From Clostridiales bacterium (lineage in GTDB: Bacteria > Bacillota > Clostridia > DUPQ01): DNA of 64,000 bases. Below are positions 1 to 64,000 of the stretch, piece after piece; positions within the stretch are counted from its first letter, which is position 1; each line of letters begins with the position of its first letter. The translations under genes and the position numbers were made by a program. Location: the NCBI GenBank assembly GCA_023145435.1, contig JAGLDS010000002.1:12675-76674 (forward strand), read 5' to 3'. Below the pieces are notes generated by a model. That model saw only the letters and a list, made by a program, of their open reading frames with translations, was not told where the DNA came from and made no database searches.

Positions 1-202
1 AAATTGAAGTATTTAGTTTTTCTTTAGTAAATTCTATTTGAGTTGAAATTAAAATTAGTGCAGGCATTGTAATCATGATAATAAGATTTGATATCTTTTT
101 ATTAAAATCTGATGTAATTATTTTTAATTTATTTGCTATAAAACCAACTACTAAAACAATGAATAAAATTAATACTTGATTAAAAACTGTTGATACATTC
201 AT
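1..202 (-). CDS. AEC (auxin-efflux-carrier / malate-permease-like) family transporter, N-terminal fragment that runs off the window
   Basis: Not in the ORF track because it is truncated. Hand translation from the ATG at 202-200 gives MNVSTVFNQVLILFIVLVVGFIANKLKIITSDFNKKISNLIIMITMPALILISTQIEF. Two hydrophobic segments separated by a basic loop resemble AEC-family N-termini. Confidence 0.5.
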   Translation of the reverse strand, partial: MNVSTVFNQVLILFIVLVVGFIANKLKIITSDFNKKISNLIIMITMPALILISTQIEFTKEKLNTSI

Positions 203-209
203 AAATCAC

Positions 210-1190
210 TTAATCCAATTTCATTCTAGGATCATCTTTTTGATACATTGTATCCCAATCATTAACCATATCATAAACAGACATTGCTATTTTCCCTATA
301 GCATCATAATCACTTTTTTCCATTATGAAATCCGTAGCTTTCACATTATCTATTACTTGAGATGATTTCTTTGCGCCAACAATGGCAGTAGTAATACCTT
401 CTTTATTAATAACCCAATTAATCGCTATTTGTGCTAATGTTTTTTGGTATTTATCAGCATATTTTTTTAGAAGTTCATTTGTATCAATTGCTTTTTCAAA
501 AACTTCTTTTTTATATAAGGCAATCTTATTTTTTCTCATATCTGTATCATCAAAAACCCAATCTTTTGTAAATTTACCAGTTAATAATCCAGATGCAATT
601 GAGCTATATGTCATAACTCCAATATTATTATCTTTACAATAATCAAGTAAACCATTTTCTATTTTTCTCCAATACAAACTATAACATGGTTGGAATACAT
701 CAATTTGACCTTCAGTTATAGCCCTTTTTATATGTTTAATAGTAAAATTAGAAACTCCAATACTTCTAATTTTCCCTTTTTCTTTTAATTTGTTTAATTG
801 TTCCATATTTTTTCTTACATCAATAGCTACATTTGGCCAGTGTATTAAAAACACATCAATATAATCAGTTTGTAATCTTCTTAAACAATCATCAACAGTT
901 TTTTCAGCATTATTTTCTATTAGAGAAGGAGAACCACTTTTGGTTGAAATAATTATTTTTTCTCTTTTTGATTTAAATGCTTTACCAAGAACTTCTTCTG
1001 AATGTCCACCACCATATCCATTAGCTGTATCAAAAAAAGTAATACCATTATCATAAGCTGTATTTAAAGTTTTAATATATTCACTGTCTTCTAGACTTTT
1101 CCCCCATTCTTTACCTGCACCCATTGCCCAAGTTCCAAAAGTTATAGTGGAGACTTTAATATCTGAATTTCCTAATTTAATATATTTCAT
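210..1190 (-). CDS. aldo/keto reductase family oxidoreductase
   Basis: 326-aa ORF. The N-terminus (KLGNSDIKVSTITFGTW) and the FFDTANGYGGGHSEEVLGKAF block are typical AKR signatures. Confidence 0.85.
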   Translation of the reverse strand: MKYIKLGNSDIKVSTITFGTWAMGAGKEWGKSLEDSEYIKTLNTAYDNGITFFDTANGYGGGHSEEVLGKAFKSKREKIIISTKSGSPSLIENNAEKTVDDCLRRLQTDYIDVFLIHWPNVAIDVRKNMEQLNKLKEKGKIRSIGVSNFTIKHIKRAITEGQIDVFQPCYSLYWRKIENGLLDYCKDNNIGVMTYSSIASGLLTGKFTKDWVFDDTDMRKNKIALYKKEVFEKAIDTNELLKKYADKYQKTLAQIAINWVINKEGITTAIVGAKKSSQVIDNVKATDFIMEKSDYDAIGKIAMSVYDMVNDWDTMYQKDDPRMKLD

Positions 1191-1227
1191 TATAAACTCC
1201 TTTTATCGGTTCATTATAAATAGATTA

Positions 1228-1809
1228 TTAGCTCTCGTCAATATATAATAATCTATCACAAAATCTAATAAATTTAGACTGTTTAGTTATGTGTTCCTCT
1301 AATTTAATACCTTCATTTTTCAAGTAATCAATAGCTATTGGATATAAGCTTTCATTTATTTCCCACTCAAGCTCGTAATCAATTTTTCCTAAATAATTAT
1401 TTTCATCAAGTTCCATTGAAGGTAACAAGTCATTTGTAGAAATCATACTTCGCTTAGTCTTAAGTTTACCAATCAATTTAAGTGGTTCAGATAAACCACT
1501 CATAAAATGATTAATAGATGTTTTATTATTAATTATATCAATAAAATCTTCTTTATTAAGATTAATTGAATTCTCTTTCATATCTATTATTCCATCATGA
1601 CTATTACTTGTCATAAGACTTTTAAGTGTTATTTCATAATTATTATTTTTCTCTCTAATTCTAAGGGTCTGTTTTGATTTTCTCATATTAAAATCAGATG
1701 TTTCAAAATAATAATTAGTTTGTACTATATCTTTAGTACTTTTTTTATAAAAGTACTCATATTCATCTTTTGATAACATTATTTTTAGTTCATATTCCCT
1801 ATTTTCCAT
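1228..1809 (-). CDS. CYTH-domain (triphosphate tunnel metalloenzyme) protein
   Basis: 193-aa ORF with the N-terminal ExExK signature (EYELK) that defines CYTH/CyaB-ThTPase domains. Confidence 0.65.
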   Translation of the reverse strand: MENREYELKIMLSKDEYEYFYKKSTKDIVQTNYYFETSDFNMRKSKQTLRIREKNNNYEITLKSLMTSNSHDGIIDMKENSINLNKEDFIDIINNKTSINHFMSGLSEPLKLIGKLKTKRSMISTNDLLPSMELDENNYLGKIDYELEWEINESLYPIAIDYLKNEGIKLEEHITKQSKFIRFCDRLLYIDES

Positions 1810-2218
1810 GTTTTACACCATAAAATACTAAATACCCAATTAAAATCCCTAAAACATTTAAAATAACATCATCAATATCCATTATGCCAACTGAAAATAA
1901 GTACTGAATCATTTCAATAATAATAGGTATCCCTAATGTCATAACAATTAAAATAACCATTCTCTTTTTAAACATTCTAGAAATAAGGAAAAACCCAACT
2001 GGAATAAACACAACAATATTTCCTATTATATTGATTATAAAATCTCTATATTGTCCAATAACTAACAAACCAAAGTACCGTTTCATTGTACTTAATGGAA
2101 TAAAATTAACAGTCAAAAATTCTGTATCTTGATAATTTATTCCTCTAATAAATAACAGGTATCCTAAAAATATAAAATATAAAATAAATAATATGTTAGT
2201 AACTTTTTTTAATCTCAT
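1799..2218 (-). CDS. VanZ-like family membrane protein
   Basis: 139-aa ORF with four hydrophobic segments and an NIIGNIVVFIPVGFF motif typical of VanZ. Overlaps the downstream CYTH gene by 11 nt. Confidence 0.6.
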   Translation of the reverse strand: MRLKKVTNILFILYFIFLGYLLFIRGINYQDTEFLTVNFIPLSTMKRYFGLLVIGQYRDFIINIIGNIVVFIPVGFFLISRMFKKRMVILIVMTLGIPIIIEMIQYLFSVGIMDIDDVILNVLGILIGYLVFYGVKHGK

Positions 2219-2367
2219 AATAAATATTAGTATACATTACATATATTTTTTTTAAAAGAACGTTTTACTCTTTCAAAAAATTTACTAGATGATTTTTGTT
2301 TTTTCTAGTTAATTTGGCTCAATGTCGTTTTATTCTAAATAATATATTAGTTATAGTGTTATAAGTT

Positions 2368-2376
2368 TGATATAAT
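2368..2376 (+). promoter_or_regulatory. putative extended -10 promoter (TGaTATAAT) for the URO-D-family gene
   Basis: TG at 2368-2369, one spacer nt, then TATAAT at 2371-2376. It lies about 30 nt upstream of the start codon. Confidence 0.4.
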
Positions 2377-2404
2377 ATTTTATATTAATTTTTATGAGGT
2401 AGTG

Positions 2405-3454
2405 ATGGAAAAATATACACCAAATTATGAACACATTGTGAATGCAGCATATAATCGTGCACCTTCTAGAATACCTATTTATGAACATATGATTTCAGAA
2501 GAAATAATGGAAGAAATTTTGGGTATAAAGTTTTTTGACTATTATAATGGAAATGATCTTGATTTACATGAATACTTTAAGCAATATAATGGATTTTTTC
2601 ATGAAATGACTTATGACACTATAAGTTTTGAATGTATCTTCTCTGATATTATGCCTGGAAATGGTGCATTATATGGTCATGAACCTGGATGTATAAAAAA
2701 TTATGATGATATAAAAAAATATCCTTGGGATGATTTACCTACTTTGTTTTTCAAACAAAACAAGAGATACTTTGATATTGCAACTCAACATATACCTGAT
2801 GGGATGTCTCTTATTGGTGGGATTGGCAATGGAGTTTTTGAATGTATACAAGATATTGTTGGTTATACGAACTTATGTTATTTAAAAGTTGATGACCCAG
2901 AAGCTTATTCTATTTTATTTAGTAAAATGGGAGATATACTATTAAAAACTTGGGAAATGTTTATTCCTTTATATAAAGATAACTTTTGTGTTTTTAGATT
3001 TGGTGATGATTTAGGTTACAAAAGTAACACCTTATTACCTCCAGATGATGTAGTGAAATATATTTTCCCACAATATAAAAAAACCATTGATTTAGTGCAT
3101 TCATATAATAAACCTTTCTTATTACATTCATGTGGTAATTTATTTGAAGTAATGGATTCATTAATTGATACTGGAATTAATGCAAAACATTCTAATGAAG
3201 ATCAAATTGCTCCAATTAATGTTTGGTATGAAAAATATGGTGAAAAAATAGGTAATTTTGGTGGTATTGACGCTGATATGCTTTGTAGAATGAATAAAGA
3301 TGAATTGAGAAACTATATAAAAGACATATATAAACAGTCTTTAAATGCAAAAGGTGTGGCTCTTGGTTCTGGAAATTCAATCCCTGAATATATCCCTGTA
3401 GAAAATTATTTAACCATGATTGAAACCCTTAACGAATGTCGTATTAAAGATTAA
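2405..3454 (+). CDS. uroporphyrinogen decarboxylase (URO-D) family protein, function unknown
   Basis: ORF track 2402..3454 uses a GTG start. The ATG at 2405 has better spacing to the GAGGT Shine-Dalgarno. Size and overall pattern match the URO-D/MtaA-like TIM-barrel family. No haem-pathway context. Confidence 0.65.
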   Translation: MEKYTPNYEHIVNAAYNRAPSRIPIYEHMISEEIMEEILGIKFFDYYNGNDLDLHEYFKQYNGFFHEMTYDTISFECIFSDIMPGNGALYGHEPGCIKNYDDIKKYPWDDLPTLFFKQNKRYFDIATQHIPDGMSLIGGIGNGVFECIQDIVGYTNLCYLKVDDPEAYSILFSKMGDILLKTWEMFIPLYKDNFCVFRFGDDLGYKSNTLLPPDDVVKYIFPQYKKTIDLVHSYNKPFLLHSCGNLFEVMDSLIDTGINAKHSNEDQIAPINVWYEKYGEKIGNFGGIDADMLCRMNKDELRNYIKDIYKQSLNAKGVALGSGNSIPEYIPVENYLTMIETLNECRIKD

Positions 3455-6400
3455 TAGCTGTTCCATTATGTAATAAATAAATAATTTTTTCTTTAACTTT
3501 TTTATTCATTATTTTTTCAATTGCATATGCATATGTATCAAGTTGAACTTGATATTCTTTTGCCTTTTCTAATTCTAGTCCATTTTCCACATAATCAGTC
3601 TTATAGTCAATTAGTACAATCATATCATCTTCTACAAACATTAAATCTATTACTCCTTGTACAAGTGTATGATGATTAGGTGGTATATCCTTTTTATCTA
3701 ATGGATATATATTAGAAGTTTTCATTGATACCATAAAGCTTTTTTCACGATATACCGTTTTAGCTTTTAATAATCTCTTACCTATATCATCATTAAAAAA
3801 TCTCTTTATAGAAGGTATTACAAATTCATCAACTTCTAATCCCTTAATACACTTTTCTAAGTATTCATCATCTAAAGCTTTATCAAATTTTATTGCTCCT
3901 AATATATTATGTATCATTGTCCCTCTAGTAGAACGATCTATTTTTTTCACTTCTTTTAAAAATGTGGGTTTTTCAATTAATTGATTATTATAAATTGATA
4001 AGTAATCATCATCATATGCTTTTTGAGCCATTTTTTTTATTTCAGTTACTGAAATTTTACGTGGAAGAAGTGATTCTTTTTTATATGGATATTCATAGGA
4101 AAATCTCTTATCTAATTCACCATTAGATAAACTAGTTTCTATCTTATCTTGTGAAATCATAGCTGCATAAGGTTTAATTTGATCTTTTATATTTTCAATA
4201 GATAAAAAGAGTAAAGTTATTGGTACCTTTTCTTTTTGTGAGCTAATAAGTGACATCCCTGCTTCTAAAGCTATTTGTTGACCAACTGTTGATCTTGTTA
4301 AAGCTGACATAATCCAATCTAAATAACTATTACATTTTAAAACATTACCACTTAAAAGTTGTTTTTCTTCACCAAGTCCATAAGATAACCATTTAATACA
4401 AGCATTTTCAATTTTATCAACATGACCCGTAATATATAACTTTTCTCTAGCTCTAGTCATTGCTACATAAAGTACTCGCATTTCTTCTGCCATATTTTCT
4501 CTGTCAATATTTCTAGCAATTAGTCTCTTTAGTACAGTAGGAAATTTATAGCTTTCTTCATAATTAACATATTCAGCACCAAATCCCAATTGTCGATGTA
4601 AAATTATCTGATTTTTTAAATCAGTTTTGTTGTGTGTTTTTCCACAATGACTTACAAAAACTACTGGGAATTCTAATCCTTTACTTTTATGAATTGTCAT
4701 AATTCTTACAACATTGTCTTTTTCTCCAATGGTTTTTGCACCTGCTAAATCCGATTCTTTCTCAATGTGTTCTTTTACATATTGTAAAAATGAAAATAAT
4801 TGATTACCATCTGTCTTTTCAAATTGTCCTGCGATTTCAAACAACCGCCTAACTGTAATTTGTTTTTTGTTAAGTAATGCTTGTGTATCTGCTATGTAAT
4901 AAAATCCAGTTTCTGTTACAATTCGCCATATAAGCTGTTCTAATGAAATAATGGAAGCTTCATGTCTATAATATGATAGGTTTTCTAAAAATTTAACAAT
5001 TTTTTCTTTTAAACTATCATCTAACTTATAATCTAGTACACATTCATAAATAGAATCGCTTTTGTTTTCAGTTGTAATTACAACTAGTTCTTGGTCTGTA
5101 AATGAAAAGAAATCACTTCTCATGATTGATAATAATGGTATATCTTGGTATGGATTATCTAATATAGCAAGAAAATTAATAACCCTAGAAACTGCTTCAT
5201 CTTCAAAAAATGATAGCTTGTCATCAGCAAAAATAGGTATACCCATAATTTTGCAAACATCAATTAATTCGCTAACCTTGTTATTTGTTGCTCTCAAAAG
5301 TATAACAATATCACTAAATTTAATTGATCTAACTTCACTTGTATTCTTATCATATATCTGTTCCCTATTATTAACTAATTCAATAATTTTATTTGCTATC
5401 ATTACAGCTTCAATCGTATCTTTTGTATCATATTGTCCAACAATATTTCCTTTACCATTTGAAATTAACACTTCAACGTTACTTTCCTTTTTGCTGTAAT
5501 AATCTGCAGAAAAACTAAGATATTGATCTTTTGTATAATCCATATCACAAGAATTTTTAGACATTATTTTTGAAAACACAAAGTTAGTCATGTCTAATAT
5601 CTCACCACGGCTTCTAAAATTACTGTTTAATTCTATTTTCCCATTAATCTCATCTTTTGAAACATTAGGAAATAATTGATATTTATCCATGAATAATTGG
5701 GGGTTTGCATTCCTAAATCTATATATACTTTGTTTTACATCACCTACTAAAAATAAATTATTATCTTTTTTTATATGGTTAATAATTGCTTCTTGTACTA
5801 GGTTACTATCTTGATACTCATCAACCAATATTCCTTTATACTTTTGTTGATAAACTTTATCTGCACCACTTTTTAAACATTTTAAACTAAAATGCTCTAA
5901 ATCATTATAATCTAATAACCCTTCTTTTTTCTTCTTTGATTGATAAGTTTCATAAAATTCTTTAATAATTTTCACCAACTGTTCCATCATTGGATATAAC
6001 TCACTAAATATTTGTTGTTGTTCATTAGAATTATTTTGATAAAGATCTTTTATTTTATTTATATTCCCTTTTACAGCATCTCTTATCTTCTTAACTATTT
6101 TTGAAATATTTTTATCAGCTTCTTTATTGTTTCTACCTAATCTTTCAAAACTAACATATGAAAATTTTTCTATCATACTATCATAATTTTCTATTAGTAA
6201 TGACTCTAAAAAGCCATTAAACATGTCTAAATCACTACTAATGGTTATAAAATATCCACTATATAATTTTTCATCTAGAAGTAACAAAGCATCCTTAGTC
6301 TGTTCTATGGCATCTTGTAAGTGTAATTTAGTTATATCTTTGATTTCTTTACCAAATGGATGTTTAAAAAAATCATTACTTTCAACTTTATAGTATTTAA

Positions 6401-6989
6401 GATAGATATCTAATTGTTCTAATGGGTCAGGTGAACTCATAATAAATTTATGTATTTCAATAACTAAATCATAAAGTTTTGAATCATCATATCCAGTACC
6501 ATACTTATTTACAAGTTTTAAGAATTGCTCATTCTTATTCTCATATTCAACCATAAAAACTTCATCAAGGGATTCTTTTATTAATTGTTCTTTTTTTGTA
6601 TTATCTACAATAGAAAATGATGGGTCAACATCTAAAACATGATAATATTCTTTAACAATCTCACTACAAAAGGCATGAATTGTAGTAATTGTGGAACGAT
6701 TAAGTAATAATAATTGTCGACTTAAGTATTGATTGTCAGGTTGTTTTTTAATCTTTTCATATAATGCATGTCTAATTCTTTCTTTCATTTCATAAGCTGC
6801 AGCTTTTGTAAAAGTCATTACAACTAATTGATCAATATCTATATCATATTCAATTTTAGAAATTAAATTAATAATTCTTTCTACAAGCACAGAAGTTTTA
6901 CCAGCCCCTGCACCAGCTGAGACAAGTAAATTCTTATTAACTGTATTGATTGCCATTAATTGGCTTTCAGTCCATTTATCATTACTCAT
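3444..6989 (-). CDS. addA: ATP-dependent helicase/nuclease subunit A (AddA/RexA)
   Basis: 1181 aa. UvrD-type Walker A (AGAGAGKTS), DEYQDS motif, and a C-terminal RecB-type nuclease motif (GVIDLMF...LIDYKTD). ATGA overlap with addB. Confidence 0.92.
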   Translation of the reverse strand: MSNDKWTESQLMAINTVNKNLLVSAGAGAGKTSVLVERIINLISKIEYDIDIDQLVVMTFTKAAAYEMKERIRHALYEKIKKQPDNQYLSRQLLLLNRSTITTIHAFCSEIVKEYYHVLDVDPSFSIVDNTKKEQLIKESLDEVFMVEYENKNEQFLKLVNKYGTGYDDSKLYDLVIEIHKFIMSSPDPLEQLDIYLKYYKVESNDFFKHPFGKEIKDITKLHLQDAIEQTKDALLLLDEKLYSGYFITISSDLDMFNGFLESLLIENYDSMIEKFSYVSFERLGRNNKEADKNISKIVKKIRDAVKGNINKIKDLYQNNSNEQQQIFSELYPMMEQLVKIIKEFYETYQSKKKKEGLLDYNDLEHFSLKCLKSGADKVYQQKYKGILVDEYQDSNLVQEAIINHIKKDNNLFLVGDVKQSIYRFRNANPQLFMDKYQLFPNVSKDEINGKIELNSNFRSRGEILDMTNFVFSKIMSKNSCDMDYTKDQYLSFSADYYSKKESNVEVLISNGKGNIVGQYDTKDTIEAVMIANKIIELVNNREQIYDKNTSEVRSIKFSDIVILLRATNNKVSELIDVCKIMGIPIFADDKLSFFEDEAVSRVINFLAILDNPYQDIPLLSIMRSDFFSFTDQELVVITTENKSDSIYECVLDYKLDDSLKEKIVKFLENLSYYRHEASIISLEQLIWRIVTETGFYYIADTQALLNKKQITVRRLFEIAGQFEKTDGNQLFSFLQYVKEHIEKESDLAGAKTIGEKDNVVRIMTIHKSKGLEFPVVFVSHCGKTHNKTDLKNQIILHRQLGFGAEYVNYEESYKFPTVLKRLIARNIDRENMAEEMRVLYVAMTRAREKLYITGHVDKIENACIKWLSYGLGEEKQLLSGNVLKCNSYLDWIMSALTRSTVGQQIALEAGMSLISSQKEKVPITLLFLSIENIKDQIKPYAAMISQDKIETSLSNGELDKRFSYEYPYKKESLLPRKISVTEIKKMAQKAYDDDYLSIYNNQLIEKPTFLKEVKKIDRSTRGTMIHNILGAIKFDKALDDEYLEKCIKGLEVDEFVIPSIKRFFNDDIGKRLLKAKTVYREKSFMVSMKTSNIYPLDKKDIPPNHHTLVQGVIDLMFVEDDMIVLIDYKTDYVENGLELEKAKEYQVQLDTYAYAIEKIMNKKVKEKIIYLLHNGTAINL

Positions 6990-9900
6990 TTAAAAATTAC
7001 ATCCTTATCATCAATTTTAGTAATATTCTTATATCTACATTCCTCTTTTAAGGTATCAAATCCACATATGCTTTTATATAAACAATATTCACAAGGTTTG
7101 CTGCCATTATCTCTAATTGGATATACATCATTATTAAGAGAAAAAATCTCGTTTGTTTTTTCTTCAATGAATTTACTCATATAGGTAAACATATCATTTA
7201 ATTTTTCATTTGAGATAGTGTTTTTATGTGAAAATACATCGCTTTTTTCATAATTTTCTTTATCAGTTAATTTTTTAATATCATCATCATCTATAGTAAA
7301 TCCAGTTAATTGACTTTTTTTATGTAATTGTTCATCTACTGTTAAATCATTTACTCTTTTATTAAGACCAATAATTGGTTTAACTGTTGCAAAATAGTAC
7401 ATACCTCCAGGTAAAGCAATTTTTTGCTGATTAATAGCATAAAGGTATAAGGCTAACTGTAAATCAATACCCTCTTTTATTCTATATAGTTTAAGTTCTT
7501 TACCAGATAATTTATAATCAATAATTCTAAAAACTTCTTTATCATTTAAAGGAGCAACATCAATTCTATCAATTCGTCCATTTAACATTATTTTTTTACC
7601 AGTTTCAGTGTTAATAATAACTGGTGGATATTCTTTATTTATCCCAAATCCAACTTCAAAACTTTTAGGTTCAAAATCACCTTTTTGAATTTGTCTAATT
7701 ATTTCTTCATAAGAAAAGACAATTCTATCAATTATTCTCTTACTTAAAAATTTAAGTTTATTATTTCTAGAAAATATTTCTTTATTATTAGTCTGTTCTT
7801 TAAAAATGTCTTTTGCTTGTTCTCTTATTAAGAATTTGTCTACTATATTTCTTTGTAGCATTTTCCCTAAAACATCATGTATTATACTCCCAATATCAGG
7901 TGGTTTCATTGCAAAAATTTCTCGCTCTTTTGCATTAAGTCCATACCTAACAAAGTAAGAAAAAGGGCATTTTGTATATGCTTCTAAACGCGTTACTGAT
8001 GTGGTTATAGTATCACCATATAATCTATTTGCTAACTCTTCATTGGAAAGTTCTAAATTAATATGATCTCTATAAAGCTCTATATATTGTTCATATTTGT
8101 TATCTGTATACCACTTTTTAAGTAACTTTGATAATAAATCTTGGTTAAGTAAAAAAGCTAATCCCATTTCAGGTGAATATAGATAATCAGTTTTATTATA
8201 TGATGAAACACTAAATTCTTTTATTTCATCAAAAAGAGTTAGTACTTGCTCAACTAAGTATGCAGGTCTTCTGCTTTGATGGCTTAAATCTGCAATTGAA
8301 TAACTAATGAATAATTTCTTTGTAACCATTTTAACAACTTCATATTCAACTAGTCGTTGCTCTAATACTTGTGATAGTGTATCTGCTGCTATAAAAATCC
8401 CACTATCCATTAATAATAAGCGTTCTTTATCTGATAATATCCCTTGTTTCATAATAGGTCCTGGAAAATCCGGTTCATTAACTGCCATAACAAAATACAC
8501 TTTTTTTTCTAAGCTACTGGTATGTAGAATATTTCCAATTTCCACTTGGTCATTACTGGGCGGAACTAAAGCTATATGATACTCTGAAAAAGCAATTGTT
8601 AATAAATCAAGATACTTGCTAGTTGTTAATGATTCATTCCCAAGAACTGTTTCAATTTGAGAAAAAATTGTCATTATAATATTCCAACTTTGTTTTAATT
8701 CATCTGCATAATCTAACGAATGATTATTTTTGGCATCAATAATCATTTGTTGTAACATTTCATATACTCTATTATCTATTAAAAAATTATAAAGTGATGT
8801 TAAAAAAATCTTTGGGCTATTTGCATTTTTTATTTCACTAAATAAAGGAGTTAACGAATTAACTAACTTCTCTCTAATTAAATTTGCAATTTCTAGTTGT
8901 TTATCGTCATATATATTATTAGACTTTTTAAATGTAAATGGTGAATTATACATTTTAACACCACTTATTTCCCATTTTAAAACATAGTTTTCGAATTGAC
9001 TAACTAAATCAAAATCTATTGAACAAAAAGGTGATTTTAAAAATGAAAACACACTATCGAATGAATACTTTTCATCATAAATTCTTAATAGTGACATAAT
9101 ATAATGTACTAATGGATGTTTAGTGATTGGTCTTTTTGCTGATAAAAAGAAAGGTATTTTATATGTGTTAAATATAGCTTTTATATAATATTGGTATTCA
9201 TCAAGTAATGGACATCCAATTACTATGTCTTTGTACCTATATGTACCCTCCCTTACTAATTGACTTATTTTCATAGCTACTTCGTTTATTTCCTCATAAA
9301 TACTACTAGCTTTATATATATTAATATCTGATATCTGGCCTTTGTATGTTTTACCTCTAAAAGAAAAATATTCATCTTGTAAAAACTGTAATTCAGATGA
9401 TAATTTATCTTTTTCAGGTATAAATATTTCTTCCATTTGATAATTTTTATCTTGTCCTAGTTTTATTACTTTATTATATGTTTCGATTAAAGGATAAAAA
9501 ACAGACTGTTTATTACTAGTTTGTAATATAGGTGTGCTTAAACATATAGTTACACTGTTTGACATTTGTAATAGCGAATCAATACAACGTAATTCTTGTG
9601 TTGTAAATCCATTAAACTTATCTAACCAAATCTCACTATCTTGTAATAATTTATTTGATAATATTAAATCTGCTAATAAACCAAGATCATCATCACTATC
9701 AACAAACTTTTTACTTTGTAGACGTTGTTCAAATACTTCATAAATCTTTGATATCTCAATTAATTTTTGGGCCAACAATTGATTAGAACTTTTTCTAGCA
9801 ATATCATACAACTGCCCATATGATATTTCATATCGTTTTAATTCAGTAATTAGTGATGTTACTTTATTTGAAAAAGATGGATAAGAAGAGGGTTTAGCAA

Positions 9901-10225
9901 AAACTTCAAAAGTTGATGATAATTCTTGTATAATACTATACATTAACATGCTCTTCCCAGCATTATCAATATATGAATCTCGCTGTTGCATTGTTAACAA
10001 AAATTGTTTACTAGCTAGCCGTCTAAATGTGGTTACCTCGACTTGCATCATACCTTTTACTAAACTATTTTCTACAATTTTCTGTTCATATAAAGATGAG
10101 TACTGTTCTGGGACTATAACAATTAGCGGATGTTTATCTCCACTTTGTAATCGCTTGTTTATTTCTTCAATTATATGTTTGGTATTATCACTTTTTGATA
10201 AACCATATAGAACTCTTCCCCTCAT
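6986..10225 (-). CDS. addB: ATP-dependent helicase/nuclease subunit B (AddB/RexB)
   Basis: 1079 aa, immediately upstream of addA. Nuclease motif GRIDRID...IIDYKLSGK. Fe-S cysteines (CPFSYF ... CEYCLYKSIC). The N-terminal Walker A position is degenerate (GLSKSDNT). Confidence 0.9.
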   Translation of the reverse strand: MRGRVLYGLSKSDNTKHIIEEINKRLQSGDKHPLIVIVPEQYSSLYEQKIVENSLVKGMMQVEVTTFRRLASKQFLLTMQQRDSYIDNAGKSMLMYSIIQELSSTFEVFAKPSSYPSFSNKVTSLITELKRYEISYGQLYDIARKSSNQLLAQKLIEISKIYEVFEQRLQSKKFVDSDDDLGLLADLILSNKLLQDSEIWLDKFNGFTTQELRCIDSLLQMSNSVTICLSTPILQTSNKQSVFYPLIETYNKVIKLGQDKNYQMEEIFIPEKDKLSSELQFLQDEYFSFRGKTYKGQISDINIYKASSIYEEINEVAMKISQLVREGTYRYKDIVIGCPLLDEYQYYIKAIFNTYKIPFFLSAKRPITKHPLVHYIMSLLRIYDEKYSFDSVFSFLKSPFCSIDFDLVSQFENYVLKWEISGVKMYNSPFTFKKSNNIYDDKQLEIANLIREKLVNSLTPLFSEIKNANSPKIFLTSLYNFLIDNRVYEMLQQMIIDAKNNHSLDYADELKQSWNIIMTIFSQIETVLGNESLTTSKYLDLLTIAFSEYHIALVPPSNDQVEIGNILHTSSLEKKVYFVMAVNEPDFPGPIMKQGILSDKERLLLMDSGIFIAADTLSQVLEQRLVEYEVVKMVTKKLFISYSIADLSHQSRRPAYLVEQVLTLFDEIKEFSVSSYNKTDYLYSPEMGLAFLLNQDLLSKLLKKWYTDNKYEQYIELYRDHINLELSNEELANRLYGDTITTSVTRLEAYTKCPFSYFVRYGLNAKEREIFAMKPPDIGSIIHDVLGKMLQRNIVDKFLIREQAKDIFKEQTNNKEIFSRNNKLKFLSKRIIDRIVFSYEEIIRQIQKGDFEPKSFEVGFGINKEYPPVIINTETGKKIMLNGRIDRIDVAPLNDKEVFRIIDYKLSGKELKLYRIKEGIDLQLALYLYAINQQKIALPGGMYYFATVKPIIGLNKRVNDLTVDEQLHKKSQLTGFTIDDDDIKKLTDKENYEKSDVFSHKNTISNEKLNDMFTYMSKFIEEKTNEIFSLNNDVYPIRDNGSKPCEYCLYKSICGFDTLKEECRYKNITKIDDKDVIFK

Positions 10226-10286
10226 ATATTTATTATAGCATGTACAAAGAGTATTTTTGTCTCATATACATTTTTTTATAAGAATA

Positions 10287-10295
10287 TGCTATAAT
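10287..10295 (+). promoter_or_regulatory. putative extended -10 promoter (TGcTATAAT)
   Basis: TGcTATAAT lies about 30 nt upstream of the GTG start at 10325, which is preceded by AAGGGA. Confidence 0.4.
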
Positions 10296-10324
10296 TTGAT
10301 AAACAATAACGAAAGGGATTATAA

Positions 10325-10849
10325 GTGATTATTTCTAATACTAATGATATAGCTGAAAACAAACTAATTCTATTAACTATTTCTGAAGAAATGGGATTAG
10401 CAATGTCTAAACAACAATTCTCTGAAATCATTATTAAAGGAAATTTAATGAATTATTTTATTATGGGTCACTTAATTGATTCTCTACTAGAAGATGAATA
10501 TTTCACAAAAATTGAAGATAAATATATATTAACAACTAAGGGAAGTGAAACTCTATCTTTTTTAACTCATAAAATACCAAAAGGAATTAAAAAGTACATT
10601 GCTAATATTGCATCTGCATTAAGAAATTCTGTTAAGAAAGAACTGGAAATAAATGTTGGATATTCTTTTGGAAGTGCAGATGATTTTATGGCTGATTTAT
10701 CAATAAAAGAAAATCAATCTCCACTACTTCAAGTTTCTTTTTGTGCAGGTACAAAAAAAGAAGCAAAAAAAATCTGCGATTCGTTTACCAAACACGCAGA
10801 TGAAATATATTTAGAAATAATGAACACTCTACTCAAAAATAGAGATTGA
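10325..10849 (+). CDS. DUF4364-like putative winged-helix protein
   Basis: 174-aa ORF with a GTG start. The overall pattern resembles the Firmicute DUF4364 family. Recognition is by memory only. Confidence 0.5.
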   Translation: MIISNTNDIAENKLILLTISEEMGLAMSKQQFSEIIIKGNLMNYFIMGHLIDSLLEDEYFTKIEDKYILTTKGSETLSFLTHKIPKGIKKYIANIASALRNSVKKELEINVGYSFGSADDFMADLSIKENQSPLLQVSFCAGTKKEAKKICDSFTKHADEIYLEIMNTLLKNRD

Positions 10850-11146
10850 CTATTTTTTGGGTAAGTTAATCTGTGGATTTTTTTTAGAAGCCTTGTATAA
10901 TACAAATCTATTACCAATAACTAATACAATCTCAGATTGTGTTTTTTTAGATATTTCTTCACATGCTTCTTTAGCTGATAATAACGAATTATTTAATACT
11001 GTAGCTTTAATAATTTCTTTAGTCTCAAAAGCTTCATTGAATTGTATAATTGTATTTTCGACAACACCATTTTTACCAACCTGAAAAATTGGTGATAAAT
11101 TATGTGCTAGCGATTTTAAGTAACTTCTTTGTTTAGTTGTAATCAT
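10850..11146 (-). CDS. yhbY: ribosome-assembly RNA-binding protein YhbY (CRM domain)
   Basis: 98 aa. KQRSYLKSLAHNLSPIFQVGKNG...EIIKATVL matches the YhbY/CRM signature. Lies downstream of obg. Confidence 0.8.
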   Translation of the reverse strand: MITTKQRSYLKSLAHNLSPIFQVGKNGVVENTIIQFNEAFETKEIIKATVLNNSLLSAKEACEEISKKTQSEIVLVIGNRFVLYKASKKNPQINLPKK

Positions 11147-11155
11147 TTTTAACTC

Positions 11156-12427
11156 CTATCTAATATATTCAAATTCTATCTCATATATGGAAACTATATC
11201 TCCCTCTTGAATGCCATAGTCCTCTAATGCTGCAATTACACCACTTTTACGTAAAGTACGTTGGAAATATTGTAGCGATTCAAAATCGTCCATATTTGTA
11301 GAATTTACTATTTTTTTTGCCCATTTCCCTTCAATAATGAAAACGCGGTCTTCTTTTGTTATAACAAATTTATCTTCCTCGATTGCTTCATAGTTAACGT
11401 AATCTTCATTAGCTTCAAATAATATTGTATCAGGTAATTCATTTATTATCTCATATGTTCGTTGCATTAACTGCTTTACATTTTTTTGAGTTACTCCTGA
11501 TATTTCAAACACTTCATAATCTCGTTTTTTCATCTCCGCTAGAAATGTCTTCATAATCTCTTTATCTGCAATATCACTTTTATTTGCAGCTACTATTTGA
11601 GGACGAGTTGCTAATTTTTCACTATATTGTAATAATTCTTTATTAATTTTATCAAAATCTTCTATTGGATTACGACCTTCACATCCTGACGCATCGACCA
11701 TATGTATTAATAATTTTGTTCTCTCAATATGTTTTAAAAACTCATGGCCAAGTCCAACACCTTCTGATGCACCTTCAATTAATCCTGGAATATCAGCAAT
11801 TACAAATTCGTTTTCAGCATCAATACTTACAACACCTAAATTTGGATGTAAAGTTGTAAAATGATAATCAGCAATTTTAGGTCGCGCTGATGAAACAGCA
11901 CTTAATAAGGTTGATTTTCCAACATTAGGGAAGCCAAGTAATCCTACTTCTGCTAAAAGTTTTAATTCAAGGATAACTTCTGCCTCTTCTCCCTCTTCTC
12001 CACTTTTAGCAAAGTTTGGGGCTTGTCTTCTTGGTGTAGCAAAATGTTGATTCCCTGCTCCACCTTTTCCACCACGGACTGCAACAAACTCTTGTAAGTC
12101 CTTTGATAAGTCACATAAAGGTTGTAATGATTCAAAATCTTTTAGAATTGTACCCATAGGAACTTTTATAATTATATCTTCACCTGATTTACCAGATCGA
12201 TTTCTCTTACTCCCATTTTCTCCGTTTTCTCCTACATATTTTCTTTTGTACTTAAAATCAACTAATGTTCTAGCATTGGCATCTGCTTGGAAAATAATGT
12301 TTCCACCATTTCCACCATCTCCACCATCTGGTCCACCATTAGCTACATATTTTTCACGTCTAAAAGAAATAGTACCATTACCACCATTTCCCGCTTTTAT
12401 ATATATTTTTGCTTCATCAATAAACAT
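11156..12427 (-). CDS. obg: GTPase Obg/CgtA
   Basis: 423 aa. Glycine-rich N-terminal Obg fold (GGNGGNG, GGPDGGDGGNGG), G1 GFPNVGKST, G3 DIPGLIEGA, G4 NKSD, and a C-terminal OCT-type domain. Confidence 0.96.
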   Translation of the reverse strand: MFIDEAKIYIKAGNGGNGTISFRREKYVANGGPDGGDGGNGGNIIFQADANARTLVDFKYKRKYVGENGENGSKRNRSGKSGEDIIIKVPMGTILKDFESLQPLCDLSKDLQEFVAVRGGKGGAGNQHFATPRRQAPNFAKSGEEGEEAEVILELKLLAEVGLLGFPNVGKSTLLSAVSSARPKIADYHFTTLHPNLGVVSIDAENEFVIADIPGLIEGASEGVGLGHEFLKHIERTKLLIHMVDASGCEGRNPIEDFDKINKELLQYSEKLATRPQIVAANKSDIADKEIMKTFLAEMKKRDYEVFEISGVTQKNVKQLMQRTYEIINELPDTILFEANEDYVNYEAIEEDKFVITKEDRVFIIEGKWAKKIVNSTNMDDFESLQYFQRTLRKSGVIAALEDYGIQEGDIVSIYEIEFEYIR

Positions 12428-12456
12428 TTATAACCTTCTTGTTCATATTATAACAG

Positions 12457-12496
12457 ATAAAATAAAAACCGCTCTAAGTAATACTTTGAGCGGTTA
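12457..12496 (-). terminator. rho-independent terminator between rpmA and obg
   Basis: On the minus strand: AACCGCTC (12495-12488), 13-nt loop, GAGCGGTT (12474-12467), then TTTATTTTAT. Confidence 0.6.
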
Positions 12497-12514
12497 GTAA
12501 TTCTTAATTAATAA

Positions 12515-12769
12515 TTACTGTACGATGATGCTTACCTGTTTTCTGTCTTTTCCCATTCTATGGAATCTAACTACACCATCTTCTAAGGCAAATAAAGTAT
12601 CATCTTTTCCTTTGCCAACATTTGTTCCGGGATGTATTCTAGTTCCTCGTTGTCTTACAAGAATATTACCAGCTAGTACAAATTGACCGTCGCCTCTTTT
12701 TACTCCAAGTCTTTTACTTTCACTGTCTCTACCGTTCTTAGTAGATCCAACACCTTTCTTATGAGCCAT
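12515..12769 (-). CDS. rpmA: 50S ribosomal protein L27
   Basis: 84 aa starting [24 protein letters not shown]. An in-frame TAA lies 6 nt upstream of the ATG, so no N-terminal propeptide is possible. Confidence 0.97.
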
Positions 12770-12786
12770 TGATTACACCTCCCTCT

Positions 12787-13131
12787 CTATTTTTCTACTT
12801 TAGTAGCAGTTTTCTTTGCTGCTACAGTAATTTTCTTAATTTCAACTTTAGTATAAGGCTGTCTATGTCCTTGTGTTCTTTTGTAACCTTTTTTAGCTTT
12901 GAATTTAAACACAATTATTTTTTTGCCTTTACCATTAGCAACAACTGTTGCTTTGACTTTAACATCTTTAAGATGTGGTTTGCCAAATTTCAGTTTTTTG
13001 CCATCTGAATAAGCTAATACTTTGTCAAAGGTAATACTTTTACCTTCTTCTACATCAAGTTTTTCAACAAATACGATGTCACCTTCTGTGACTTTATACT
13101 GTTTTCCACCTGTTTCTACGATTGCATACAT
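12787..13131 (-). CDS. rplU: 50S ribosomal protein L21
   Basis: The conserved N-terminus [14 protein letters not shown] begins at the internal Met of track ORF 12787..13191. A GAGGAGGA Shine-Dalgarno lies upstream. Confidence 0.95.
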
Positions 13132-13253
13132 TTTCTTTTGTTTCCTCCTCAGTCCTGTCTCGCCGAATGTAGGTATCATGTTTAAATGCATTTAAAAAAC
13201 CATATCCGTGCGGCTACCTGAAACATAATAACACAATGTCATGTGTATGTCAA
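13132..13253 (-). promoter_or_regulatory. near-consensus sigma-A promoter plus a ~85-nt 5' leader of rplU-rpmA (possible L21-leader type element)
   Basis: Minus strand: TTGACA (13253-13248), 17-nt spacer, TATTAT (13230-13225). The leader has the relatively GC-rich segments GGTAGCCGCACGG and CGGCGAGACAGGAC. I could not verify the fold by hand. Confidence 0.5.
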
Positions 13254-13315
13254 AAAACATATAAATAAGTTTTAATATAATTATAAATTCATTATACTAA
13301 TATATGTTACAATAA

Positions 13316-16806
<3,491 letters not shown>

Positions 16807-16807
16807 A

Positions 16808-17602
16808 TTAGTATAACTCCATTATTTTATTAATAGTATATTTAATTGTGTACGGATCAATTAATGATATTCCTTTAGTTTTACTATTACTTACTGATTG
16901 TGCATCTTCTAATCGTAAAAAACGTATTTCAACTGTTATAGGACTTTTAATTTTATATTTTTTCATATTATTAATATTTTTATATGCATCTTTAACACTA
17001 CTATATATCTCATCTAGTACGGTTGATGGATGTTTTAATAGTCCAGCATTTCTACCAATTGAATGTTTTGTAATAACACTTTTAATCCAAGGTAATGACT
17101 TTTCCCCTTGTGAAACCCCCATATTATCACTAGATATAAATATAACTGGTGCATTAATATTAGCTGTAGCTAATAGAGCATCTATTTCAATTTCACCTAC
17201 TGTTTTACTATTTAATTTTATATATTGATATTTAGAAGAATCACAAGTATGAGCTAATATTGCATGACTTGTATTTGCTTTTGCATGGTACCCTATTAAT
17301 AATACACCACTTATTTTTTTATCTTCTAATCCACTAAAGCGATGTTTTAAGCCAACACCTGCTAATATATCAACTCTTTTATCAAGTGACATATAATCAA
17401 GATTCAAACTACTACCATGATTATCCCAAACATATACTTTCTTTGCACCACAATCATATAAAGCTTTAGTAGCTTGATTTACTTCGCGAAGGGCTTGTTC
17501 ACAAGCGAATTTATATTGGATATTGTCATTTTTAAATCCTTTATTAGGAGTACCAACAACACCACTTATCCCTTCTAAATCCACTGCAATAACAAAATTC
17601 AT
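16808..17602 (-). CDS. M55 family metallopeptidase (DppA-like D-aminopeptidase)
   Basis: 264 aa. VDLEGISGVVG, WDNHGS and LIGYHAKA blocks resemble Bacillus DppA. Paralog of 34957..35775. Confidence 0.72.
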   Translation of the reverse strand: MNFVIAVDLEGISGVVGTPNKGFKNDNIQYKFACEQALREVNQATKALYDCGAKKVYVWDNHGSSLNLDYMSLDKRVDILAGVGLKHRFSGLEDKKISGVLLIGYHAKANTSHAILAHTCDSSKYQYIKLNSKTVGEIEIDALLATANINAPVIFISSDNMGVSQGEKSLPWIKSVITKHSIGRNAGLLKHPSTVLDEIYSSVKDAYKNINNMKKYKIKSPITVEIRFLRLEDAQSVSNSKTKGISLIDPYTIKYTINKIMELY

Positions 17603-17626
17603 AAGTTCCTCCTACTACTATTATTT

Positions 17627-19330
17627 TTAATTATAACACTCAAAGTTAAAATTACCAACAACTTCACATGTAAGTAACGCTCTATCATATATTCTCATTT
17701 TTTTCACACTTTTCCCAAGGTTAATAAAAGTTTTTCCATTGCAGTTAGTAAAATATGGGCTAAATCGTGAAAAGCCATATTGTCTTACTTTTCCATCATT
17801 AAATTTACCATTTAAAATACTTGAAATGATTTTTGGACCACCATCAACAATAATAGCTATATGATTATTACCTATATCTTGTACTTTTTCATTACAAATA
17901 TGTAAATTAGTGTACATACCATCACTCATGGTAAATTCTATTTGCTTATTTTTCCTAATAATTTTCATTCCTTGTCCAGATTCATCAATTGTATTAACCA
18001 ATTCTTCATCTAAAGTAATACCATTTAAAAGAAGTTCAATTGTAAAACCTTGTTTTAAGTCTTTTGATTTTCTATTAATTTCATTAACATTCATCATAGA
18101 CATTTTAGGAATTATTGGAAATTCACACTTCTTATTAGTTGCTTCAAAAATTAAATTACTTGTAATCTTTTTATTCATTTTTGAAAAATTGCAAATGGTT
18201 TTTATAAATGTATTATCAATTTCTATAATACTAGCTTTATCTTTATTTGTCATAGTAATAAAATATTTATTATCAATTTCAATAAAATCTGGATAACTCA
18301 TTCTTATTTGTGGATCGTCATCATATATTAGTATTTCTGGTTGAGACCAATTTATATAACCATTTATTTCTTCACCTAATAAGCACCATGCAGGATTTCT
18401 ACCTAAATACCCTTTTCCTCCATGATTATGAAACCAATATAAATATTTATCATTAGATAATTTCCATACAAAATTTGCAGCTCTTGGATGTTTTATTGGC
18501 ATATATTTAGACGGTTCCCATGATTTTCCTTTATCCCTAGAATATGAATAAGCACTTTTACCATCGGTTGTCCTAAAAACTGTAAAATATGAACCATCAT
18601 TTAATTTTACATAGCTTTGTTCCTCTGCTATTGGTCCACCTCCTATTGGAGTTTTTATCCCAATATCTCCTTTTGGTAAAGTTTCAAATTGAATTGATTC
18701 TACATTTTTTTCTATCATAATATTACTAGCTTTAATCAATACTCCTTCACTTCTAGTAAAAAAGTTTATTCCAAACCCACCTACTTTATGAATTGAAAGA
18801 TATGCATCATCATTATCTATTAATGGTTTTCCAACATTCCAAAAAAACTGTATTTCTCCATTATATGGATTTTCCAAATCGATTAAGAAATTTTTAATTG
18901 GAACTTCATATCTTTTTTTTGACCATGTTAATCCAAAATCATCTGAATATCTAAATACATAATATCCTTGTGAATCAACACGATAACAAAATCCATCTGT
19001 ATATGGTGGATTATCAGCTTTTAGTTTTCTTAAATTATCTTTATTAAAATTATAGAAACAATATACTCTTCCAAATTTAGTTTTTAGTAAAACTGAATAA
19101 GAGTTTTCAGGCGCATCATTTTCTTCTAATAAACGAAGATCTTGCCACGTCTTACCCAAATCAAGACTTCTCTGAGTAATTACTTTTTGACCATTTACTC
19201 CTTCATCACCACTTCCTGTTGTCATAGAACAAAGAATTACATTTTCATTATTTTTAATAATATATGGTTGATCCGAATAATTCATTGAAGGAATTTCATA
19301 ACTATTTTTACTATTACGCCAGTCATTCAT
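17627..19330 (-). CDS. BNR/Asp-box repeat protein (sialidase-like beta-propeller) with a C-terminal lectin/LamG-like region, cytoplasmic
   Basis: 567 aa. Three Asp-boxes (SLDLGKTW, SDDFGLTW, SRDKGKSW). No signal peptide and no obvious FRIP motif. Confidence 0.6.
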   Translation of the reverse strand: MNDWRNSKNSYEIPSMNYSDQPYIIKNNENVILCSMTTGSGDEGVNGQKVITQRSLDLGKTWQDLRLLEENDAPENSYSVLLKTKFGRVYCFYNFNKDNLRKLKADNPPYTDGFCYRVDSQGYYVFRYSDDFGLTWSKKRYEVPIKNFLIDLENPYNGEIQFFWNVGKPLIDNDDAYLSIHKVGGFGINFFTRSEGVLIKASNIMIEKNVESIQFETLPKGDIGIKTPIGGGPIAEEQSYVKLNDGSYFTVFRTTDGKSAYSYSRDKGKSWEPSKYMPIKHPRAANFVWKLSNDKYLYWFHNHGGKGYLGRNPAWCLLGEEINGYINWSQPEILIYDDDPQIRMSYPDFIEIDNKYFITMTNKDKASIIEIDNTFIKTICNFSKMNKKITSNLIFEATNKKCEFPIIPKMSMMNVNEINRKSKDLKQGFTIELLLNGITLDEELVNTIDESGQGMKIIRKNKQIEFTMSDGMYTNLHICNEKVQDIGNNHIAIIVDGGPKIISSILNGKFNDGKVRQYGFSRFSPYFTNCNGKTFINLGKSVKKMRIYDRALLTCEVVGNFNFECYN

Positions 19331-19487
19331 AAAAACACCTCACACAAAAAGAATAACATACCATTATGTATATTCCAATAAAGTATATTTACTATAAGTC
19401 ATAAAAGATGATTTTAACTAAATATTTAGCAACTTGTAAATACAATCAAAAACCAAATAACTATATAGTTATTTATTTATAATTTAC

Positions 19488-20777
19488 TTATAGTTTTTTC
19501 GCAGCATTTCTCGCTTCATAAATAGTCTTTTCTTCGTCAATAGTTAGTAATTCTCTATGTTCCATGAGAATATCTCCATTACATATGACTGTATCCACAT
19601 TACTACCTTGACTACTATAAACAATGGCTGATGCTGGATTATTTAAAGGTATGTTATTAAGGCAACTAGTATCTACTAAAATAAGATCAGCTTTCATTCC
19701 CTCTTTGAGCAAACCTAGATTTTCAAATCCTAATGCTTTAGCTCCGTTATATGTAGCCATTTGTATAGTAGTAGCTGCATTAACAACTGTTGGATCTAAG
19801 GTTGAACCTTTATGAATTAAGCTAGCTAATCTCATTTCATTAAACATATCAACCATATTATTACTTGCAGCACCATCTGTTCCAATGGCAACATTTATAT
19901 CTAAATCAAGCATATCAGGTACTCTTGCAATACCACTAGCTAATTTTAAATTACTAGATGGGTTATGAACTGACGTAACATTCTTTTCTTTTAAAATCAT
20001 CATGTCATCATCATCTACCCAAATTGTATGTGCTGCAATAACTGGAACATCAAATACCCCTGTTTTTAAACATTGTTTGATAGGAGTTAATCCTGTTTTT
20101 ATAATACTTTCTTCTACTTCAAATTTTGTTTCATGTAAATGTATATGAATAGAAGAATTCAATTCCCTTGCTAAAGTAGCATTTGCTCTTAGCATTGTTT
20201 CATCACACAGATAAACTGAATGAGCTTCAACTGATGTTTTTAGTTTCCCGTCATTTGCTAAATTATATTCATTATGAAAATCCTTGCAGAATGCTTTAGC
20301 ATACTCATGTCCTTTTTGCCATTGATTGCAAGTCATAAGTCCATAAGATAGGTTAGCTCTCATACCTGAATCTAATACAGCTTTTGCTACTACATCCATT
20401 TCATAATACATATCTAAAAAACAAGTAGTTCCAGATTTTATCATTTCAGCAATACCAAGCATTGTACCGCTTTTAACAATATCTCTAGTTATATTTTTCT
20501 CTTTTGGTAAAATATTTTTATGTAGCCAGTTCTCAAGAGTTAAATCATCTGCAGAATTTCTCATTAACACCATCATTGTATGTGTGTGAGCGTTTACTAA
20601 GCCTGGCATGGCAATTGATTCTTTACCTTCTATTACTTTATTTGGAATAAAATTTTCAGGTATTTTTTTACCTATATAGTATATAAGATCGTCTTTTATC
20701 GCTATATTATTAATTCCTATGTAGATATTATTAGCATCACCAGTAATAACATGCACATTTTTAATTAATATATTCAT
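19488..20777 (-). CDS. mtaD: amidohydrolase, MtaD/DadD-like 5'-methylthioadenosine / S-adenosylhomocysteine deaminase
   Basis: 429 aa. Metal-binding motifs VNAHTHTMM, HIHLHET and GTDGAASNN are typical of the MtaD subgroup. Last gene of the ahcY operon. Confidence 0.78.
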   Translation of the reverse strand: MNILIKNVHVITGDANNIYIGINNIAIKDDLIYYIGKKIPENFIPNKVIEGKESIAMPGLVNAHTHTMMVLMRNSADDLTLENWLHKNILPKEKNITRDIVKSGTMLGIAEMIKSGTTCFLDMYYEMDVVAKAVLDSGMRANLSYGLMTCNQWQKGHEYAKAFCKDFHNEYNLANDGKLKTSVEAHSVYLCDETMLRANATLARELNSSIHIHLHETKFEVEESIIKTGLTPIKQCLKTGVFDVPVIAAHTIWVDDDDMMILKEKNVTSVHNPSSNLKLASGIARVPDMLDLDINVAIGTDGAASNNMVDMFNEMRLASLIHKGSTLDPTVVNAATTIQMATYNGAKALGFENLGLLKEGMKADLILVDTSCLNNIPLNNPASAIVYSSQGSNVDTVICNGDILMEHRELLTIDEEKTIYEARNAAKKL

Positions 20778-20780
20778 TCT

Positions 20781-22022
20781 TTACTCCCAACTAGATAAAT
20801 ATTTTTTTTGATCATCCGTTAGCTGCTCAAGTTTTATATTCATGGCTTGTAGTTTTTTTCTAGCAACATAATCATCAATCTCTTTTGGTACGCTGTATAA
20901 ATGATTTTCTAAGGTATCCTTATTTTCTACAATATACTTTGCACATAATGCTTGTATTGCAAAACTCATATCCATAATTTCTGCTGGATGACCATCAGCA
21001 CACGTTAAATTAACTAATCTACCTTCGCCTAATAAGTTAACTGTTTTCTCATTTTCTAATGTATATCCTACAATGTTTTTTCTTCTTGTAATCTTTTTGA
21101 TAGCAATTTTTTCTAATTCTTCATATGAAACTTCTAAATTAAAATGGCCTGCATTACATAAAATTGCATTTTGCTTCATTTTCAAGAAATGTTTTGAAGT
21201 TATAACATCTTTACACCCTGTTACTGTAATAAATATTTCTCCATCATCGCAAGCTTCATCCATTGTCATTATAGAAAATCCATCCATCACAGCTTCAATA
21301 GCTTTTATGGGATCAATTTCCGTAACAATAACTTTAGCTCCAAGGCCTTTTGCTCTCATTGCAACACCTTTACCACACCAACCATATCCAGCTACAACAA
21401 TAGTTTTTCCAGCGATAACTAAGTTAGTTGTTCTCATTATCCCATCAAAAACAGATTGACCAGTTCCATAACGATTATCAAATAAGTGCTTACAATCAGC
21501 ATCATTAACATTCATCATTGGAAAAGTTAATTCATTAGCTTTATCCATGGCTTTTAATCGTACTATTCCTGTAGTTGTTTCTTCACATCCTCCATAAATA
21601 TTAGGTAATAGATGAGGTAATTTATTATGTAGCATATTTACTAAATCTCCCCCATCATCGACTATTACATTAGGTCCAAATTCCAAAGTGTGAAGTAAAT
21701 GATTCTCATATTCTTCCTTTGTTGATTGATACCATGCAAACACCTCAATACCAGAAGCCACCAAACCTGCACAGATGTCATCTTGAGTAGATAAAGGATT
21801 AGAACCAGTTACCCTAATATTTGCTCCTCCAGCTTTAATAACAGTAGCTAAATAGGCAGTCTTTGCTTCAAGATGAATTGATAATGACACTTTAACACCT
21901 GCAAATGGTTGTTCCTTTATAAACTGCTGTTCTAACTGAGCTAAAATAGGCATATTATCCTTAACCCAATTAATCTTTTGTAATCCACTCTCTTTTAATG
22001 ATAAATCTCTAATTTCACTCAT
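20781..22022 (-). CDS. ahcY: adenosylhomocysteinase (short, archaeal/Thermotoga-like length class)
   Basis: 413 aa. CEETTTGI, DNRYGTGQS, NAD site GYGWCGKGVA, and NAGHFNLEV. Confidence 0.92.
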   Translation of the reverse strand: MSEIRDLSLKESGLQKINWVKDNMPILAQLEQQFIKEQPFAGVKVSLSIHLEAKTAYLATVIKAGGANIRVTGSNPLSTQDDICAGLVASGIEVFAWYQSTKEEYENHLLHTLEFGPNVIVDDGGDLVNMLHNKLPHLLPNIYGGCEETTTGIVRLKAMDKANELTFPMMNVNDADCKHLFDNRYGTGQSVFDGIMRTTNLVIAGKTIVVAGYGWCGKGVAMRAKGLGAKVIVTEIDPIKAIEAVMDGFSIMTMDEACDDGEIFITVTGCKDVITSKHFLKMKQNAILCNAGHFNLEVSYEELEKIAIKKITRRKNIVGYTLENEKTVNLLGEGRLVNLTCADGHPAEIMDMSFAIQALCAKYIVENKDTLENHLYSVPKEIDDYVARKKLQAMNIKLEQLTDDQKKYLSSWE

Positions 22023-22849
22023 TTTAATTCTCCTATAATATTTTTAACAAATTTAATGAAGTCACTTTTGACTCTTGTAGTTGTATCCATAACTTCTTGA
22101 TGGGTTAGTTTTTTTTGTTCTACTCCAGCAGCCATATTAGTAATACATGATATACCCAAAACTCTCATACTTGCATGATTAGCTGCAATCACTTCTGGTA
22201 CTGTACTCATACCAACTGCATCTGCTCCTAATATACGAAGAGCTTTAATTTCAGATGGAGTTTCAAAGTTTGGACCTCTATAAAAAGCATATACCCCTTT
22301 TTTAACAGGTATATTAATATCATTCGCATGATTATTCGCAATTCTAATAAATTCTTTATCATATGCAAAAGTCATATCTGGAAAACGTGGGCCAAACTCT
22401 TCTAGGTTTTCTCCACGAAGTGTACTTGGTGCGAATAATCCTATATGATCAGTTATAATCATTAACATTCCTTCTTCAAAGTCAAGATTAACTCCACCAG
22501 CTGCGTTTGTAATAATAACCTTATTGATTCCAAGAAGTTTCATTACTCTAATACCAAACACTGATTTATCTAAATCATAACCTTCATAGTAATGAAAACG
22601 ACCTTTCATGGCTACTACTTGTTTCCCTTTTAAAATACCATATACTAATTTACCATCATGTCCTTTAACTGTTGAAACAGGAAAATGTGGAATATCACTA
22701 TAATTGATTTCAATTTTATCAGTAATTTCATTAGACAAGTCTCCTAGGCCAGAGCCTAATACTAAACCAATGGTTGGTTTTATTGTTATTCTTTCTTCTA
22801 TATATTTTCTGGCTTCTTCTAACTGTTTATAATAAAAATTCATACTCAC
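22019..22849 (-). CDS. punA: trimeric-type purine nucleoside phosphorylase (inosine/guanosine type)
   Basis: 276 aa. GSGLG, GRFHYYEGY, TNAAGG, GADAVGMSTVPEV and CITNMAAG, with Asn at the 6-oxopurine-specifying position. 4-nt overlap with ahcY. Confidence 0.88.
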   Translation of the reverse strand: MSMNFYYKQLEEARKYIEERITIKPTIGLVLGSGLGDLSNEITDKIEINYSDIPHFPVSTVKGHDGKLVYGILKGKQVVAMKGRFHYYEGYDLDKSVFGIRVMKLLGINKVIITNAAGGVNLDFEEGMLMIITDHIGLFAPSTLRGENLEEFGPRFPDMTFAYDKEFIRIANNHANDINIPVKKGVYAFYRGPNFETPSEIKALRILGADAVGMSTVPEVIAANHASMRVLGISCITNMAAGVEQKKLTHQEVMDTTTRVKSDFIKFVKNIIGELK

Positions 22850-22851
22850 CT

Positions 22852-24138
22852 CTATAATTCAATTTTAACAACTTTTTTTTGTTTCATTGCCACATCTGCT
22901 TCAAATCCAATAATATGACCATAAATTGAATCACTAATTTCTGTAGTAGATATTGATGTACTACTATCATTAATAAAACGGCAAAAATCTTCTGACAAAC
23001 GATAATCTCCACCACCATGACCACCACTATTATCAGTTTTAATTATCTGTTCATCAAATAATTCTTCACCAGCATCTCTTTTACCAATATTTGCAGTTCT
23101 TAGATATATTATACCATCTGTAATATCTCCATATATTTCAGCTTTTGTGCCAATAATATGAATTGTTCTTGAAGGTCTCATTGTTCCTCCCTGTAATACA
23201 TGTACCGCATGAGTTCCATCTTCATATTCAATCATAACACTTTGATGATCCATAACATCATTATCACATTTATAGACACAACGTCCAAGTGGATTGTTTT
23301 CTTTTAAACTCCACTCTAAAAGATCTTCTCCTTCTTTTTGTTTGAATTTGTCTAAATATTCTCGCGAATAATAACTCCAAACATCTGCATCAAGGTACAT
23401 TTTTTTAGCAGAATACATGCAATCTTCTTCAATATCACAATCTACTAAACATTTACTTCCAGCTCCTTTTGGTGCTTTTTCTTCTTTATATAAATAAAGG
23501 CCACCAAGACTTGAAACATGAGTTGGTTTTACTCCACTTTTTAACCAAGAAATAATGTCTAAATCATGGCAACACTTAGCCATCATAATATTAGATCCAC
23601 ATGTTTTTTTACTACTCCATTTCCCTCTTACGAATGCAGTTGCCATATGATGAAAAGATACATTTTCCTCTGTTACAATTTGTATTATTTCACCAATGGT
23701 TCCATCATTGATTAGTTCTTTAATCTTTACATAGAACGGTGCATACCTTAATACATGACAAACCATTACTTTACAATTATTTTTAATTGAAGTTTTATAT
23801 ATTCCTATAAGTTCTTCTTTATTTATTGCAATTGGTTTTTCAAGAAGCATATTATATCCAGCTTCTAATAATGGAATTGATGTTTTATAATGAATAGAAT
23901 CCATTGTACCATTAATAACTGCATCTGCTACTACTTTAGCTTTTAAAAATTCATCTACTGAATGAAACCTATTTTCTTTACTAATAAAAAACATATCACC
24001 CATTCTTTGTAATCTCACAGTACTAGGATCTACTACTGCAACTACTTTCATCAAATCAGGGTTTTCTAAAGAATAAGATGCATACACTTCACTTCTGTGC
24101 CCACATCCTATTAATGCTACTTTTACTAGTTTGTCCAT
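22852..24138 (-). CDS. Gfo/Idh/MocA family NAD(P)-dependent oxidoreductase
   Basis: 428 aa. N-terminal Rossmann fold (VALIGCGHRS) and C-terminal GGHGGGD motif. First gene of the punA-ahcY-mtaD operon. Paralog of 38081..39289. Confidence 0.8.
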   Translation of the reverse strand: MDKLVKVALIGCGHRSEVYASYSLENPDLMKVVAVVDPSTVRLQRMGDMFFISKENRFHSVDEFLKAKVVADAVINGTMDSIHYKTSIPLLEAGYNMLLEKPIAINKEELIGIYKTSIKNNCKVMVCHVLRYAPFYVKIKELINDGTIGEIIQIVTEENVSFHHMATAFVRGKWSSKKTCGSNIMMAKCCHDLDIISWLKSGVKPTHVSSLGGLYLYKEEKAPKGAGSKCLVDCDIEEDCMYSAKKMYLDADVWSYYSREYLDKFKQKEGEDLLEWSLKENNPLGRCVYKCDNDVMDHQSVMIEYEDGTHAVHVLQGGTMRPSRTIHIIGTKAEIYGDITDGIIYLRTANIGKRDAGEELFDEQIIKTDNSGGHGGGDYRLSEDFCRFINDSSTSISTTEISDSIYGHIIGFEADVAMKQKKVVKIEL

Positions 24139-24238
24139 TACTATACCTCTTTTAATTTTATAGAATTATTATACAACATATTTACATTATATATAATACA
24201 TAATATACTCAATACAATATATTTTTTAGGAGTTTTGT

Positions 24239-25522
24239 ATGAGTAAAAATATTAAAAAAATCTTTATAGATATAACAATTGATAAATTAGATAAAACAAA
24301 TGGTAATTTGCTTTTAATGGAAGAAAATTTTCTTGATATGGCTTTAGGGATGTTCATTCATTGGTCAATCGATGTAACAATTGGCTCATTAGCATCACAT
24401 TGGATGGTAGCTGCCAACGACGAAATACTAGAAAAAGTATATAAAGAGTTACCAGATTTATTTTATCCAACCAGATACAACACAGACGAATGGGCTCTTT
24501 TAGCTAAAACAGCTGGCATGAAATATGTTGTTTTTACCACAAAACACCATGGCGGATTTTGCATGTATGATACCAAAACTACTCCCTTCAATGTTATGAA
24601 TACACGTTTTGGAAAAGATGTATTAAGTGATGTAATGGCTTCATTTAGAAAATTTGATATAGAAACTGGTATTTATTTCTCTCCATTGGATTTTACTTGG
24701 TGTAAAGAAAATAATAAGCATCTTCAATTTATGACAGATGAGGTTATTCCTGCTAATAACCCTGGTCTATTGGCATATAATGAAGCACAAATTAGAGAAA
24801 TATTTACTAATTATGGTCCCATCTCAACTGTATTTTTTGATGGCCCACCTGCTAATTTAAAAAAAATAGTATGGGAAATTAGCAAAAACACAGTAATCAC
24901 TAGAAGCGAAATGCCAACACCAGAACTAGAACTTCCAGATGAAATTATAGATGAACCTTGGGAAGCATGTTACCGGTTAGGTAATTCATGGACATACAAA
25001 GCAAGTAATGAAGACTACAAAAGTGGTACAGATATAATAAAATTGTTAATTGATACTCGATCTAAAGGTGGAAATATGCTTTTAAATATATCTCCTGATA
25101 CCTTTGGACAAGTACCAGTTGAGCAACAACGCTTATTACAAGAGTTAGGTTTATTCCTGTTTTTCTGTGGTGAAGCTATTTATCATGTTAGACCTTATAA
25201 AGTCGCATTTGAAGATAATGGAATTTTTTATACAAAACATAAAAACGAACAAACACTATATGTGTTTGATACAAGTGGCCCATGGCCATATGCAAAACGA
25301 AAAGAAATTACATTGGAAAATGTTACCATAAGTGATAAAACAAAGATTACAATGCTTGGTCAAAATGGTCATACATTAGAACATCACCCGGAAGTTGATG
25401 CTACAACTCGTTTTTATCAAGATGAAAGTGGTTTGCATATAAATGCTATGCGTTGTTTTAGACCTTATTCTTCAAGAGACTGGCCTAACCCTGTTGTTTT
25501 TAAAATAACAAATATTAAATAG
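24239..25522 (+). CDS. GH29 alpha-L-fucosidase, cytoplasmic
   Basis: 427 aa. The YVVFTTKHHGGFCMYDT block is typical of GH29. AGGAG Shine-Dalgarno. No signal peptide. Confidence 0.8.
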   Translation: MSKNIKKIFIDITIDKLDKTNGNLLLMEENFLDMALGMFIHWSIDVTIGSLASHWMVAANDEILEKVYKELPDLFYPTRYNTDEWALLAKTAGMKYVVFTTKHHGGFCMYDTKTTPFNVMNTRFGKDVLSDVMASFRKFDIETGIYFSPLDFTWCKENNKHLQFMTDEVIPANNPGLLAYNEAQIREIFTNYGPISTVFFDGPPANLKKIVWEISKNTVITRSEMPTPELELPDEIIDEPWEACYRLGNSWTYKASNEDYKSGTDIIKLLIDTRSKGGNMLLNISPDTFGQVPVEQQRLLQELGLFLFFCGEAIYHVRPYKVAFEDNGIFYTKHKNEQTLYVFDTSGPWPYAKRKEITLENVTISDKTKITMLGQNGHTLEHHPEVDATTRFYQDESGLHINAMRCFRPYSSRDWPNPVVFKITNIK

Positions 25523-26540
25523 CTTCATGGCTAATATATATTATAGAATCTTCTTTATTAATAAGTTCATCAGCATTTGGATTTAAAATTGTCTTATTAT
25601 TTTTTACAATTCCAATAATTATACATTTATAATTTTTAAGGTAGTTATTAGCTAAAGTAGAAAATATTATAGATTCTTTTAAATCATCCATTATTTTTTC
25701 ATATAATTCATTCCCATAGGCATTTGTTGTTAATTCTTTAATACTATCTGAAACATGCTTATGTATTGCACCTCTTGCAATAATTTTTGAAGTAATCTGA
25801 CTTGTGATTACATAATCATCTACATTAGCTCGTAAGAAATGATTTAAATTTTTCTCATCTGCAATTTCTGCCACAATATGAATATCTGGATTCATCTTGT
25901 CAACTGCTAAACAAATAAGTACAGATTTCGCATCTCTCATCTGTGGTTGTTCTAAGGATTCATCTGATAAAATAATTACTTTTGATGCTTTTTTCACATT
26001 TGCCTTTTCTAATGTTTCATCTGAAGTTTCTTCTCCATTAACAAAATGAAAAGAATCATCAGATTTTTTAAGACCTGGTGTAGATGATATGACAACTATT
26101 TCACTTGGATGATCTTCATTATTAATCTCTTCAATAATACTTTTTGTTTTATTTGTATAACCAAATATAATTATATGATTTTTACAATTCACTTTTAAAT
26201 CCCCGCTTTCACCTTTAACCATTTTATCAAAAAATATAGTCGCAACAGATGCTGTAATTAGTCCAAAAGTTCCAATCCCAATCACCATTAAAAATGTAGC
26301 AACAATTCTCCCTAATTGTGTAACAGGAAATATATCACCATATCCGACAGTTGTAACAGTAGCAAAACCCCACCATAGCCCATCTATAAATGTTATGTCT
26401 TGTTCTTTTCTCTCAAAAACATAAAATAAGTATGAAGTAATTAAAACTATTGTTGCTGTAAAAAGTAAAATTTTACTTATATTGCTTAGAGTTATTTTTT
26501 TTCTGATAGTCAATATCATTTTTTGTAGTATAACAAACAT
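25515..26540 (-). CDS. potassium channel with C-terminal RCK/TrkA-N domain (MthK-like)
   Basis: 341 aa. Two TM helices flank the selectivity filter TTVGYGD. Followed by an RCK-like domain (IIIFGYTNKT). Confidence 0.85.
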   Translation of the reverse strand: MFVILQKMILTIRKKITLSNISKILLFTATIVLITSYLFYVFERKEQDITFIDGLWWGFATVTTVGYGDIFPVTQLGRIVATFLMVIGIGTFGLITASVATIFFDKMVKGESGDLKVNCKNHIIIFGYTNKTKSIIEEINNEDHPSEIVVISSTPGLKKSDDSFHFVNGEETSDETLEKANVKKASKVIILSDESLEQPQMRDAKSVLICLAVDKMNPDIHIVAEIADEKNLNHFLRANVDDYVITSQITSKIIARGAIHKHVSDSIKELTTNAYGNELYEKIMDDLKESIIFSTLANNYLKNYKCIIIGIVKNNKTILNPNADELINKEDSIIYISHEAI

Positions 26541-26665
26541 TTTTATAATATATCATAAACTACCTATTTTATGGTAATTACAGCTAAATTTTTATGTAAT
26601 ATAACCTTTAAAATACAATTTATACTAAGAAATTTTTAAAAAATATTTCTTTTTTAAAAAATATA

Positions 26666-26695
26666 TTGCTAATTACTGTTATTTGGTTATATAAT
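26666..26695 (+). promoter_or_regulatory. putative promoter of the zinc-ribbon gene
   Basis: TTGCTA (26666-26671), 18-nt spacer, TATAAT (26690-26695). It is followed directly by the 15-bp perfect palindrome ATAGGTTAAACCTAT (26694-26708). Confidence 0.45.
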
Positions 26696-26801
26696 AGGTT
26701 AAACCTATATAAAAAAACTATTGGTAGGGAATCTTTACTCTGTACTGGTAATCAATCAAATATTCTTTTTATAAATGGGAAAAACAAATCGGAGGAAGAA
26801 C

Positions 26802-27077
26802 ATGGATAAAACTATAGCATGCAGAGATTGTGGAAATGACTTCACGTTTACAGAAGCTGAACAGGCTTTTTACGCAGAAAAAGGATTCCAAAACGATCCA
26901 GCAAGATGTCCTGAATGCAGGACTAAAAGAAAAGCTCAGAGAAACAATTTCAAATCAGAAAGAGTTATGTACGACGTAGTATGTGACGAATGTGGCGCAG
27001 AAACAAAAGTACCTTTCAAACCTAGTGGTGACAGACCAGTTTACTGCAGAGATTGCTTTGAAGCAAGAAAAAGATAG
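26802..27077 (+). CDS. small double zinc-ribbon protein (CxxC-x17-CxxC type)
   Basis: Track ORF 26775..27077. The ATG at 26802 has a GGAGG Shine-Dalgarno 7 nt upstream. Two CxxC...CxxC units (CRDCG...CPECR and CDECG...CRDCF). Visibly more GC-rich than the flanks. Confidence 0.75.
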   Translation: MDKTIACRDCGNDFTFTEAEQAFYAEKGFQNDPARCPECRTKRKAQRNNFKSERVMYDVVCDECGAETKVPFKPSGDRPVYCRDCFEARKR

Positions 27078-27104
27078 TTATTAATAGTAACATCGAATTA
27101 TAAA

Positions 27105-27131
27105 ACAACACCCTATGGGTGTTGTTTTTTA
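27105..27131. terminator. bidirectional rho-independent terminator
   Basis: AACAACACCC, loop TAT, GGGTGTTGTT, flanked by an A-run upstream and a T-run downstream. It sits between the convergent zinc-ribbon gene (+) and the ABC-2 permease (-). Confidence 0.75.
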
Positions 27132-27135
27132 TATA

Positions 27136-28248
27136 CTAAACTTTTTGTTTCTTAAATTTATTAATGATTAAGTAGATTAAAATATATATTATTGCAAATG
27201 CAAGCATCATAATTATATTAAATATAATACTTTCACTTTTAAATAATTTAATTATTGCTGTATTAAACCAGTATTGAGGTGTTATGGTTGCAATGCTTCT
27301 CATAAACTTAGGCATAAACTCAATTGGCCAATAACATCCACCTAACATACTTGTAATTGTTAAGACAAAAATATTAATTGCCATAACAGAACTTTGGCTT
27401 CTTGCTAGAGAAACTAGTAAGGTACCAAGAGATATGGTAACAATATACAGACAGATCATTAGTATAATCATTACTTTAATTGAAATTATACTTCCTATAT
27501 TAAATATTAAATAAATTATTGGTAATGAAATAGCTAAATGCAATATAGCAAAAAAGAAACTAGATAAAATATTGCCAAATACAAATTCAATAGATGATAC
27601 TGGTGAACTCATAATTCTATGATATGTTTTATAAATTTTTTCATTATATGTTAAAGCACAAATTCCCCATATTGCAAATATTGATGCAAAAACATACATT
27701 CCAAACCCAGTCTGTGTAGCATCCATTTTAGAAGCTATATCCCCTACTTCATAAACAATCAATGAAACTTGGCTGTTAGTATAGCTATTAAGAATTTTTT
27801 CATAATTATTTGAAGGTCCAACCAAAGAAAGGTTAGCAATCTTTTGATTAAGAAAATTTTCTAGCCATCCTAGAACTGATACTCCTTCAATTGAATATAG
27901 TAAAACTTCGGTAGGTTCTCCTTCTTTTAATAATTTTTCAAAATTTTTGGGAATAATAATACCTGCTTTAATTTTTTTATTAGTAATAGCTTTAATAAGC
28001 AATTCTTTTTCATAAAAAGAAATATTATAGCTATCACTATTTTCAATATATGAAGATAAATGTTTTGATGCTGCTGAATTATCATTATCTACAATCCCAA
28101 TATTTATAGCCTGTGAACTAGTATTACTAATAAAAAGCATAAACATAACTGCTAATATTGGAGGTAATAACACATAAACTAAAAAATTAATCTTATTTTT
28201 TGATATCTGTAAAATGAAATTTTTTGCAATAATAATTGAATTACCCAT
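27136..28248 (-). CDS. ABC-2 type transporter permease
   Basis: 370 aa. N-terminal TM, extracytoplasmic loop, then about 5 C-terminal TM helices. 8-nt overlap with the upstream paralog. Confidence 0.75.
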   Translation of the reverse strand: MGNSIIIAKNFILQISKNKINFLVYVLLPPILAVMFMLFISNTSSQAINIGIVDNDNSAASKHLSSYIENSDSYNISFYEKELLIKAITNKKIKAGIIIPKNFEKLLKEGEPTEVLLYSIEGVSVLGWLENFLNQKIANLSLVGPSNNYEKILNSYTNSQVSLIVYEVGDIASKMDATQTGFGMYVFASIFAIWGICALTYNEKIYKTYHRIMSSPVSSIEFVFGNILSSFFFAILHLAISLPIIYLIFNIGSIISIKVMIILMICLYIVTISLGTLLVSLARSQSSVMAINIFVLTITSMLGGCYWPIEFMPKFMRSIATITPQYWFNTAIIKLFKSESIIFNIIMMLAFAIIYILIYLIINKFKKQKV

Positions 28249-29362
28249 GTGCTTTCCTCCTTACTTTGTTGATAATAAGAATTATTAAAGTAGTTAAAAG
28301 TGCAATACCTAAACAAAGCGAAATTGAAATCCAAGCATTATGGTAGTCATTTAAATATATAGCATTAAAAATAGAATGGTTAACCCAGTAAAGAGGAGAG
28401 ATTTGTTTTATAATACCAAATGTTCCTGTTGATGGTAATTGTACATAGCCATCTCCAAGAAACACTAATACTGGAATAAGTAATTGTGCAACACCTGAAA
28501 CAACTGATTCAGATTTAATCATCATACCTAACAGTGAACCAATAGCTGATACCATTATAAGTTCAGCCCATAAAATCGCAAGTGGAATTATTAAATTGTC
28601 ACCCCAATACGTGTTAAAAATAAATATGCCTAAAAGTACCATTATTAACATTTGAAATGAAAGAATAACTACATTACCTACAATTACTCCCCATTGGTAA
28701 GTAGCTTCATTAGTAGGTGTTATTAAAATACGATCTTTTGTTTTCTCACGTTTGTCACCTATGATATATGTACTTATAAAAATCAAACCGTAAAATATGA
28801 ACATAGAGGTAATTGTCACCCCATAATAGTCCATTGAGCCTGGTTCTCTATCTTTTTCAATAGAAACTACTTTTGTATAAGAGGGTTTTGAAACTTTATT
28901 GTTATAAGGTATGTTTCCATCAACTTGTAAAATTGTTGATATTAGATTATATTGATCAGCATAGTTGCTAATTAGTAATTCAGCCATAGTTCCATTAAAA
29001 CTATAAACACTGTTTTTATAAATAGTTATTGTACTTTTATTAACTACAATATAAGCATCAGTTTGATTTTTTTTAACTGCTTCAAAAGCAATATCTTCAT
29101 TTTTTTCTTCAGAAAATTTAAACATTTCAATATCAGCATTTACTAATGAATCAACAAATACTTGAGCATTTCTTGAATTATCTGTAATATTATAAAGCAT
29201 ATCAGCATGGGCAATAGAAGGATTTACATCTCCAATCATACCTTTAAAAGCATTACCAAGTAACCAAATTAGTATAATAGGAAAAACCAACATAATTATG
29301 ATAAACATTTTATCTCTAAACGTTCGTTTAATATATATTATAAATATTTGTAAAAATCTCAT
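28241..29362 (-). CDS. ABC-2 type transporter permease
   Basis: 373 aa with the same architecture as 27136..28248. Confidence 0.75.
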   Translation of the reverse strand: MRFLQIFIIYIKRTFRDKMFIIIMLVFPIILIWLLGNAFKGMIGDVNPSIAHADMLYNITDNSRNAQVFVDSLVNADIEMFKFSEEKNEDIAFEAVKKNQTDAYIVVNKSTITIYKNSVYSFNGTMAELLISNYADQYNLISTILQVDGNIPYNNKVSKPSYTKVVSIEKDREPGSMDYYGVTITSMFIFYGLIFISTYIIGDKREKTKDRILITPTNEATYQWGVIVGNVVILSFQMLIMVLLGIFIFNTYWGDNLIIPLAILWAELIMVSAIGSLLGMMIKSESVVSGVAQLLIPVLVFLGDGYVQLPSTGTFGIIKQISPLYWVNHSIFNAIYLNDYHNAWISISLCLGIALLTTLIILIINKVRRKAHG

Positions 29363-29363
29363 A

Positions 29364-30302
29364 TTAATCTCTCAAAGTTCTTCCAGTTAAAGTTAAAAAT
29401 ACATCTTCTAAATTTGGTATCCTACTCTCAATTGTTGAAACTTGCTTATTACAAGCTTTAACTTTAGAAATAACATTTTCTAACAATTCGCTATTTCCAT
29501 TATGAGTAATATTAATTCCCTCCTCTTCTAAATTTACACTTTCTACACCATCGATTTCTAAGAAGGTCTTACTTTCATTATAATTAAAGTTATCTCCCTT
29601 AATTTTCACATATAGTAATTCGTGTTTAGTAACAAGTTTCACCAACTTATTAACAGTACCTTCTGCTATTATTTTCCCATAGTCAATAATTGAAATTTTA
29701 TCACAAATACTTTGAGCTTCTTCCATATAATGCGTTGTATAAATAATAGTATTTCCTTGTTTATTTAATTTAACAATTGATTCAAGTATATGATTTCTAG
29801 ACTGAGGATCTATTCCCACAGTAGGTTCATCAAAAAAAATGATTTCAGGTTCATGACAAATACCACAAGCAATATTAAGTCGTCTTTTCATACCTCCAGA
29901 AAAAGTTTTAACCTGGCTTTTTTGTCGATCTTTTAAACCTACAAACTCCAATGCTTTATTTACTTTATCTTTTCTTTCTTTTCCTCTTAATCCATATAAA
30001 GATGCAAAAAATGAAATATTTTCATATGCAGTTAAATCCTCATATATGGCTAAGTCTTGTGGTACAAAACCTAACTTACCTTTAATTTTATGAAAATTAC
30101 TAGGTATAGATTGTTCCATTATTGAAATGTCACCTTGATCATGATTTATTAAACTTGCAAAAATATTGATTAGTGTACTTTTCCCAGCACCATTTGGACC
30201 TAAAAGTCCATGAATGTCTCCTTTTTTTATTGATAAATCTAAACCATCTAGAGCTTGTATTTCCTTATATTTTTTATAGACATTTTGACATTTAATTATC
30301 AT
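29364..30302 (-). CDS. ABC transporter ATP-binding protein (ABC-2/DrrA-like)
   Basis: 312 aa. Walker A GPNGAGKST, signature FSGGMKRR, Walker B IIFFDEPT. AAGGAG Shine-Dalgarno. Confidence 0.9.
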   Translation of the reverse strand: MIIKCQNVYKKYKEIQALDGLDLSIKKGDIHGLLGPNGAGKSTLINIFASLINHDQGDISIMEQSIPSNFHKIKGKLGFVPQDLAIYEDLTAYENISFFASLYGLRGKERKDKVNKALEFVGLKDRQKSQVKTFSGGMKRRLNIACGICHEPEIIFFDEPTVGIDPQSRNHILESIVKLNKQGNTIIYTTHYMEEAQSICDKISIIDYGKIIAEGTVNKLVKLVTKHELLYVKIKGDNFNYNESKTFLEIDGVESVNLEEEGINITHNGNSELLENVISKVKACNKQVSTIESRIPNLEDVFLTLTGRTLRD

Positions 30303-30313
30303 ATCTTGCTCCT

Positions 30314-31417
30314 TTAATATTTCCCATATTTCAAACTAGCATTTATAAATTCATAATAGTTTTCTTCAGTTTTTTTATCAAGTGGTTCATTAATTGGAGA
30401 AGCGGTTGGCATAATAATAAACCCTGACTCCCCTTTTGCATCTTCCATAATGTTTTTTACTAGATTATTTATATATTCTTTATTTTGATTTTCTAAATCT
30501 TTTAGTTCAATATTCCCCATTAAACAAACTTTATCTTTACAAATATTCTTTACATCTTTAAGTGATATATTTCCATCTGGTGGTGGCTCAATTGGTTCTA
30601 AAATCATCATATCTGTTTTTAAAAACTCAGGTAAAACCTCTTTAATCTTCCCATGACAATGTATCCGTGGAAAACCACCTGCTTGTTTAATTTCACTACA
30701 ATAATATTTTAAATAATTTGTGGCTAATTCGGGAAATAATCTAGGTGGTAAATAAGGAGGTGTTGCATATTCAGGGCCATATATCCTAACCATCATATCT
30801 CTAACTCCACCTTTTATTGTTTGGTCAAATTGAATTTTTTGATGTTCAAATATAGCATCTGTTGCTTTTAGTATCTCTTTTGTTTCTGTCATAGCATATA
30901 TCATAAACTGACCAAACTCAAAACTATCAGCAATTATACATAAAGGGTCAGCCATAGAAAGCATTATTATACCATCATCTCCTATGGTTTTTTCAAGCTT
31001 ATGTACATGCTTAGTTGATACTGGTAATGTAATATCGGGCAAAACATCAATATAGGCATGAAGATCTGTTAAATCCTCACAGAAGTGTTTAATCGTCCAA
31101 TTCGTATTTTGATTGTCATATCTCTTTTGAATTTTAATTAGATCTTTTTGTCTAGTATGAAGAATTGATTTTGTAAGGATACCTCCTTTTATTGGTTCCC
31201 TAATTACTTCTAATAATGGATTTTCCCCAATCGTTTTCGCTGCTGTTGAGTAAACACAATCAGTATTTTCTTTGAAAAATTGCATCATATTCGCATATGA
31301 AGGTGCTTTATGATAAAAATCATCTTTAAAATGTGGTACCATTTCATAAGTTGATATTGGTACTCTATCAATAGGTTTATGCTTGATACATTTTAATAAC
31401 CGTTCTCTACTTTTCAT
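30314..31417 (-). CDS. uroporphyrinogen decarboxylase (URO-D) family protein, function unknown
   Basis: Track ORF 30314..31429 uses a GTG start. The ATG at 31417 (MKSRERLL) follows a GAGGA Shine-Dalgarno. A TATAAT on the minus strand lies at 31439-31434. First gene of the ABC-2 operon. Confidence 0.65.
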   Translation of the reverse strand: MKSRERLLKCIKHKPIDRVPISTYEMVPHFKDDFYHKAPSYANMMQFFKENTDCVYSTAAKTIGENPLLEVIREPIKGGILTKSILHTRQKDLIKIQKRYDNQNTNWTIKHFCEDLTDLHAYIDVLPDITLPVSTKHVHKLEKTIGDDGIIMLSMADPLCIIADSFEFGQFMIYAMTETKEILKATDAIFEHQKIQFDQTIKGGVRDMMVRIYGPEYATPPYLPPRLFPELATNYLKYYCSEIKQAGGFPRIHCHGKIKEVLPEFLKTDMMILEPIEPPPDGNISLKDVKNICKDKVCLMGNIELKDLENQNKEYINNLVKNIMEDAKGESGFIIMPTASPINEPLDKKTEENYYEFINASLKYGKY

Positions 31418-31472
31418 AATTCCTCGCACTTATATTATAAGGTATGATATATTTCATTTCAATCATATATAT

Positions 31473-31481
31473 TGTATAATA
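31473..31481 (+). promoter_or_regulatory. putative extended -10 element (TGtATAATA) placed 5-6 nt before the ATG of the S41 peptidase gene
   Basis: TG at 31473-31474 and A/T hexamer at 31475-31481. No Shine-Dalgarno before the ATG at 31487. Confidence 0.35.
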
Positions 31482-31486
31482 CATTT

Positions 31487-32383
31487 ATGAAGAAATTCAA
31501 CTTTAAAAAAGCATTTTATATAATACTAGCTATCTCTTTAGTGTTAATTCTTGGACTAGGAACAATAATATTTCTAAATGTAGACTATATAATGTTTAAA
31601 TACTTTATAACTTCTAAATATTTATATACAGATACCCTTGATCAACTATATCAAAATAAATTAGAAATTGATGTTGATAAAAATTACTTTAAATATTTTG
31701 ATAATTTAGCAATTGAAAGTTTATCAGATTTATTAAGATTAACTGGAAACGATCCATATACATATCAATATACTCCAAAGGAACATGATGATTACGTAAT
31801 TTGGCGTGAAGAAAAAGCAAAACAAACCACAATTATGCAGTTTACTAAAAATAGTTCTTATTTACTGTATACTAATTTCACCCCAGATACTTATGACTAT
31901 CTTTTAAGTAAAATTGATTTTATAAATCAATTTGATACTTTGGTTATTGATCTTCAAGGTAATGGTGGTGGGGACTTAGATGTATTATTTGATTTATGTG
32001 GACTGTTTGTTGGTAATGACCAAACAATTACAATTGAGTCAACAAGAACCTTTGATAAATGTATTACATCTTCTCTAAAACAACAGATTTTTGTAGATAA
32101 TATATATATATTAATTGATAACCATAGTGCTTCCGCTAGTGAAAGTTTTGTTGTTTGTTTAAATGATTTATTACCTAACGTAACCATCGTTGGAACTACA
32201 TCCTATGGGAAAGGAATTGGACAGACTAAAATTAATCTAACAAAAGGATTTTATACTAAAGCAACTACTTTAGAATGGTTGTCTCCAAATGGATACTCAA
32301 TTCATCATATTGGTATTACACCTGATTATTATTATGACAAAGAAGATATACTTGACTATGTAAAATATGGACTATTAGAATAA
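31487..32383 (+). CDS. S41 family C-terminal processing peptidase-like protein, membrane anchored
   Basis: Track ORF starts at the TTG at 31472; I prefer the ATG at 31487 (MKKFNFKK + TM helix). S41 blocks IDLQGNGGGD, DNHSASASE and GTTSYGKG. Confidence 0.72.
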   Translation: MKKFNFKKAFYIILAISLVLILGLGTIIFLNVDYIMFKYFITSKYLYTDTLDQLYQNKLEIDVDKNYFKYFDNLAIESLSDLLRLTGNDPYTYQYTPKEHDDYVIWREEKAKQTTIMQFTKNSSYLLYTNFTPDTYDYLLSKIDFINQFDTLVIDLQGNGGGDLDVLFDLCGLFVGNDQTITIESTRTFDKCITSSLKQQIFVDNIYILIDNHSASASESFVVCLNDLLPNVTIVGTTSYGKGIGQTKINLTKGFYTKATTLEWLSPNGYSIHHIGITPDYYYDKEDILDYVKYGLLE

Positions 32384-32404
32384 ATTGTGGTGTTAACACA
32401 ATTT
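32382..32404. terminator. weak hairpin between convergent genes (possible bidirectional terminator)
   Basis: AAATTGTG (32382-32389), 7-nt loop, CACAATTT (32397-32404). The stem is AT-rich and the U-tracts are modest. Confidence 0.35.
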
Positions 32405-33746
32405 ATCTATTAGTAATTGATGTATAAGGTATCTCTTTTATTACATTCTTATAAGCAGGTCTCATAATTCTACTACAATTAATATTTTCTTCAATAATAT
32501 GAGCACACCACCCTGCAACTCTTGCAGTCGCAAATAAAGGTGTAAATAAGTCTTCGTTAATACCTAGCATGTTATAAACAAAGCCTGAATAAAAATCTAC
32601 ATTTGCACATAATGGTTTGTCTGAATTTTTAATTTTTTTGAAAACTACTGGTGTTAATTTTTCTACCTTTTCATATAATGTAAATTCAGATAATAATCCT
32701 TTTTCTATTGCTAATTCTTTTGCTTTTTCTTTAAGTAGTATAGCTCTTGGGTCTGAAAGAGTATAAACTGCATGACCCATTCCGTAAATCAAACCTGAAT
32801 GATCAAAAGCATCTCTTTTTAATATTTTTATTAAGTAAGCCTCAATTTGTTCTTCATCTTCAAAATCGGTAATATTACTTTTTATTTCTTTCATCATATT
32901 ATTTACTTTTATATTAGCTCCACCATGCTTTGGACCTTTTAATGATCCAATTGATGCTGCTAAAGATGAATATATATCAGTTCCAGAAGAAGCTGTTACA
33001 TGAGCTACAAAAGCTGAATTATTTCCACCACCATGTTCAGCATGTAAAATTAAAGCTAAATCAAGTAGTTTTGCTTCTTTATCTGTGTATTTTCCTGAAG
33101 CTCTACTCATTCTTAAAATATTTTGTGCTGTCGATAATTTTTTATCAGAAGCGTGTATTACTAAACTCTTATCCATAAAATGATATACTTTTGCTTGATA
33201 ACTATAAGCCATTAGCGATGGAAATTTAGCAATTAAGTCAATACTTTGACGTAATATATTAACAACACTAGTTTCATCTGGATTATCATCATAAGAATAT
33301 AAAGCAAGAACACTCCTGGCTAATTTATTCATTATATTTTTACTAGGTGCTTTTAATATCATATCTTCTAAAAACGTATCAGGTAATTCTCGATTTTCTC
33401 CTAATAGCTCAATAAATTTGTCTAATTCTATTTTAGTTGGTAGTTCACCAAAGAAAAGTAAATAAATACATTCTTCAAATCCAAATCTATCCTCTTTTAT
33501 AACTCCATTAACAAAGTCATTAATAGTAATACCACGATATTTCAAAGAACCCTTTGTAGGTATTTTTTCTCCATCATCAACTATATATCCTTTTACACCA
33601 CCGATTTTAGTCAATCCTACAAGGACACCTGTTCCATTATCATTACGTAATCCTCTTTTTACTTCATACTTAGTATATAAAGAAGGTTTAATTACATTAT
33701 TTTTTTCTGCTATTGTTCCTAAATCTAGTAAATAATCGTTTTTCAT
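32403..33746 (-). CDS. citrate (Si)-synthase / 2-methylcitrate synthase family
   Basis: 447 aa. LILHAEHGGGNNS, GMGHAVY and NVDFYSG catalytic blocks. Confidence 0.9.
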   Translation of the reverse strand: MKNDYLLDLGTIAEKNNVIKPSLYTKYEVKRGLRNDNGTGVLVGLTKIGGVKGYIVDDGEKIPTKGSLKYRGITINDFVNGVIKEDRFGFEECIYLLFFGELPTKIELDKFIELLGENRELPDTFLEDMILKAPSKNIMNKLARSVLALYSYDDNPDETSVVNILRQSIDLIAKFPSLMAYSYQAKVYHFMDKSLVIHASDKKLSTAQNILRMSRASGKYTDKEAKLLDLALILHAEHGGGNNSAFVAHVTASSGTDIYSSLAASIGSLKGPKHGGANIKVNNMMKEIKSNITDFEDEEQIEAYLIKILKRDAFDHSGLIYGMGHAVYTLSDPRAILLKEKAKELAIEKGLLSEFTLYEKVEKLTPVVFKKIKNSDKPLCANVDFYSGFVYNMLGINEDLFTPLFATARVAGWCAHIIEENINCSRIMRPAYKNVIKEIPYTSITNR

Positions 33747-33747
33747 A

Positions 33748-34392
33748 TTATCCTTCCTTTCTCAATAATCTTTTTTTTGCATTTTTTACGTGAAGATTAG
33801 TTAATTTTTCAGCCAGTTTACTGTCTTTATCACTAATCGCTTTATAAATTAATTTATGCTCTTCTAAAATCTCTTGTTTGAATTCCTTTGAAAACGAATC
33901 ATGTCTAGCTTTTTTTAAATTATGATGAAACATTGATAAAATATTTTTCAAAGTCTTTGAATTAGAACCTTTAAATATTAATTTATGAAATTCACTATCC
34001 ATTCTAACTAATCCTTTTATATCATCTCGCATTGTATAAAACTCTTGTAAGTCAATAATCTCTTGAAGTCTTTCCAACTCATCTTCACCCATTTTAAGTG
34101 CTGATTTTCTTGCAGCAAGGCCTTCAATTAATTCTCTGATTTCATATATATCTTCTATATCTTCTTTTGTAACTCCTGTTACTACAATACCTTTATTAGG
34201 GATGGTTTCTACTAATCCTTCTAACTCTAATTGTCTAATTGCTTCTCTAATGGGAGTTCTAGACACACCTAAGTCATTAGATAGCATATTTTCTGTTATT
34301 TTTTCTCCAGCTTTATATCTACCATTAATGATATCTTCTTCAATTTTAGTAAAGACCTGTTCTCTTAATGATCCATAATGTTCTTCATTCAT
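33748..34392 (-). CDS. GntR family transcriptional regulator (FadR-type, FCD domain)
   Basis: 214 aa. wHTH LSNDLGVSRTPIREAIRQLELEGLV plus a helical C-terminal FCD-like domain. 1-nt gap to citrate synthase. Confidence 0.88.
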   Translation of the reverse strand: MNEEHYGSLREQVFTKIEEDIINGRYKAGEKITENMLSNDLGVSRTPIREAIRQLELEGLVETIPNKGIVVTGVTKEDIEDIYEIRELIEGLAARKSALKMGEDELERLQEIIDLQEFYTMRDDIKGLVRMDSEFHKLIFKGSNSKTLKNILSMFHHNLKKARHDSFSKEFKQEILEEHKLIYKAISDKDSKLAEKLTNLHVKNAKKRLLRKEG

Positions 34393-34412
34393 ATTGCTAC
34401 CTCCTTAAGTCA

Positions 34413-34461
34413 TAATTGTATTATTGTATACAATTATACATATAGACAATATGCATGTCAA
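34413..34461 (-). promoter_or_regulatory. consensus sigma-A promoter with an overlapping palindromic GntR-type operator
   Basis: Minus strand: TTGACA (34461-34456), 17-nt spacer, TATAAT (34438-34433). The perfect 12-bp palindrome ATTGTATACAAT (34423-34434) overlaps the -10/TSS. A nested alternative is TAATTGTAT-n6-ATACAATTA (34413-34436). Confidence 0.6.
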
Positions 34462-34466
34462 ATCTT

Positions 34467-34964
34467 TTATGAAATATAATTAGTAATATCTGCTAATGTT
34501 AATGATGGATATGTTTGTATTAGTCCCTTAATTATAACATCTTTATATGATTGATGTGGTTTTGTTATTAACAAATTTTTAGAATTAGTAAAAGTAACAA
34601 TGTCTATTCCTTCATCTTGTCCAATAATAATTTTCTTGTTATACCACGATTTACCTTCTTGACACCATATTTGTTCGTATTGTTCTTTTGTTACTAGGTA
34701 CATTCTGCCATATGTAATAACTTTTGGATTTGGTATAGGATTTATAAAACAAACACCACCACCACCCCAAGATGATGAGCTCTTTGCAAAATACATTTTG
34801 TGATGAATTATCTTAGCTTTATTTTTAAGTGGCCATGTTTTATCAGTACATCCATTATACTTTTTATTATTAAATTCACAATATCCACCTGTTATATAAA
34901 ACTTAAAGCGTTCATCAAATATATTTGAACCATATGATAGATACCAATAATAATTATCACTCAT
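34467..34964 (-). CDS. gamma-glutamylcyclotransferase (GGCT/AIG2)-like protein
   Basis: 165 aa. The N-terminal YLSYGSNIFDERF matches the YGSN...R signature of the GGCT fold. Otherwise weakly recognisable. Confidence 0.45.
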   Translation of the reverse strand: MSDNYYWYLSYGSNIFDERFKFYITGGYCEFNNKKYNGCTDKTWPLKNKAKIIHHKMYFAKSSSSWGGGGVCFINPIPNPKVITYGRMYLVTKEQYEQIWCQEGKSWYNKKIIIGQDEGIDIVTFTNSKNLLITKPHQSYKDVIIKGLIQTYPSLTLADITNYIS

Positions 34965-35775
34965 TAGTAATCACCTTTTCTTTATTATTAATTAATTCTT
35001 CAAAAGTATCTCCTTTAGTAATTGATTCATATCCTTTAGTATTATATACATCACGTTTTTTCTGATATAGAGTATATGGTGGTTTCACCTTAACAACTGT
35101 AAATGAATTTGGTTCATTTTTAAATCGAATAGCCGCTTTTTTTGCTCCTTCATAAATCATTTTTCTAGCTTTTAGCGGTTGAACATGTATTGCCCCTGTA
35201 TTTAATTTGTAATATTCCTCATAAGGTAAATCTAGTCCGTCTCCGTTATCAAATGCTTCTTTAACAACAATAGTTTCTATCCCTTTACATAATTTAATTG
35301 CTTCTTTTTGAAAAGCACTATCACCTGCACCAAATATAGCTTTGATTCCAAGTGTTCCACCTCCAATACAGATTCGTCCAAATTCGCCAACTGAAATACC
35401 ATTTATTTGATAATCAATTAAAGTAAAATTACCTGTATGAGCCATATGAGCCCCTTTAGTAGATGCTTTTGCATGTTGTCCCACCCATGCTAATGCATTA
35501 ATATTCTTTTCGCGCATAATAAGCTGTGAAGAAAGTCCTCTAACATAATATGAACGTTCATCTAGTAATTCAATATCCAAAGCTCCTGGTCCATGACCAT
35601 CAAGAACATAAACGTTAGTAGCTCCTCCGTCAAAAAATCCTCTTATTGCTGCATTTGTTTCTTTTGTTAACAGCCGAATCGCTTTTTGATAATATGTAGA
35701 ACCTGGTCTGGTCCAATTATCTTTATCTACTATTCCTGCAACTGATTCTAAATCTGTTATTATTAAAATATTCAT
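34957..35775 (-). CDS. M55 family metallopeptidase (DppA-like D-aminopeptidase), second paralog
   Basis: 272 aa. TDLESVAGIV, LDGHGPG and WVGQHAKA blocks are parallel to 16808..17602. Confidence 0.72.
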   Translation of the reverse strand: MNILIITDLESVAGIVDKDNWTRPGSTYYQKAIRLLTKETNAAIRGFFDGGATNVYVLDGHGPGALDIELLDERSYYVRGLSSQLIMREKNINALAWVGQHAKASTKGAHMAHTGNFTLIDYQINGISVGEFGRICIGGGTLGIKAIFGAGDSAFQKEAIKLCKGIETIVVKEAFDNGDGLDLPYEEYYKLNTGAIHVQPLKARKMIYEGAKKAAIRFKNEPNSFTVVKVKPPYTLYQKKRDVYNTKGYESITKGDTFEELINNKEKVITNE

Positions 35776-36731
35776 TTTTTACCTCCAAAGAGTTCATTTT
35801 TCATATATGTAAAAGGCATTTCATTCCCTTTTTTTGATAAGTGTATATTATCATATCACCATTCTTTTGAATCAATACCACTAAAAAATTCAAACAAGTC
35901 AATCAAAGTTAAATCATTTTCTTTACAAAGGTTGTATTGACAATCAATTATAGGCTTAGTCTTTTAAGGGTCAGGCAAATATATATTACCGTTATCAGGG
36001 TCACTTGTCTTTGAATGAGGTGATGTCAATAAGATTATATCACAATTAGATTTTTTTATAATATATTGTTAGTATTCATATGATTCTTTTGGAGTCGAAT
36101 TGTTTCATCATTCGCTCCAATTATTAGTATTAATAAGTCAGGTCTATACTTTAATACTCGCTCATATAAGTTATCTGCTAACCACTTTGTTGTTTTAGAT
36201 CCACTACCTGTTAAATAAGTCATTGTTCCAACAGTTGAAAAGCCAATTATATTAAGCCTTATTTTATCAGTATTACAAATAATCTCACCATTGGTTATTG
36301 GGATACAAAGTATGTCATATCCTAAAAACATATTCTTATCACCAGCAGTTTTTACAACTTGTTTATCAACAATAATATTTCCTCCATTATTAGGATCTGT
36401 TAATAAGAAAAGATATCCTTTCTTAGTATTGAGTTCTATTGTCTCTCCTTGTTTCATTGTAAGACACACACCCTTTTGAAGAAAAGGAATCATTATCATA
36501 AATGATTCCTCACTAAAAAAAGTAATATTTGTTTGTATTCTTTCTAGAAGCTTTCTGCCAGAGATATAGCCTTCTTGATTAATAATGAAGTATTCTCTTA
36601 ATAAAAATGGCCATGATTTCATTCCTGGATAACAAAGATAAGCATCGCTCTTAGGAACATTCATAAAATCATATCTATTATATGCTAAAGAATCACCTGT
36701 AATTACAACTGACTTTTTTTTGACAATACAT
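35772..36731 (-). pseudogene. decayed SGNH/GDSL hydrolase gene (2 frameshifts at poly-A runs plus 2 in-frame stops)
   Basis: Hand translation. The ATG at 36731 is in a different frame from the GDS block I (VVITGDSLAYN, GDS at 36697-36689), with the shift at the A8 run 36714-36721. Track ORF 36056..36664 carries block III (IIGANDE) and ends at a TAA beside the A7 run 36051-36057. The remaining frame carries block V (DNIHLSKKGNE) but is broken by a TAA (35964-35966) and a TGA (35856-35858). Confidence 0.75.
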
Positions 36732-36745
36732 AAGAATAGTCTAAA

Positions 36746-37993
36746 TTATTGACAATACTCATCTTCTACTTTCTTAAAAGCATCTATTATCTGATTAATT
36801 TCAATTTCAGTCCAACTTTCATATAAATGTAAGTTAAAACAAGTAGCACATGTTTTTGCAACATTTTCACATATAATATCAGATGCATCACTTTTACCAT
36901 ATTGAGGTGCAGTCCAAGGAAATCCTTTTGTCCCATATGCTTTTTTGTTTATATACCAATCCATTAAGTGCGGTTGAGCAAATGAATAATCAGCTAATAG
37001 TTGAACTCCTTCTGCTATTACAGCTTCTAAGAACTCATTCTTTGAAACTGATATTTTGCTATTATCTATCTCCAATCGTAAAAACCAATAAGAAGGATTA
37101 GAACCATCTATTAGTGTTGGAATACTAATGGTTTTAAGTTTATGTAGTTGAGTAGCCATATATTTGACTAATTGTCTTCTCTTTTCTACAAGTTTTGGTA
37201 ATTTTTTTAATTGTTCAATCCCAATAGTTGCACTTAACTCATCCATATTAAAGTTTAGTGATGCTACAACATTAGTACTACCATCTTCTAACCCAAAAGG
37301 TTTTCCTCTATCAGCATATTGTCTTAATTTCCAATATACATCTTCATTTGTAGAATAAACTACTCCACCTTGACCACCTGTATTAAAGTGTTTTCCAAAC
37401 ATTGTAGAAAAACTAGCCACATGACCAAACGTTCCTACTAACTGTCCATTTAACTCACATAAGTGCGCTTGTGCGCAATCTTCTAAAACTAACAAATCAT
37501 GTTTTTTTGCAATTTCCATTATTGCATGCATATCGCAAGGTTCACCAGTTATATGCGCTACAATTATTGCTTTAGTTTTATCAGTTATTTTTTCTTCAAT
37601 TTTCAAAGGATCCATATTATATGTTCCTATAGCACTATCTATAATAACTGGTATGCAATTATTTAAAACAATTGGCATTATTCCACCTGGATCTGTAATT
37701 GGACTTACAATTACTTCTGAAAAAGGTTCTAGTTCTAAAGCTCTTAACGCAACGTAAACAGCATTAGTACCTGAATTAACACCATCTGCATAGCCTCCAC
37801 CCATTAACTTAACAAAATCATTACAGAATTGTTCTTCTTTTTCACCATTGTAACCAAATGCTTGTCCTGACTCTATGGCTTCATCAAATAATTTATTAAC
37901 TGCATTCTTTTCTTCAATACCAATATTGTATCTATTTTTTAATCCATCTTTTATAAATGGGGTTCCACCATTAATTGCTAATTTACTTTTCAT
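36746..37993 (-). CDS. DegT/DnrJ/EryC1/StrS family PLP-dependent (sugar) aminotransferase
   Basis: 415 aa. SGTNAVYVALRAL, and the PLP-lysine context SFSTMFGKHFNTGGQGG. Confidence 0.88.
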   Translation of the reverse strand: MKSKLAINGGTPFIKDGLKNRYNIGIEEKNAVNKLFDEAIESGQAFGYNGEKEEQFCNDFVKLMGGGYADGVNSGTNAVYVALRALELEPFSEVIVSPITDPGGIMPIVLNNCIPVIIDSAIGTYNMDPLKIEEKITDKTKAIIVAHITGEPCDMHAIMEIAKKHDLLVLEDCAQAHLCELNGQLVGTFGHVASFSTMFGKHFNTGGQGGVVYSTNEDVYWKLRQYADRGKPFGLEDGSTNVVASLNFNMDELSATIGIEQLKKLPKLVEKRRQLVKYMATQLHKLKTISIPTLIDGSNPSYWFLRLEIDNSKISVSKNEFLEAVIAEGVQLLADYSFAQPHLMDWYINKKAYGTKGFPWTAPQYGKSDASDIICENVAKTCATCFNLHLYESWTEIEINQIIDAFKKVEDEYCQ

Positions 37994-38080
37994 TAAATTC
38001 CTCCATTAAAGTTATTTATAATATTATATGAAATTTCCATCTAAAAGAAAATGTCAATCTGCTATTTAACTTAACATTTA

Positions 38081-39289
38081 TTATAATTCGCTAATTTTTA
38101 TATTTTTATTACTAATAATACTCTCATTAGCAGAAATTCCTATCATTGCAGAATCAATACCTGCTTGTAATGAAGCCATATGTCCAAGTGGATCTTTTAT
38201 ATCATCTAAGAATAGCATTTGTAATAATAATTGATCTCCTCCACCATGGTCGCCAGTAGATTTATTAATTACCTTTTCAATATGATTACCATTTATATCA
38301 TAAATGTTGATAGTATAAGTTTTATCATCTTTATGCTCACCTGTATGGTATTCAGCAATTTCTATTCGTCCTTTAGTCCCTAAAATTGATGCTTTAAAAC
38401 CTTCATAAGGATTGTATGCTGTTAATGAATATGTTAGGGTTGTATTTTTCTCATAGAGCACTCTAACTGACATAGTATCATATATATCAATAGATTTATC
38501 AAAAACGCAACCATCTCTATGGTAACCATCTTCAAACTCTGCATCAAAATAGAATTGCTTGAAATAATCTTGATTAATATAATCTACATAAAATTCACAT
38601 TTTTCATTATGTATACAAGTAGAACATCTCTCACCACTTATTTTACCATTTTCACCATAAAATTCTAATGAACCATGTGCAGAAACTGACAATGGGCGTT
38701 TATCTAACCACCAATTTACTAAATCAAAATGGTGGGTTGATTTATGAACTAGTAAACCACCTGACTTATTCATATATCTATGCCATCTTCTGTAATAGTC
38801 TGATCCATGGCTTCTACCTAATAAATATTCAAAATCAACATGATGTATTTCTCCAATAACATTTGTTGTTAGTAATTGCTTAATAGCAGTAACATATGGA
38901 GTGAATCGATAATTGAATGTTATTGTAATATTATTTGTAGATTTTTGATAAGCATCCTTTATAGCTTTGACTTTCTTAGAATCAGTTGCTAGTGGTTTTT
39001 CAACAATTACATCACAATTATATTTTAATACTTTAACAATAAACTCATGGTGATATGCATCTACTGTTGTAATTATTGCACAATCAGGTTTACATTCAAC
39101 CATCATTAAATCAAAATCAGTAAATATTGGTATTTCTGTACCTAACTGTTGATTGATATAATTCATTCTAGTAGTATTGATGTCAAACATCCCTACAATC
39201 CTTGCTTGTTTATTAAAATACTTCACCATATTTTTGGCATAAGTATTATATCCTCTTCCACTAGCTCCAACTAAAACATACTTTTTCAT
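38081..39289 (-). CDS. Gfo/Idh/MocA family NAD(P)-dependent oxidoreductase
   Basis: 402 aa. Rossmann fold VLVGASGRG and EKP motif (VIVEKPLA). C-terminal GDHGGGD motif shared with 22852..24138. Its start overlaps the stop of the upstream adaptor gene (ATGA at 39286-39289). Confidence 0.8.
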   Translation of the reverse strand: MKKYVLVGASGRGYNTYAKNMVKYFNKQARIVGMFDINTTRMNYINQQLGTEIPIFTDFDLMMVECKPDCAIITTVDAYHHEFIVKVLKYNCDVIVEKPLATDSKKVKAIKDAYQKSTNNITITFNYRFTPYVTAIKQLLTTNVIGEIHHVDFEYLLGRSHGSDYYRRWHRYMNKSGGLLVHKSTHHFDLVNWWLDKRPLSVSAHGSLEFYGENGKISGERCSTCIHNEKCEFYVDYINQDYFKQFYFDAEFEDGYHRDGCVFDKSIDIYDTMSVRVLYEKNTTLTYSLTAYNPYEGFKASILGTKGRIEIAEYHTGEHKDDKTYTINIYDINGNHIEKVINKSTGDHGGGDQLLLQMLFLDDIKDPLGHMASLQAGIDSAMIGISANESIISNKNIKISEL

Positions 39290-40374
39290 TTAACTATAAA
39301 AACCTTATCCCCTTCAACAAGTCCACTTAATACTTGTGTATAACCATTTGAACTTAATCCTATTTCAATTTCTCTTATAATTGTTTTATTATTTTCAACA
39401 AAATAAACATACTTTTTATCATCAACATCAGAATATATTGCGACTGTTTCAAGTAATAATATATCTTCTAGTTGAACTTCAACATATATTGCTGTCATTT
39501 CCTGTAAAAAGTATACACTATCAGGAACATTTTTAAAAAGAATATCTATATAATTCATTTCAAAATCATCCCCATATTGAAGAATAAATGTATTTATATC
39601 TCTAAAAATCATTCCATCATAAATTTGATTTATAACTTTAATTTTTATTTCATCTTCATTTTTTAGACCCATAAATTTATAATCTAGACTAGATATGATT
39701 TTTGGTTCTGCAAGTCCAAAATAAATTAATTCTTCATCAATCTCTTTTTCTGTAGAAATCCTTAAAATTCCGTTAGCTTTATTACAAACTAAAGCTATAT
39801 TCCCAATACTTTGATCACCTACTGATTTAAAAATTTCAATTATTTCACCTTCATCCGGTGCATATATAAAGCTATTATTATATAATTCGCGGTAGTCATC
39901 GAGTTGGTATTGTGAGGTAATAGCAATTAAATTATATAATTCTAATTGATACTGTTTTATAAGTTCATCTTCAAACTGCTCTTGTGCCTTTTTATAACGT
40001 ATTTTGGCTTGTTTTGTATAAATTTCTTGATAAAATATTTGCTCAGCAATTTCTTCACTATTTGCTTTAGCAATTAATTGTCCTTTTTCAATGTGATCAT
40101 TTACTCTTACAAGCAGTTCAGTTATAACTGAATTAATTTTACAGTCAATTATCAATACTTCTTCTTCATCAGGAATAAAAGTGCCATATTTACGTCGTTC
40201 TACAATTAAATTTCCAATATACGGAGAAATTGTATTAAGCTCATATTCACTTCCAGATAGTAACTCAGTTATATATATTGTATCTTTTTTAGGTAAATAT
40301 AAGTCACAAGAAGAAAGCAACAATGTTACTATCACTAATATAACAATTAATTCCAATAAATGTTTCTTTAGCAT
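39286..40374 (-). CDS. HlyD/MFP-like periplasmic-adaptor-type lipoprotein, class II (copy 2)
   Basis: 362 aa. Lipobox LLLSSC. Lipoyl-like hairpin VRVNDHIEKGQLIA, coiled-coil region, C-terminal VLSGLVEGDKV. Clearly paralogous to 44392..45459. TAATG overlap with the permease. Confidence 0.72.
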   Translation of the reverse strand: MLKKHLLELIVILVIVTLLLSSCDLYLPKKDTIYITELLSGSEYELNTISPYIGNLIVERRKYGTFIPDEEEVLIIDCKINSVITELLVRVNDHIEKGQLIAKANSEEIAEQIFYQEIYTKQAKIRYKKAQEQFEDELIKQYQLELYNLIAITSQYQLDDYRELYNNSFIYAPDEGEIIEIFKSVGDQSIGNIALVCNKANGILRISTEKEIDEELIYFGLAEPKIISSLDYKFMGLKNEDEIKIKVINQIYDGMIFRDINTFILQYGDDFEMNYIDILFKNVPDSVYFLQEMTAIYVEVQLEDILLLETVAIYSDVDDKKYVYFVENNKTIIREIEIGLSSNGYTQVLSGLVEGDKVFIVK

Positions 40375-43300
40375 TAATCTTCTCCTAGTTTAATAGCTTG
40401 ATCCATCTTAAGTTTATTAATAATACTTTTAATAATAAATATTCCGGCTATAATCATTATAAGTAACATACCATAAATACTAAGGTAATCGTATGGGTCT
40501 TTTTTCATGATAAAATCAAGCATCATCATATTCTCTTCATTAATAAATGAATATATTGGGATAAAGATATTACTTGCAATACTTCCTATTGGAATTGCAG
40601 CTATAATCGCAATTAAAAATACCCAAGCTTGTTCTCCTAAAACAATTAACATTAATTCTGTTTTTCTAATTCCAAGTGATCGCAAAATACCAAATTGTAA
40701 TTCTCGTTTTTTAATTGATACAAACCAGAAAATTATAAAACCAATAGCACAAATAATCAAGCTTATTAAAAAGTTTAATGTTAACGTACTATTCATTGTA
40801 TAAATTGATACTTCTTTTTTCATACTTTCAATTTCATAGTCAGTAAAATGAGAACCAAGTACACCTAAATTATTATCAATCATATACCTAATAACTTCAC
40901 TGTCTTTAACACCTTCTTTTTTCTTAGCAATAAATTTAATATCATTTTCGCTTGTGTATGAAACTAAAAAATTATAATCAACCACACAAAGTCCCATGCT
41001 CTTTTCATCATCTTTAATATATTCGTCTAAAAGTTTGTTGTATTCTGAATTTTTTGTATATCCAGGCCAGTAATCTACAATTTCTAAAATTAATAAATCA
41101 ATTGGTCTATAGCCATCTTCTAAATAGATACGATATGTGTCACCTATTTCTAATTTTTTTTCTAAAGCAACATTCCTAGAAATTATAATTCCGTTTCGGT
41201 ATTTAATTAAAAGACTTAAATAATAATTTAATGGGTGTTCATTAATAGTTTCTCTATACCAAACAGCCTTTGAGTATTCCTCTGGATTAATCCCTAAAAT
41301 CTGTAAATCAATATTATTAGGGTTTTCAACTAGCTTTGTATCAGTATCTTGACTATTACTATAAAAATGTCTGGGAATTTCCTTTTCAATAGGTAGATTT
41401 GTTAAACCTATTGATTGTAGTAAAGGAGTAACCATAATAAAATTTTCATATTCTTTTAAACCTTCATATAATCTTCGCTGATTTTGTAATATTCCTAGTG
41501 TCATTACTTTTTCGTATACTTTTAAATAATAGTATTCGCCATTATAAGGTGGTTTAATCCCTGTATCTTGAAAAATCAATATAGCTAACAAATGTGAAAT
41601 ACGCTGTTCTGTAGGTCTTATTATATAATCAATTGGTTTTATGATTATATCACTTTGATTTTGATGTTTTATCTCATCAATTAAATTTGCGTTAATAGAT
41701 CTTGCACTATTAGCATTAAAAATTCCGATACATACTGCAAACATTAAAAAAATCATAACAGTTTGCCTTATTTTATCTCCACGTTCAGCAAATAATAACG
41801 AGCTATAAAGTGTGACTTGTTTACTTCTCTTACCAATAGAACTAAATAACTTCATCATGAATGGATAAATCCTAGTAAAAAACATACTACTACCAAGCAT
41901 AAAAAAGGACGCAGCTATAAAAATAGGATAATATGAAGCCTGCTCAGAAGTTAGTGTAATAAGTGACCTAAAACTTTGATAATTAATAATTGAATAAATA
42001 GAAATAGTTAGTAAAATAACATCAATATACAGTTTTTCCCAAAATGGTTTATGTTTAAATAGTAATTCATCTGCTTTTAGTTGAATTATGTCATATTTTG
42101 AATAACGAATTACTGGAATTAACATTGATATATTAAAAAATACTAAAGCAACGAAAGCATATAGGAATACTTTCCATGTAACTTTAATTACTATATCGTC
42201 ACGTGAAATAAATTCTAAAAATCCATTCGATGCTCCTAAAAGTTTACAAATAAATACTGCAAGCAAAATCCCTAGAAAATATGATACTATGGAGATAATA
42301 AAACTATTATAAAAATATATTTTAATAATATGCTTTCTAGTAGCTCCTCTACTTTTCATAGTAGCGATTTCATTTTTCTCATTATTAATCAATAAATTAG
42401 TTATCATAGATATATATAGCGCAATCATAAATATAATTGGAATTATTAGCATAACAACTATCAATGATGTATTTTTTACATTATCTTCAAACTTTGCAAT
42501 TAGATGATTAAAATTAGTTTTTTGGCTTAAAAATCCATAATTATCCGTTATCCACTGCTCATTTTTGGCTAACCCTTTTGCGGTTTTGGGCACATCATAT
42601 AATTGGAAAGTATAAAAATCATATAGGTAAAACCAAGAAACTAAACCAATTTTAAATAATTCGTCATATGAGAATTGAGCTTTTAGAATATCAATATCAG
42701 CATATACTTGCTGGTTTGTTAAATTTAAATAACCATTAGTAGTTTTTTTGTCATAAACGATTCCAACAATCTTAAAAGTTCCACCTTTTATGATTTCATC
42801 ATCTAGTAAATAAGTTTCATATGTTTCATCTAACTTGAAATTATTTTGTCTCATAAACGCATCAGTAGCAACGACTTCTAAATAGTCATCATTTTTTTGG
42901 TACATCCGCCCTTTTGAAATTCCAACTAGTTCTTTGAAGTTTTCAATTGCAGTAACATAAACATCAGCATACCCTGAAGGTATTTGATAAATATCTTTAC
43001 CTATGATTGTAATTTCATTTGAATTACTGCTATTTTTTGTTTTATATTTAACAGAAGAAATTTCATTATAACTAGTAATTATATCAGCATGAATTTTTTT
43101 ACTTAAATCACTTTTTGTTTTTTCGTCATATAATTGATAAATAGAGAATTGATTTTCATCAATATATTCAAAATTTGCTTCAAATTGATATGTCATACCA
43201 ATTTCATTACCATTATTAATCATGTCTTCGAATTCGTTTGAAATACTATTATTTATAACAGAATAAGAATACATGGGAATCGCACCTGCCACAGCAATTG

Positions 43301-43376
43301 CTAGTGTACAACAGATTAGCAAACTGACGCTTATCCATCGATTAAATATGATTTTTCGCAAAACTATATTAATCAT
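40374..43376 (-). CDS. fused double-FtsX (MacB-type) ABC permease, about 10 TM with two large extracytoplasmic domains (permease 2)
   Basis: 1000 aa. N-terminal TM, a ~290-aa hydrophilic domain, TM cluster, a second ~270-aa domain, and 3 C-terminal TM helices. Both termini are conserved with 47090..49993 (RKI.FN.W at the N-terminus; MDQA.KLGED at the C-terminus). Confidence 0.85.
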   Translation of the reverse strand: MINIVLRKIIFNRWISVSLLICCTLAIAVAGAIPMYSYSVINNSISNEFEDMINNGNEIGMTYQFEANFEYIDENQFSIYQLYDEKTKSDLSKKIHADIITSYNEISSVKYKTKNSSNSNEITIIGKDIYQIPSGYADVYVTAIENFKELVGISKGRMYQKNDDYLEVVATDAFMRQNNFKLDETYETYLLDDEIIKGGTFKIVGIVYDKKTTNGYLNLTNQQVYADIDILKAQFSYDELFKIGLVSWFYLYDFYTFQLYDVPKTAKGLAKNEQWITDNYGFLSQKTNFNHLIAKFEDNVKNTSLIVVMLIIPIIFMIALYISMITNLLINNEKNEIATMKSRGATRKHIIKIYFYNSFIISIVSYFLGILLAVFICKLLGASNGFLEFISRDDIVIKVTWKVFLYAFVALVFFNISMLIPVIRYSKYDIIQLKADELLFKHKPFWEKLYIDVILLTISIYSIINYQSFRSLITLTSEQASYYPIFIAASFFMLGSSMFFTRIYPFMMKLFSSIGKRSKQVTLYSSLLFAERGDKIRQTVMIFLMFAVCIGIFNANSARSINANLIDEIKHQNQSDIIIKPIDYIIRPTEQRISHLLAILIFQDTGIKPPYNGEYYYLKVYEKVMTLGILQNQRRLYEGLKEYENFIMVTPLLQSIGLTNLPIEKEIPRHFYSNSQDTDTKLVENPNNIDLQILGINPEEYSKAVWYRETINEHPLNYYLSLLIKYRNGIIISRNVALEKKLEIGDTYRIYLEDGYRPIDLLILEIVDYWPGYTKNSEYNKLLDEYIKDDEKSMGLCVVDYNFLVSYTSENDIKFIAKKKEGVKDSEVIRYMIDNNLGVLGSHFTDYEIESMKKEVSIYTMNSTLTLNFLISLIICAIGFIIFWFVSIKKRELQFGILRSLGIRKTELMLIVLGEQAWVFLIAIIAAIPIGSIASNIFIPIYSFINEENMMMLDFIMKKDPYDYLSIYGMLLIMIIAGIFIIKSIINKLKMDQAIKLGED

Positions 43377-43393
43377 TAACAGTTTTGTAATTG

Positions 43394-44389
43394 TTAATTG
43401 GTGTTAACAATTACCTCATCTCCTTCTTGAAGACCAATCAAAATTTCAATCCATCCCCCAAGTTCTTTTCCTTTTGATATTTCACGTTCGGTCATCACAC
43501 CATTTTCAAGAACATAGACAAACTCTCTACCAGCAGCCTCATGTAACCACCCTTTTTTTATAGCTATTGTCTGATTTACTCGATCTAAAATTATTTCGAC
43601 TTTAAATAATTGCCCAATATCTTTAAGTCTTATAGCTTCAGTTTTTGTATCAATAATAATTATTTCTTCTTTTTTCTTAATTTCGCTCACAGTTGCTTCA
43701 ACTATTTCATCTTTAGTTATATACAAATTAACAACTGACCCAACTATTAACCCTGGTATATCAGGGTCTGTAAATGAAATAAATGTATCACTTTCATCAA
43801 CTACTGTAACAATTCCATTACTTGGAGTAACATATTTATTAACAATAACCTTTATTGAATCAACCACACCATCAAATGTTGCATAAATATTCAAATCATC
43901 AACTTCTTCTTGTAATTTATCATATTGATATTGAGTAATTTTAAAATCAAGTAATGCAATATCTAAATCATATTTTCCATTACCAGTTGTATCATATATT
44001 TTTTGAAATTTTTCAATTTTTAATTTTTCTATTTGATAGGTTATTTCCATATCTCTTGCTTGCTTTTCTAAATCGCTGTTGTTTAAGGTAGCTAATAGTT
44101 GTCCCTTTGAAACTTCCTCACCTCTTATAGGTAGAATTCTTTCAATATACCCAGATGTCAAAAACGAATAAGTTTTCTCTTGTATTGGGTGAACTTTAGC
44201 ATAAAGAGTTTTCGAATCATATAAATCAACTTTAACAATAATCTCTGTTAAATAGTTAGGTTCTTTTTTTACATACTCCGGAATAGTAAGAGGATTAACA
44301 ATCACTTTTTGACATCCTATAAGTGAAAACATAAATAATAAACCTATAATCCACAATATTCTTTTTCTAATTTTTATATTATCCATCAA
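43394..44389 (-). CDS. HlyD/MFP-like adaptor-type lipoprotein, class I (copy 2)
   Basis: 331 aa. Lipobox FSLIGC. Hairpin IRGEEVSKGQLLATL. C-terminal LIGLQEGDEV. Paralogous to 50003..51001. Confidence 0.72.
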   Translation of the reverse strand: MMDNIKIRKRILWIIGLLFMFSLIGCQKVIVNPLTIPEYVKKEPNYLTEIIVKVDLYDSKTLYAKVHPIQEKTYSFLTSGYIERILPIRGEEVSKGQLLATLNNSDLEKQARDMEITYQIEKLKIEKFQKIYDTTGNGKYDLDIALLDFKITQYQYDKLQEEVDDLNIYATFDGVVDSIKVIVNKYVTPSNGIVTVVDESDTFISFTDPDIPGLIVGSVVNLYITKDEIVEATVSEIKKKEEIIIIDTKTEAIRLKDIGQLFKVEIILDRVNQTIAIKKGWLHEAAGREFVYVLENGVMTEREISKGKELGGWIEILIGLQEGDEVIVNTN

Positions 44390-44391
44390 CT

Positions 44392-45459
44392 CTACCTACT
44401 CTTCAATACTTTATCGCCTTCCATAAGGCCACTTTTCACTTCATAAAAAATACCATCAGTAATACCAACTTCAATAGTCCTAAACTTAATTTCATTATCA
44501 GCTACTACATATGTATAAAATGTTCCATCATCATTTGGATAAACAGTTGAAATAGGAATAACCATTACATCATATGCTTCCTCTTCTATATATCTAATAG
44601 TTGTAGTTTTTCCTAAAATCAACTTTTCTGGTAAACCTATAAATGCTATCTGGCCATATACAACATCTCCAAAATAATCATATGCTAATGAATACTGTGA
44701 AGAAGTTCTAAAAACATATCCGTTATATTTATTACCGTCATAAAGAATCTTAATTTTCCCATCATTATTTAACTTTCCACTATCTAAGCTCATTAGTAAT
44801 GCATCAGTTGGGGCAAGATTATCAGTTGCTGGTATTTCATATTGAACTAAAAAATTACTTAATGGACAAATTCCTAGCACATCGCCTTTAGCTGAATCTC
44901 CTTCAAATCTAAAAATTTCAGTAATAGTTCCAGATGAGGTTGCATATAGGTAATGATCAACTTGTTTCTCATATAAATCAGATAAATAATTTTCATATGC
45001 CTCTAAGGATAAACGGGCAAATTCTAAGGTATAAAAATCAACTTTTCCAATGTTATATAATCCTAATTGCTTATCATAATTCATTTTAGATTTTTCTACA
45101 GTAATTTCTTGTTTAAACACTTGTTCATTAATGACTTTCATATCAAGAATTCCCACCAATTGATTTTTTTTAACAACTTCACCCACTTTTACATATAATT
45201 CATTAATTGTTCCAAGAATAGTACAACTTACAATATCAATATTTTCAATATCAGCAACAATTATAGCTTCTTTATCATATACAATTAATAAATCACCTTT
45301 GATAACATTTATAGTTGGTAAAATTAGTTTTTCTGAAGGTAATAGTTCAGGTTCATATATTGTATTTTCAACTGGCATAAAATACATACACCCTGTAAAT
45401 AGTAGTGACATAACTATTAACAACACTGTTAATAAAAAATATTTTTTATGATTCTTCAT
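44392..45459 (-). CDS. HlyD/MFP-like adaptor-type lipoprotein, class II (copy 1)
   Basis: Track ORF starts at the TTG at 45486. The ATG at 45459 (MKNHKKYF...LLFTGC lipobox) has an AGGAAG Shine-Dalgarno at good spacing. Hairpin VKVGEVVKKNQLVG. C-terminal VKSGLMEGDKV. Confidence 0.7.
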   Translation of the reverse strand: MKNHKKYFLLTVLLIVMSLLFTGCMYFMPVENTIYEPELLPSEKLILPTINVIKGDLLIVYDKEAIIVADIENIDIVSCTILGTINELYVKVGEVVKKNQLVGILDMKVINEQVFKQEITVEKSKMNYDKQLGLYNIGKVDFYTLEFARLSLEAYENYLSDLYEKQVDHYLYATSSGTITEIFRFEGDSAKGDVLGICPLSNFLVQYEIPATDNLAPTDALLMSLDSGKLNNDGKIKILYDGNKYNGYVFRTSSQYSLAYDYFGDVVYGQIAFIGLPEKLILGKTTTIRYIEEEAYDVMVIPISTVYPNDDGTFYTYVVADNEIKFRTIEVGITDGIFYEVKSGLMEGDKVLKSR

Positions 45460-46423
45460 TATCATCTTCCTGTCTATATATGACAATCTTTTCGTCTTCT
45501 AAGTCCATTTTAATACGGCTATTTTTAGAGATACCAGCTGCGCCTAAATATTCTTCTGGTAACTTTAAGCGTCCATGCCTATCAACAACCACCAACTCTT
45601 CATGTGTTTCGCTTTCTTCAACACCTGACATTCTATCAAGCTCTTCTAGTTCTTTTTTATAGCTAATTTTACGAATGTACTCACTTGATGTACGGCCATC
45701 AGAAATTGCTACAACTCTATCCACATTTTTAGCAACTCCTCTATCATGTGTAACGATTATAATAGTTACACCTGTTTCACTATTTAATTTTCTAAAAGCA
45801 TTAAATATATGTTTACCGGTTTCTGAATCAACAGCTCCAGTTGGTTCATCTGCTAATATTATCTTAGGTTCATTTGCCATGGCTATGGCAATAGCTACAC
45901 GTTGTTGTTCGCCACCTGAAAGTTGATTAAGTTTATTTCTCATACGTTCTTCTAATCCAACTATTTTTAATAATTCTGCACTTCTTTTTTTAAAATCAGT
46001 CCTATTAGCCAAAATCATTGGGAGTTCTACATTCTGCTTAGCAGATAAATAAGGAATTAGATTTCTTGCATTATTTTGCCACACAAACCCTACTGTGTTT
46101 CGTTTATAGTCTGTCAAAGCAGTTTTTTTAACTCTAAGGAGATTATTTCCATCAACAATTAATTTACCCGCCGACGGCCTATCAAGACCACCAATCATAT
46201 TTAATAGAGTTGATTTCCCGCTACCACTGTTTCCAATAATAGCCATCATCTCTCCATATTTAATTTCCAAGTCAAGGCCTTGTAATGCTACAACTTCAGT
46301 ATCTTTTGTTTTGTAAATTTTTACAAGATTCTCACAAGTTATAACATTTTTAGGATCATAATAATTTTCATCTTCTCCAGTATATAAATTCGTATTATTA
46401 TCGTTCATCAATAACTTCACCAT
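45446..46423 (-). CDS. MacB-type ABC ATP-binding protein with a ~80-aa C-terminal extension (NBD2)
   Basis: 325 aa (alternative ATG at 46408). Walker A GNSGSGKST, LSGGEQQR, ILADEPT, VTHD. The tail ELVVVDRHGRLKLPEEYLGAAGISKNSRIKMDLEDEKIVIY resembles a SpoVT/AbrB swapped-hairpin half. Confidence 0.88.
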   Translation of the reverse strand: MVKLLMNDNNTNLYTGEDENYYDPKNVITCENLVKIYKTKDTEVVALQGLDLEIKYGEMMAIIGNSGSGKSTLLNMIGGLDRPSAGKLIVDGNNLLRVKKTALTDYKRNTVGFVWQNNARNLIPYLSAKQNVELPMILANRTDFKKRSAELLKIVGLEERMRNKLNQLSGGEQQRVAIAIAMANEPKIILADEPTGAVDSETGKHIFNAFRKLNSETGVTIIIVTHDRGVAKNVDRVVAISDGRTSSEYIRKISYKKELEELDRMSGVEESETHEELVVVDRHGRLKLPEEYLGAAGISKNSRIKMDLEDEKIVIYRQEDDNEES

Positions 46424-47078
46424 CCTCTAATGAAATAACATGATCAGCAATTTCAATCATACTTGGGTCATGGGTGGTCATGACTATAGTTAATCCTGAT
46501 TCTGTTACTAATGTTTTAAAGAGTTTTACAATTTGTAATCCTAAATGTGTATCTAGTTCAGCCGTAGGCTCATCAGCAAATACAATTCTAGGTTTATTTG
46601 CAATAGCTCTAGATATTGCCACCCGTTGTTGTTCTCCACCTGATAATTGGAATGGTTTATGATTCATTCTCTTTTCAAGTCCAACTTTAATTAAACTGCT
46701 TCTAGTTAATTGTTTCCAATCTTTTCTAAGCGCTCCTGAAACTCGTAAACCAAATTCTACATTTTCATAAGCATCCATAACCGATATTAGAGCAACAGAC
46801 TGAAAAACAAAACCAATATTCTTTCTCCTTAGCATATCCCTTTCAGCGTCACTTATGGTTGTTATTTCTTTTTTGTCAAATAGTACTTGCCCGCTGGTTG
46901 GTCGGTCAAGTCCTCCTAATATATTCATTAAAGTGGTTTTACCAGATCCTGAAGTTCCCCTAAGGATTGTAAAGGTGCCTTCTTCAATCTTAATATTAAT
47001 ATCTTTTAAGGCATGAATTGTCTGTCTACCTTGAATAAAATCTCTACATATGCCTTTTGTTTCATAAATATAACTCAA
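46398..47078 (-). CDS. MacB-type ABC ATP-binding protein (NBD1)
   Basis: 226 aa. Walker A GTSGSGKTT, LSGGEQQR, VFADEPT, TTHD. Confidence 0.92.
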   Translation of the reverse strand: MSYIYETKGICRDFIQGRQTIHALKDINIKIEEGTFTILRGTSGSGKTTLMNILGGLDRPTSGQVLFDKKEITTISDAERDMLRRKNIGFVFQSVALISVMDAYENVEFGLRVSGALRKDWKQLTRSSLIKVGLEKRMNHKPFQLSGGEQQRVAISRAIANKPRIVFADEPTAELDTHLGLQIVKLFKTLVTESGLTIVMTTHDPSMIEIADHVISLEDGEVIDER

Positions 47079-47089
47079 TATACTACCCT

Positions 47090-49993
47090 TTAATCCTCTC
47101 CTAATTTAACAGCTTGATCCATTTTAATATGAGTAATGAATCGTCCGATTATAGAAATACCGATAACTATCATGGCTGCTACAATAATATAAATTCTATA
47201 GTAATCTTCTTTAAATGAGAACACTTTAAATTCAATTAATCGCCCACTTTGTGCACTAATAAGTTCAAATAGCGGAACAAAGACATCAGACGATATTCCT
47301 CCAATTACAATTCCAAGAATTATTGCCACTGCTGATATTAATAATTGTTCCCAGAAAATTATAAGAATAAGTTCTTTTTTACTTAATCCCATAGCTCTAA
47401 AAATACCAAATTGTAGTACCCGTTGCCTAATAGATAGAATCCAGAAAATTATAAATCCAGCGCCACATATAATCATTGTAACAATAAAATCTAATGTAAG
47501 CATTCCATTCATACCTAGTACCATTGGGTCTTTTTTTTGTTCAGACACTTCAAAATCCGCATATTTACCATATGAAATAGTAATATCATTTCCTGATAAA
47601 AAGGTGTTTATTTCACTATCTAATACACCTTCATTTTTCTTTAGCCAAATCATATAATCAATATCACCTGCATTTGATAAAAGCAAATCATAATGCATAA
47701 CTACAAATCCAAATGAAACATCATCACTAGTTACTGTTCTATTTGTTGCAAAATCAAATCCTGTATAAGGATTATAGCCAGGCCAGTTGTCTACAACTGC
47801 TAATATTGGTGCTTCAATAACATTATCAATGTCAGGAACCTCAATTGAAATGAAATCTCCAGGGTTTACTCCTAATTCATTTGCTGTAAATGAAGAAACA
47901 ATTACACCATCTGGATGGGATGCCATTAAATTTAAGTAAAAGTTAATATGAACAGTTAACAAATCATCTCGAGTCCATACTACCTTACCATAATCTTCAG
48001 GAGTTATCCCTATTATTGTTGACCCTAATGCAGCTCCACCATATGTATTATATTTTTTAATCAGTGCTTTATAACTAGCAACTTTTGTAGCAGTATCTAC
48101 TAATTCACTTGATTTAATTTTTTCATATTTTAGTAAATTTTTAGTAATTACTTCTGAGCCTTCTTCTACTACAACTTCATTATTTTCATCTACTACCCAG
48201 TTACTTAAAGTAATTGCAACATCAGTAGCAAATTGGTGTTTTACAATATCTACAAGGTTTTCATTTATGGTTCTAGCACTATTAGCATTAAAAATCCCTA
48301 CTCCTAAAGCTAATATCAAGAAAATCATTATAAATTGTTTCATAGAACCACCACGACCTACATATGTAAATGCTGCATACATAGGTGGTGACATAAATCG
48401 CTTAGTTGATTTAAAAAGTAAGTTAATTAAAAATGGATAAATTCTCATTATTACTAAACTAAGTCCTAAAATAAAGAAAGTAACTGCAAAGAATATCAAA
48501 TAATCAATCTGTCCATCTCCTGATAAACCAATACTGTCTTTAAATGTATTGTAATTATTTAGTGCCCATAAAGATACAGCAAGTAATATTATATCTAAAT
48601 ATAATTTTTGCCAAAATGGTTTTTTGCTTATTATATCTTTACCTTGTTTGTATTGTACAATAGTAAACTTTGATGCCTTAATAGCTGGGAACAACATCAT
48701 TATTATAAAGAATATTGAGCATATAAAACCATAAAATATTGCTTCCCAACTCAAATTAATTTCCATATGAGCTCGATTAACAAATTCCATGAAACCATTT
48801 GACGCTCCTAATAGTCTACATAAGAATATTGCCGTTATAATTCCGATTATAAATGAAATAATTCCAATAAATAAACTTTCATAAAAATAAATCTTAAATA
48901 TTTGTTTTCTAGAGGCACCACGACTTTCTAACATAGCAATTTCATTTTTTTCTTGTTCCATAATCAATTGTGCAATCATAGAAACATAAAAACTAATCAT
49001 TAAAATAACAGGAATAACTAATAAAATAAGCAAACCTGACAATCGACTAGCACGATCCATGTAATCTTGTAAAATTGATGCAAATGACATTCTATGTTTC
49101 ATATATCCATAGTTGTTAACAATCCATTTACCATTATCATCAAATTGTGTTAAAATATTTTGAGTTTCTGTCAGTAACAACTCATAATAATTATATGCAT
49201 AATACCAACTAGTGGCATCTAAGCTATACTCCTCAGTTTTAATAAAATTATTATAAAAAATATCTGCATCCATATAAAGACCATAACTATCAAATGTATA
49301 ATATGACGATTTGTCTTCTTGCATTTCTATAACACCAACAATTTTAAACCTGTCAATATATTCAATATCATTTTTGGCTTCAATAATTGCATATTCCCCA
49401 TTTAAAACATAATTGTTACGCTTCATAATTTCTGAGCTAACAATAACTTCATACAAAAACTCTGTTTTTCCAGTTAAAGGATTAGTGGTTTCAATAGGTT
49501 CCTTATTATACATCCGACCAGATATCACTTTTACATTAGTTTCTAAATTTGTCATTCCATAAATATTAATACGATTTAATCTAGTACTTGGAAACATCAG
49601 TTCCTTTGCTACTTCTTCTAAATAAAGGTCCCATCCTCTCACATCTACTGAAAGATAATTAGAAGTTCCTAGCAAAGTATAGTCAGTCAAAATACTCATG
49701 GGAATTTTTTTCGACATATCTTCTTTAATTTTTTTATCATAATATTCAAATAAATTAATTCGATCTTCTAACACATTAAGATTTGTCCAACTACTAATAA
49801 ATTCGTAAGTAGCTGGGTGAATATTAGTTTCTTCTTGTGTTGTTTCAAAATCCTTAATTAGCATGCGTTGAAGCATGCCACTTGAATACATTGGGATAGA
49901 GCTAACAACAGCTACTGCTAATATGCTGCCAATTAAAAGACATAATACCAACCATTTATTATTAAATATTTTTCTAAGTACCAATCTAAACAT
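47090..49993 (-). CDS. fused double-FtsX (MacB-type) ABC permease (permease 1)
   Basis: 967 aa. Same architecture as 40374..43376 and a diverged paralog of it. Confidence 0.85.
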   Translation of the reverse strand: MFRLVLRKIFNNKWLVLCLLIGSILAVAVVSSIPMYSSGMLQRMLIKDFETTQEETNIHPATYEFISSWTNLNVLEDRINLFEYYDKKIKEDMSKKIPMSILTDYTLLGTSNYLSVDVRGWDLYLEEVAKELMFPSTRLNRINIYGMTNLETNVKVISGRMYNKEPIETTNPLTGKTEFLYEVIVSSEIMKRNNYVLNGEYAIIEAKNDIEYIDRFKIVGVIEMQEDKSSYYTFDSYGLYMDADIFYNNFIKTEEYSLDATSWYYAYNYYELLLTETQNILTQFDDNGKWIVNNYGYMKHRMSFASILQDYMDRASRLSGLLILLVIPVILMISFYVSMIAQLIMEQEKNEIAMLESRGASRKQIFKIYFYESLFIGIISFIIGIITAIFLCRLLGASNGFMEFVNRAHMEINLSWEAIFYGFICSIFFIIMMLFPAIKASKFTIVQYKQGKDIISKKPFWQKLYLDIILLAVSLWALNNYNTFKDSIGLSGDGQIDYLIFFAVTFFILGLSLVIMRIYPFLINLLFKSTKRFMSPPMYAAFTYVGRGGSMKQFIMIFLILALGVGIFNANSARTINENLVDIVKHQFATDVAITLSNWVVDENNEVVVEEGSEVITKNLLKYEKIKSSELVDTATKVASYKALIKKYNTYGGAALGSTIIGITPEDYGKVVWTRDDLLTVHINFYLNLMASHPDGVIVSSFTANELGVNPGDFISIEVPDIDNVIEAPILAVVDNWPGYNPYTGFDFATNRTVTSDDVSFGFVVMHYDLLLSNAGDIDYMIWLKKNEGVLDSEINTFLSGNDITISYGKYADFEVSEQKKDPMVLGMNGMLTLDFIVTMIICGAGFIIFWILSIRQRVLQFGIFRAMGLSKKELILIIFWEQLLISAVAIILGIVIGGISSDVFVPLFELISAQSGRLIEFKVFSFKEDYYRIYIIVAAMIVIGISIIGRFITHIKMDQAVKLGED

Positions 49994-50002
49994 GTAATTC
50001 TC

Positions 50003-51001
50003 CTAATAAATAATGGCTAATTCGCCTTCGACTAATCCAGATATTACTTCGTAGTATCTGCCATTAGTCTGTCCAAGTACAACTTCTTTTTCTATTGGAA
50101 CACCATCTTCTAATACTTTAGCGAAAGTTATACCTCCAAATGTTTTAACAGCTTTTTGATTAACCATTAATACATTTTCAACTGTGTCTACATTTTGTGT
50201 TACCATAACAAATGTTCCAATTCTCCAATCTTCGCTAAATTCATTTGGTAAAACCACCATACTATTATGGTTTGAAATTGTTATTACTCCTGTAGTTTTA
50301 TAATTTAGTGATTCAATAACTACAGGTATATCAGCATCAAATTTATAAATTCCACTTCCAATACAAGTTAATTTCATCTCATTATTTAAAACAACTTTAA
50401 AAACTAAATTTCCTTTTGTTACTTGATCGCCCTCTTCAAGAGGTGCTAAATAAGAAATTGTTCCATTATCATCTGCAAAAATCTGTGATTGTTCTTTAAT
50501 TAATAATAAATCATTATATGAGTTTACGACTTTTTGATAATTTAATTTAGCAATTTTATAATCATACTCACTTATTTGATTATTATTAAATAACTCGCTA
50601 TTTCTATCAAAAGTTAATTGCGCTCTTTTCAGTTCTATTTCTTCATCTCTCATATCTTTATCTAAATTACCAGTATCAAGTTCAGCAATAACTTGCCCCG
50701 CTACTATTTCATCATTTTTACTCACAAAGAATTGTAAAAATGAACCTCCTAAATGCTCAAACGAGTAAGCTATTTCATTTATAGGTCTAAATGAACCAAA
50801 CGTACTAACATCTTTTGAAACAGTTCCATATTCTACTGCTTCTGTTTTATATTCAGTTGATTTTGATTCAATAATTGGCGGTGATAATCTCTCATCTTCT
50901 TTAGGTAAAAATACACATCCAGATAAGAAAGTGAATAGCATCACAACCACTATGATTATTAATATATTTTTTTTCACAATAAACACTCTAACCTTTTTCA
51001 T
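50003..51001 (-). CDS. HlyD/MFP-like adaptor-type lipoprotein, class I (copy 1)
   Basis: 332 aa. Lipobox FLSGC. Hairpin VSKNDEIVAGQVIAEL. C-terminal VISGLVEGELA. First gene of the locus. Confidence 0.72.
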   Translation of the reverse strand: MKKVRVFIVKKNILIIIVVVMLFTFLSGCVFLPKEDERLSPPIIESKSTEYKTEAVEYGTVSKDVSTFGSFRPINEIAYSFEHLGGSFLQFFVSKNDEIVAGQVIAELDTGNLDKDMRDEEIELKRAQLTFDRNSELFNNNQISEYDYKIAKLNYQKVVNSYNDLLLIKEQSQIFADDNGTISYLAPLEEGDQVTKGNLVFKVVLNNEMKLTCIGSGIYKFDADIPVVIESLNYKTTGVITISNHNSMVVLPNEFSEDWRIGTFVMVTQNVDTVENVLMVNQKAVKTFGGITFAKVLEDGVPIEKEVVLGQTNGRYYEVISGLVEGELAIIY

Positions 51002-51012
51002 TATCTTAATCG

Positions 51013-51021
51013 ATTATAGCA
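51013..51021 (-). promoter_or_regulatory. putative extended -10 promoter (TGcTATAAT) only 11 nt upstream of the first ABC-locus start codon
   Basis: Minus strand: TGC (51021-51019) plus TATAAT (51018-51013), then cgattaagata, then the ATG at 51001. No Shine-Dalgarno in between. Confidence 0.4.
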
Positions 51022-51095
51022 TTAAAAAAAATAATGTAGTATACTTTTTGTTGAATGTTCACAAATTATTTACAATTCACATTTAAGGAGCTTTT

Positions 51096-53216
51096 ATGAA
51101 CTACCCATTTGAAAATCAACAATTATCTTTTGAAAAACGAGCAGAAATCTTACTATCGTTAATGACTATTGAGGAAAAGATTTCTCAAACACTTCATTTC
51201 TCCCCTGCAATTGATAGATTATCAATTAAAGCTTATACCTGGTGGAATGAAGCCTTGCATGGTATAGCACGAGCTGGTACTGCTACAGTGTTTCCTCAAG
51301 CCATTGCTTTAGCTGCTACTTTTGATAAGCAAATGGTTTATCAAACTGCTACATATATTTCAGATGAAGCAAGAGCTAAACATCACGAATACAAAAGGCA
51401 AGGTGACATGGGTATTTATAAGGGATTAACAATGTGGAGTCCTAATATTAATATTTTTAGAGATCCTAGATGGGGCCGCGGACATGAAACTTATGGTGAA
51501 GACCCTTACTTAACTGGAAGAATGGGTATTTCATTTATAAAGGGAATGCAAGGAAATCATCCTAAATACCTAAAAACAATTGCAACTCCTAAACATTATT
51601 TAGTTCATAGTGGTCCTGAAAGTGATCGCCATCATTTTGATGCAATAGTTTCAAAAAAAGACCTTAGGGAAACTTATCTTCCAGCATTTAAAGACTGTAT
51701 CGTAGAAGGAAAAGCTTATTCAATAATGGGAGCATATAATAGAGTTAATGGAGAAGCTTGTTGTGCCTCTAGAACATATCTTTTAGATGTTTTACGAGAA
51801 GAATTTTCATTTAAGGGATTTGTTGTATCTGATTGTCATGCAATAATTGATTTACACTTACACCATAATTTAACAAAAACTGTACAAGAATCAGCTGCCA
51901 TGGCTGTTATTAACGGTTGTGATTTAAACTGTGGTAAAGCCTTTGAATCATTAACACTTGCGTATGAAGAAAATATAATTACAGAAGAACAAATCAATAA
52001 AGCTGTTAAACGATTATTAGTCGCTAGATTTAAATTAGGAATGTTTGATGATGAGGATAAAGTTCCTTATTCTTCCATACCTTATGATGATAATGATAGT
52101 AATAAGCATCGTAATTATGCAATTAAAGTAGCTGAAAAATCATTGGTTTTGCTAAAAAACAATGGAATTCTACCTTTAAAATCCAATGTGAAAAGTATTG
52201 CAGTTGTTGGGCCAAATGCAGATGATAGAGAAGTTCTTCTAGCCAATTATAAGGGAATCCCTTCAAGATATAGTACTATTTTAGAAGGTATTATTGAAAA
52301 ATTTAGCGATTGTGAAATCAAATATTCAAAAGGTTGTCATATTGCCAATGAATCATTACGTGATGATGAAACTTCACTACTTTCAGAAGCACTATCTTGT
52401 GCTAAAGCCTGCGATGTAACAATTATAGTAACTGGAATCAACTCACAAATTGAAGGTGAAGAAGCTGATCCTCGTTATCCTGAATTTGGTGGTGGTGATA
52501 GAGATGATATAAAACTACCAGGGTTACAAAACCAGCTAATATCTAAAATCGCAGAAATTAATAAGCCAATAATTGTTGTTAATTTAAGCGGTAGCTGTGT
52601 TTCCTTGGTTACAGCCAATAAATATGCAGATGCAATAGTACAAGCATGGTACCCAGGAGCTTTAGGTGGAAAAGCAGTTGCAAATTTATTAGCTGGTGAT
52701 TTTTCACCAAGTGGTAAGTTACCTGTTACTTTTTATAGTTCAATTAGTCAACTTCCCCCTTATGACCAATATGAATTAACTACTCAAACATATCGCTATC
52801 TAAAAGAATCTCCCCTATTTCCATTTGGGTTTGGCTTAACTTATTCTAAATTTTCATTTGATAATATTATTATTAAGAAAAAAAGTGATTATACATATGA
52901 AGCTAAGATCAAAGTCATGAATCATGGCCCCTATGACAGTAATAATGTTATTCAGTTATATATAAAGACACCAAAGACATCTATGAAATCTCCTAATTAT
53001 CAGCTAAAGCGCTTTAGAAATAAGTTTTTTAAAGTTAACCAACAAATTGAAATAACTTTCAAATTGGATGAACAAGCATTATCCTTTATTAACAATGAAG
53101 GAAAGCGAGTTATATTAGATGGAGAATACACAATATATATTGATGAAGGGCAACCAAATAAAAATACACAAAAAGCGTTTTTAACTATTGATGTAAAAAG
53201 TGAAATAAAATATTAA
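51096..53216 (+). CDS. GH3 beta-glucosidase / beta-xylosidase (BglX-like), cytoplasmic
   Basis: 706 aa. RDPRWGRGHETYGEDP, KHYLVHSGPE, and the nucleophile context GFVVSDCHA. AAGGAG Shine-Dalgarno. No signal peptide. Confidence 0.9.
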   Translation: MNYPFENQQLSFEKRAEILLSLMTIEEKISQTLHFSPAIDRLSIKAYTWWNEALHGIARAGTATVFPQAIALAATFDKQMVYQTATYISDEARAKHHEYKRQGDMGIYKGLTMWSPNINIFRDPRWGRGHETYGEDPYLTGRMGISFIKGMQGNHPKYLKTIATPKHYLVHSGPESDRHHFDAIVSKKDLRETYLPAFKDCIVEGKAYSIMGAYNRVNGEACCASRTYLLDVLREEFSFKGFVVSDCHAIIDLHLHHNLTKTVQESAAMAVINGCDLNCGKAFESLTLAYEENIITEEQINKAVKRLLVARFKLGMFDDEDKVPYSSIPYDDNDSNKHRNYAIKVAEKSLVLLKNNGILPLKSNVKSIAVVGPNADDREVLLANYKGIPSRYSTILEGIIEKFSDCEIKYSKGCHIANESLRDDETSLLSEALSCAKACDVTIIVTGINSQIEGEEADPRYPEFGGGDRDDIKLPGLQNQLISKIAEINKPIIVVNLSGSCVSLVTANKYADAIVQAWYPGALGGKAVANLLAGDFSPSGKLPVTFYSSISQLPPYDQYELTTQTYRYLKESPLFPFGFGLTYSKFSFDNIIIKKKSDYTYEAKIKVMNHGPYDSNNVIQLYIKTPKTSMKSPNYQLKRFRNKFFKVNQQIEITFKLDEQALSFINNEGKRVILDGEYTIYIDEGQPNKNTQKAFLTIDVKSEIKY

Positions 53217-53884
53217 TCTAATTCATATGTTTTCAATAGAATTGCTAAAGGTTGTGAAAATAATTTTTTGTTATTAAATTCTGGATTTAAATGAGATATT
53301 AGCATTTTCTTAGGATAAGCTTCAATTTCAATATTATTACAATCCTCTGGAGATAAATGTGGTGGAGTATTTCCCCCATCTACTATTAACAAATCACAAT
53401 TTTCAGCAAACGACTCTATTCTTTCGTTATAATTTGTATCACCAGTATAGACAAAATTGTGTGTGTCATCTCTAAATTTGGTAGCATAACTTTTTATTGG
53501 ATGAGTCATTTCACAAAAAGTTACTGTCATATCTTTTATATGTGTTAATTTACAATCACTAATAGTGTATACATCAAATGCTTCATTATCTAAGAATAGT
53601 TCTAAAATATTTCGTGGATTATTAGGTACATATAAGAGCATTTTTTTATTCTTACTTTGAAAATAATAAGAAAGTCCTAATAAATCACTAATATGGTCAT
53701 AATGAAAATGTGATATACAAATAGCATCTAAATCAATAGGATCCATAATAGTACGTAAATTTGCTATGGAACCTGGACCACAGTCATTAAGTATTGATGT
53801 TTGGCCTGATTGAACTAAATAACTAGAACAAGCACCACCTTCTAAACAATATGGACCACTATTCCCTAAAACTGTTACCTTCAT
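53213..53884 (-). CDS. MBL-fold metallo-hydrolase
   Basis: 223 aa with an HFHYDH (HxHxDH) motif. Its start overlaps the murG stop (TAATG). Confidence 0.8.
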   Translation of the reverse strand: MKVTVLGNSGPYCLEGGACSSYLVQSGQTSILNDCGPGSIANLRTIMDPIDLDAICISHFHYDHISDLLGLSYYFQSKNKKMLLYVPNNPRNILELFLDNEAFDVYTISDCKLTHIKDMTVTFCEMTHPIKSYATKFRDDTHNFVYTGDTNYNERIESFAENCDLLIVDGGNTPPHLSPEDCNNIEIEAYPKKMLISHLNPEFNNKKLFSQPLAILLKTYELD

Positions 53885-54981
53885 TACTTTACCAACTTTC
53901 TAATAATATCTAAAATTCTCTCTTTTCCATCAATAATACCCATTTTCAAAGCACTTTCTCTCATACTAATCATTTTTTCTTCATTTTGCAATATATTAAC
54001 TATTTTTTCATATAAGACTAACCCATTTAATTGTTTATCAAGAATAACTTCGCAAGCTCCTTTTGATTCAACAGCTCTGGCATTTGGCTCTTGATGATTT
54101 TCAGCCACATTTGATGAAGGAATAATAATTGATGGAACACCAATAGCCAACATTTCACTTATTGTCATTGAACCCCCTCTAGTAATCATTAAATCTGCAC
54201 TATGATACACTTCTGGTGAATTATATATATAGTCAACAATAGAAACATTGTCAAAATCTTTATTTATTCTATCAATTACTTCAGAGTAATATTGTTTTCC
54301 AGGTGCATATATAAGTGTGAAATCATTATCTTTTAGATGCTTATTAATAAGTTGTATCATGGAATCATTTATGGCTCTTGCCCCTAATGAACCACCCATA
54401 ACTACTACTAATTTTTCATTTACCTTTAAACTGATTTTTTCACGACATTCAAGGCGGTTAAGATTTAATATATCATTTCTTAACGGATTACCAGTTAAAA
54501 TGATTTTCTTGCTATTTTTTAAAAATTGTTTGCTTTTTAAAAAACTAATTCCAATTACATCCATCCTTTTTGCTAACAATCGAGTTGTAATACCAGGATA
54601 TGCGTTTGCTTCATGTAAAAAAGTAGGTATTTTCCTTCTACTAGCTAAATACATAATAGGTCCTGCAACATAGCCACCTGTACCAATAACAATATCAGGG
54701 GATAATTCTTTTAAAATTTTACGAGATTGTACCATACCAACACATAGTGCAAACAAGCCAACAATTGTATTTAATGAAAATTTGCGTTTAAATCCTCTTA
54801 CAGTAATATACCGTAAATCATAATCAGCTCTAGGTACTAAATCTTTTTCTAATCCTCTTTTTGTTCCAATAAAAGTAATATCACCCTTACTAAGATTTAA
54901 TTTTTCAACTAATAAATCGGCAATTGCCAAAGCTGGATTTATATGTCCAGCTGTTCCTCCACCTGCAATAATTACTTTCAT
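53884..54981 (-). CDS. murG: UDP-N-acetylglucosamine:lipid I GlcNAc transferase MurG
   Basis: 365 aa with the N-terminal GGGTAGHINPALA motif. dcw context. Confidence 0.93.
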   Translation of the reverse strand: MKVIIAGGGTAGHINPALAIADLLVEKLNLSKGDITFIGTKRGLEKDLVPRADYDLRYITVRGFKRKFSLNTIVGLFALCVGMVQSRKILKELSPDIVIGTGGYVAGPIMYLASRRKIPTFLHEANAYPGITTRLLAKRMDVIGISFLKSKQFLKNSKKIILTGNPLRNDILNLNRLECREKISLKVNEKLVVVMGGSLGARAINDSMIQLINKHLKDNDFTLIYAPGKQYYSEVIDRINKDFDNVSIVDYIYNSPEVYHSADLMITRGGSMTISEMLAIGVPSIIIPSSNVAENHQEPNARAVESKGACEVILDKQLNGLVLYEKIVNILQNEEKMISMRESALKMGIIDGKERILDIIRKLVK

Positions 54982-56096
54982 GATTTTTTTACACTCCTCT
55001 TTGCATGTCTTGATATACTTAATAGTAACCCAATCTCAACCATATTTACAACTAAGCTAGTTCCACCAAAACTAAAAAATGGTAATGAAATACCTGTTGT
55101 AGGTAAAGCACCTGTAACAACACCAATATTTAGTATTGCTTGAATAAAGAACAAACAAGAAATTCCTCCAGCTAATAGTTTTCCAAAAGGATCTTTAGTA
55201 TTAATTGACACTCTCATGCCTCGATATACTAATAAAAAGAATAATAAGATTACTACTAAGCAACCAATAAACCCTAATTCTTCTGCTAATATTGAAAATA
55301 TAAAATCATTATGTTGTTCAGGCATATATAAAAACTTTTGTACACTTTTCCCTAACCCTCTCCCTAGTAAACCTCCAGCACCAATTGCATAAAAAGATTG
55401 AATTAATTGATATCCTAAATCAAGAGGATCTTTAAAAGGATTTAAGAAAATCGTTAGCCTATCATTTGTATAATCTGTAAGTACTGCAAATCCAACTAAG
55501 CCAGCTCCACCTACAAATCCACAAATCATTAGATGATGAAATTTAGCTCCTCCAATAAACAATAATAAAAAAGTTATAATACTTATAATAATTGTAGCAC
55601 TTAAATGAGGTTCAGCTAATAATAATACTGCTGCAATAGCTAGGAATGTTAAATGATATAACACCCATTTAATAGATGTACTTACTTTTTCTTGATTTTT
55701 AGAAATACTATAAGATAGAAAAATAATTAAAGCTAATTTAAAAAATTCAGATGGTTGGAATCCAGGTCCCAAATCTATCCATCTTCTTGCTCCGTTATAT
55801 ATTTGACCAATACCTGGTATTAGTACAGCGATTAATAATAAAAAACATAGACCTATAAAAAGAAGAGCAATCAATTTCAATAAACGATAATCAATAAATG
55901 ATAAGCCAATCATAAGTATTAAACCAATTCCAGCTGCAATTAGTTGCTTGTTTAAAAAATAATAAATATTATCAAAAGCCATTTTTGCATAAGGAGTGCT
56001 AGCGCTAAAAACCATGATGATTCCCAGTGAAACCAACATTAAAGTAAAAACAAATATCCAATAATCAAAAGGTTTTGTATAAAATAATTTTTTCAT
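54978..56096 (-). CDS. ftsW: FtsW/RodA/SpoVE family peptidoglycan glycosyltransferase (FtsW by position)
   Basis: 372 aa, polytopic SEDS protein. ATGA overlap with murG. Confidence 0.88.
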   Translation of the reverse strand: MKKLFYTKPFDYWIFVFTLMLVSLGIIMVFSASTPYAKMAFDNIYYFLNKQLIAAGIGLILMIGLSFIDYRLLKLIALLFIGLCFLLLIAVLIPGIGQIYNGARRWIDLGPGFQPSEFFKLALIIFLSYSISKNQEKVSTSIKWVLYHLTFLAIAAVLLLAEPHLSATIIISIITFLLLFIGGAKFHHLMICGFVGGAGLVGFAVLTDYTNDRLTIFLNPFKDPLDLGYQLIQSFYAIGAGGLLGRGLGKSVQKFLYMPEQHNDFIFSILAEELGFIGCLVVILLFFLLVYRGMRVSINTKDPFGKLLAGGISCLFFIQAILNIGVVTGALPTTGISLPFFSFGGTSLVVNMVEIGLLLSISRHAKRSVKKS

Positions 56097-56108
56097 TAAT
56101 ATCCTATC

Positions 56109-57071
56109 TTATAGCCATACTAATATGGCATATGATAAGGCACAAGCCACAATTGTTACTGTTGTAAAGACAACTACAACTTTTGCTTCTTTCCATCCAC
56201 TTAATTCAAAATGATGATGAATAGGCGCCATTTTAAAAACTCTTCTTTTTGTTCTTTTATAATGCCCAACTTGAATTATAACTGATAGCGCTTCAACAAC
56301 ATAAACAATACCAGCAATAAGTAAAACCCAAGGTATCTTTAAATATATAGCCATAATCCCAACCAATGCACCTAGTCCCAATGAACCTGTATCACCCATG
56401 AAAACTTTAGCAGGATGCCCATTATATAATAGAAATGCTAGTAATCCACCAACTGTGCTAATTGAGAATATAATAACTAGTTCATTATTAATATTAACAA
56501 AAGCAATTAACATTAAACACATCATGACAATTGCTGTAACACTAGATGCTAAGCCATCAACGCCATCAGATAGATTTACTGAATTAGTTGCAGCGTACAT
56601 TACAATTATAATAAACAAAACATACAAGAATTTAGGAATCATAAACGATGTCATCATATTAGAAAATGGTGCAATTAATTCTGTCCCAATATTAGAAAAA
56701 TATACAAAATACGTGGCAAACAATGTGGAAACAATTAGTAAACCAATAGTTTTTTGTAAAACACTAAGTCCATCTTTGCTTTTTCTTTTTATTTTTAATA
56801 AATCATCTAAAAAGCCAACTAAAGAAAATAGAAGGACAATTATTGAAATAATTATACTATCAATAGAAAATTTGTTAAAAATAGTTGCAAACAATAAAAT
56901 AGGAATAATAAACATAATTCCACCTATTGTTGGAATACCCATCTTGCTTAAGTGGGTTTTTGGACCATCATTCCTAACAATTTGCCCAAATTTTAATTTT
57001 TGAAGTAATGGAATAAGTAATCGCCCAAATAAAGCTGTTGTTAAAAATGTAATAATAAATGATAATCCCAT
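56109..57071 (-). CDS. mraY: phospho-N-acetylmuramoyl-pentapeptide transferase MraY
   Basis: 320 aa. NLSDGVDGLA, MGDTGSLGLG and APIHHHFE motifs. Confidence 0.95.
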   Translation of the reverse strand: MGLSFIITFLTTALFGRLLIPLLQKLKFGQIVRNDGPKTHLSKMGIPTIGGIMFIIPILLFATIFNKFSIDSIIISIIVLLFSLVGFLDDLLKIKRKSKDGLSVLQKTIGLLIVSTLFATYFVYFSNIGTELIAPFSNMMTSFMIPKFLYVLFIIIVMYAATNSVNLSDGVDGLASSVTAIVMMCLMLIAFVNINNELVIIFSISTVGGLLAFLLYNGHPAKVFMGDTGSLGLGALVGIMAIYLKIPWVLLIAGIVYVVEALSVIIQVGHYKRTKRRVFKMAPIHHHFELSGWKEAKVVVVFTTVTIVACALSYAILVWL

Positions 57072-57073
57072 GT

Positions 57074-58426
57074 CTACTCCTTTTTATTTATAAATTCAAT
57101 AACTGTTTCCATTTTTGAACCCCTTGAGCCTTTTAACAGAATTGAATCACCTTGTTTTATTATATCATTAATATTCTTCTCTAAATATGATAAATCCTCA
57201 AAATAATATAATTCCAAATTACTATTTTTTGCACTTTTAGCTCCATCAATATAAAAACTAGCATCGTTACCTACTCCAATTAATACATCCATCAATGAAT
57301 TAGCAACATGTTTGCCAACATCAAAATGATTATCTTTTGAAAAATCACCCATTTCAAGCATATCTCCTAATATCGCAACTTTACGTCCTTTTTGTATGTC
57401 TAGTACATCAATTGCAGCTTTCATAGACTGAGTATTTGCGTTATATGCATCATTTATAATAGTCATACCTTGAATTTTAGATATATTCATTCTCATTTTT
57501 TCATTTGAAAATGTTTTTAGCCCTTGATTGATCATTTTTGTACTTAATCCAAATTCATTTCCAAGAGTAATAGCAGGTAATGCATTATATACATTATGTT
57601 TTCCAAGAGTATTTAGTGTATAAAGCTCATGGCCAATCATAAATTGACTCCCTTTATTATCTTCAAGTGTTTTATAATGACTTGCTTTAACCGTGTTATG
57701 GCTTGAAAAACCATAAGTAATCACCCTATAAGGACTATTAGCCTGTAATGACATGAGGAACTCATCATCACCATTTATTAATAAAAGACTTTTTGGTAAT
57801 AAGTGATTGAGCATTTCCTTTTTAGCTATAAATATATTCTCTTTTGAGCCTAAGTTACCAATATGACTAACACCGATATTAGTTAAAATACTAATTGTAG
57901 GTTTAGCAATAGAACTTAAATAGTCAATTTCACCTAAATGATTCATTCCCATTTCAAGAATTGAAACATCATGTTCACTAGTTAGATTAAATAAAGACAT
58001 TGGTAACCCAATATGATTATTTTTATTACCTTTGGTAGTATGAACGTTTTTCAAGGTTGATAAAACACTATTTATCATATTTTTTGTTGTAGTTTTTCCA
58101 ACACTTCCAGTAAGAGCTATAACAGGAATAGAAAACTTTAATCTATAATATTTAGCCAATAATCCTAATGCTTTAATGGTATCATCTACTTTTATTACTT
58201 TTGGATTTAAATGATTTTTCTCTGATAGAATTAGTGAAGCACCTTTTTTAATTGCTTTATCAATGTAGTTATGACCATCAAAGTTTTCACCTTTTAAAGC
58301 AATAAATAGTTGACCTACTTTAATGTCTCTACTATCAGTTGAAACACCTTTAAGTAATTGATGAGTTCTATGTTCTTTATCACAACAGTCAAATAGCGAT
58401 TGTACTTCATCAATCCATAAATTCAT
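57074..58426 (-). CDS. murF: UDP-MurNAc-tripeptide:D-Ala-D-Ala ligase MurF
   Basis: 450 aa. Mur ligase P-loop TGSVGKTTTK. Position between murE and mraY. Confidence 0.9.
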   Translation of the reverse strand: MNLWIDEVQSLFDCCDKEHRTHQLLKGVSTDSRDIKVGQLFIALKGENFDGHNYIDKAIKKGASLILSEKNHLNPKVIKVDDTIKALGLLAKYYRLKFSIPVIALTGSVGKTTTKNMINSVLSTLKNVHTTKGNKNNHIGLPMSLFNLTSEHDVSILEMGMNHLGEIDYLSSIAKPTISILTNIGVSHIGNLGSKENIFIAKKEMLNHLLPKSLLLINGDDEFLMSLQANSPYRVITYGFSSHNTVKASHYKTLEDNKGSQFMIGHELYTLNTLGKHNVYNALPAITLGNEFGLSTKMINQGLKTFSNEKMRMNISKIQGMTIINDAYNANTQSMKAAIDVLDIQKGRKVAILGDMLEMGDFSKDNHFDVGKHVANSLMDVLIGVGNDASFYIDGAKSAKNSNLELYYFEDLSYLEKNINDIIKQGDSILLKGSRGSKMETVIEFINKKE

Positions 58427-59878
58427 TTATAGTATCTCCTTTAACAAATTGTTTACAATTTCTCGTTCATCATAGTGACTTCTAACATGATTCTTTTCAA
58501 TATAAGTTTCATGGCCTTTTCCAGCTAAAATAACTAAATCATTTTCTTTTCCAATTGTTAAAGCGTGTTTTATAGCTTGTGTTCTATCAACAATCTTAAT
58601 ATATTTACCATTTGTTTTTTTGATACCTTCTTCAATCATATTTATAATCGCTATAGGTTCTTCAGTACGAGGATTATCTGTTGTTATAATTGAGTAATCA
58701 GCATTATTTCCTGCAATCTCACCCATTTCATATCTCATGGCATTGTCACGATCTCCACCACAACCAAATAAAACAATCATTTTCCCCTTAACATCCTCTT
58801 TTATTTCTGTTAAAAGTTTTAATAAACTACTTTGATTATGTGCATAATCAATCATAACCATATATGGTGTGTTTGTATCTAGCACTTCACAACGACCTTT
58901 TACAGTAGTTTTTGCTAATCCATTAATAACACCTTCACTAGTTGCACCCATTAGAAGAGAAGCAGTTATGGCAGCTATTGCGTTACTAATATTAAATTGT
59001 CCAGGCAAAGTATAAGTAACTTTAATAACCTTATCTAATCCATTATAAGTAAAAGTAGTGTAAACACCCTCTTTATGAATTTTAGTTGCATAAATATTAG
59101 CTTGTTTACTATTAACTGAATAAGTTAATGGTTTTGCTGATTTTTCATCCATCATCCTCATATAATACGGATCATCAATATTATAGATTGCTATTTTACA
59201 TAAATTAAATAATTTAGCTTTTGATTCTAGATAATCTTCAAAATCATCATGTTCTCTCTTCCCTATATGGGTTCTGGCTAAATTTGTATAAATCCCAATA
59301 TCAAAATCAATCATTTGTACACGTTTTTGCTTTAAAGCAATTGATGCAACTTCTATGACGGCATGATTTATTTTATTAGACAAGCTTTTAGAAAAGAATT
59401 GCTGTAAATCTAGAGAACTTGGTGTGGTATTTATTGTTTTAATATGTGTATTCCCAATAAACATACCTAATGTTCCACTTGACGAAGTTGGTATATTACT
59501 ATACTCCATAATTGTTTTAATCATTTTTGCAATAGTCGTTTTACCCTTAGTACCTGTAATACCAGTTACTTTCATCTTTTGGCTAGGATTATCATAGAAA
59601 CAATTGGCTAACTTTGCTAAAGCTATTCGCCCATCTAAAACACGTATATAATTTTCAAATTGCAATGAAACCTTTTTTGTAATTAAAGCACAAACTGCCC
59701 CATTTTTTAAAGCTTTAGTTAAGTATTCATGGCCATCTTCATCAATTCCATCAATACATACAAATAAATAGCCTTTCTTAACTTTTCTAGAATCATAAGC
59801 TATCCCACTAATATTAATTTCTCTATCGCCATAAAACTCTTCTATATCAATTGTTTTTAGTAATTTTTCTAATTTCAT
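58427..59878 (-). CDS. murE: UDP-MurNAc-L-Ala-D-Glu:2,6-diaminopimelate ligase MurE (DNPR type)
   Basis: 483 aa. P-loop GTKGKTT. DNPR motif encoded at 58678-58667 (GAT AAT CCT CGT on the minus strand). Confidence 0.92.
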   Translation of the reverse strand: MKLEKLLKTIDIEEFYGDREINISGIAYDSRKVKKGYLFVCIDGIDEDGHEYLTKALKNGAVCALITKKVSLQFENYIRVLDGRIALAKLANCFYDNPSQKMKVTGITGTKGKTTIAKMIKTIMEYSNIPTSSSGTLGMFIGNTHIKTINTTPSSLDLQQFFSKSLSNKINHAVIEVASIALKQKRVQMIDFDIGIYTNLARTHIGKREHDDFEDYLESKAKLFNLCKIAIYNIDDPYYMRMMDEKSAKPLTYSVNSKQANIYATKIHKEGVYTTFTYNGLDKVIKVTYTLPGQFNISNAIAAITASLLMGATSEGVINGLAKTTVKGRCEVLDTNTPYMVMIDYAHNQSSLLKLLTEIKEDVKGKMIVLFGCGGDRDNAMRYEMGEIAGNNADYSIITTDNPRTEEPIAIINMIEEGIKKTNGKYIKIVDRTQAIKHALTIGKENDLVILAGKGHETYIEKNHVRSHYDEREIVNNLLKEIL

Positions 59879-59880
59879 AC

Positions 59881-62073
59881 TTACTCCACATTATCAGTAT
59901 ACCTAAATGTAACGGTTATTATACTGCCCTTTTCAATTTTCTCCCCTTTATTGACGCTTTGATCAATACATGTACCTAATCCTTTTGTGTCAATATTTAG
60001 GCCTAAAGCATTTAGTGTTACTTTTGCCTCATAGATTGTCTTATGTAATAAATTTGGCATTGTAACTCGTTCTTTCTCCTCAGGTAAGTAACTATATAAT
60101 ACCACAATACTTTCTTCTTTTACTATGGTTTTTGCCAATGGATATTGGTATGATACAGACACATCTTCTAAAATGTTATCACCTATTAAAATTGATTGTA
60201 ATTGTAGTTCATCTAGAATATCAGTTGCTTGATCAATAGAGTAACCAATTAACTCAGGGATTAATACGTCACGTTCTATAAGTGCTTCATCTAGATTTCT
60301 AGGAACTTGTAAGTACTCTAATGTTTCTTCAATAATCTGTCCAACAACAGGTGCTGCAATAACACCTCCATAATATGAATCACCTTGTGGGTCATGTAGT
60401 ACAACTAGTACAGTAATTACTGGATTACCAGCTGGTGCAAATCCACAAAAAGATGCTGTATACACATTTTCTTCATCTGTCTCAGATGTACCTGTTTTAC
60501 CAGCTACATCATATCCAGGAACATATGCATTTTTACCAGTTCCTTCAGAAACTACTCCTTTTAATACTTCTCTCATTGTTTGTGATGTTTGTGAAGATAT
60601 TACTTGTCTAACAGTTATAGTTTCGAATTTTTTTGCAATATTCCCTTGTGAATCTAATAATTCTTTTACTATAAATGGTTGTAATAATTTCCCATCATTT
60701 GCAATTGCTGAATAAGCTGTAATTATTTGAATTGGAGTTATTTTAAAACGTTGACCAAAAGATGCAACCGCCAAATCAATTTCTTGATATTCTAAACCAA
60801 AATCTTTTTGGAATAAGGAGTTTGATTCTCCTTGTAAGTTTATTTTTGTTTTGTCATAAAATCCAAACATTTCTACATATTCATAAAATATATCAATTCC
60901 TAACAACTGAGATACTTTCACAAATACAGGGTTACATGAGTTATAAATCCCCTCTAAGAAGGTTTCTTCTCCATGAGGGTAACTACGCCAACAGTTTATG
61001 TCCCAACCTTGTACCTCTATTTCGTAATCATCTGTCATGGTTGACAGCAAAATAACATTTTCCTCTAATGCTATAGAAGCAGTTATAGCTTTAAATGTTG
61101 ACCCTGGTTCATATGTATCAGAAAGAGCTTTATTTCTCCATACTGTTTGATTAAGTAAATTAATATCTTTAGTAGAGTATCCTGTCCAACTAGTGGAATC
61201 AAACCCATCAGGACATTCTCTTGGATTATTTAAGTCAAAATCAGGTTTTGATACCATAGCTAAAATTTCACCTGTTTTAGGGTCCATAACAATTGCAGTT
61301 GCACCTCTTGTTACATCATTTTTAAATATGGCTTCATCAAGAGCTTTTTCTACTATATATTGTATATTTTCATCAATAGTCAACACCACATCAAGTCCAT
61401 CGTATGCTGCAATTTGGTTGTCAGTAGAAAAAGGAATCAAAGTTCCGTTTTTATCAATTTCAGAAGTTATTTTTCCAGGAATCCCTTTTAATACTTCGTC
61501 CATCGTATATTCAATACCTATTAACCCTTGATTATCTATACCTGTAAATCCAATTATATGAGCAGCCAAATTATCATTTGGATAATATCTTTTTGTATCA
61601 TCTTCAATGGTTACCCCTGCAATATTATTATCACTTAACCAGCTTTGTAATTCATCTCCAATTTCCTTTTCTACCTGTCTTACTAATAATTCATATTCGC
61701 TTTCTTTATTTATTTTTTCTATTATGGTTTCTTTACCAATTTTTAGTATTTTATCTAAACCTCTTGCTAATAAATCAACTGATAACTCATTTGCTCTCAT
61801 TGCAGTTGGACTTATTGAAATAGTATTTACATAGATACTAATGGCTAGATCATTACCATATCTATCATAGATTGCTCCCCTTGCAGGAGTTAATTTTTGA
61901 TTTCTTGTTTGTTGTTGGTAGGCTAATTTCTGATATTCTTCTCCTTTAATAAATTGAATATAAAAAATTCGTGCTAGTAATAAAATCGCACATAATGCAA
62001 AAACAACGATTATTACTAACAGTCGTTTTCTTTCTTTATATAGTTTTATTTTTTTTTGGTCATTCACCATCAT
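59881..62073 (-). CDS. ftsI: class B penicillin-binding protein (FtsI/PBP2B-type) with two C-terminal PASTA domains
   Basis: 730 aa. N-terminal TM anchor, STFK, SCN and KTGT motifs, and two PASTA-like repeats at the C-terminus. Confidence 0.9.
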   Translation of the reverse strand: MMVNDQKKIKLYKERKRLLVIIVVFALCAILLLARIFYIQFIKGEEYQKLAYQQQTRNQKLTPARGAIYDRYGNDLAISIYVNTISISPTAMRANELSVDLLARGLDKILKIGKETIIEKINKESEYELLVRQVEKEIGDELQSWLSDNNIAGVTIEDDTKRYYPNDNLAAHIIGFTGIDNQGLIGIEYTMDEVLKGIPGKITSEIDKNGTLIPFSTDNQIAAYDGLDVVLTIDENIQYIVEKALDEAIFKNDVTRGATAIVMDPKTGEILAMVSKPDFDLNNPRECPDGFDSTSWTGYSTKDINLLNQTVWRNKALSDTYEPGSTFKAITASIALEENVILLSTMTDDYEIEVQGWDINCWRSYPHGEETFLEGIYNSCNPVFVKVSQLLGIDIFYEYVEMFGFYDKTKINLQGESNSLFQKDFGLEYQEIDLAVASFGQRFKITPIQIITAYSAIANDGKLLQPFIVKELLDSQGNIAKKFETITVRQVISSQTSQTMREVLKGVVSEGTGKNAYVPGYDVAGKTGTSETDEENVYTASFCGFAPAGNPVITVLVVLHDPQGDSYYGGVIAAPVVGQIIEETLEYLQVPRNLDEALIERDVLIPELIGYSIDQATDILDELQLQSILIGDNILEDVSVSYQYPLAKTIVKEESIVVLYSYLPEEKERVTMPNLLHKTIYEAKVTLNALGLNIDTKGLGTCIDQSVNKGEKIEKGSIITVTFRYTDNVE

Positions 62074-62096
62074 TTTTTCCTTTATAATTGGTGAAT

Positions 62097-62570
62097 CTAC
62101 CCGAATATATTTCTGATATTCATCAGACTAACCTTTAAATCATCAATTGACACTAGTATTTTATCATAAAATGTTAATGGTTTGGAAGCCAATGATATTT
62201 CGTCATATCTTGGAACTTGAATGTAAATAGTTTGATAATGATCAGGTTGCTGCATCCCAAGTTGAGTCATGGCGGTATAACGTATCTGTGGTAAATTCAT
62301 AAATTGATCTAATTGTAATTGTAATGATGAATTAACAGCTTCTTGCGCTATTAATTGCTGTGATAAGTCTGCCACATCATAATTCATTTGTGTTATATAA
62401 CTATAACGAGAAATAATACCAAATAAAGAAATAAACACAAATAAGACCCATATTACAATGCGTCTTTTATTTCCTTTATTTCCCTTCAATAAGGTTGGTT
62501 TAATCCCTTGTTTCCCCTTAGATTCAGTCATTATGTGTTGTTCATTATTTAGTCTTCTTTGTGCATTCAT
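62097..62570 (-). CDS. ftsL: cell division protein FtsL-like (bitopic, coiled coil)
   Basis: 157 aa. Basic N-terminus, single TM (IVIWVLFVFISLFGII), then a heptad-like region. Canonical position between rsmH and ftsI. Confidence 0.6.
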   Translation of the reverse strand: MNAQRRLNNEQHIMTESKGKQGIKPTLLKGNKGNKRRIVIWVLFVFISLFGIISRYSYITQMNYDVADLSQQLIAQEAVNSSLQLQLDQFMNLPQIRYTAMTQLGMQQPDHYQTIYIQVPRYDEISLASKPLTFYDKILVSIDDLKVSLMNIRNIFG

Positions 62571-62599
62571 AATTGACTCCCCAGTTTTGTGAAAAATAC

Positions 62600-62629
62600 A
62601 TCGGCCGGTAGTACACCGGCCGATTTTTT
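62600..62629 (-). other. GC-rich 10-bp hairpin in the rsmH-ftsL spacer (possible attenuator or RNA-stability element)
   Basis: ATCGGCCGGT (62600-62609), 5-nt loop, ACCGGCCGAT (62615-62624). T6 follows on the plus strand. GTATTTTTCAC follows on the minus (coding) strand. Confidence 0.5.
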
Positions 62630-62678
62630 CTTCTTTCGTGTCTTTCGTACTTTAAAAATTTTATCTTTTGTATGACTA

Positions 62679-63626
62679 TCATCTGCGCTCAATTACACGT
62701 AATTTTGCACTTCTTGATCGTCTATTGTTATTTAACTCTAAGTCGGATGCCAGTATGGGTTTTCTATTTATTCTTTTAAACATACTGACTTTGTTACAAA
62801 CACATATTGGAAAATCGGGGGGACATTCACATGGATTCTCCAACTTAGAAAATATAACCTTTACTATTCTGTCTTCCAGAGAATGAAATGTAATGACAGC
62901 TAATCTGCCACCTTTTTGTAAGGACAAAGCCGCCTCAACAAGGGTGTTTTCTAGTGTTGTTAATTCATCATTAACTTCAATTCTAATAGCTTGAAATGTT
63001 TTCCTTGCCGGGTGCTTTCCTTTAAATCGATCTTTAGGTGGATAGCAGCTTTTAACTAACTCTGCTAATTCTAATGTGGTTTCTATTGGTTTGTTTTGTC
63101 TTTTGTACATTATCGCGTTAACGATTTTTCTTGTGTATTTTTCTTCACCATACTTAAAAAGTATTTCAGTGAGCTTATCTTTTGTATATGTATTGACTAC
63201 ACTAAATGCAGTCTTTGTTTCACTTGTATCCATCCTCATGTCCAATTTAGCATCATCGTGATAGGAAAAGCCTCTCTCAATGGTGTCTAATTGATAGGAT
63301 GAAACTCCTAAATCCATTAGAATTCCTAAAGTATTTTCTTTAGCATATTTTTTTATGATATTTTCAATGTTCAGGTAGTTGTCTTTGACAACAATATATT
63401 TGGATAATAGATTTGCATCTTTTAATCTCTTAGTTACAACATCAACGGCTACTTGATCTCTATCAATTGCAATTAGCATTCCATTTTCGCCTAGTCTTTT
63501 AGCAATCTCAATACTATGTCCACCACCTCCGGCAGTACAATCAATATATGTGCCATTTTTATCTATGTTCAACGCTTCAATACATTCATTTAATAAAACT
63601 GGTTCATGGGAAAATTCAATATTCAT
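62679..63626 (-). CDS. rsmH: 16S rRNA (cytosine1402-N4)-methyltransferase RsmH
   Basis: The conserved N-terminus MNIEFSHEPVLLNE starts at the internal Met of track ORF 62679..63752. DCTAGGGGHS and DLGVSSYQLD...RGFS motifs. The start lies 1 nt after the mraZ stop. Confidence 0.93.
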   Translation of the reverse strand: MNIEFSHEPVLLNECIEALNIDKNGTYIDCTAGGGGHSIEIAKRLGENGMLIAIDRDQVAVDVVTKRLKDANLLSKYIVVKDNYLNIENIIKKYAKENTLGILMDLGVSSYQLDTIERGFSYHDDAKLDMRMDTSETKTAFSVVNTYTKDKLTEILFKYGEEKYTRKIVNAIMYKRQNKPIETTLELAELVKSCYPPKDRFKGKHPARKTFQAIRIEVNDELTTLENTLVEAALSLQKGGRLAVITFHSLEDRIVKVIFSKLENPCECPPDFPICVCNKVSMFKRINRKPILASDLELNNNRRSRSAKLRVIERR

Positions 63627-63627
63627 A

Positions 63628-64000
63628 TTAAAAACCCAATAGTTCTCTTGCTTTAGTAGCAGCATCAATTTCATCTTGTTCATTAGCTTTATGATCTCTG
63701 TAAATAACCCAAGTTTTAGCGTCCCATATTTCAGCTTTTGAACCCATACCATTCATATTTACTTCTGATTTAATACCAGCGTAATCTCGTAATGTTATTG
63801 GAATTAATAATCGTCCCTGTTTATCTACTTCGCATTCACAAGCTCCTGCTAAAAACTGTCTAATAGTTCTTCTCATTGCTTCTCCTGAAAAAGGTTGATT
63901 TTCAATATTTTTAACGACTTTCATCCACTCATCCATTGGGTATAGAATTAAACATTTGTCAGTGCTTTTTGCTACCATAAATGAAGAGCCAAGTTCACCT
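63628..64000 (-). CDS. mraZ: transcriptional regulator MraZ, 5' end beyond the window
   Basis: The frame is open to the window edge (…GELGSSFMVAKSTDKCLILYPMDEW…). The second SpoVT/AbrB-like repeat DKQGRLLIPITLRDYAGI is present. Confidence 0.9.
   Translation of the reverse strand, partial: GELGSSFMVAKSTDKCLILYPMDEWMKVVKNIENQPFSGEAMRRTIRQFLAGACECEVDKQGRLLIPITLRDYAGIKSEVNMNGMGSKAEIWDAKTWVIYRDHKANEQDEIDAATKARELLGF

Follow-up and report, generated by a model that had tools for sequence, protein, structure and literature searches.

The eight-gene locus studied here, from a Clostridia genome, does not consist of two equivalent halves of a duplicated machine, as the original prediction had it, but of a six-gene core followed by a dispensable two-gene accessory cassette (Perm2 and AdII_2) that close relatives lack. 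With moderate confidence, we favour reading it as an expansion, specific to this lineage, of a widespread and uncharacterised Bacillota family whose type VII ABC machines (MacB/FtsX fold) depend on MFPs; the add-on permease would share the ATPases.

Organization of the locus

ORF calls placed eight co-directional genes on the minus strand of the window (the whole 64-kb stretch of DNA that was analysed) at 39286-51001. Their order on this strand was AdI_1, Perm1, NBD1, NBD2, AdII_1, AdI_2, Perm2, AdII_2, the same as predicted. The interval first given, 39286-51021, was right at 39286 but not at its other end, where the first start codon lies at 51001, 20 nt short of 51021. The features of the region are as follows.

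51002..51095, no strand: divergent intergenic region of 94 nt between adaptor A and a plus-strand GH3 gene (ORF map)
50003..51001, minus: adaptor A (AdI_1), predicted lipoprotein MacA/YknX-like membrane-fusion protein, 332 aa; lipobox LSGC, directly upstream of Perm1
47090..49993, minus: Perm1, YbbP-type fused type VII ABC permease, 967 aa (two FtsX matches, hydropathy, AF2, Foldseek)
46398..47078, minus: NBD1, ABC ATPase of the LolD/MacB/FtsE-like class, 226 aa (ABC_tran, 112 bits)
45446..46423, minus: NBD2, ABC ATPase, 325 aa (ABC_tran, 112 bits)
45449-45703, minus: C-terminal ~85 aa of NBD2, AbrB/MazE/MraZ-like swapped-hairpin domain (profile search)
44392..45459, minus: adaptor C1 (AdII_1), predicted class II lipoprotein adaptor, 355 aa; lipobox FTGC, ATG with ribosome-binding site
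43394..44389, minus: adaptor B (AdI_2), predicted lipoprotein adaptor, 330-331 aa; lipobox LIGC, TIGR01730 match
40374..43376, minus: Perm2, accessory paralogous fused permease, 1000 aa (two FtsX matches; 35-38% identical to Perm1)
39286..40374, minus: adaptor C2 (AdII_2), predicted class II lipoprotein adaptor, 362 aa; lipobox LSSC, cassette partner of Perm2
38081..39289, minus: Gfo/Idh/MocA oxidoreductase (Pfam match), 4-nt start overlap with AdII_2

When the longest ORFs were used, the spacing of the eight genes was +9, +11, -26, -41, +2, +17 and -1 nt. The longest ORF of AdII_1 reaches 45486; taking the 45459 ATG, with its AGGAAG ribosome-binding site, as the start changed the overlap of -41 nt to -14 nt, and the predicted range of -26 to +17 nt fits. 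No terminator-like site was seen in 35500-51400 (3.5 expected). The tight spacing and the lack of terminator-like sites agreed with the proposed single transcript, but its end is likely not at 39286, because the oxidoreductase gene overlaps AdII_2 by 4 nt. The same overlap was present in two related loci, L004 and L005. The oxidoreductase is probably co-transcribed with the pump operon and is no part of the pump; it was kept without Perm2 in L092 and was missing from L094 and L007/L008. The 94-nt region at 51002..51095 was the sole non-coding gap of sufficient size for an operon promoter, and a promoter scan gave a signal no higher than chance.

The permeases share the YbbP architecture

Pfam FtsX matched each permease twice (77 and 83 bits; cut-off 25.5). 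The hydropathy profile of Perm1 showed 10 TM helices (4+2+4), arranged as two FtsX modules plus a pair of linker helices, with two outside domains (ECD1, ~residues 34-321; ECD2, ~573-824), and the same 10-TM plan was found in Perm2. The two FtsX modules and two outside domains expected for each permease were thus recovered. Structures were predicted as monomers (Perm1 AF2 model: pLDDT 83, pTM 0.75). The best Foldseek match was E. coli YbbP (9ge6_A, E 5e-22, ~1000 aligned columns, 13-14% identical), followed by BceB, MacB, LolE/C and HrtB; the BceAB-type structures were the second-best matches (E 8e-16 to 1e-13). Having two outside domains on one fused permease is the already known YbbP architecture (review PMC5985334), which the original prediction had omitted from its background. 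Perm1 and Perm2 were 35-38% identical (E 3e-121) and ended in KMDQAVKLGED and KMDQAIKLGED, which confirmed them as diverged paralogs with a shared MDQA.KLGED C-terminus. The ATPase-docking-loop residues were invariant in a 71-sequence permease family alignment, and the fused permease carries two distinct docking loops, each separately invariant.

The ATPase pair is old and family-wide

NBD1 and NBD2 were 38% identical (ABC_tran ~112 bits each) and, as predicted, form the single pair of different NBDs. NBD1 contains Walker A, LSGGE, Walker B-DE and the H-loop; its best NCBIfam matches, LolD and DevA, were both under cut-off. The NBD2 tail profile matched AbrB structures (E 3e-4), and among NBD2-tail family members MazE_antitoxin was matched in 22/28 and MraZ in 25/28. 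This AbrB/MazE-like tail was present on NBD2 in every family instance, its motif being conserved family-wide. All ATPase motifs were intact in 41 NBD1 and 36 NBD2 family sequences.

The usual arrangement in 80 related loci was an adaptor plus a fused permease, the adaptor being directly upstream of the permease in 80/80. In 37 of these loci, including those of the cultured Clostridium estertheticum and Lederbergia citri, an NBD1+NBD2 pair lay beside a single permease; in every case a short ATPase was paired with a tailed one. No ABC ATPase was found within 10 kb in 32 of the 71 assessable loci (for example, Xylanivirga thermophila). This makes the ATPase heterodimer an old feature of the whole family and not one of the duplication, and in this permease family it is normal for ATPases to act in trans.

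The core has three adaptors

All four adaptors were MacA/YknX-like and carried the expected lipoboxes (LSGC, LIGC, FTGC and LSSC), the motif by which they are predicted to be lipoproteins. YknX_C was among their precomputed annotations. AdI_2 passed the TIGR01730 cut-off of 94.9 (111 bits; HlyD_D23 E 5e-7) and AdI_1 fell under it (RND_mfp, 76 bits). The class II profile of AdII_1 matched MacA (4dk1/4dk0, E 7e-13, residues 62-353); the class II structure model was poor (pLDDT 56). In neighbour-joining trees from simple distances, AdII_1 and AdII_2 (29% identical, E 5e-42) formed a clade with 80% bootstrap, which upheld one of the two predicted adaptor classes. The other was not recovered: the joint clade of AdI_1 and AdI_2 reached 23%, and they appeared as lineage-specific duplicates in 0/200 bootstraps. 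AdI_1 grouped with the upstream adaptor of L007/L008 (83%) and AdI_2 with the second adaptor of these two loci, both without Perm2 (87%). By these trees, AdI_1 and AdI_2 are separate old orthogroups, not one paralog class. The six-gene core in the window clade thus has three distinct adaptors.

Perm2 and AdII_2 form an accessory cassette

Only three close orthologs of Perm2 were found. Both Perm2 and AdII_2 were missing from the close relatives L092 and L094. In neighbour-joining trees, 200/200 bootstraps joined L094 and the carrier L093 as sisters, whereas 0/200 made the carriers monophyletic, so the distribution is patchy. The original prediction had named recent loss of a second ATPase pair as a trivial explanation. 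No such pair was present beside Perm2 in the relatives with the region assembled (L004 and L005), and this loss is therefore unsupported.

Perm2 is under purifying selection. Its dN/dS was 0.108 (Perm1, 0.095; AdII_2, 0.21; other adaptors, 0.16-0.19), within 0.06-0.21 for all eight genes, of which AdII_2 evolved fastest. The first 34 Perm2 codons were conserved, with synonymous changes. Compared with Perm1, the docking loops were 54-58% identical, the C-tail 83% and the outside domains 26-29%. Perm2 kept 97 of the 140 family-conserved positions, docking motifs included. Its divergence from Perm1 (36% identity) far exceeds the expectation from the species split; Perm2 may be an old duplicate, the product of a burst of change, or a transfer from a relative.

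Comparison with known systems

The closest known system is E. coli YbbAP-TesA (PDB 9ge6/9ge7; PMC12646458), in which a single chain likewise combines two FtsX modules with a pair of linker helices and two outside domains, the ATPases being separate polypeptides. Its working model is mechanotransmission that pulls hydrophobic compounds from the membrane (PMC12646458). In contrast to the present locus, YbbA is one ATPase gene (a homodimer), whereas here two distinct ATPases occur, one with an AbrB-like tail; its partner is the GDSL esterase TesA instead of MacA-like adaptors; and its host is diderm, with no second permease. MacAB-TolC, Spr0693-0695 (PMC5768738) and YknWXYZ (PMC5985334, PMC4338810) share with our locus the FtsX-fold permease, the MacB-type outside domain, the MacA/YknX-family adaptor and the LolD/MacB-class ATPase, and the monoderm Spr0693-0695 and YknWXYZ also lack an outer-membrane channel. 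However, MacAB-type pumps are 4-TM permease homodimers that use a single ATPase species and a single adaptor gene; here we found a fused asymmetric permease, a probable ATPase heterodimer, three adaptor orthogroups (four genes) of predicted lipoproteins, and no YknW-like gene. BceAB-type modules, which sense and detoxify peptide antibiotics, also have a 10-TM fused FtsX permease and separate ATPases, but BceB has one outside domain (between TM7 and TM8), BceA is a homodimer, there is no adaptor, and the partner is the BceRS two-component system. TriABC-OpmH of Pseudomonas aeruginosa, in which two different adaptors are each required (PMC4338810), is a precedent for hetero-oligomeric adaptor assembly, although it is a proton-driven RND pump of a diderm with two adaptors versus three or four here.

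The ADOP family (TIGR03434, the 'duplicated orphan permease' of Acidobacteria) also has a duplicated FtsX permease, and its name implies that the adjacent ATPase gene is often missing. Perm1 and Perm2 scored 38 and 34 bits against the 622-bit cut-off and thus fall outside it. ATPase sharing is known from group II ECF importers (EcfAA'T with several membrane components) and from MsmK/MsiK (several sugar permeases), but these are importers of unrelated fold. To our knowledge, it is undescribed for type VII or MacB-fold systems. We found no described system with the same gene layout, in line with the earlier view that the composite arrangement has no name.

Proposed ATPase sharing and alternative explanations

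The Perm2 cassette has no ATPase of its own, which suggests that one motor serves two membrane assemblies, Perm2 most probably borrowing NBD1/NBD2. Perm2 and AdII_2 could instead draw on ATPases whose genes lie elsewhere in the genome, their position in the operon being incidental. The 32/71 loci without a nearby ATPase show that linkage of permease and ATPase genes is unnecessary. We consider this explanation unlikely, however: Perm2 lies inside the operon encoding the window's sole family-type ATPase pair, only 17 nt separate it from the gene before it, no terminator-like site is present, and its docking loops are still near those of Perm1. The ATPase inventory of the source genome here is the 64-kb window, whose one other ABC ATPase belongs to an ABC-2 system.

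It is quite doubtful that the locus encodes not a pump but an FtsEX-like mechanotransducer that spends ATP on switching a partner, either an extracytoplasmic enzyme or one for wall remodelling, and that its place beside the dcw cell-wall cluster reflects this role. In the window clade, murG and an MBL-fold gene come immediately before the locus, and the same adjacency occurs in the distant L011/L085 clade (permease 37% identical); type VII ABC systems often work via partner proteins (PMC12646458), as YbbAP does with an esterase. But MacA/YknX-type adaptors, typical of efflux assemblies, stand at every locus, no EnvC/PcsB/CwlO-like coiled-coil hydrolase is nearby, dcw linkage is missing at most family loci, and neighbour clustering of these loci gave no recurrent partner gene.

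The absence of the cassette from L092 and L094, its patchy distribution and the fast evolution of AdII_2 would fit functionally irrelevant duplication leftovers being lost, but this is very improbable, given that neither ORF is broken in the window or in L004 and L005, with synonymous divergence from L005 saturated, dN/dS values near those of Perm1 and the other adaptors, and the family-conserved positions and docking motifs kept in Perm2. Equally improbable are separate NBD1 and NBD2 homodimers, one for Perm1 and one for Perm2: the operon does have two ATPases and two permeases, but one short and one tailed ATPase accompany a single permease in 37 loci, and the two docking loops of the permease differ from each other, each being invariant on its own.

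Proposed mechanism

The core is the six genes A-Perm1-NBD1-NBD2-C-B, with Perm1 as a single-chain pseudo-heterodimer. In the shared-ATPase reading, it would be driven by a dedicated NBD1/NBD2 heterodimer, both with intact catalytic motifs, and work together with the lipoprotein MacA/YknX-like adaptors. The add-on, Perm2 and C2, is placed after adaptor B, and NBD1/NBD2 may assemble with Perm1 or alternatively with Perm2. ATP-driven closure of the ATPases would be relayed along stalk helices to the outside domains, by mechanotransmission like that of MacB, LolCDE and YbbAP. These domains would then pull out or expel a substrate associated with the membrane or located in the wall zone, via a hetero-oligomeric adaptor assembly. 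We infer the adaptor stoichiometry and the direction and nature of the substrate; as for substrate clues, the 64-kb window contained no two-component system and, as noted before, no bacteriocin gene. Perm2 and C2 may add a second outside specificity.

Organization of the locus and its gene starts

The locus consists of eight co-directional ORFs on the minus strand (39286-51001), and their order was the same as originally predicted: adaptor A (AdI_1), Perm1, NBD1, NBD2, adaptor C1 (AdII_1), adaptor B (AdI_2), Perm2 and adaptor C2 (AdII_2). Perm1 (967 aa) and Perm2 (1000 aa) are paralogous fused permeases, and NBD1 (226 aa) and NBD2 (325 aa) are two different ABC ATPases. The first six genes (A-P-N1-N2-C-B) are referred to as the core, and Perm2 together with AdII_2 as the cassette. 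The intergenic spacings of the longest ORFs were +9, +11, -26, -41, +2, +17 and -1 nt. The most likely start of AdII_1 is the ATG at 45459, which has AGGAAG in front of it and changes the spacing of -41 to -14 nt. The eight genes are presumably co-transcribed. No terminator-like hairpin was found in 35500-51400 (3.5 expected), the promoter scan stayed at chance level (116 sites versus 112.5 expected) in this DNA of about 28% G+C, and the Rfam scan of the whole window gave no matches. A ninth gene follows the last adaptor:

38081-39289, minus strand, Gfo/Idh/MocA oxidoreductase (Gfo), 4-nt overlap with the last adaptor

Because of this overlap, the transcription unit probably continues past the left boundary of the original prediction.

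The identical locus was found in two public read-set assemblies, and the public annotation of the permease is only "FtsX-like permease family protein" of a Clostridiales MAG. The public gene calls begin Perm2 at Met35 (966 aa), after an internal AGGAG, and TM1 is thereby cut off. The part missing from these calls is:

43275-43376, minus strand, first 34 codons of Perm2

The start of the 1000-aa form has no Shine-Dalgarno sequence. The 34 codons align to the N-terminus of Perm1 and are conserved at the protein level, with synonymous changes in two related loci (L004 and L005). These results indicate that the long form of Perm2 is correct.

The permeases have a YbbP-type architecture

FtsX (PF02687) matched both permeases in two stretches each (77 bits for Perm1 and 83 bits for Perm2, cut-off 25.5), and hydropathy gave nine clear segments and a weaker tenth. 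The AlphaFold2 monomer model of Perm1, built with 71 homologs (pLDDT 83, pTM 0.75), has ten long helices arranged as 4+2+4, with TM1-ECD-TM2-4 occurring twice and beta-rich outside domains at residues ~34-321 and ~573-824. Its best PDB match by Foldseek was YbbP of E. coli (9ge6_A, E 5e-22), with an end-to-end alignment, followed by BceB, MacB, LolE/LolC, HrtB and YtrF. YbbP was absent from the background of the original prediction. The LolE and MacB periplasmic domains (5udf, 3ftj) were also matched, with a target-normalised TM-score of ~0.6, and MacB_PCD is precomputed on some members of the permease family. The permease profile gave weak matches to PDB sequences in the FtsX TM region only, the best being LolF at 2e-6. 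With an FtsX domain and 4-TM modules carrying large ECDs, Perm1 and Perm2 belong to the type VII ABC (MacB-FtsX) superfamily. Two distinct cytoplasmic docking loops, EKNEIA..SRGA after TM2 and R.LQFG..R..G after TM8, are invariant in the 71-sequence alignment, including the permeases of "orphan" loci without ABC ATPases.

YbbP consists of two MacB units fused via two linking helices, with two periplasmic domains (PMC5985334, a MacB review). The permease described here likewise has fused units, two linking TM helices and two outside domains. In contrast to YbbAP, which has a single ATPase gene, a homodimer and a TesA-type esterase partner, this system has two distinct ATPase genes and MacA-like adaptors as partners. 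It shares the adaptor family and the ATPase class with MacAB, YknXYZ and Spr0693-0695, but those pumps pair a homodimer of 4-TM permeases with one species of ATPase and a single adaptor gene, whereas here the permease is fused with 10 TM helices, and there are two genes for ATPases and four for adaptors, the latter belonging to three orthogroups. BceAB also has a 10-TM fused FtsX permease and separate ATPases; it differs in having one outside domain (TM7-TM8) and an adjacent BceRS-like system, while no kinase or response-regulator domain was detected among the window ORFs scanned. LolCDE and ADOP share the FtsX fold, but the two permeases are not members (LolC/E equivalog TIGR02212, only 32 and 26 bits versus 362; TIGR03434, 38 and 34 bits versus the cut-off of 622).

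Two different ATPases, one with a conserved tail

NBD1 and NBD2 are LolD/MacB/DevA/FtsE-like, and both are under every equivalog cut-off (the LolD equivalog TIGR02211 gave 202 and 220 bits versus 308). They are 38% identical, and both contain Walker A, Q-loop, LSGGE, Walker B-DE and H-loop. The catalytic motifs are kept in 41/41 NBD1 and 36/36 NBD2 sequences, with the signature [LM]SGGE. Across the family, the pair is always composed of one ~225-aa and one ~300-340-aa protein, and it accompanies one permease in 37 of the best 80 loci. The ATPase heterodimer would thus be an old family trait and not a consequence of the duplication here. This comparison, together with the two distinct invariant docking loops of the permease, suggests that NBD1 and NBD2 may work as a heterodimer on one transmembrane unit.

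The C-terminus of NBD2 carries an additional domain:

45449-45703, minus strand, AbrB/MazE/MraZ-like swapped-hairpin domain of ~85 aa, by profile and Pfam matches

This tail is conserved family-wide (ETHEEL.V.DR.GRLQIP…). The profile of 28 NBD2 tails matched AbrB N-terminal domain structures (E ~3e-4), and Pfam recognized MazE_antitoxin in 22 and MraZ in 25 of the 28 (best E 4e-8). In an exhaustive phmmer search, the tail was located at the C-terminal end in nearly all of the 103 proteins matched. Domains of the swapped-hairpin type usually form dimers, whereas each NBD1/NBD2 pair has a single copy. This AbrB-like half-barrel would need a partner for dimeric folding, and could pair two complexes or dock a regulator.

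Three old groups of adaptors

All four adaptors have a hydrophobic N-terminal segment ending in a lipobox (LSGC, LIGC, FTGC and LSSC), and a lipobox-like motif was found in 88 of 95 family adaptors. Signal peptide and lipobox together predict that they are lipoproteins. AdI_2 scored 111 bits with TIGR01730, above the cut-off of 94.9, and the other three scored 47-76 bits, below it. The class II profile matched MacA (E 7e-13) over residues 62-353, nearly the full length. By these profile matches, the adaptors can be assigned to the membrane-fusion-protein (MFP) family, which is characterized by lipoyl, hairpin, barrel and membrane-proximal domains. The AF2 model of class II AdII_1, built with 9 sequences, was confident only in the hairpin and the C-terminal domain (pLDDT 56). 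Its top Foldseek match was also MacA, which was given little weight due to the poor model, and the profile match was relied on. A word-based homolog search with AdII_1 found 8 relatives only, all of its own clade. In L093, another locus of a relative, the class II adaptor C1 (14548-15664) was called as two pieces (311 and 75 aa), which points to a frameshift or an assembly error in that contig.

We constructed a bootstrapped tree of 44 adaptors; like all the trees here, it was made by neighbour-joining on simple distances. The class II clade, comprising AdII_1, AdII_2 and homologs in L007 and L011/L024, was recovered at 80%. AdI_1 grouped with the upstream adaptor of the sister clade L007/L008 (83%) and AdI_2 with the second adaptor of the same loci (87%), while a joint clade of AdI_1 and AdI_2 received 23% and their being lineage-specific duplicates 0/200. 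The original division into two adaptor classes is therefore retained for class II but not for class I. Since the orthologs of AdI_1 and AdI_2 in L007/L008 occur without a second permease, the adaptors fall into three old orthogroups, A, B and C, and only C is duplicated here, into C1 (AdII_1) and C2 (AdII_2). Three adaptors with one permease are found in L007/L008 (permease 52% identical, same flanking genes) and also in the distant clade L011/L024/L085 (permease 37% identical).

Distribution of the family

Profile search in one genome per GTDB species gave at least 521 permease relatives, mostly in Clostridia MAGs, with Caldicoprobacter and Ruminiclostridium among them. Protein-database searches added Xylanivirga and, as more distant relatives, Clostridium estertheticum, Paenibacillus and Lederbergia. 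For the 80 best loci, we called the ORFs and sorted them by comparison with the eight proteins of the window locus. An adaptor lies immediately upstream of the permease in 80/80 loci.

Gene arrangement in the best 80 loci
One permease, NBD1-NBD2 and one adaptor: 30/80
One permease, NBD1-NBD2 and two or three adaptors: 7/80 (three adaptors in 5; L003 an 8-gene locus that is truncated)
Adaptor(s) and permease, 10 kb on each side free of ABC ATPase ORFs: 32/80
Two permeases (8-gene form): 2/80
Truncated, arrangement not assessable: 9/80

Xylanivirga thermophila is a named case of the arrangement without ATPase. C. estertheticum has the four-gene core, and in Lederbergia citri these four genes are arranged as NBD-adaptor-permease-NBD. 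The four-gene core is also present on contigs binned as Spirochaetes/Spirochaetales MAGs (L034, L049 and L051). These would be diderm organisms, and either horizontal transfer or mis-binning could explain the finding. Clustering of the neighbours in the 80 loci gave no universal partner gene, and response regulators/kinases, sugar ABC importers, GH26 and DUF5696 occur in subsets only. "Orphan" adaptor-permease pairs of Ruminococcus-like genomes and Xylanivirga adjoin PNP_UDP_1 and/or Amidohydro_1 genes, downstream of the permease in L088 and L090 and upstream in L083. In the window, genes of these types are located ~17 kb downstream (19488-22849), and the proximity may be old synteny or coincidence. 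No description of this permease/ATPase/adaptor family was found in literature searches.

The Perm2-AdII_2 cassette is optional but maintained in its carriers

Database search with Perm2 found three close orthologs only, and the next matches were Perm1-type proteins of its own clade (33-35% identity). A metagenome scan with the Perm2 profile gave one distant match (25% identity). Among the 84 permeases of a tree, Perm2 forms a long branch on the group of the window and L006-L008, and its identity drops with distance, from 36% (its own Perm1) through 33% (L007) and 31% (L011) to 28-29% (the rest).

Genes that follow A-P-N1-N2-C-B in the window and its relatives
L094: DegT, intact 332-aa GDSL-like gene, M55
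L092: Gfo
L093: Perm2 (61% identical), then contig end
L005, L004 and window: Perm2, AdII_2, Gfo, DegT

With the six shared genes, L093 and L094 were sisters in 200/200 bootstraps and the Perm2 carriers were monophyletic in 0/200. This indicates that the cassette underwent loss or gain repeatedly and can be dispensed with. The dN/dS between the window and L004 was 0.108 for Perm2 and 0.095 for Perm1, 0.21 for AdII_2 and 0.16-0.19 for the other adaptors, so the cassette is kept by purifying selection in its carriers. Perm2 and Perm1 are 54-58% identical in the docking loops, 59% in TM7 and 83% in the C-terminal tail (…MDQA.KLGED, LGE being family-invariant), but only 26-29% in the outside domains. 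This pattern would be expected for a paralog with an unchanged motor interface and an altered working end.

An ancestral operon A-P-N1-N2-C-B, like that of L011/L024, L092 and L094, with P'-C' added behind it would account for the gene order. Hypothetically, the whole operon could have been duplicated and A', N1', N2' and B' then lost. The species are ~77% identical to one another, and the Perm1/Perm2 split is much deeper, which leaves three possible origins for Perm2: it may be an old duplicate that was lost in some lineages, it may have gone through a burst of change, or it may have been transferred from a relative not yet sampled.

Flanking genes

The locus lies among chromosomal housekeeping genes, with a dcw cell-wall cluster upstream and addAB, obg and the L21 gene farther away. 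The neighbouring features are:

53213-62073, minus strand, dcw cluster (PBP with PASTA domains, murE, murF, mraY, ftsW, murG) and a small MBL-fold gene, ABC locus directly after
36746-37993, minus strand, DegT-family sugar aminotransferase, next after Gfo
35776-36745, minus strand, SGNH/GDSL-like hydrolase gene, frameshifted; front part is a 202-aa ORF at 36056-36664
16808-17602 and 34957-35775, minus strand, two Peptidase_M55 (D-aminopeptidase) paralogs
27136-30302, minus strand, second, unrelated ABC system: one ABC_tran ATPase and two ABC-2-type membrane proteins

The same dcw and MBL-fold linkage is found in the distant L011/L085 clade (1-8909; permease 37% identical), and murG and the MBL-fold gene directly precede the locus in L011/L024/L085. 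The linkage is absent from most other family loci. L092 has Gfo but no Perm2, whereas L094 and L007/L008 have no Gfo, so the site after adaptor B is a hotspot of gene gain and loss. Export of an amino sugar or glycolipid with Gfo and DegT was considered and rejected, as their NCBIfam matches are generic and sub-threshold and Gfo is missing in L094 and L007/L008; a glycosyltransferase cluster is also lacking.

The window copy of the SGNH/GDSL-like gene is divided by tblastn between two frames, and intact homologs occur in L007/L008 (331-338 aa; the L007 gene is below the Pfam cut-off) and L094 (332 aa). It is either a pseudogene or an assembly error. A YbbAP-TesA-like link was rejected, because the gene lies at a distance of three genes, carries a frameshift here and does not adjoin the system in most loci. 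The M55 gene at 34957-35775 matches only profile positions 1-194 of 264.

Proposed mechanism

We propose that the six core genes encode a type VII ABC machine that depends on MFPs, in which an asymmetric fused permease would be matched by an asymmetric ATPase pair. ATP-driven closure would be passed on to the outside domains, as in MacB, LolCDE and YbbAP (PMC5985334, PMC12646458), and the lipoprotein adaptors would build a hetero-oligomeric assembly above the permease. TriABC is a precedent for non-identical adaptors that are each required, and what adaptors do in monoderms is recognized as an open question (PMC4338810).

Perm2/C2 could be an optional second head on the same NBD1/NBD2 pair. 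In agreement with the original prediction, no second ATPase pair was found by Perm2 at the locus of any carrier (assembled: L004 and L005). Together with the frequent lack of linked ATPases in the family, the conservation of the docking elements, the purifying selection and the position of Perm2 within the operon, this suggests that NBD1/NBD2 serves Perm2 too. That the motor is time-shared by the two permeases, with mixed adaptor rings in which A and B are shared and C1 or C2 is permease-specific, is a tentative and rather doubtful extension.

The weightiest alternative is that Perm2 is energised by ATPases encoded elsewhere in the genome; the ABC-2 system has the only other ABC ATPase found in the window. 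Second, the system may be an FtsEX-like mechanotransducer rather than a pump, as the dcw linkage in two distant clades could suggest, but adaptors are universal and there is no hydrolase partner. No bacteriocin gene or two-component system was found in the window, and no conserved enzyme partner in the 80 loci. Decay of Perm2/C2 is less likely still, given the dN/dS values. Separate homodimers of each ATPase are likewise unlikely, since both ATPases are present in 37 single-permease loci.

Type VII ABC systems, such as MacB, LolCDE, FtsEX, BceAB and YbbAP, are being worked out one by one, and to our knowledge, all those studied work with one kind of ATPase and no more than one adaptor. The present system is familiar in its fold and general mechanism; for the heterodimeric tailed ATPase pair, the three-adaptor core and the ATPase-less accessory permease cassette, no earlier description was found. 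What the family brings together in monoderms is a fused permease of the YbbP type, an ATPase heterodimer that looks obligate, a tailed ATPase and adaptors predicted to be lipoproteins, and the cultured carriers of the four-gene core, Clostridium estertheticum and Lederbergia citri, put the basic system within experimental reach. The natural variants of the window clade (core only, core with Gfo, core with Perm2/C2) suit two questions, namely whether one ATPase pair works for two permeases and what role the extra adaptors have. If the motor is indeed shared, this would be a modular design of one engine with exchangeable heads, an analogue of the ECF importers among monoderm MacB-fold machines.
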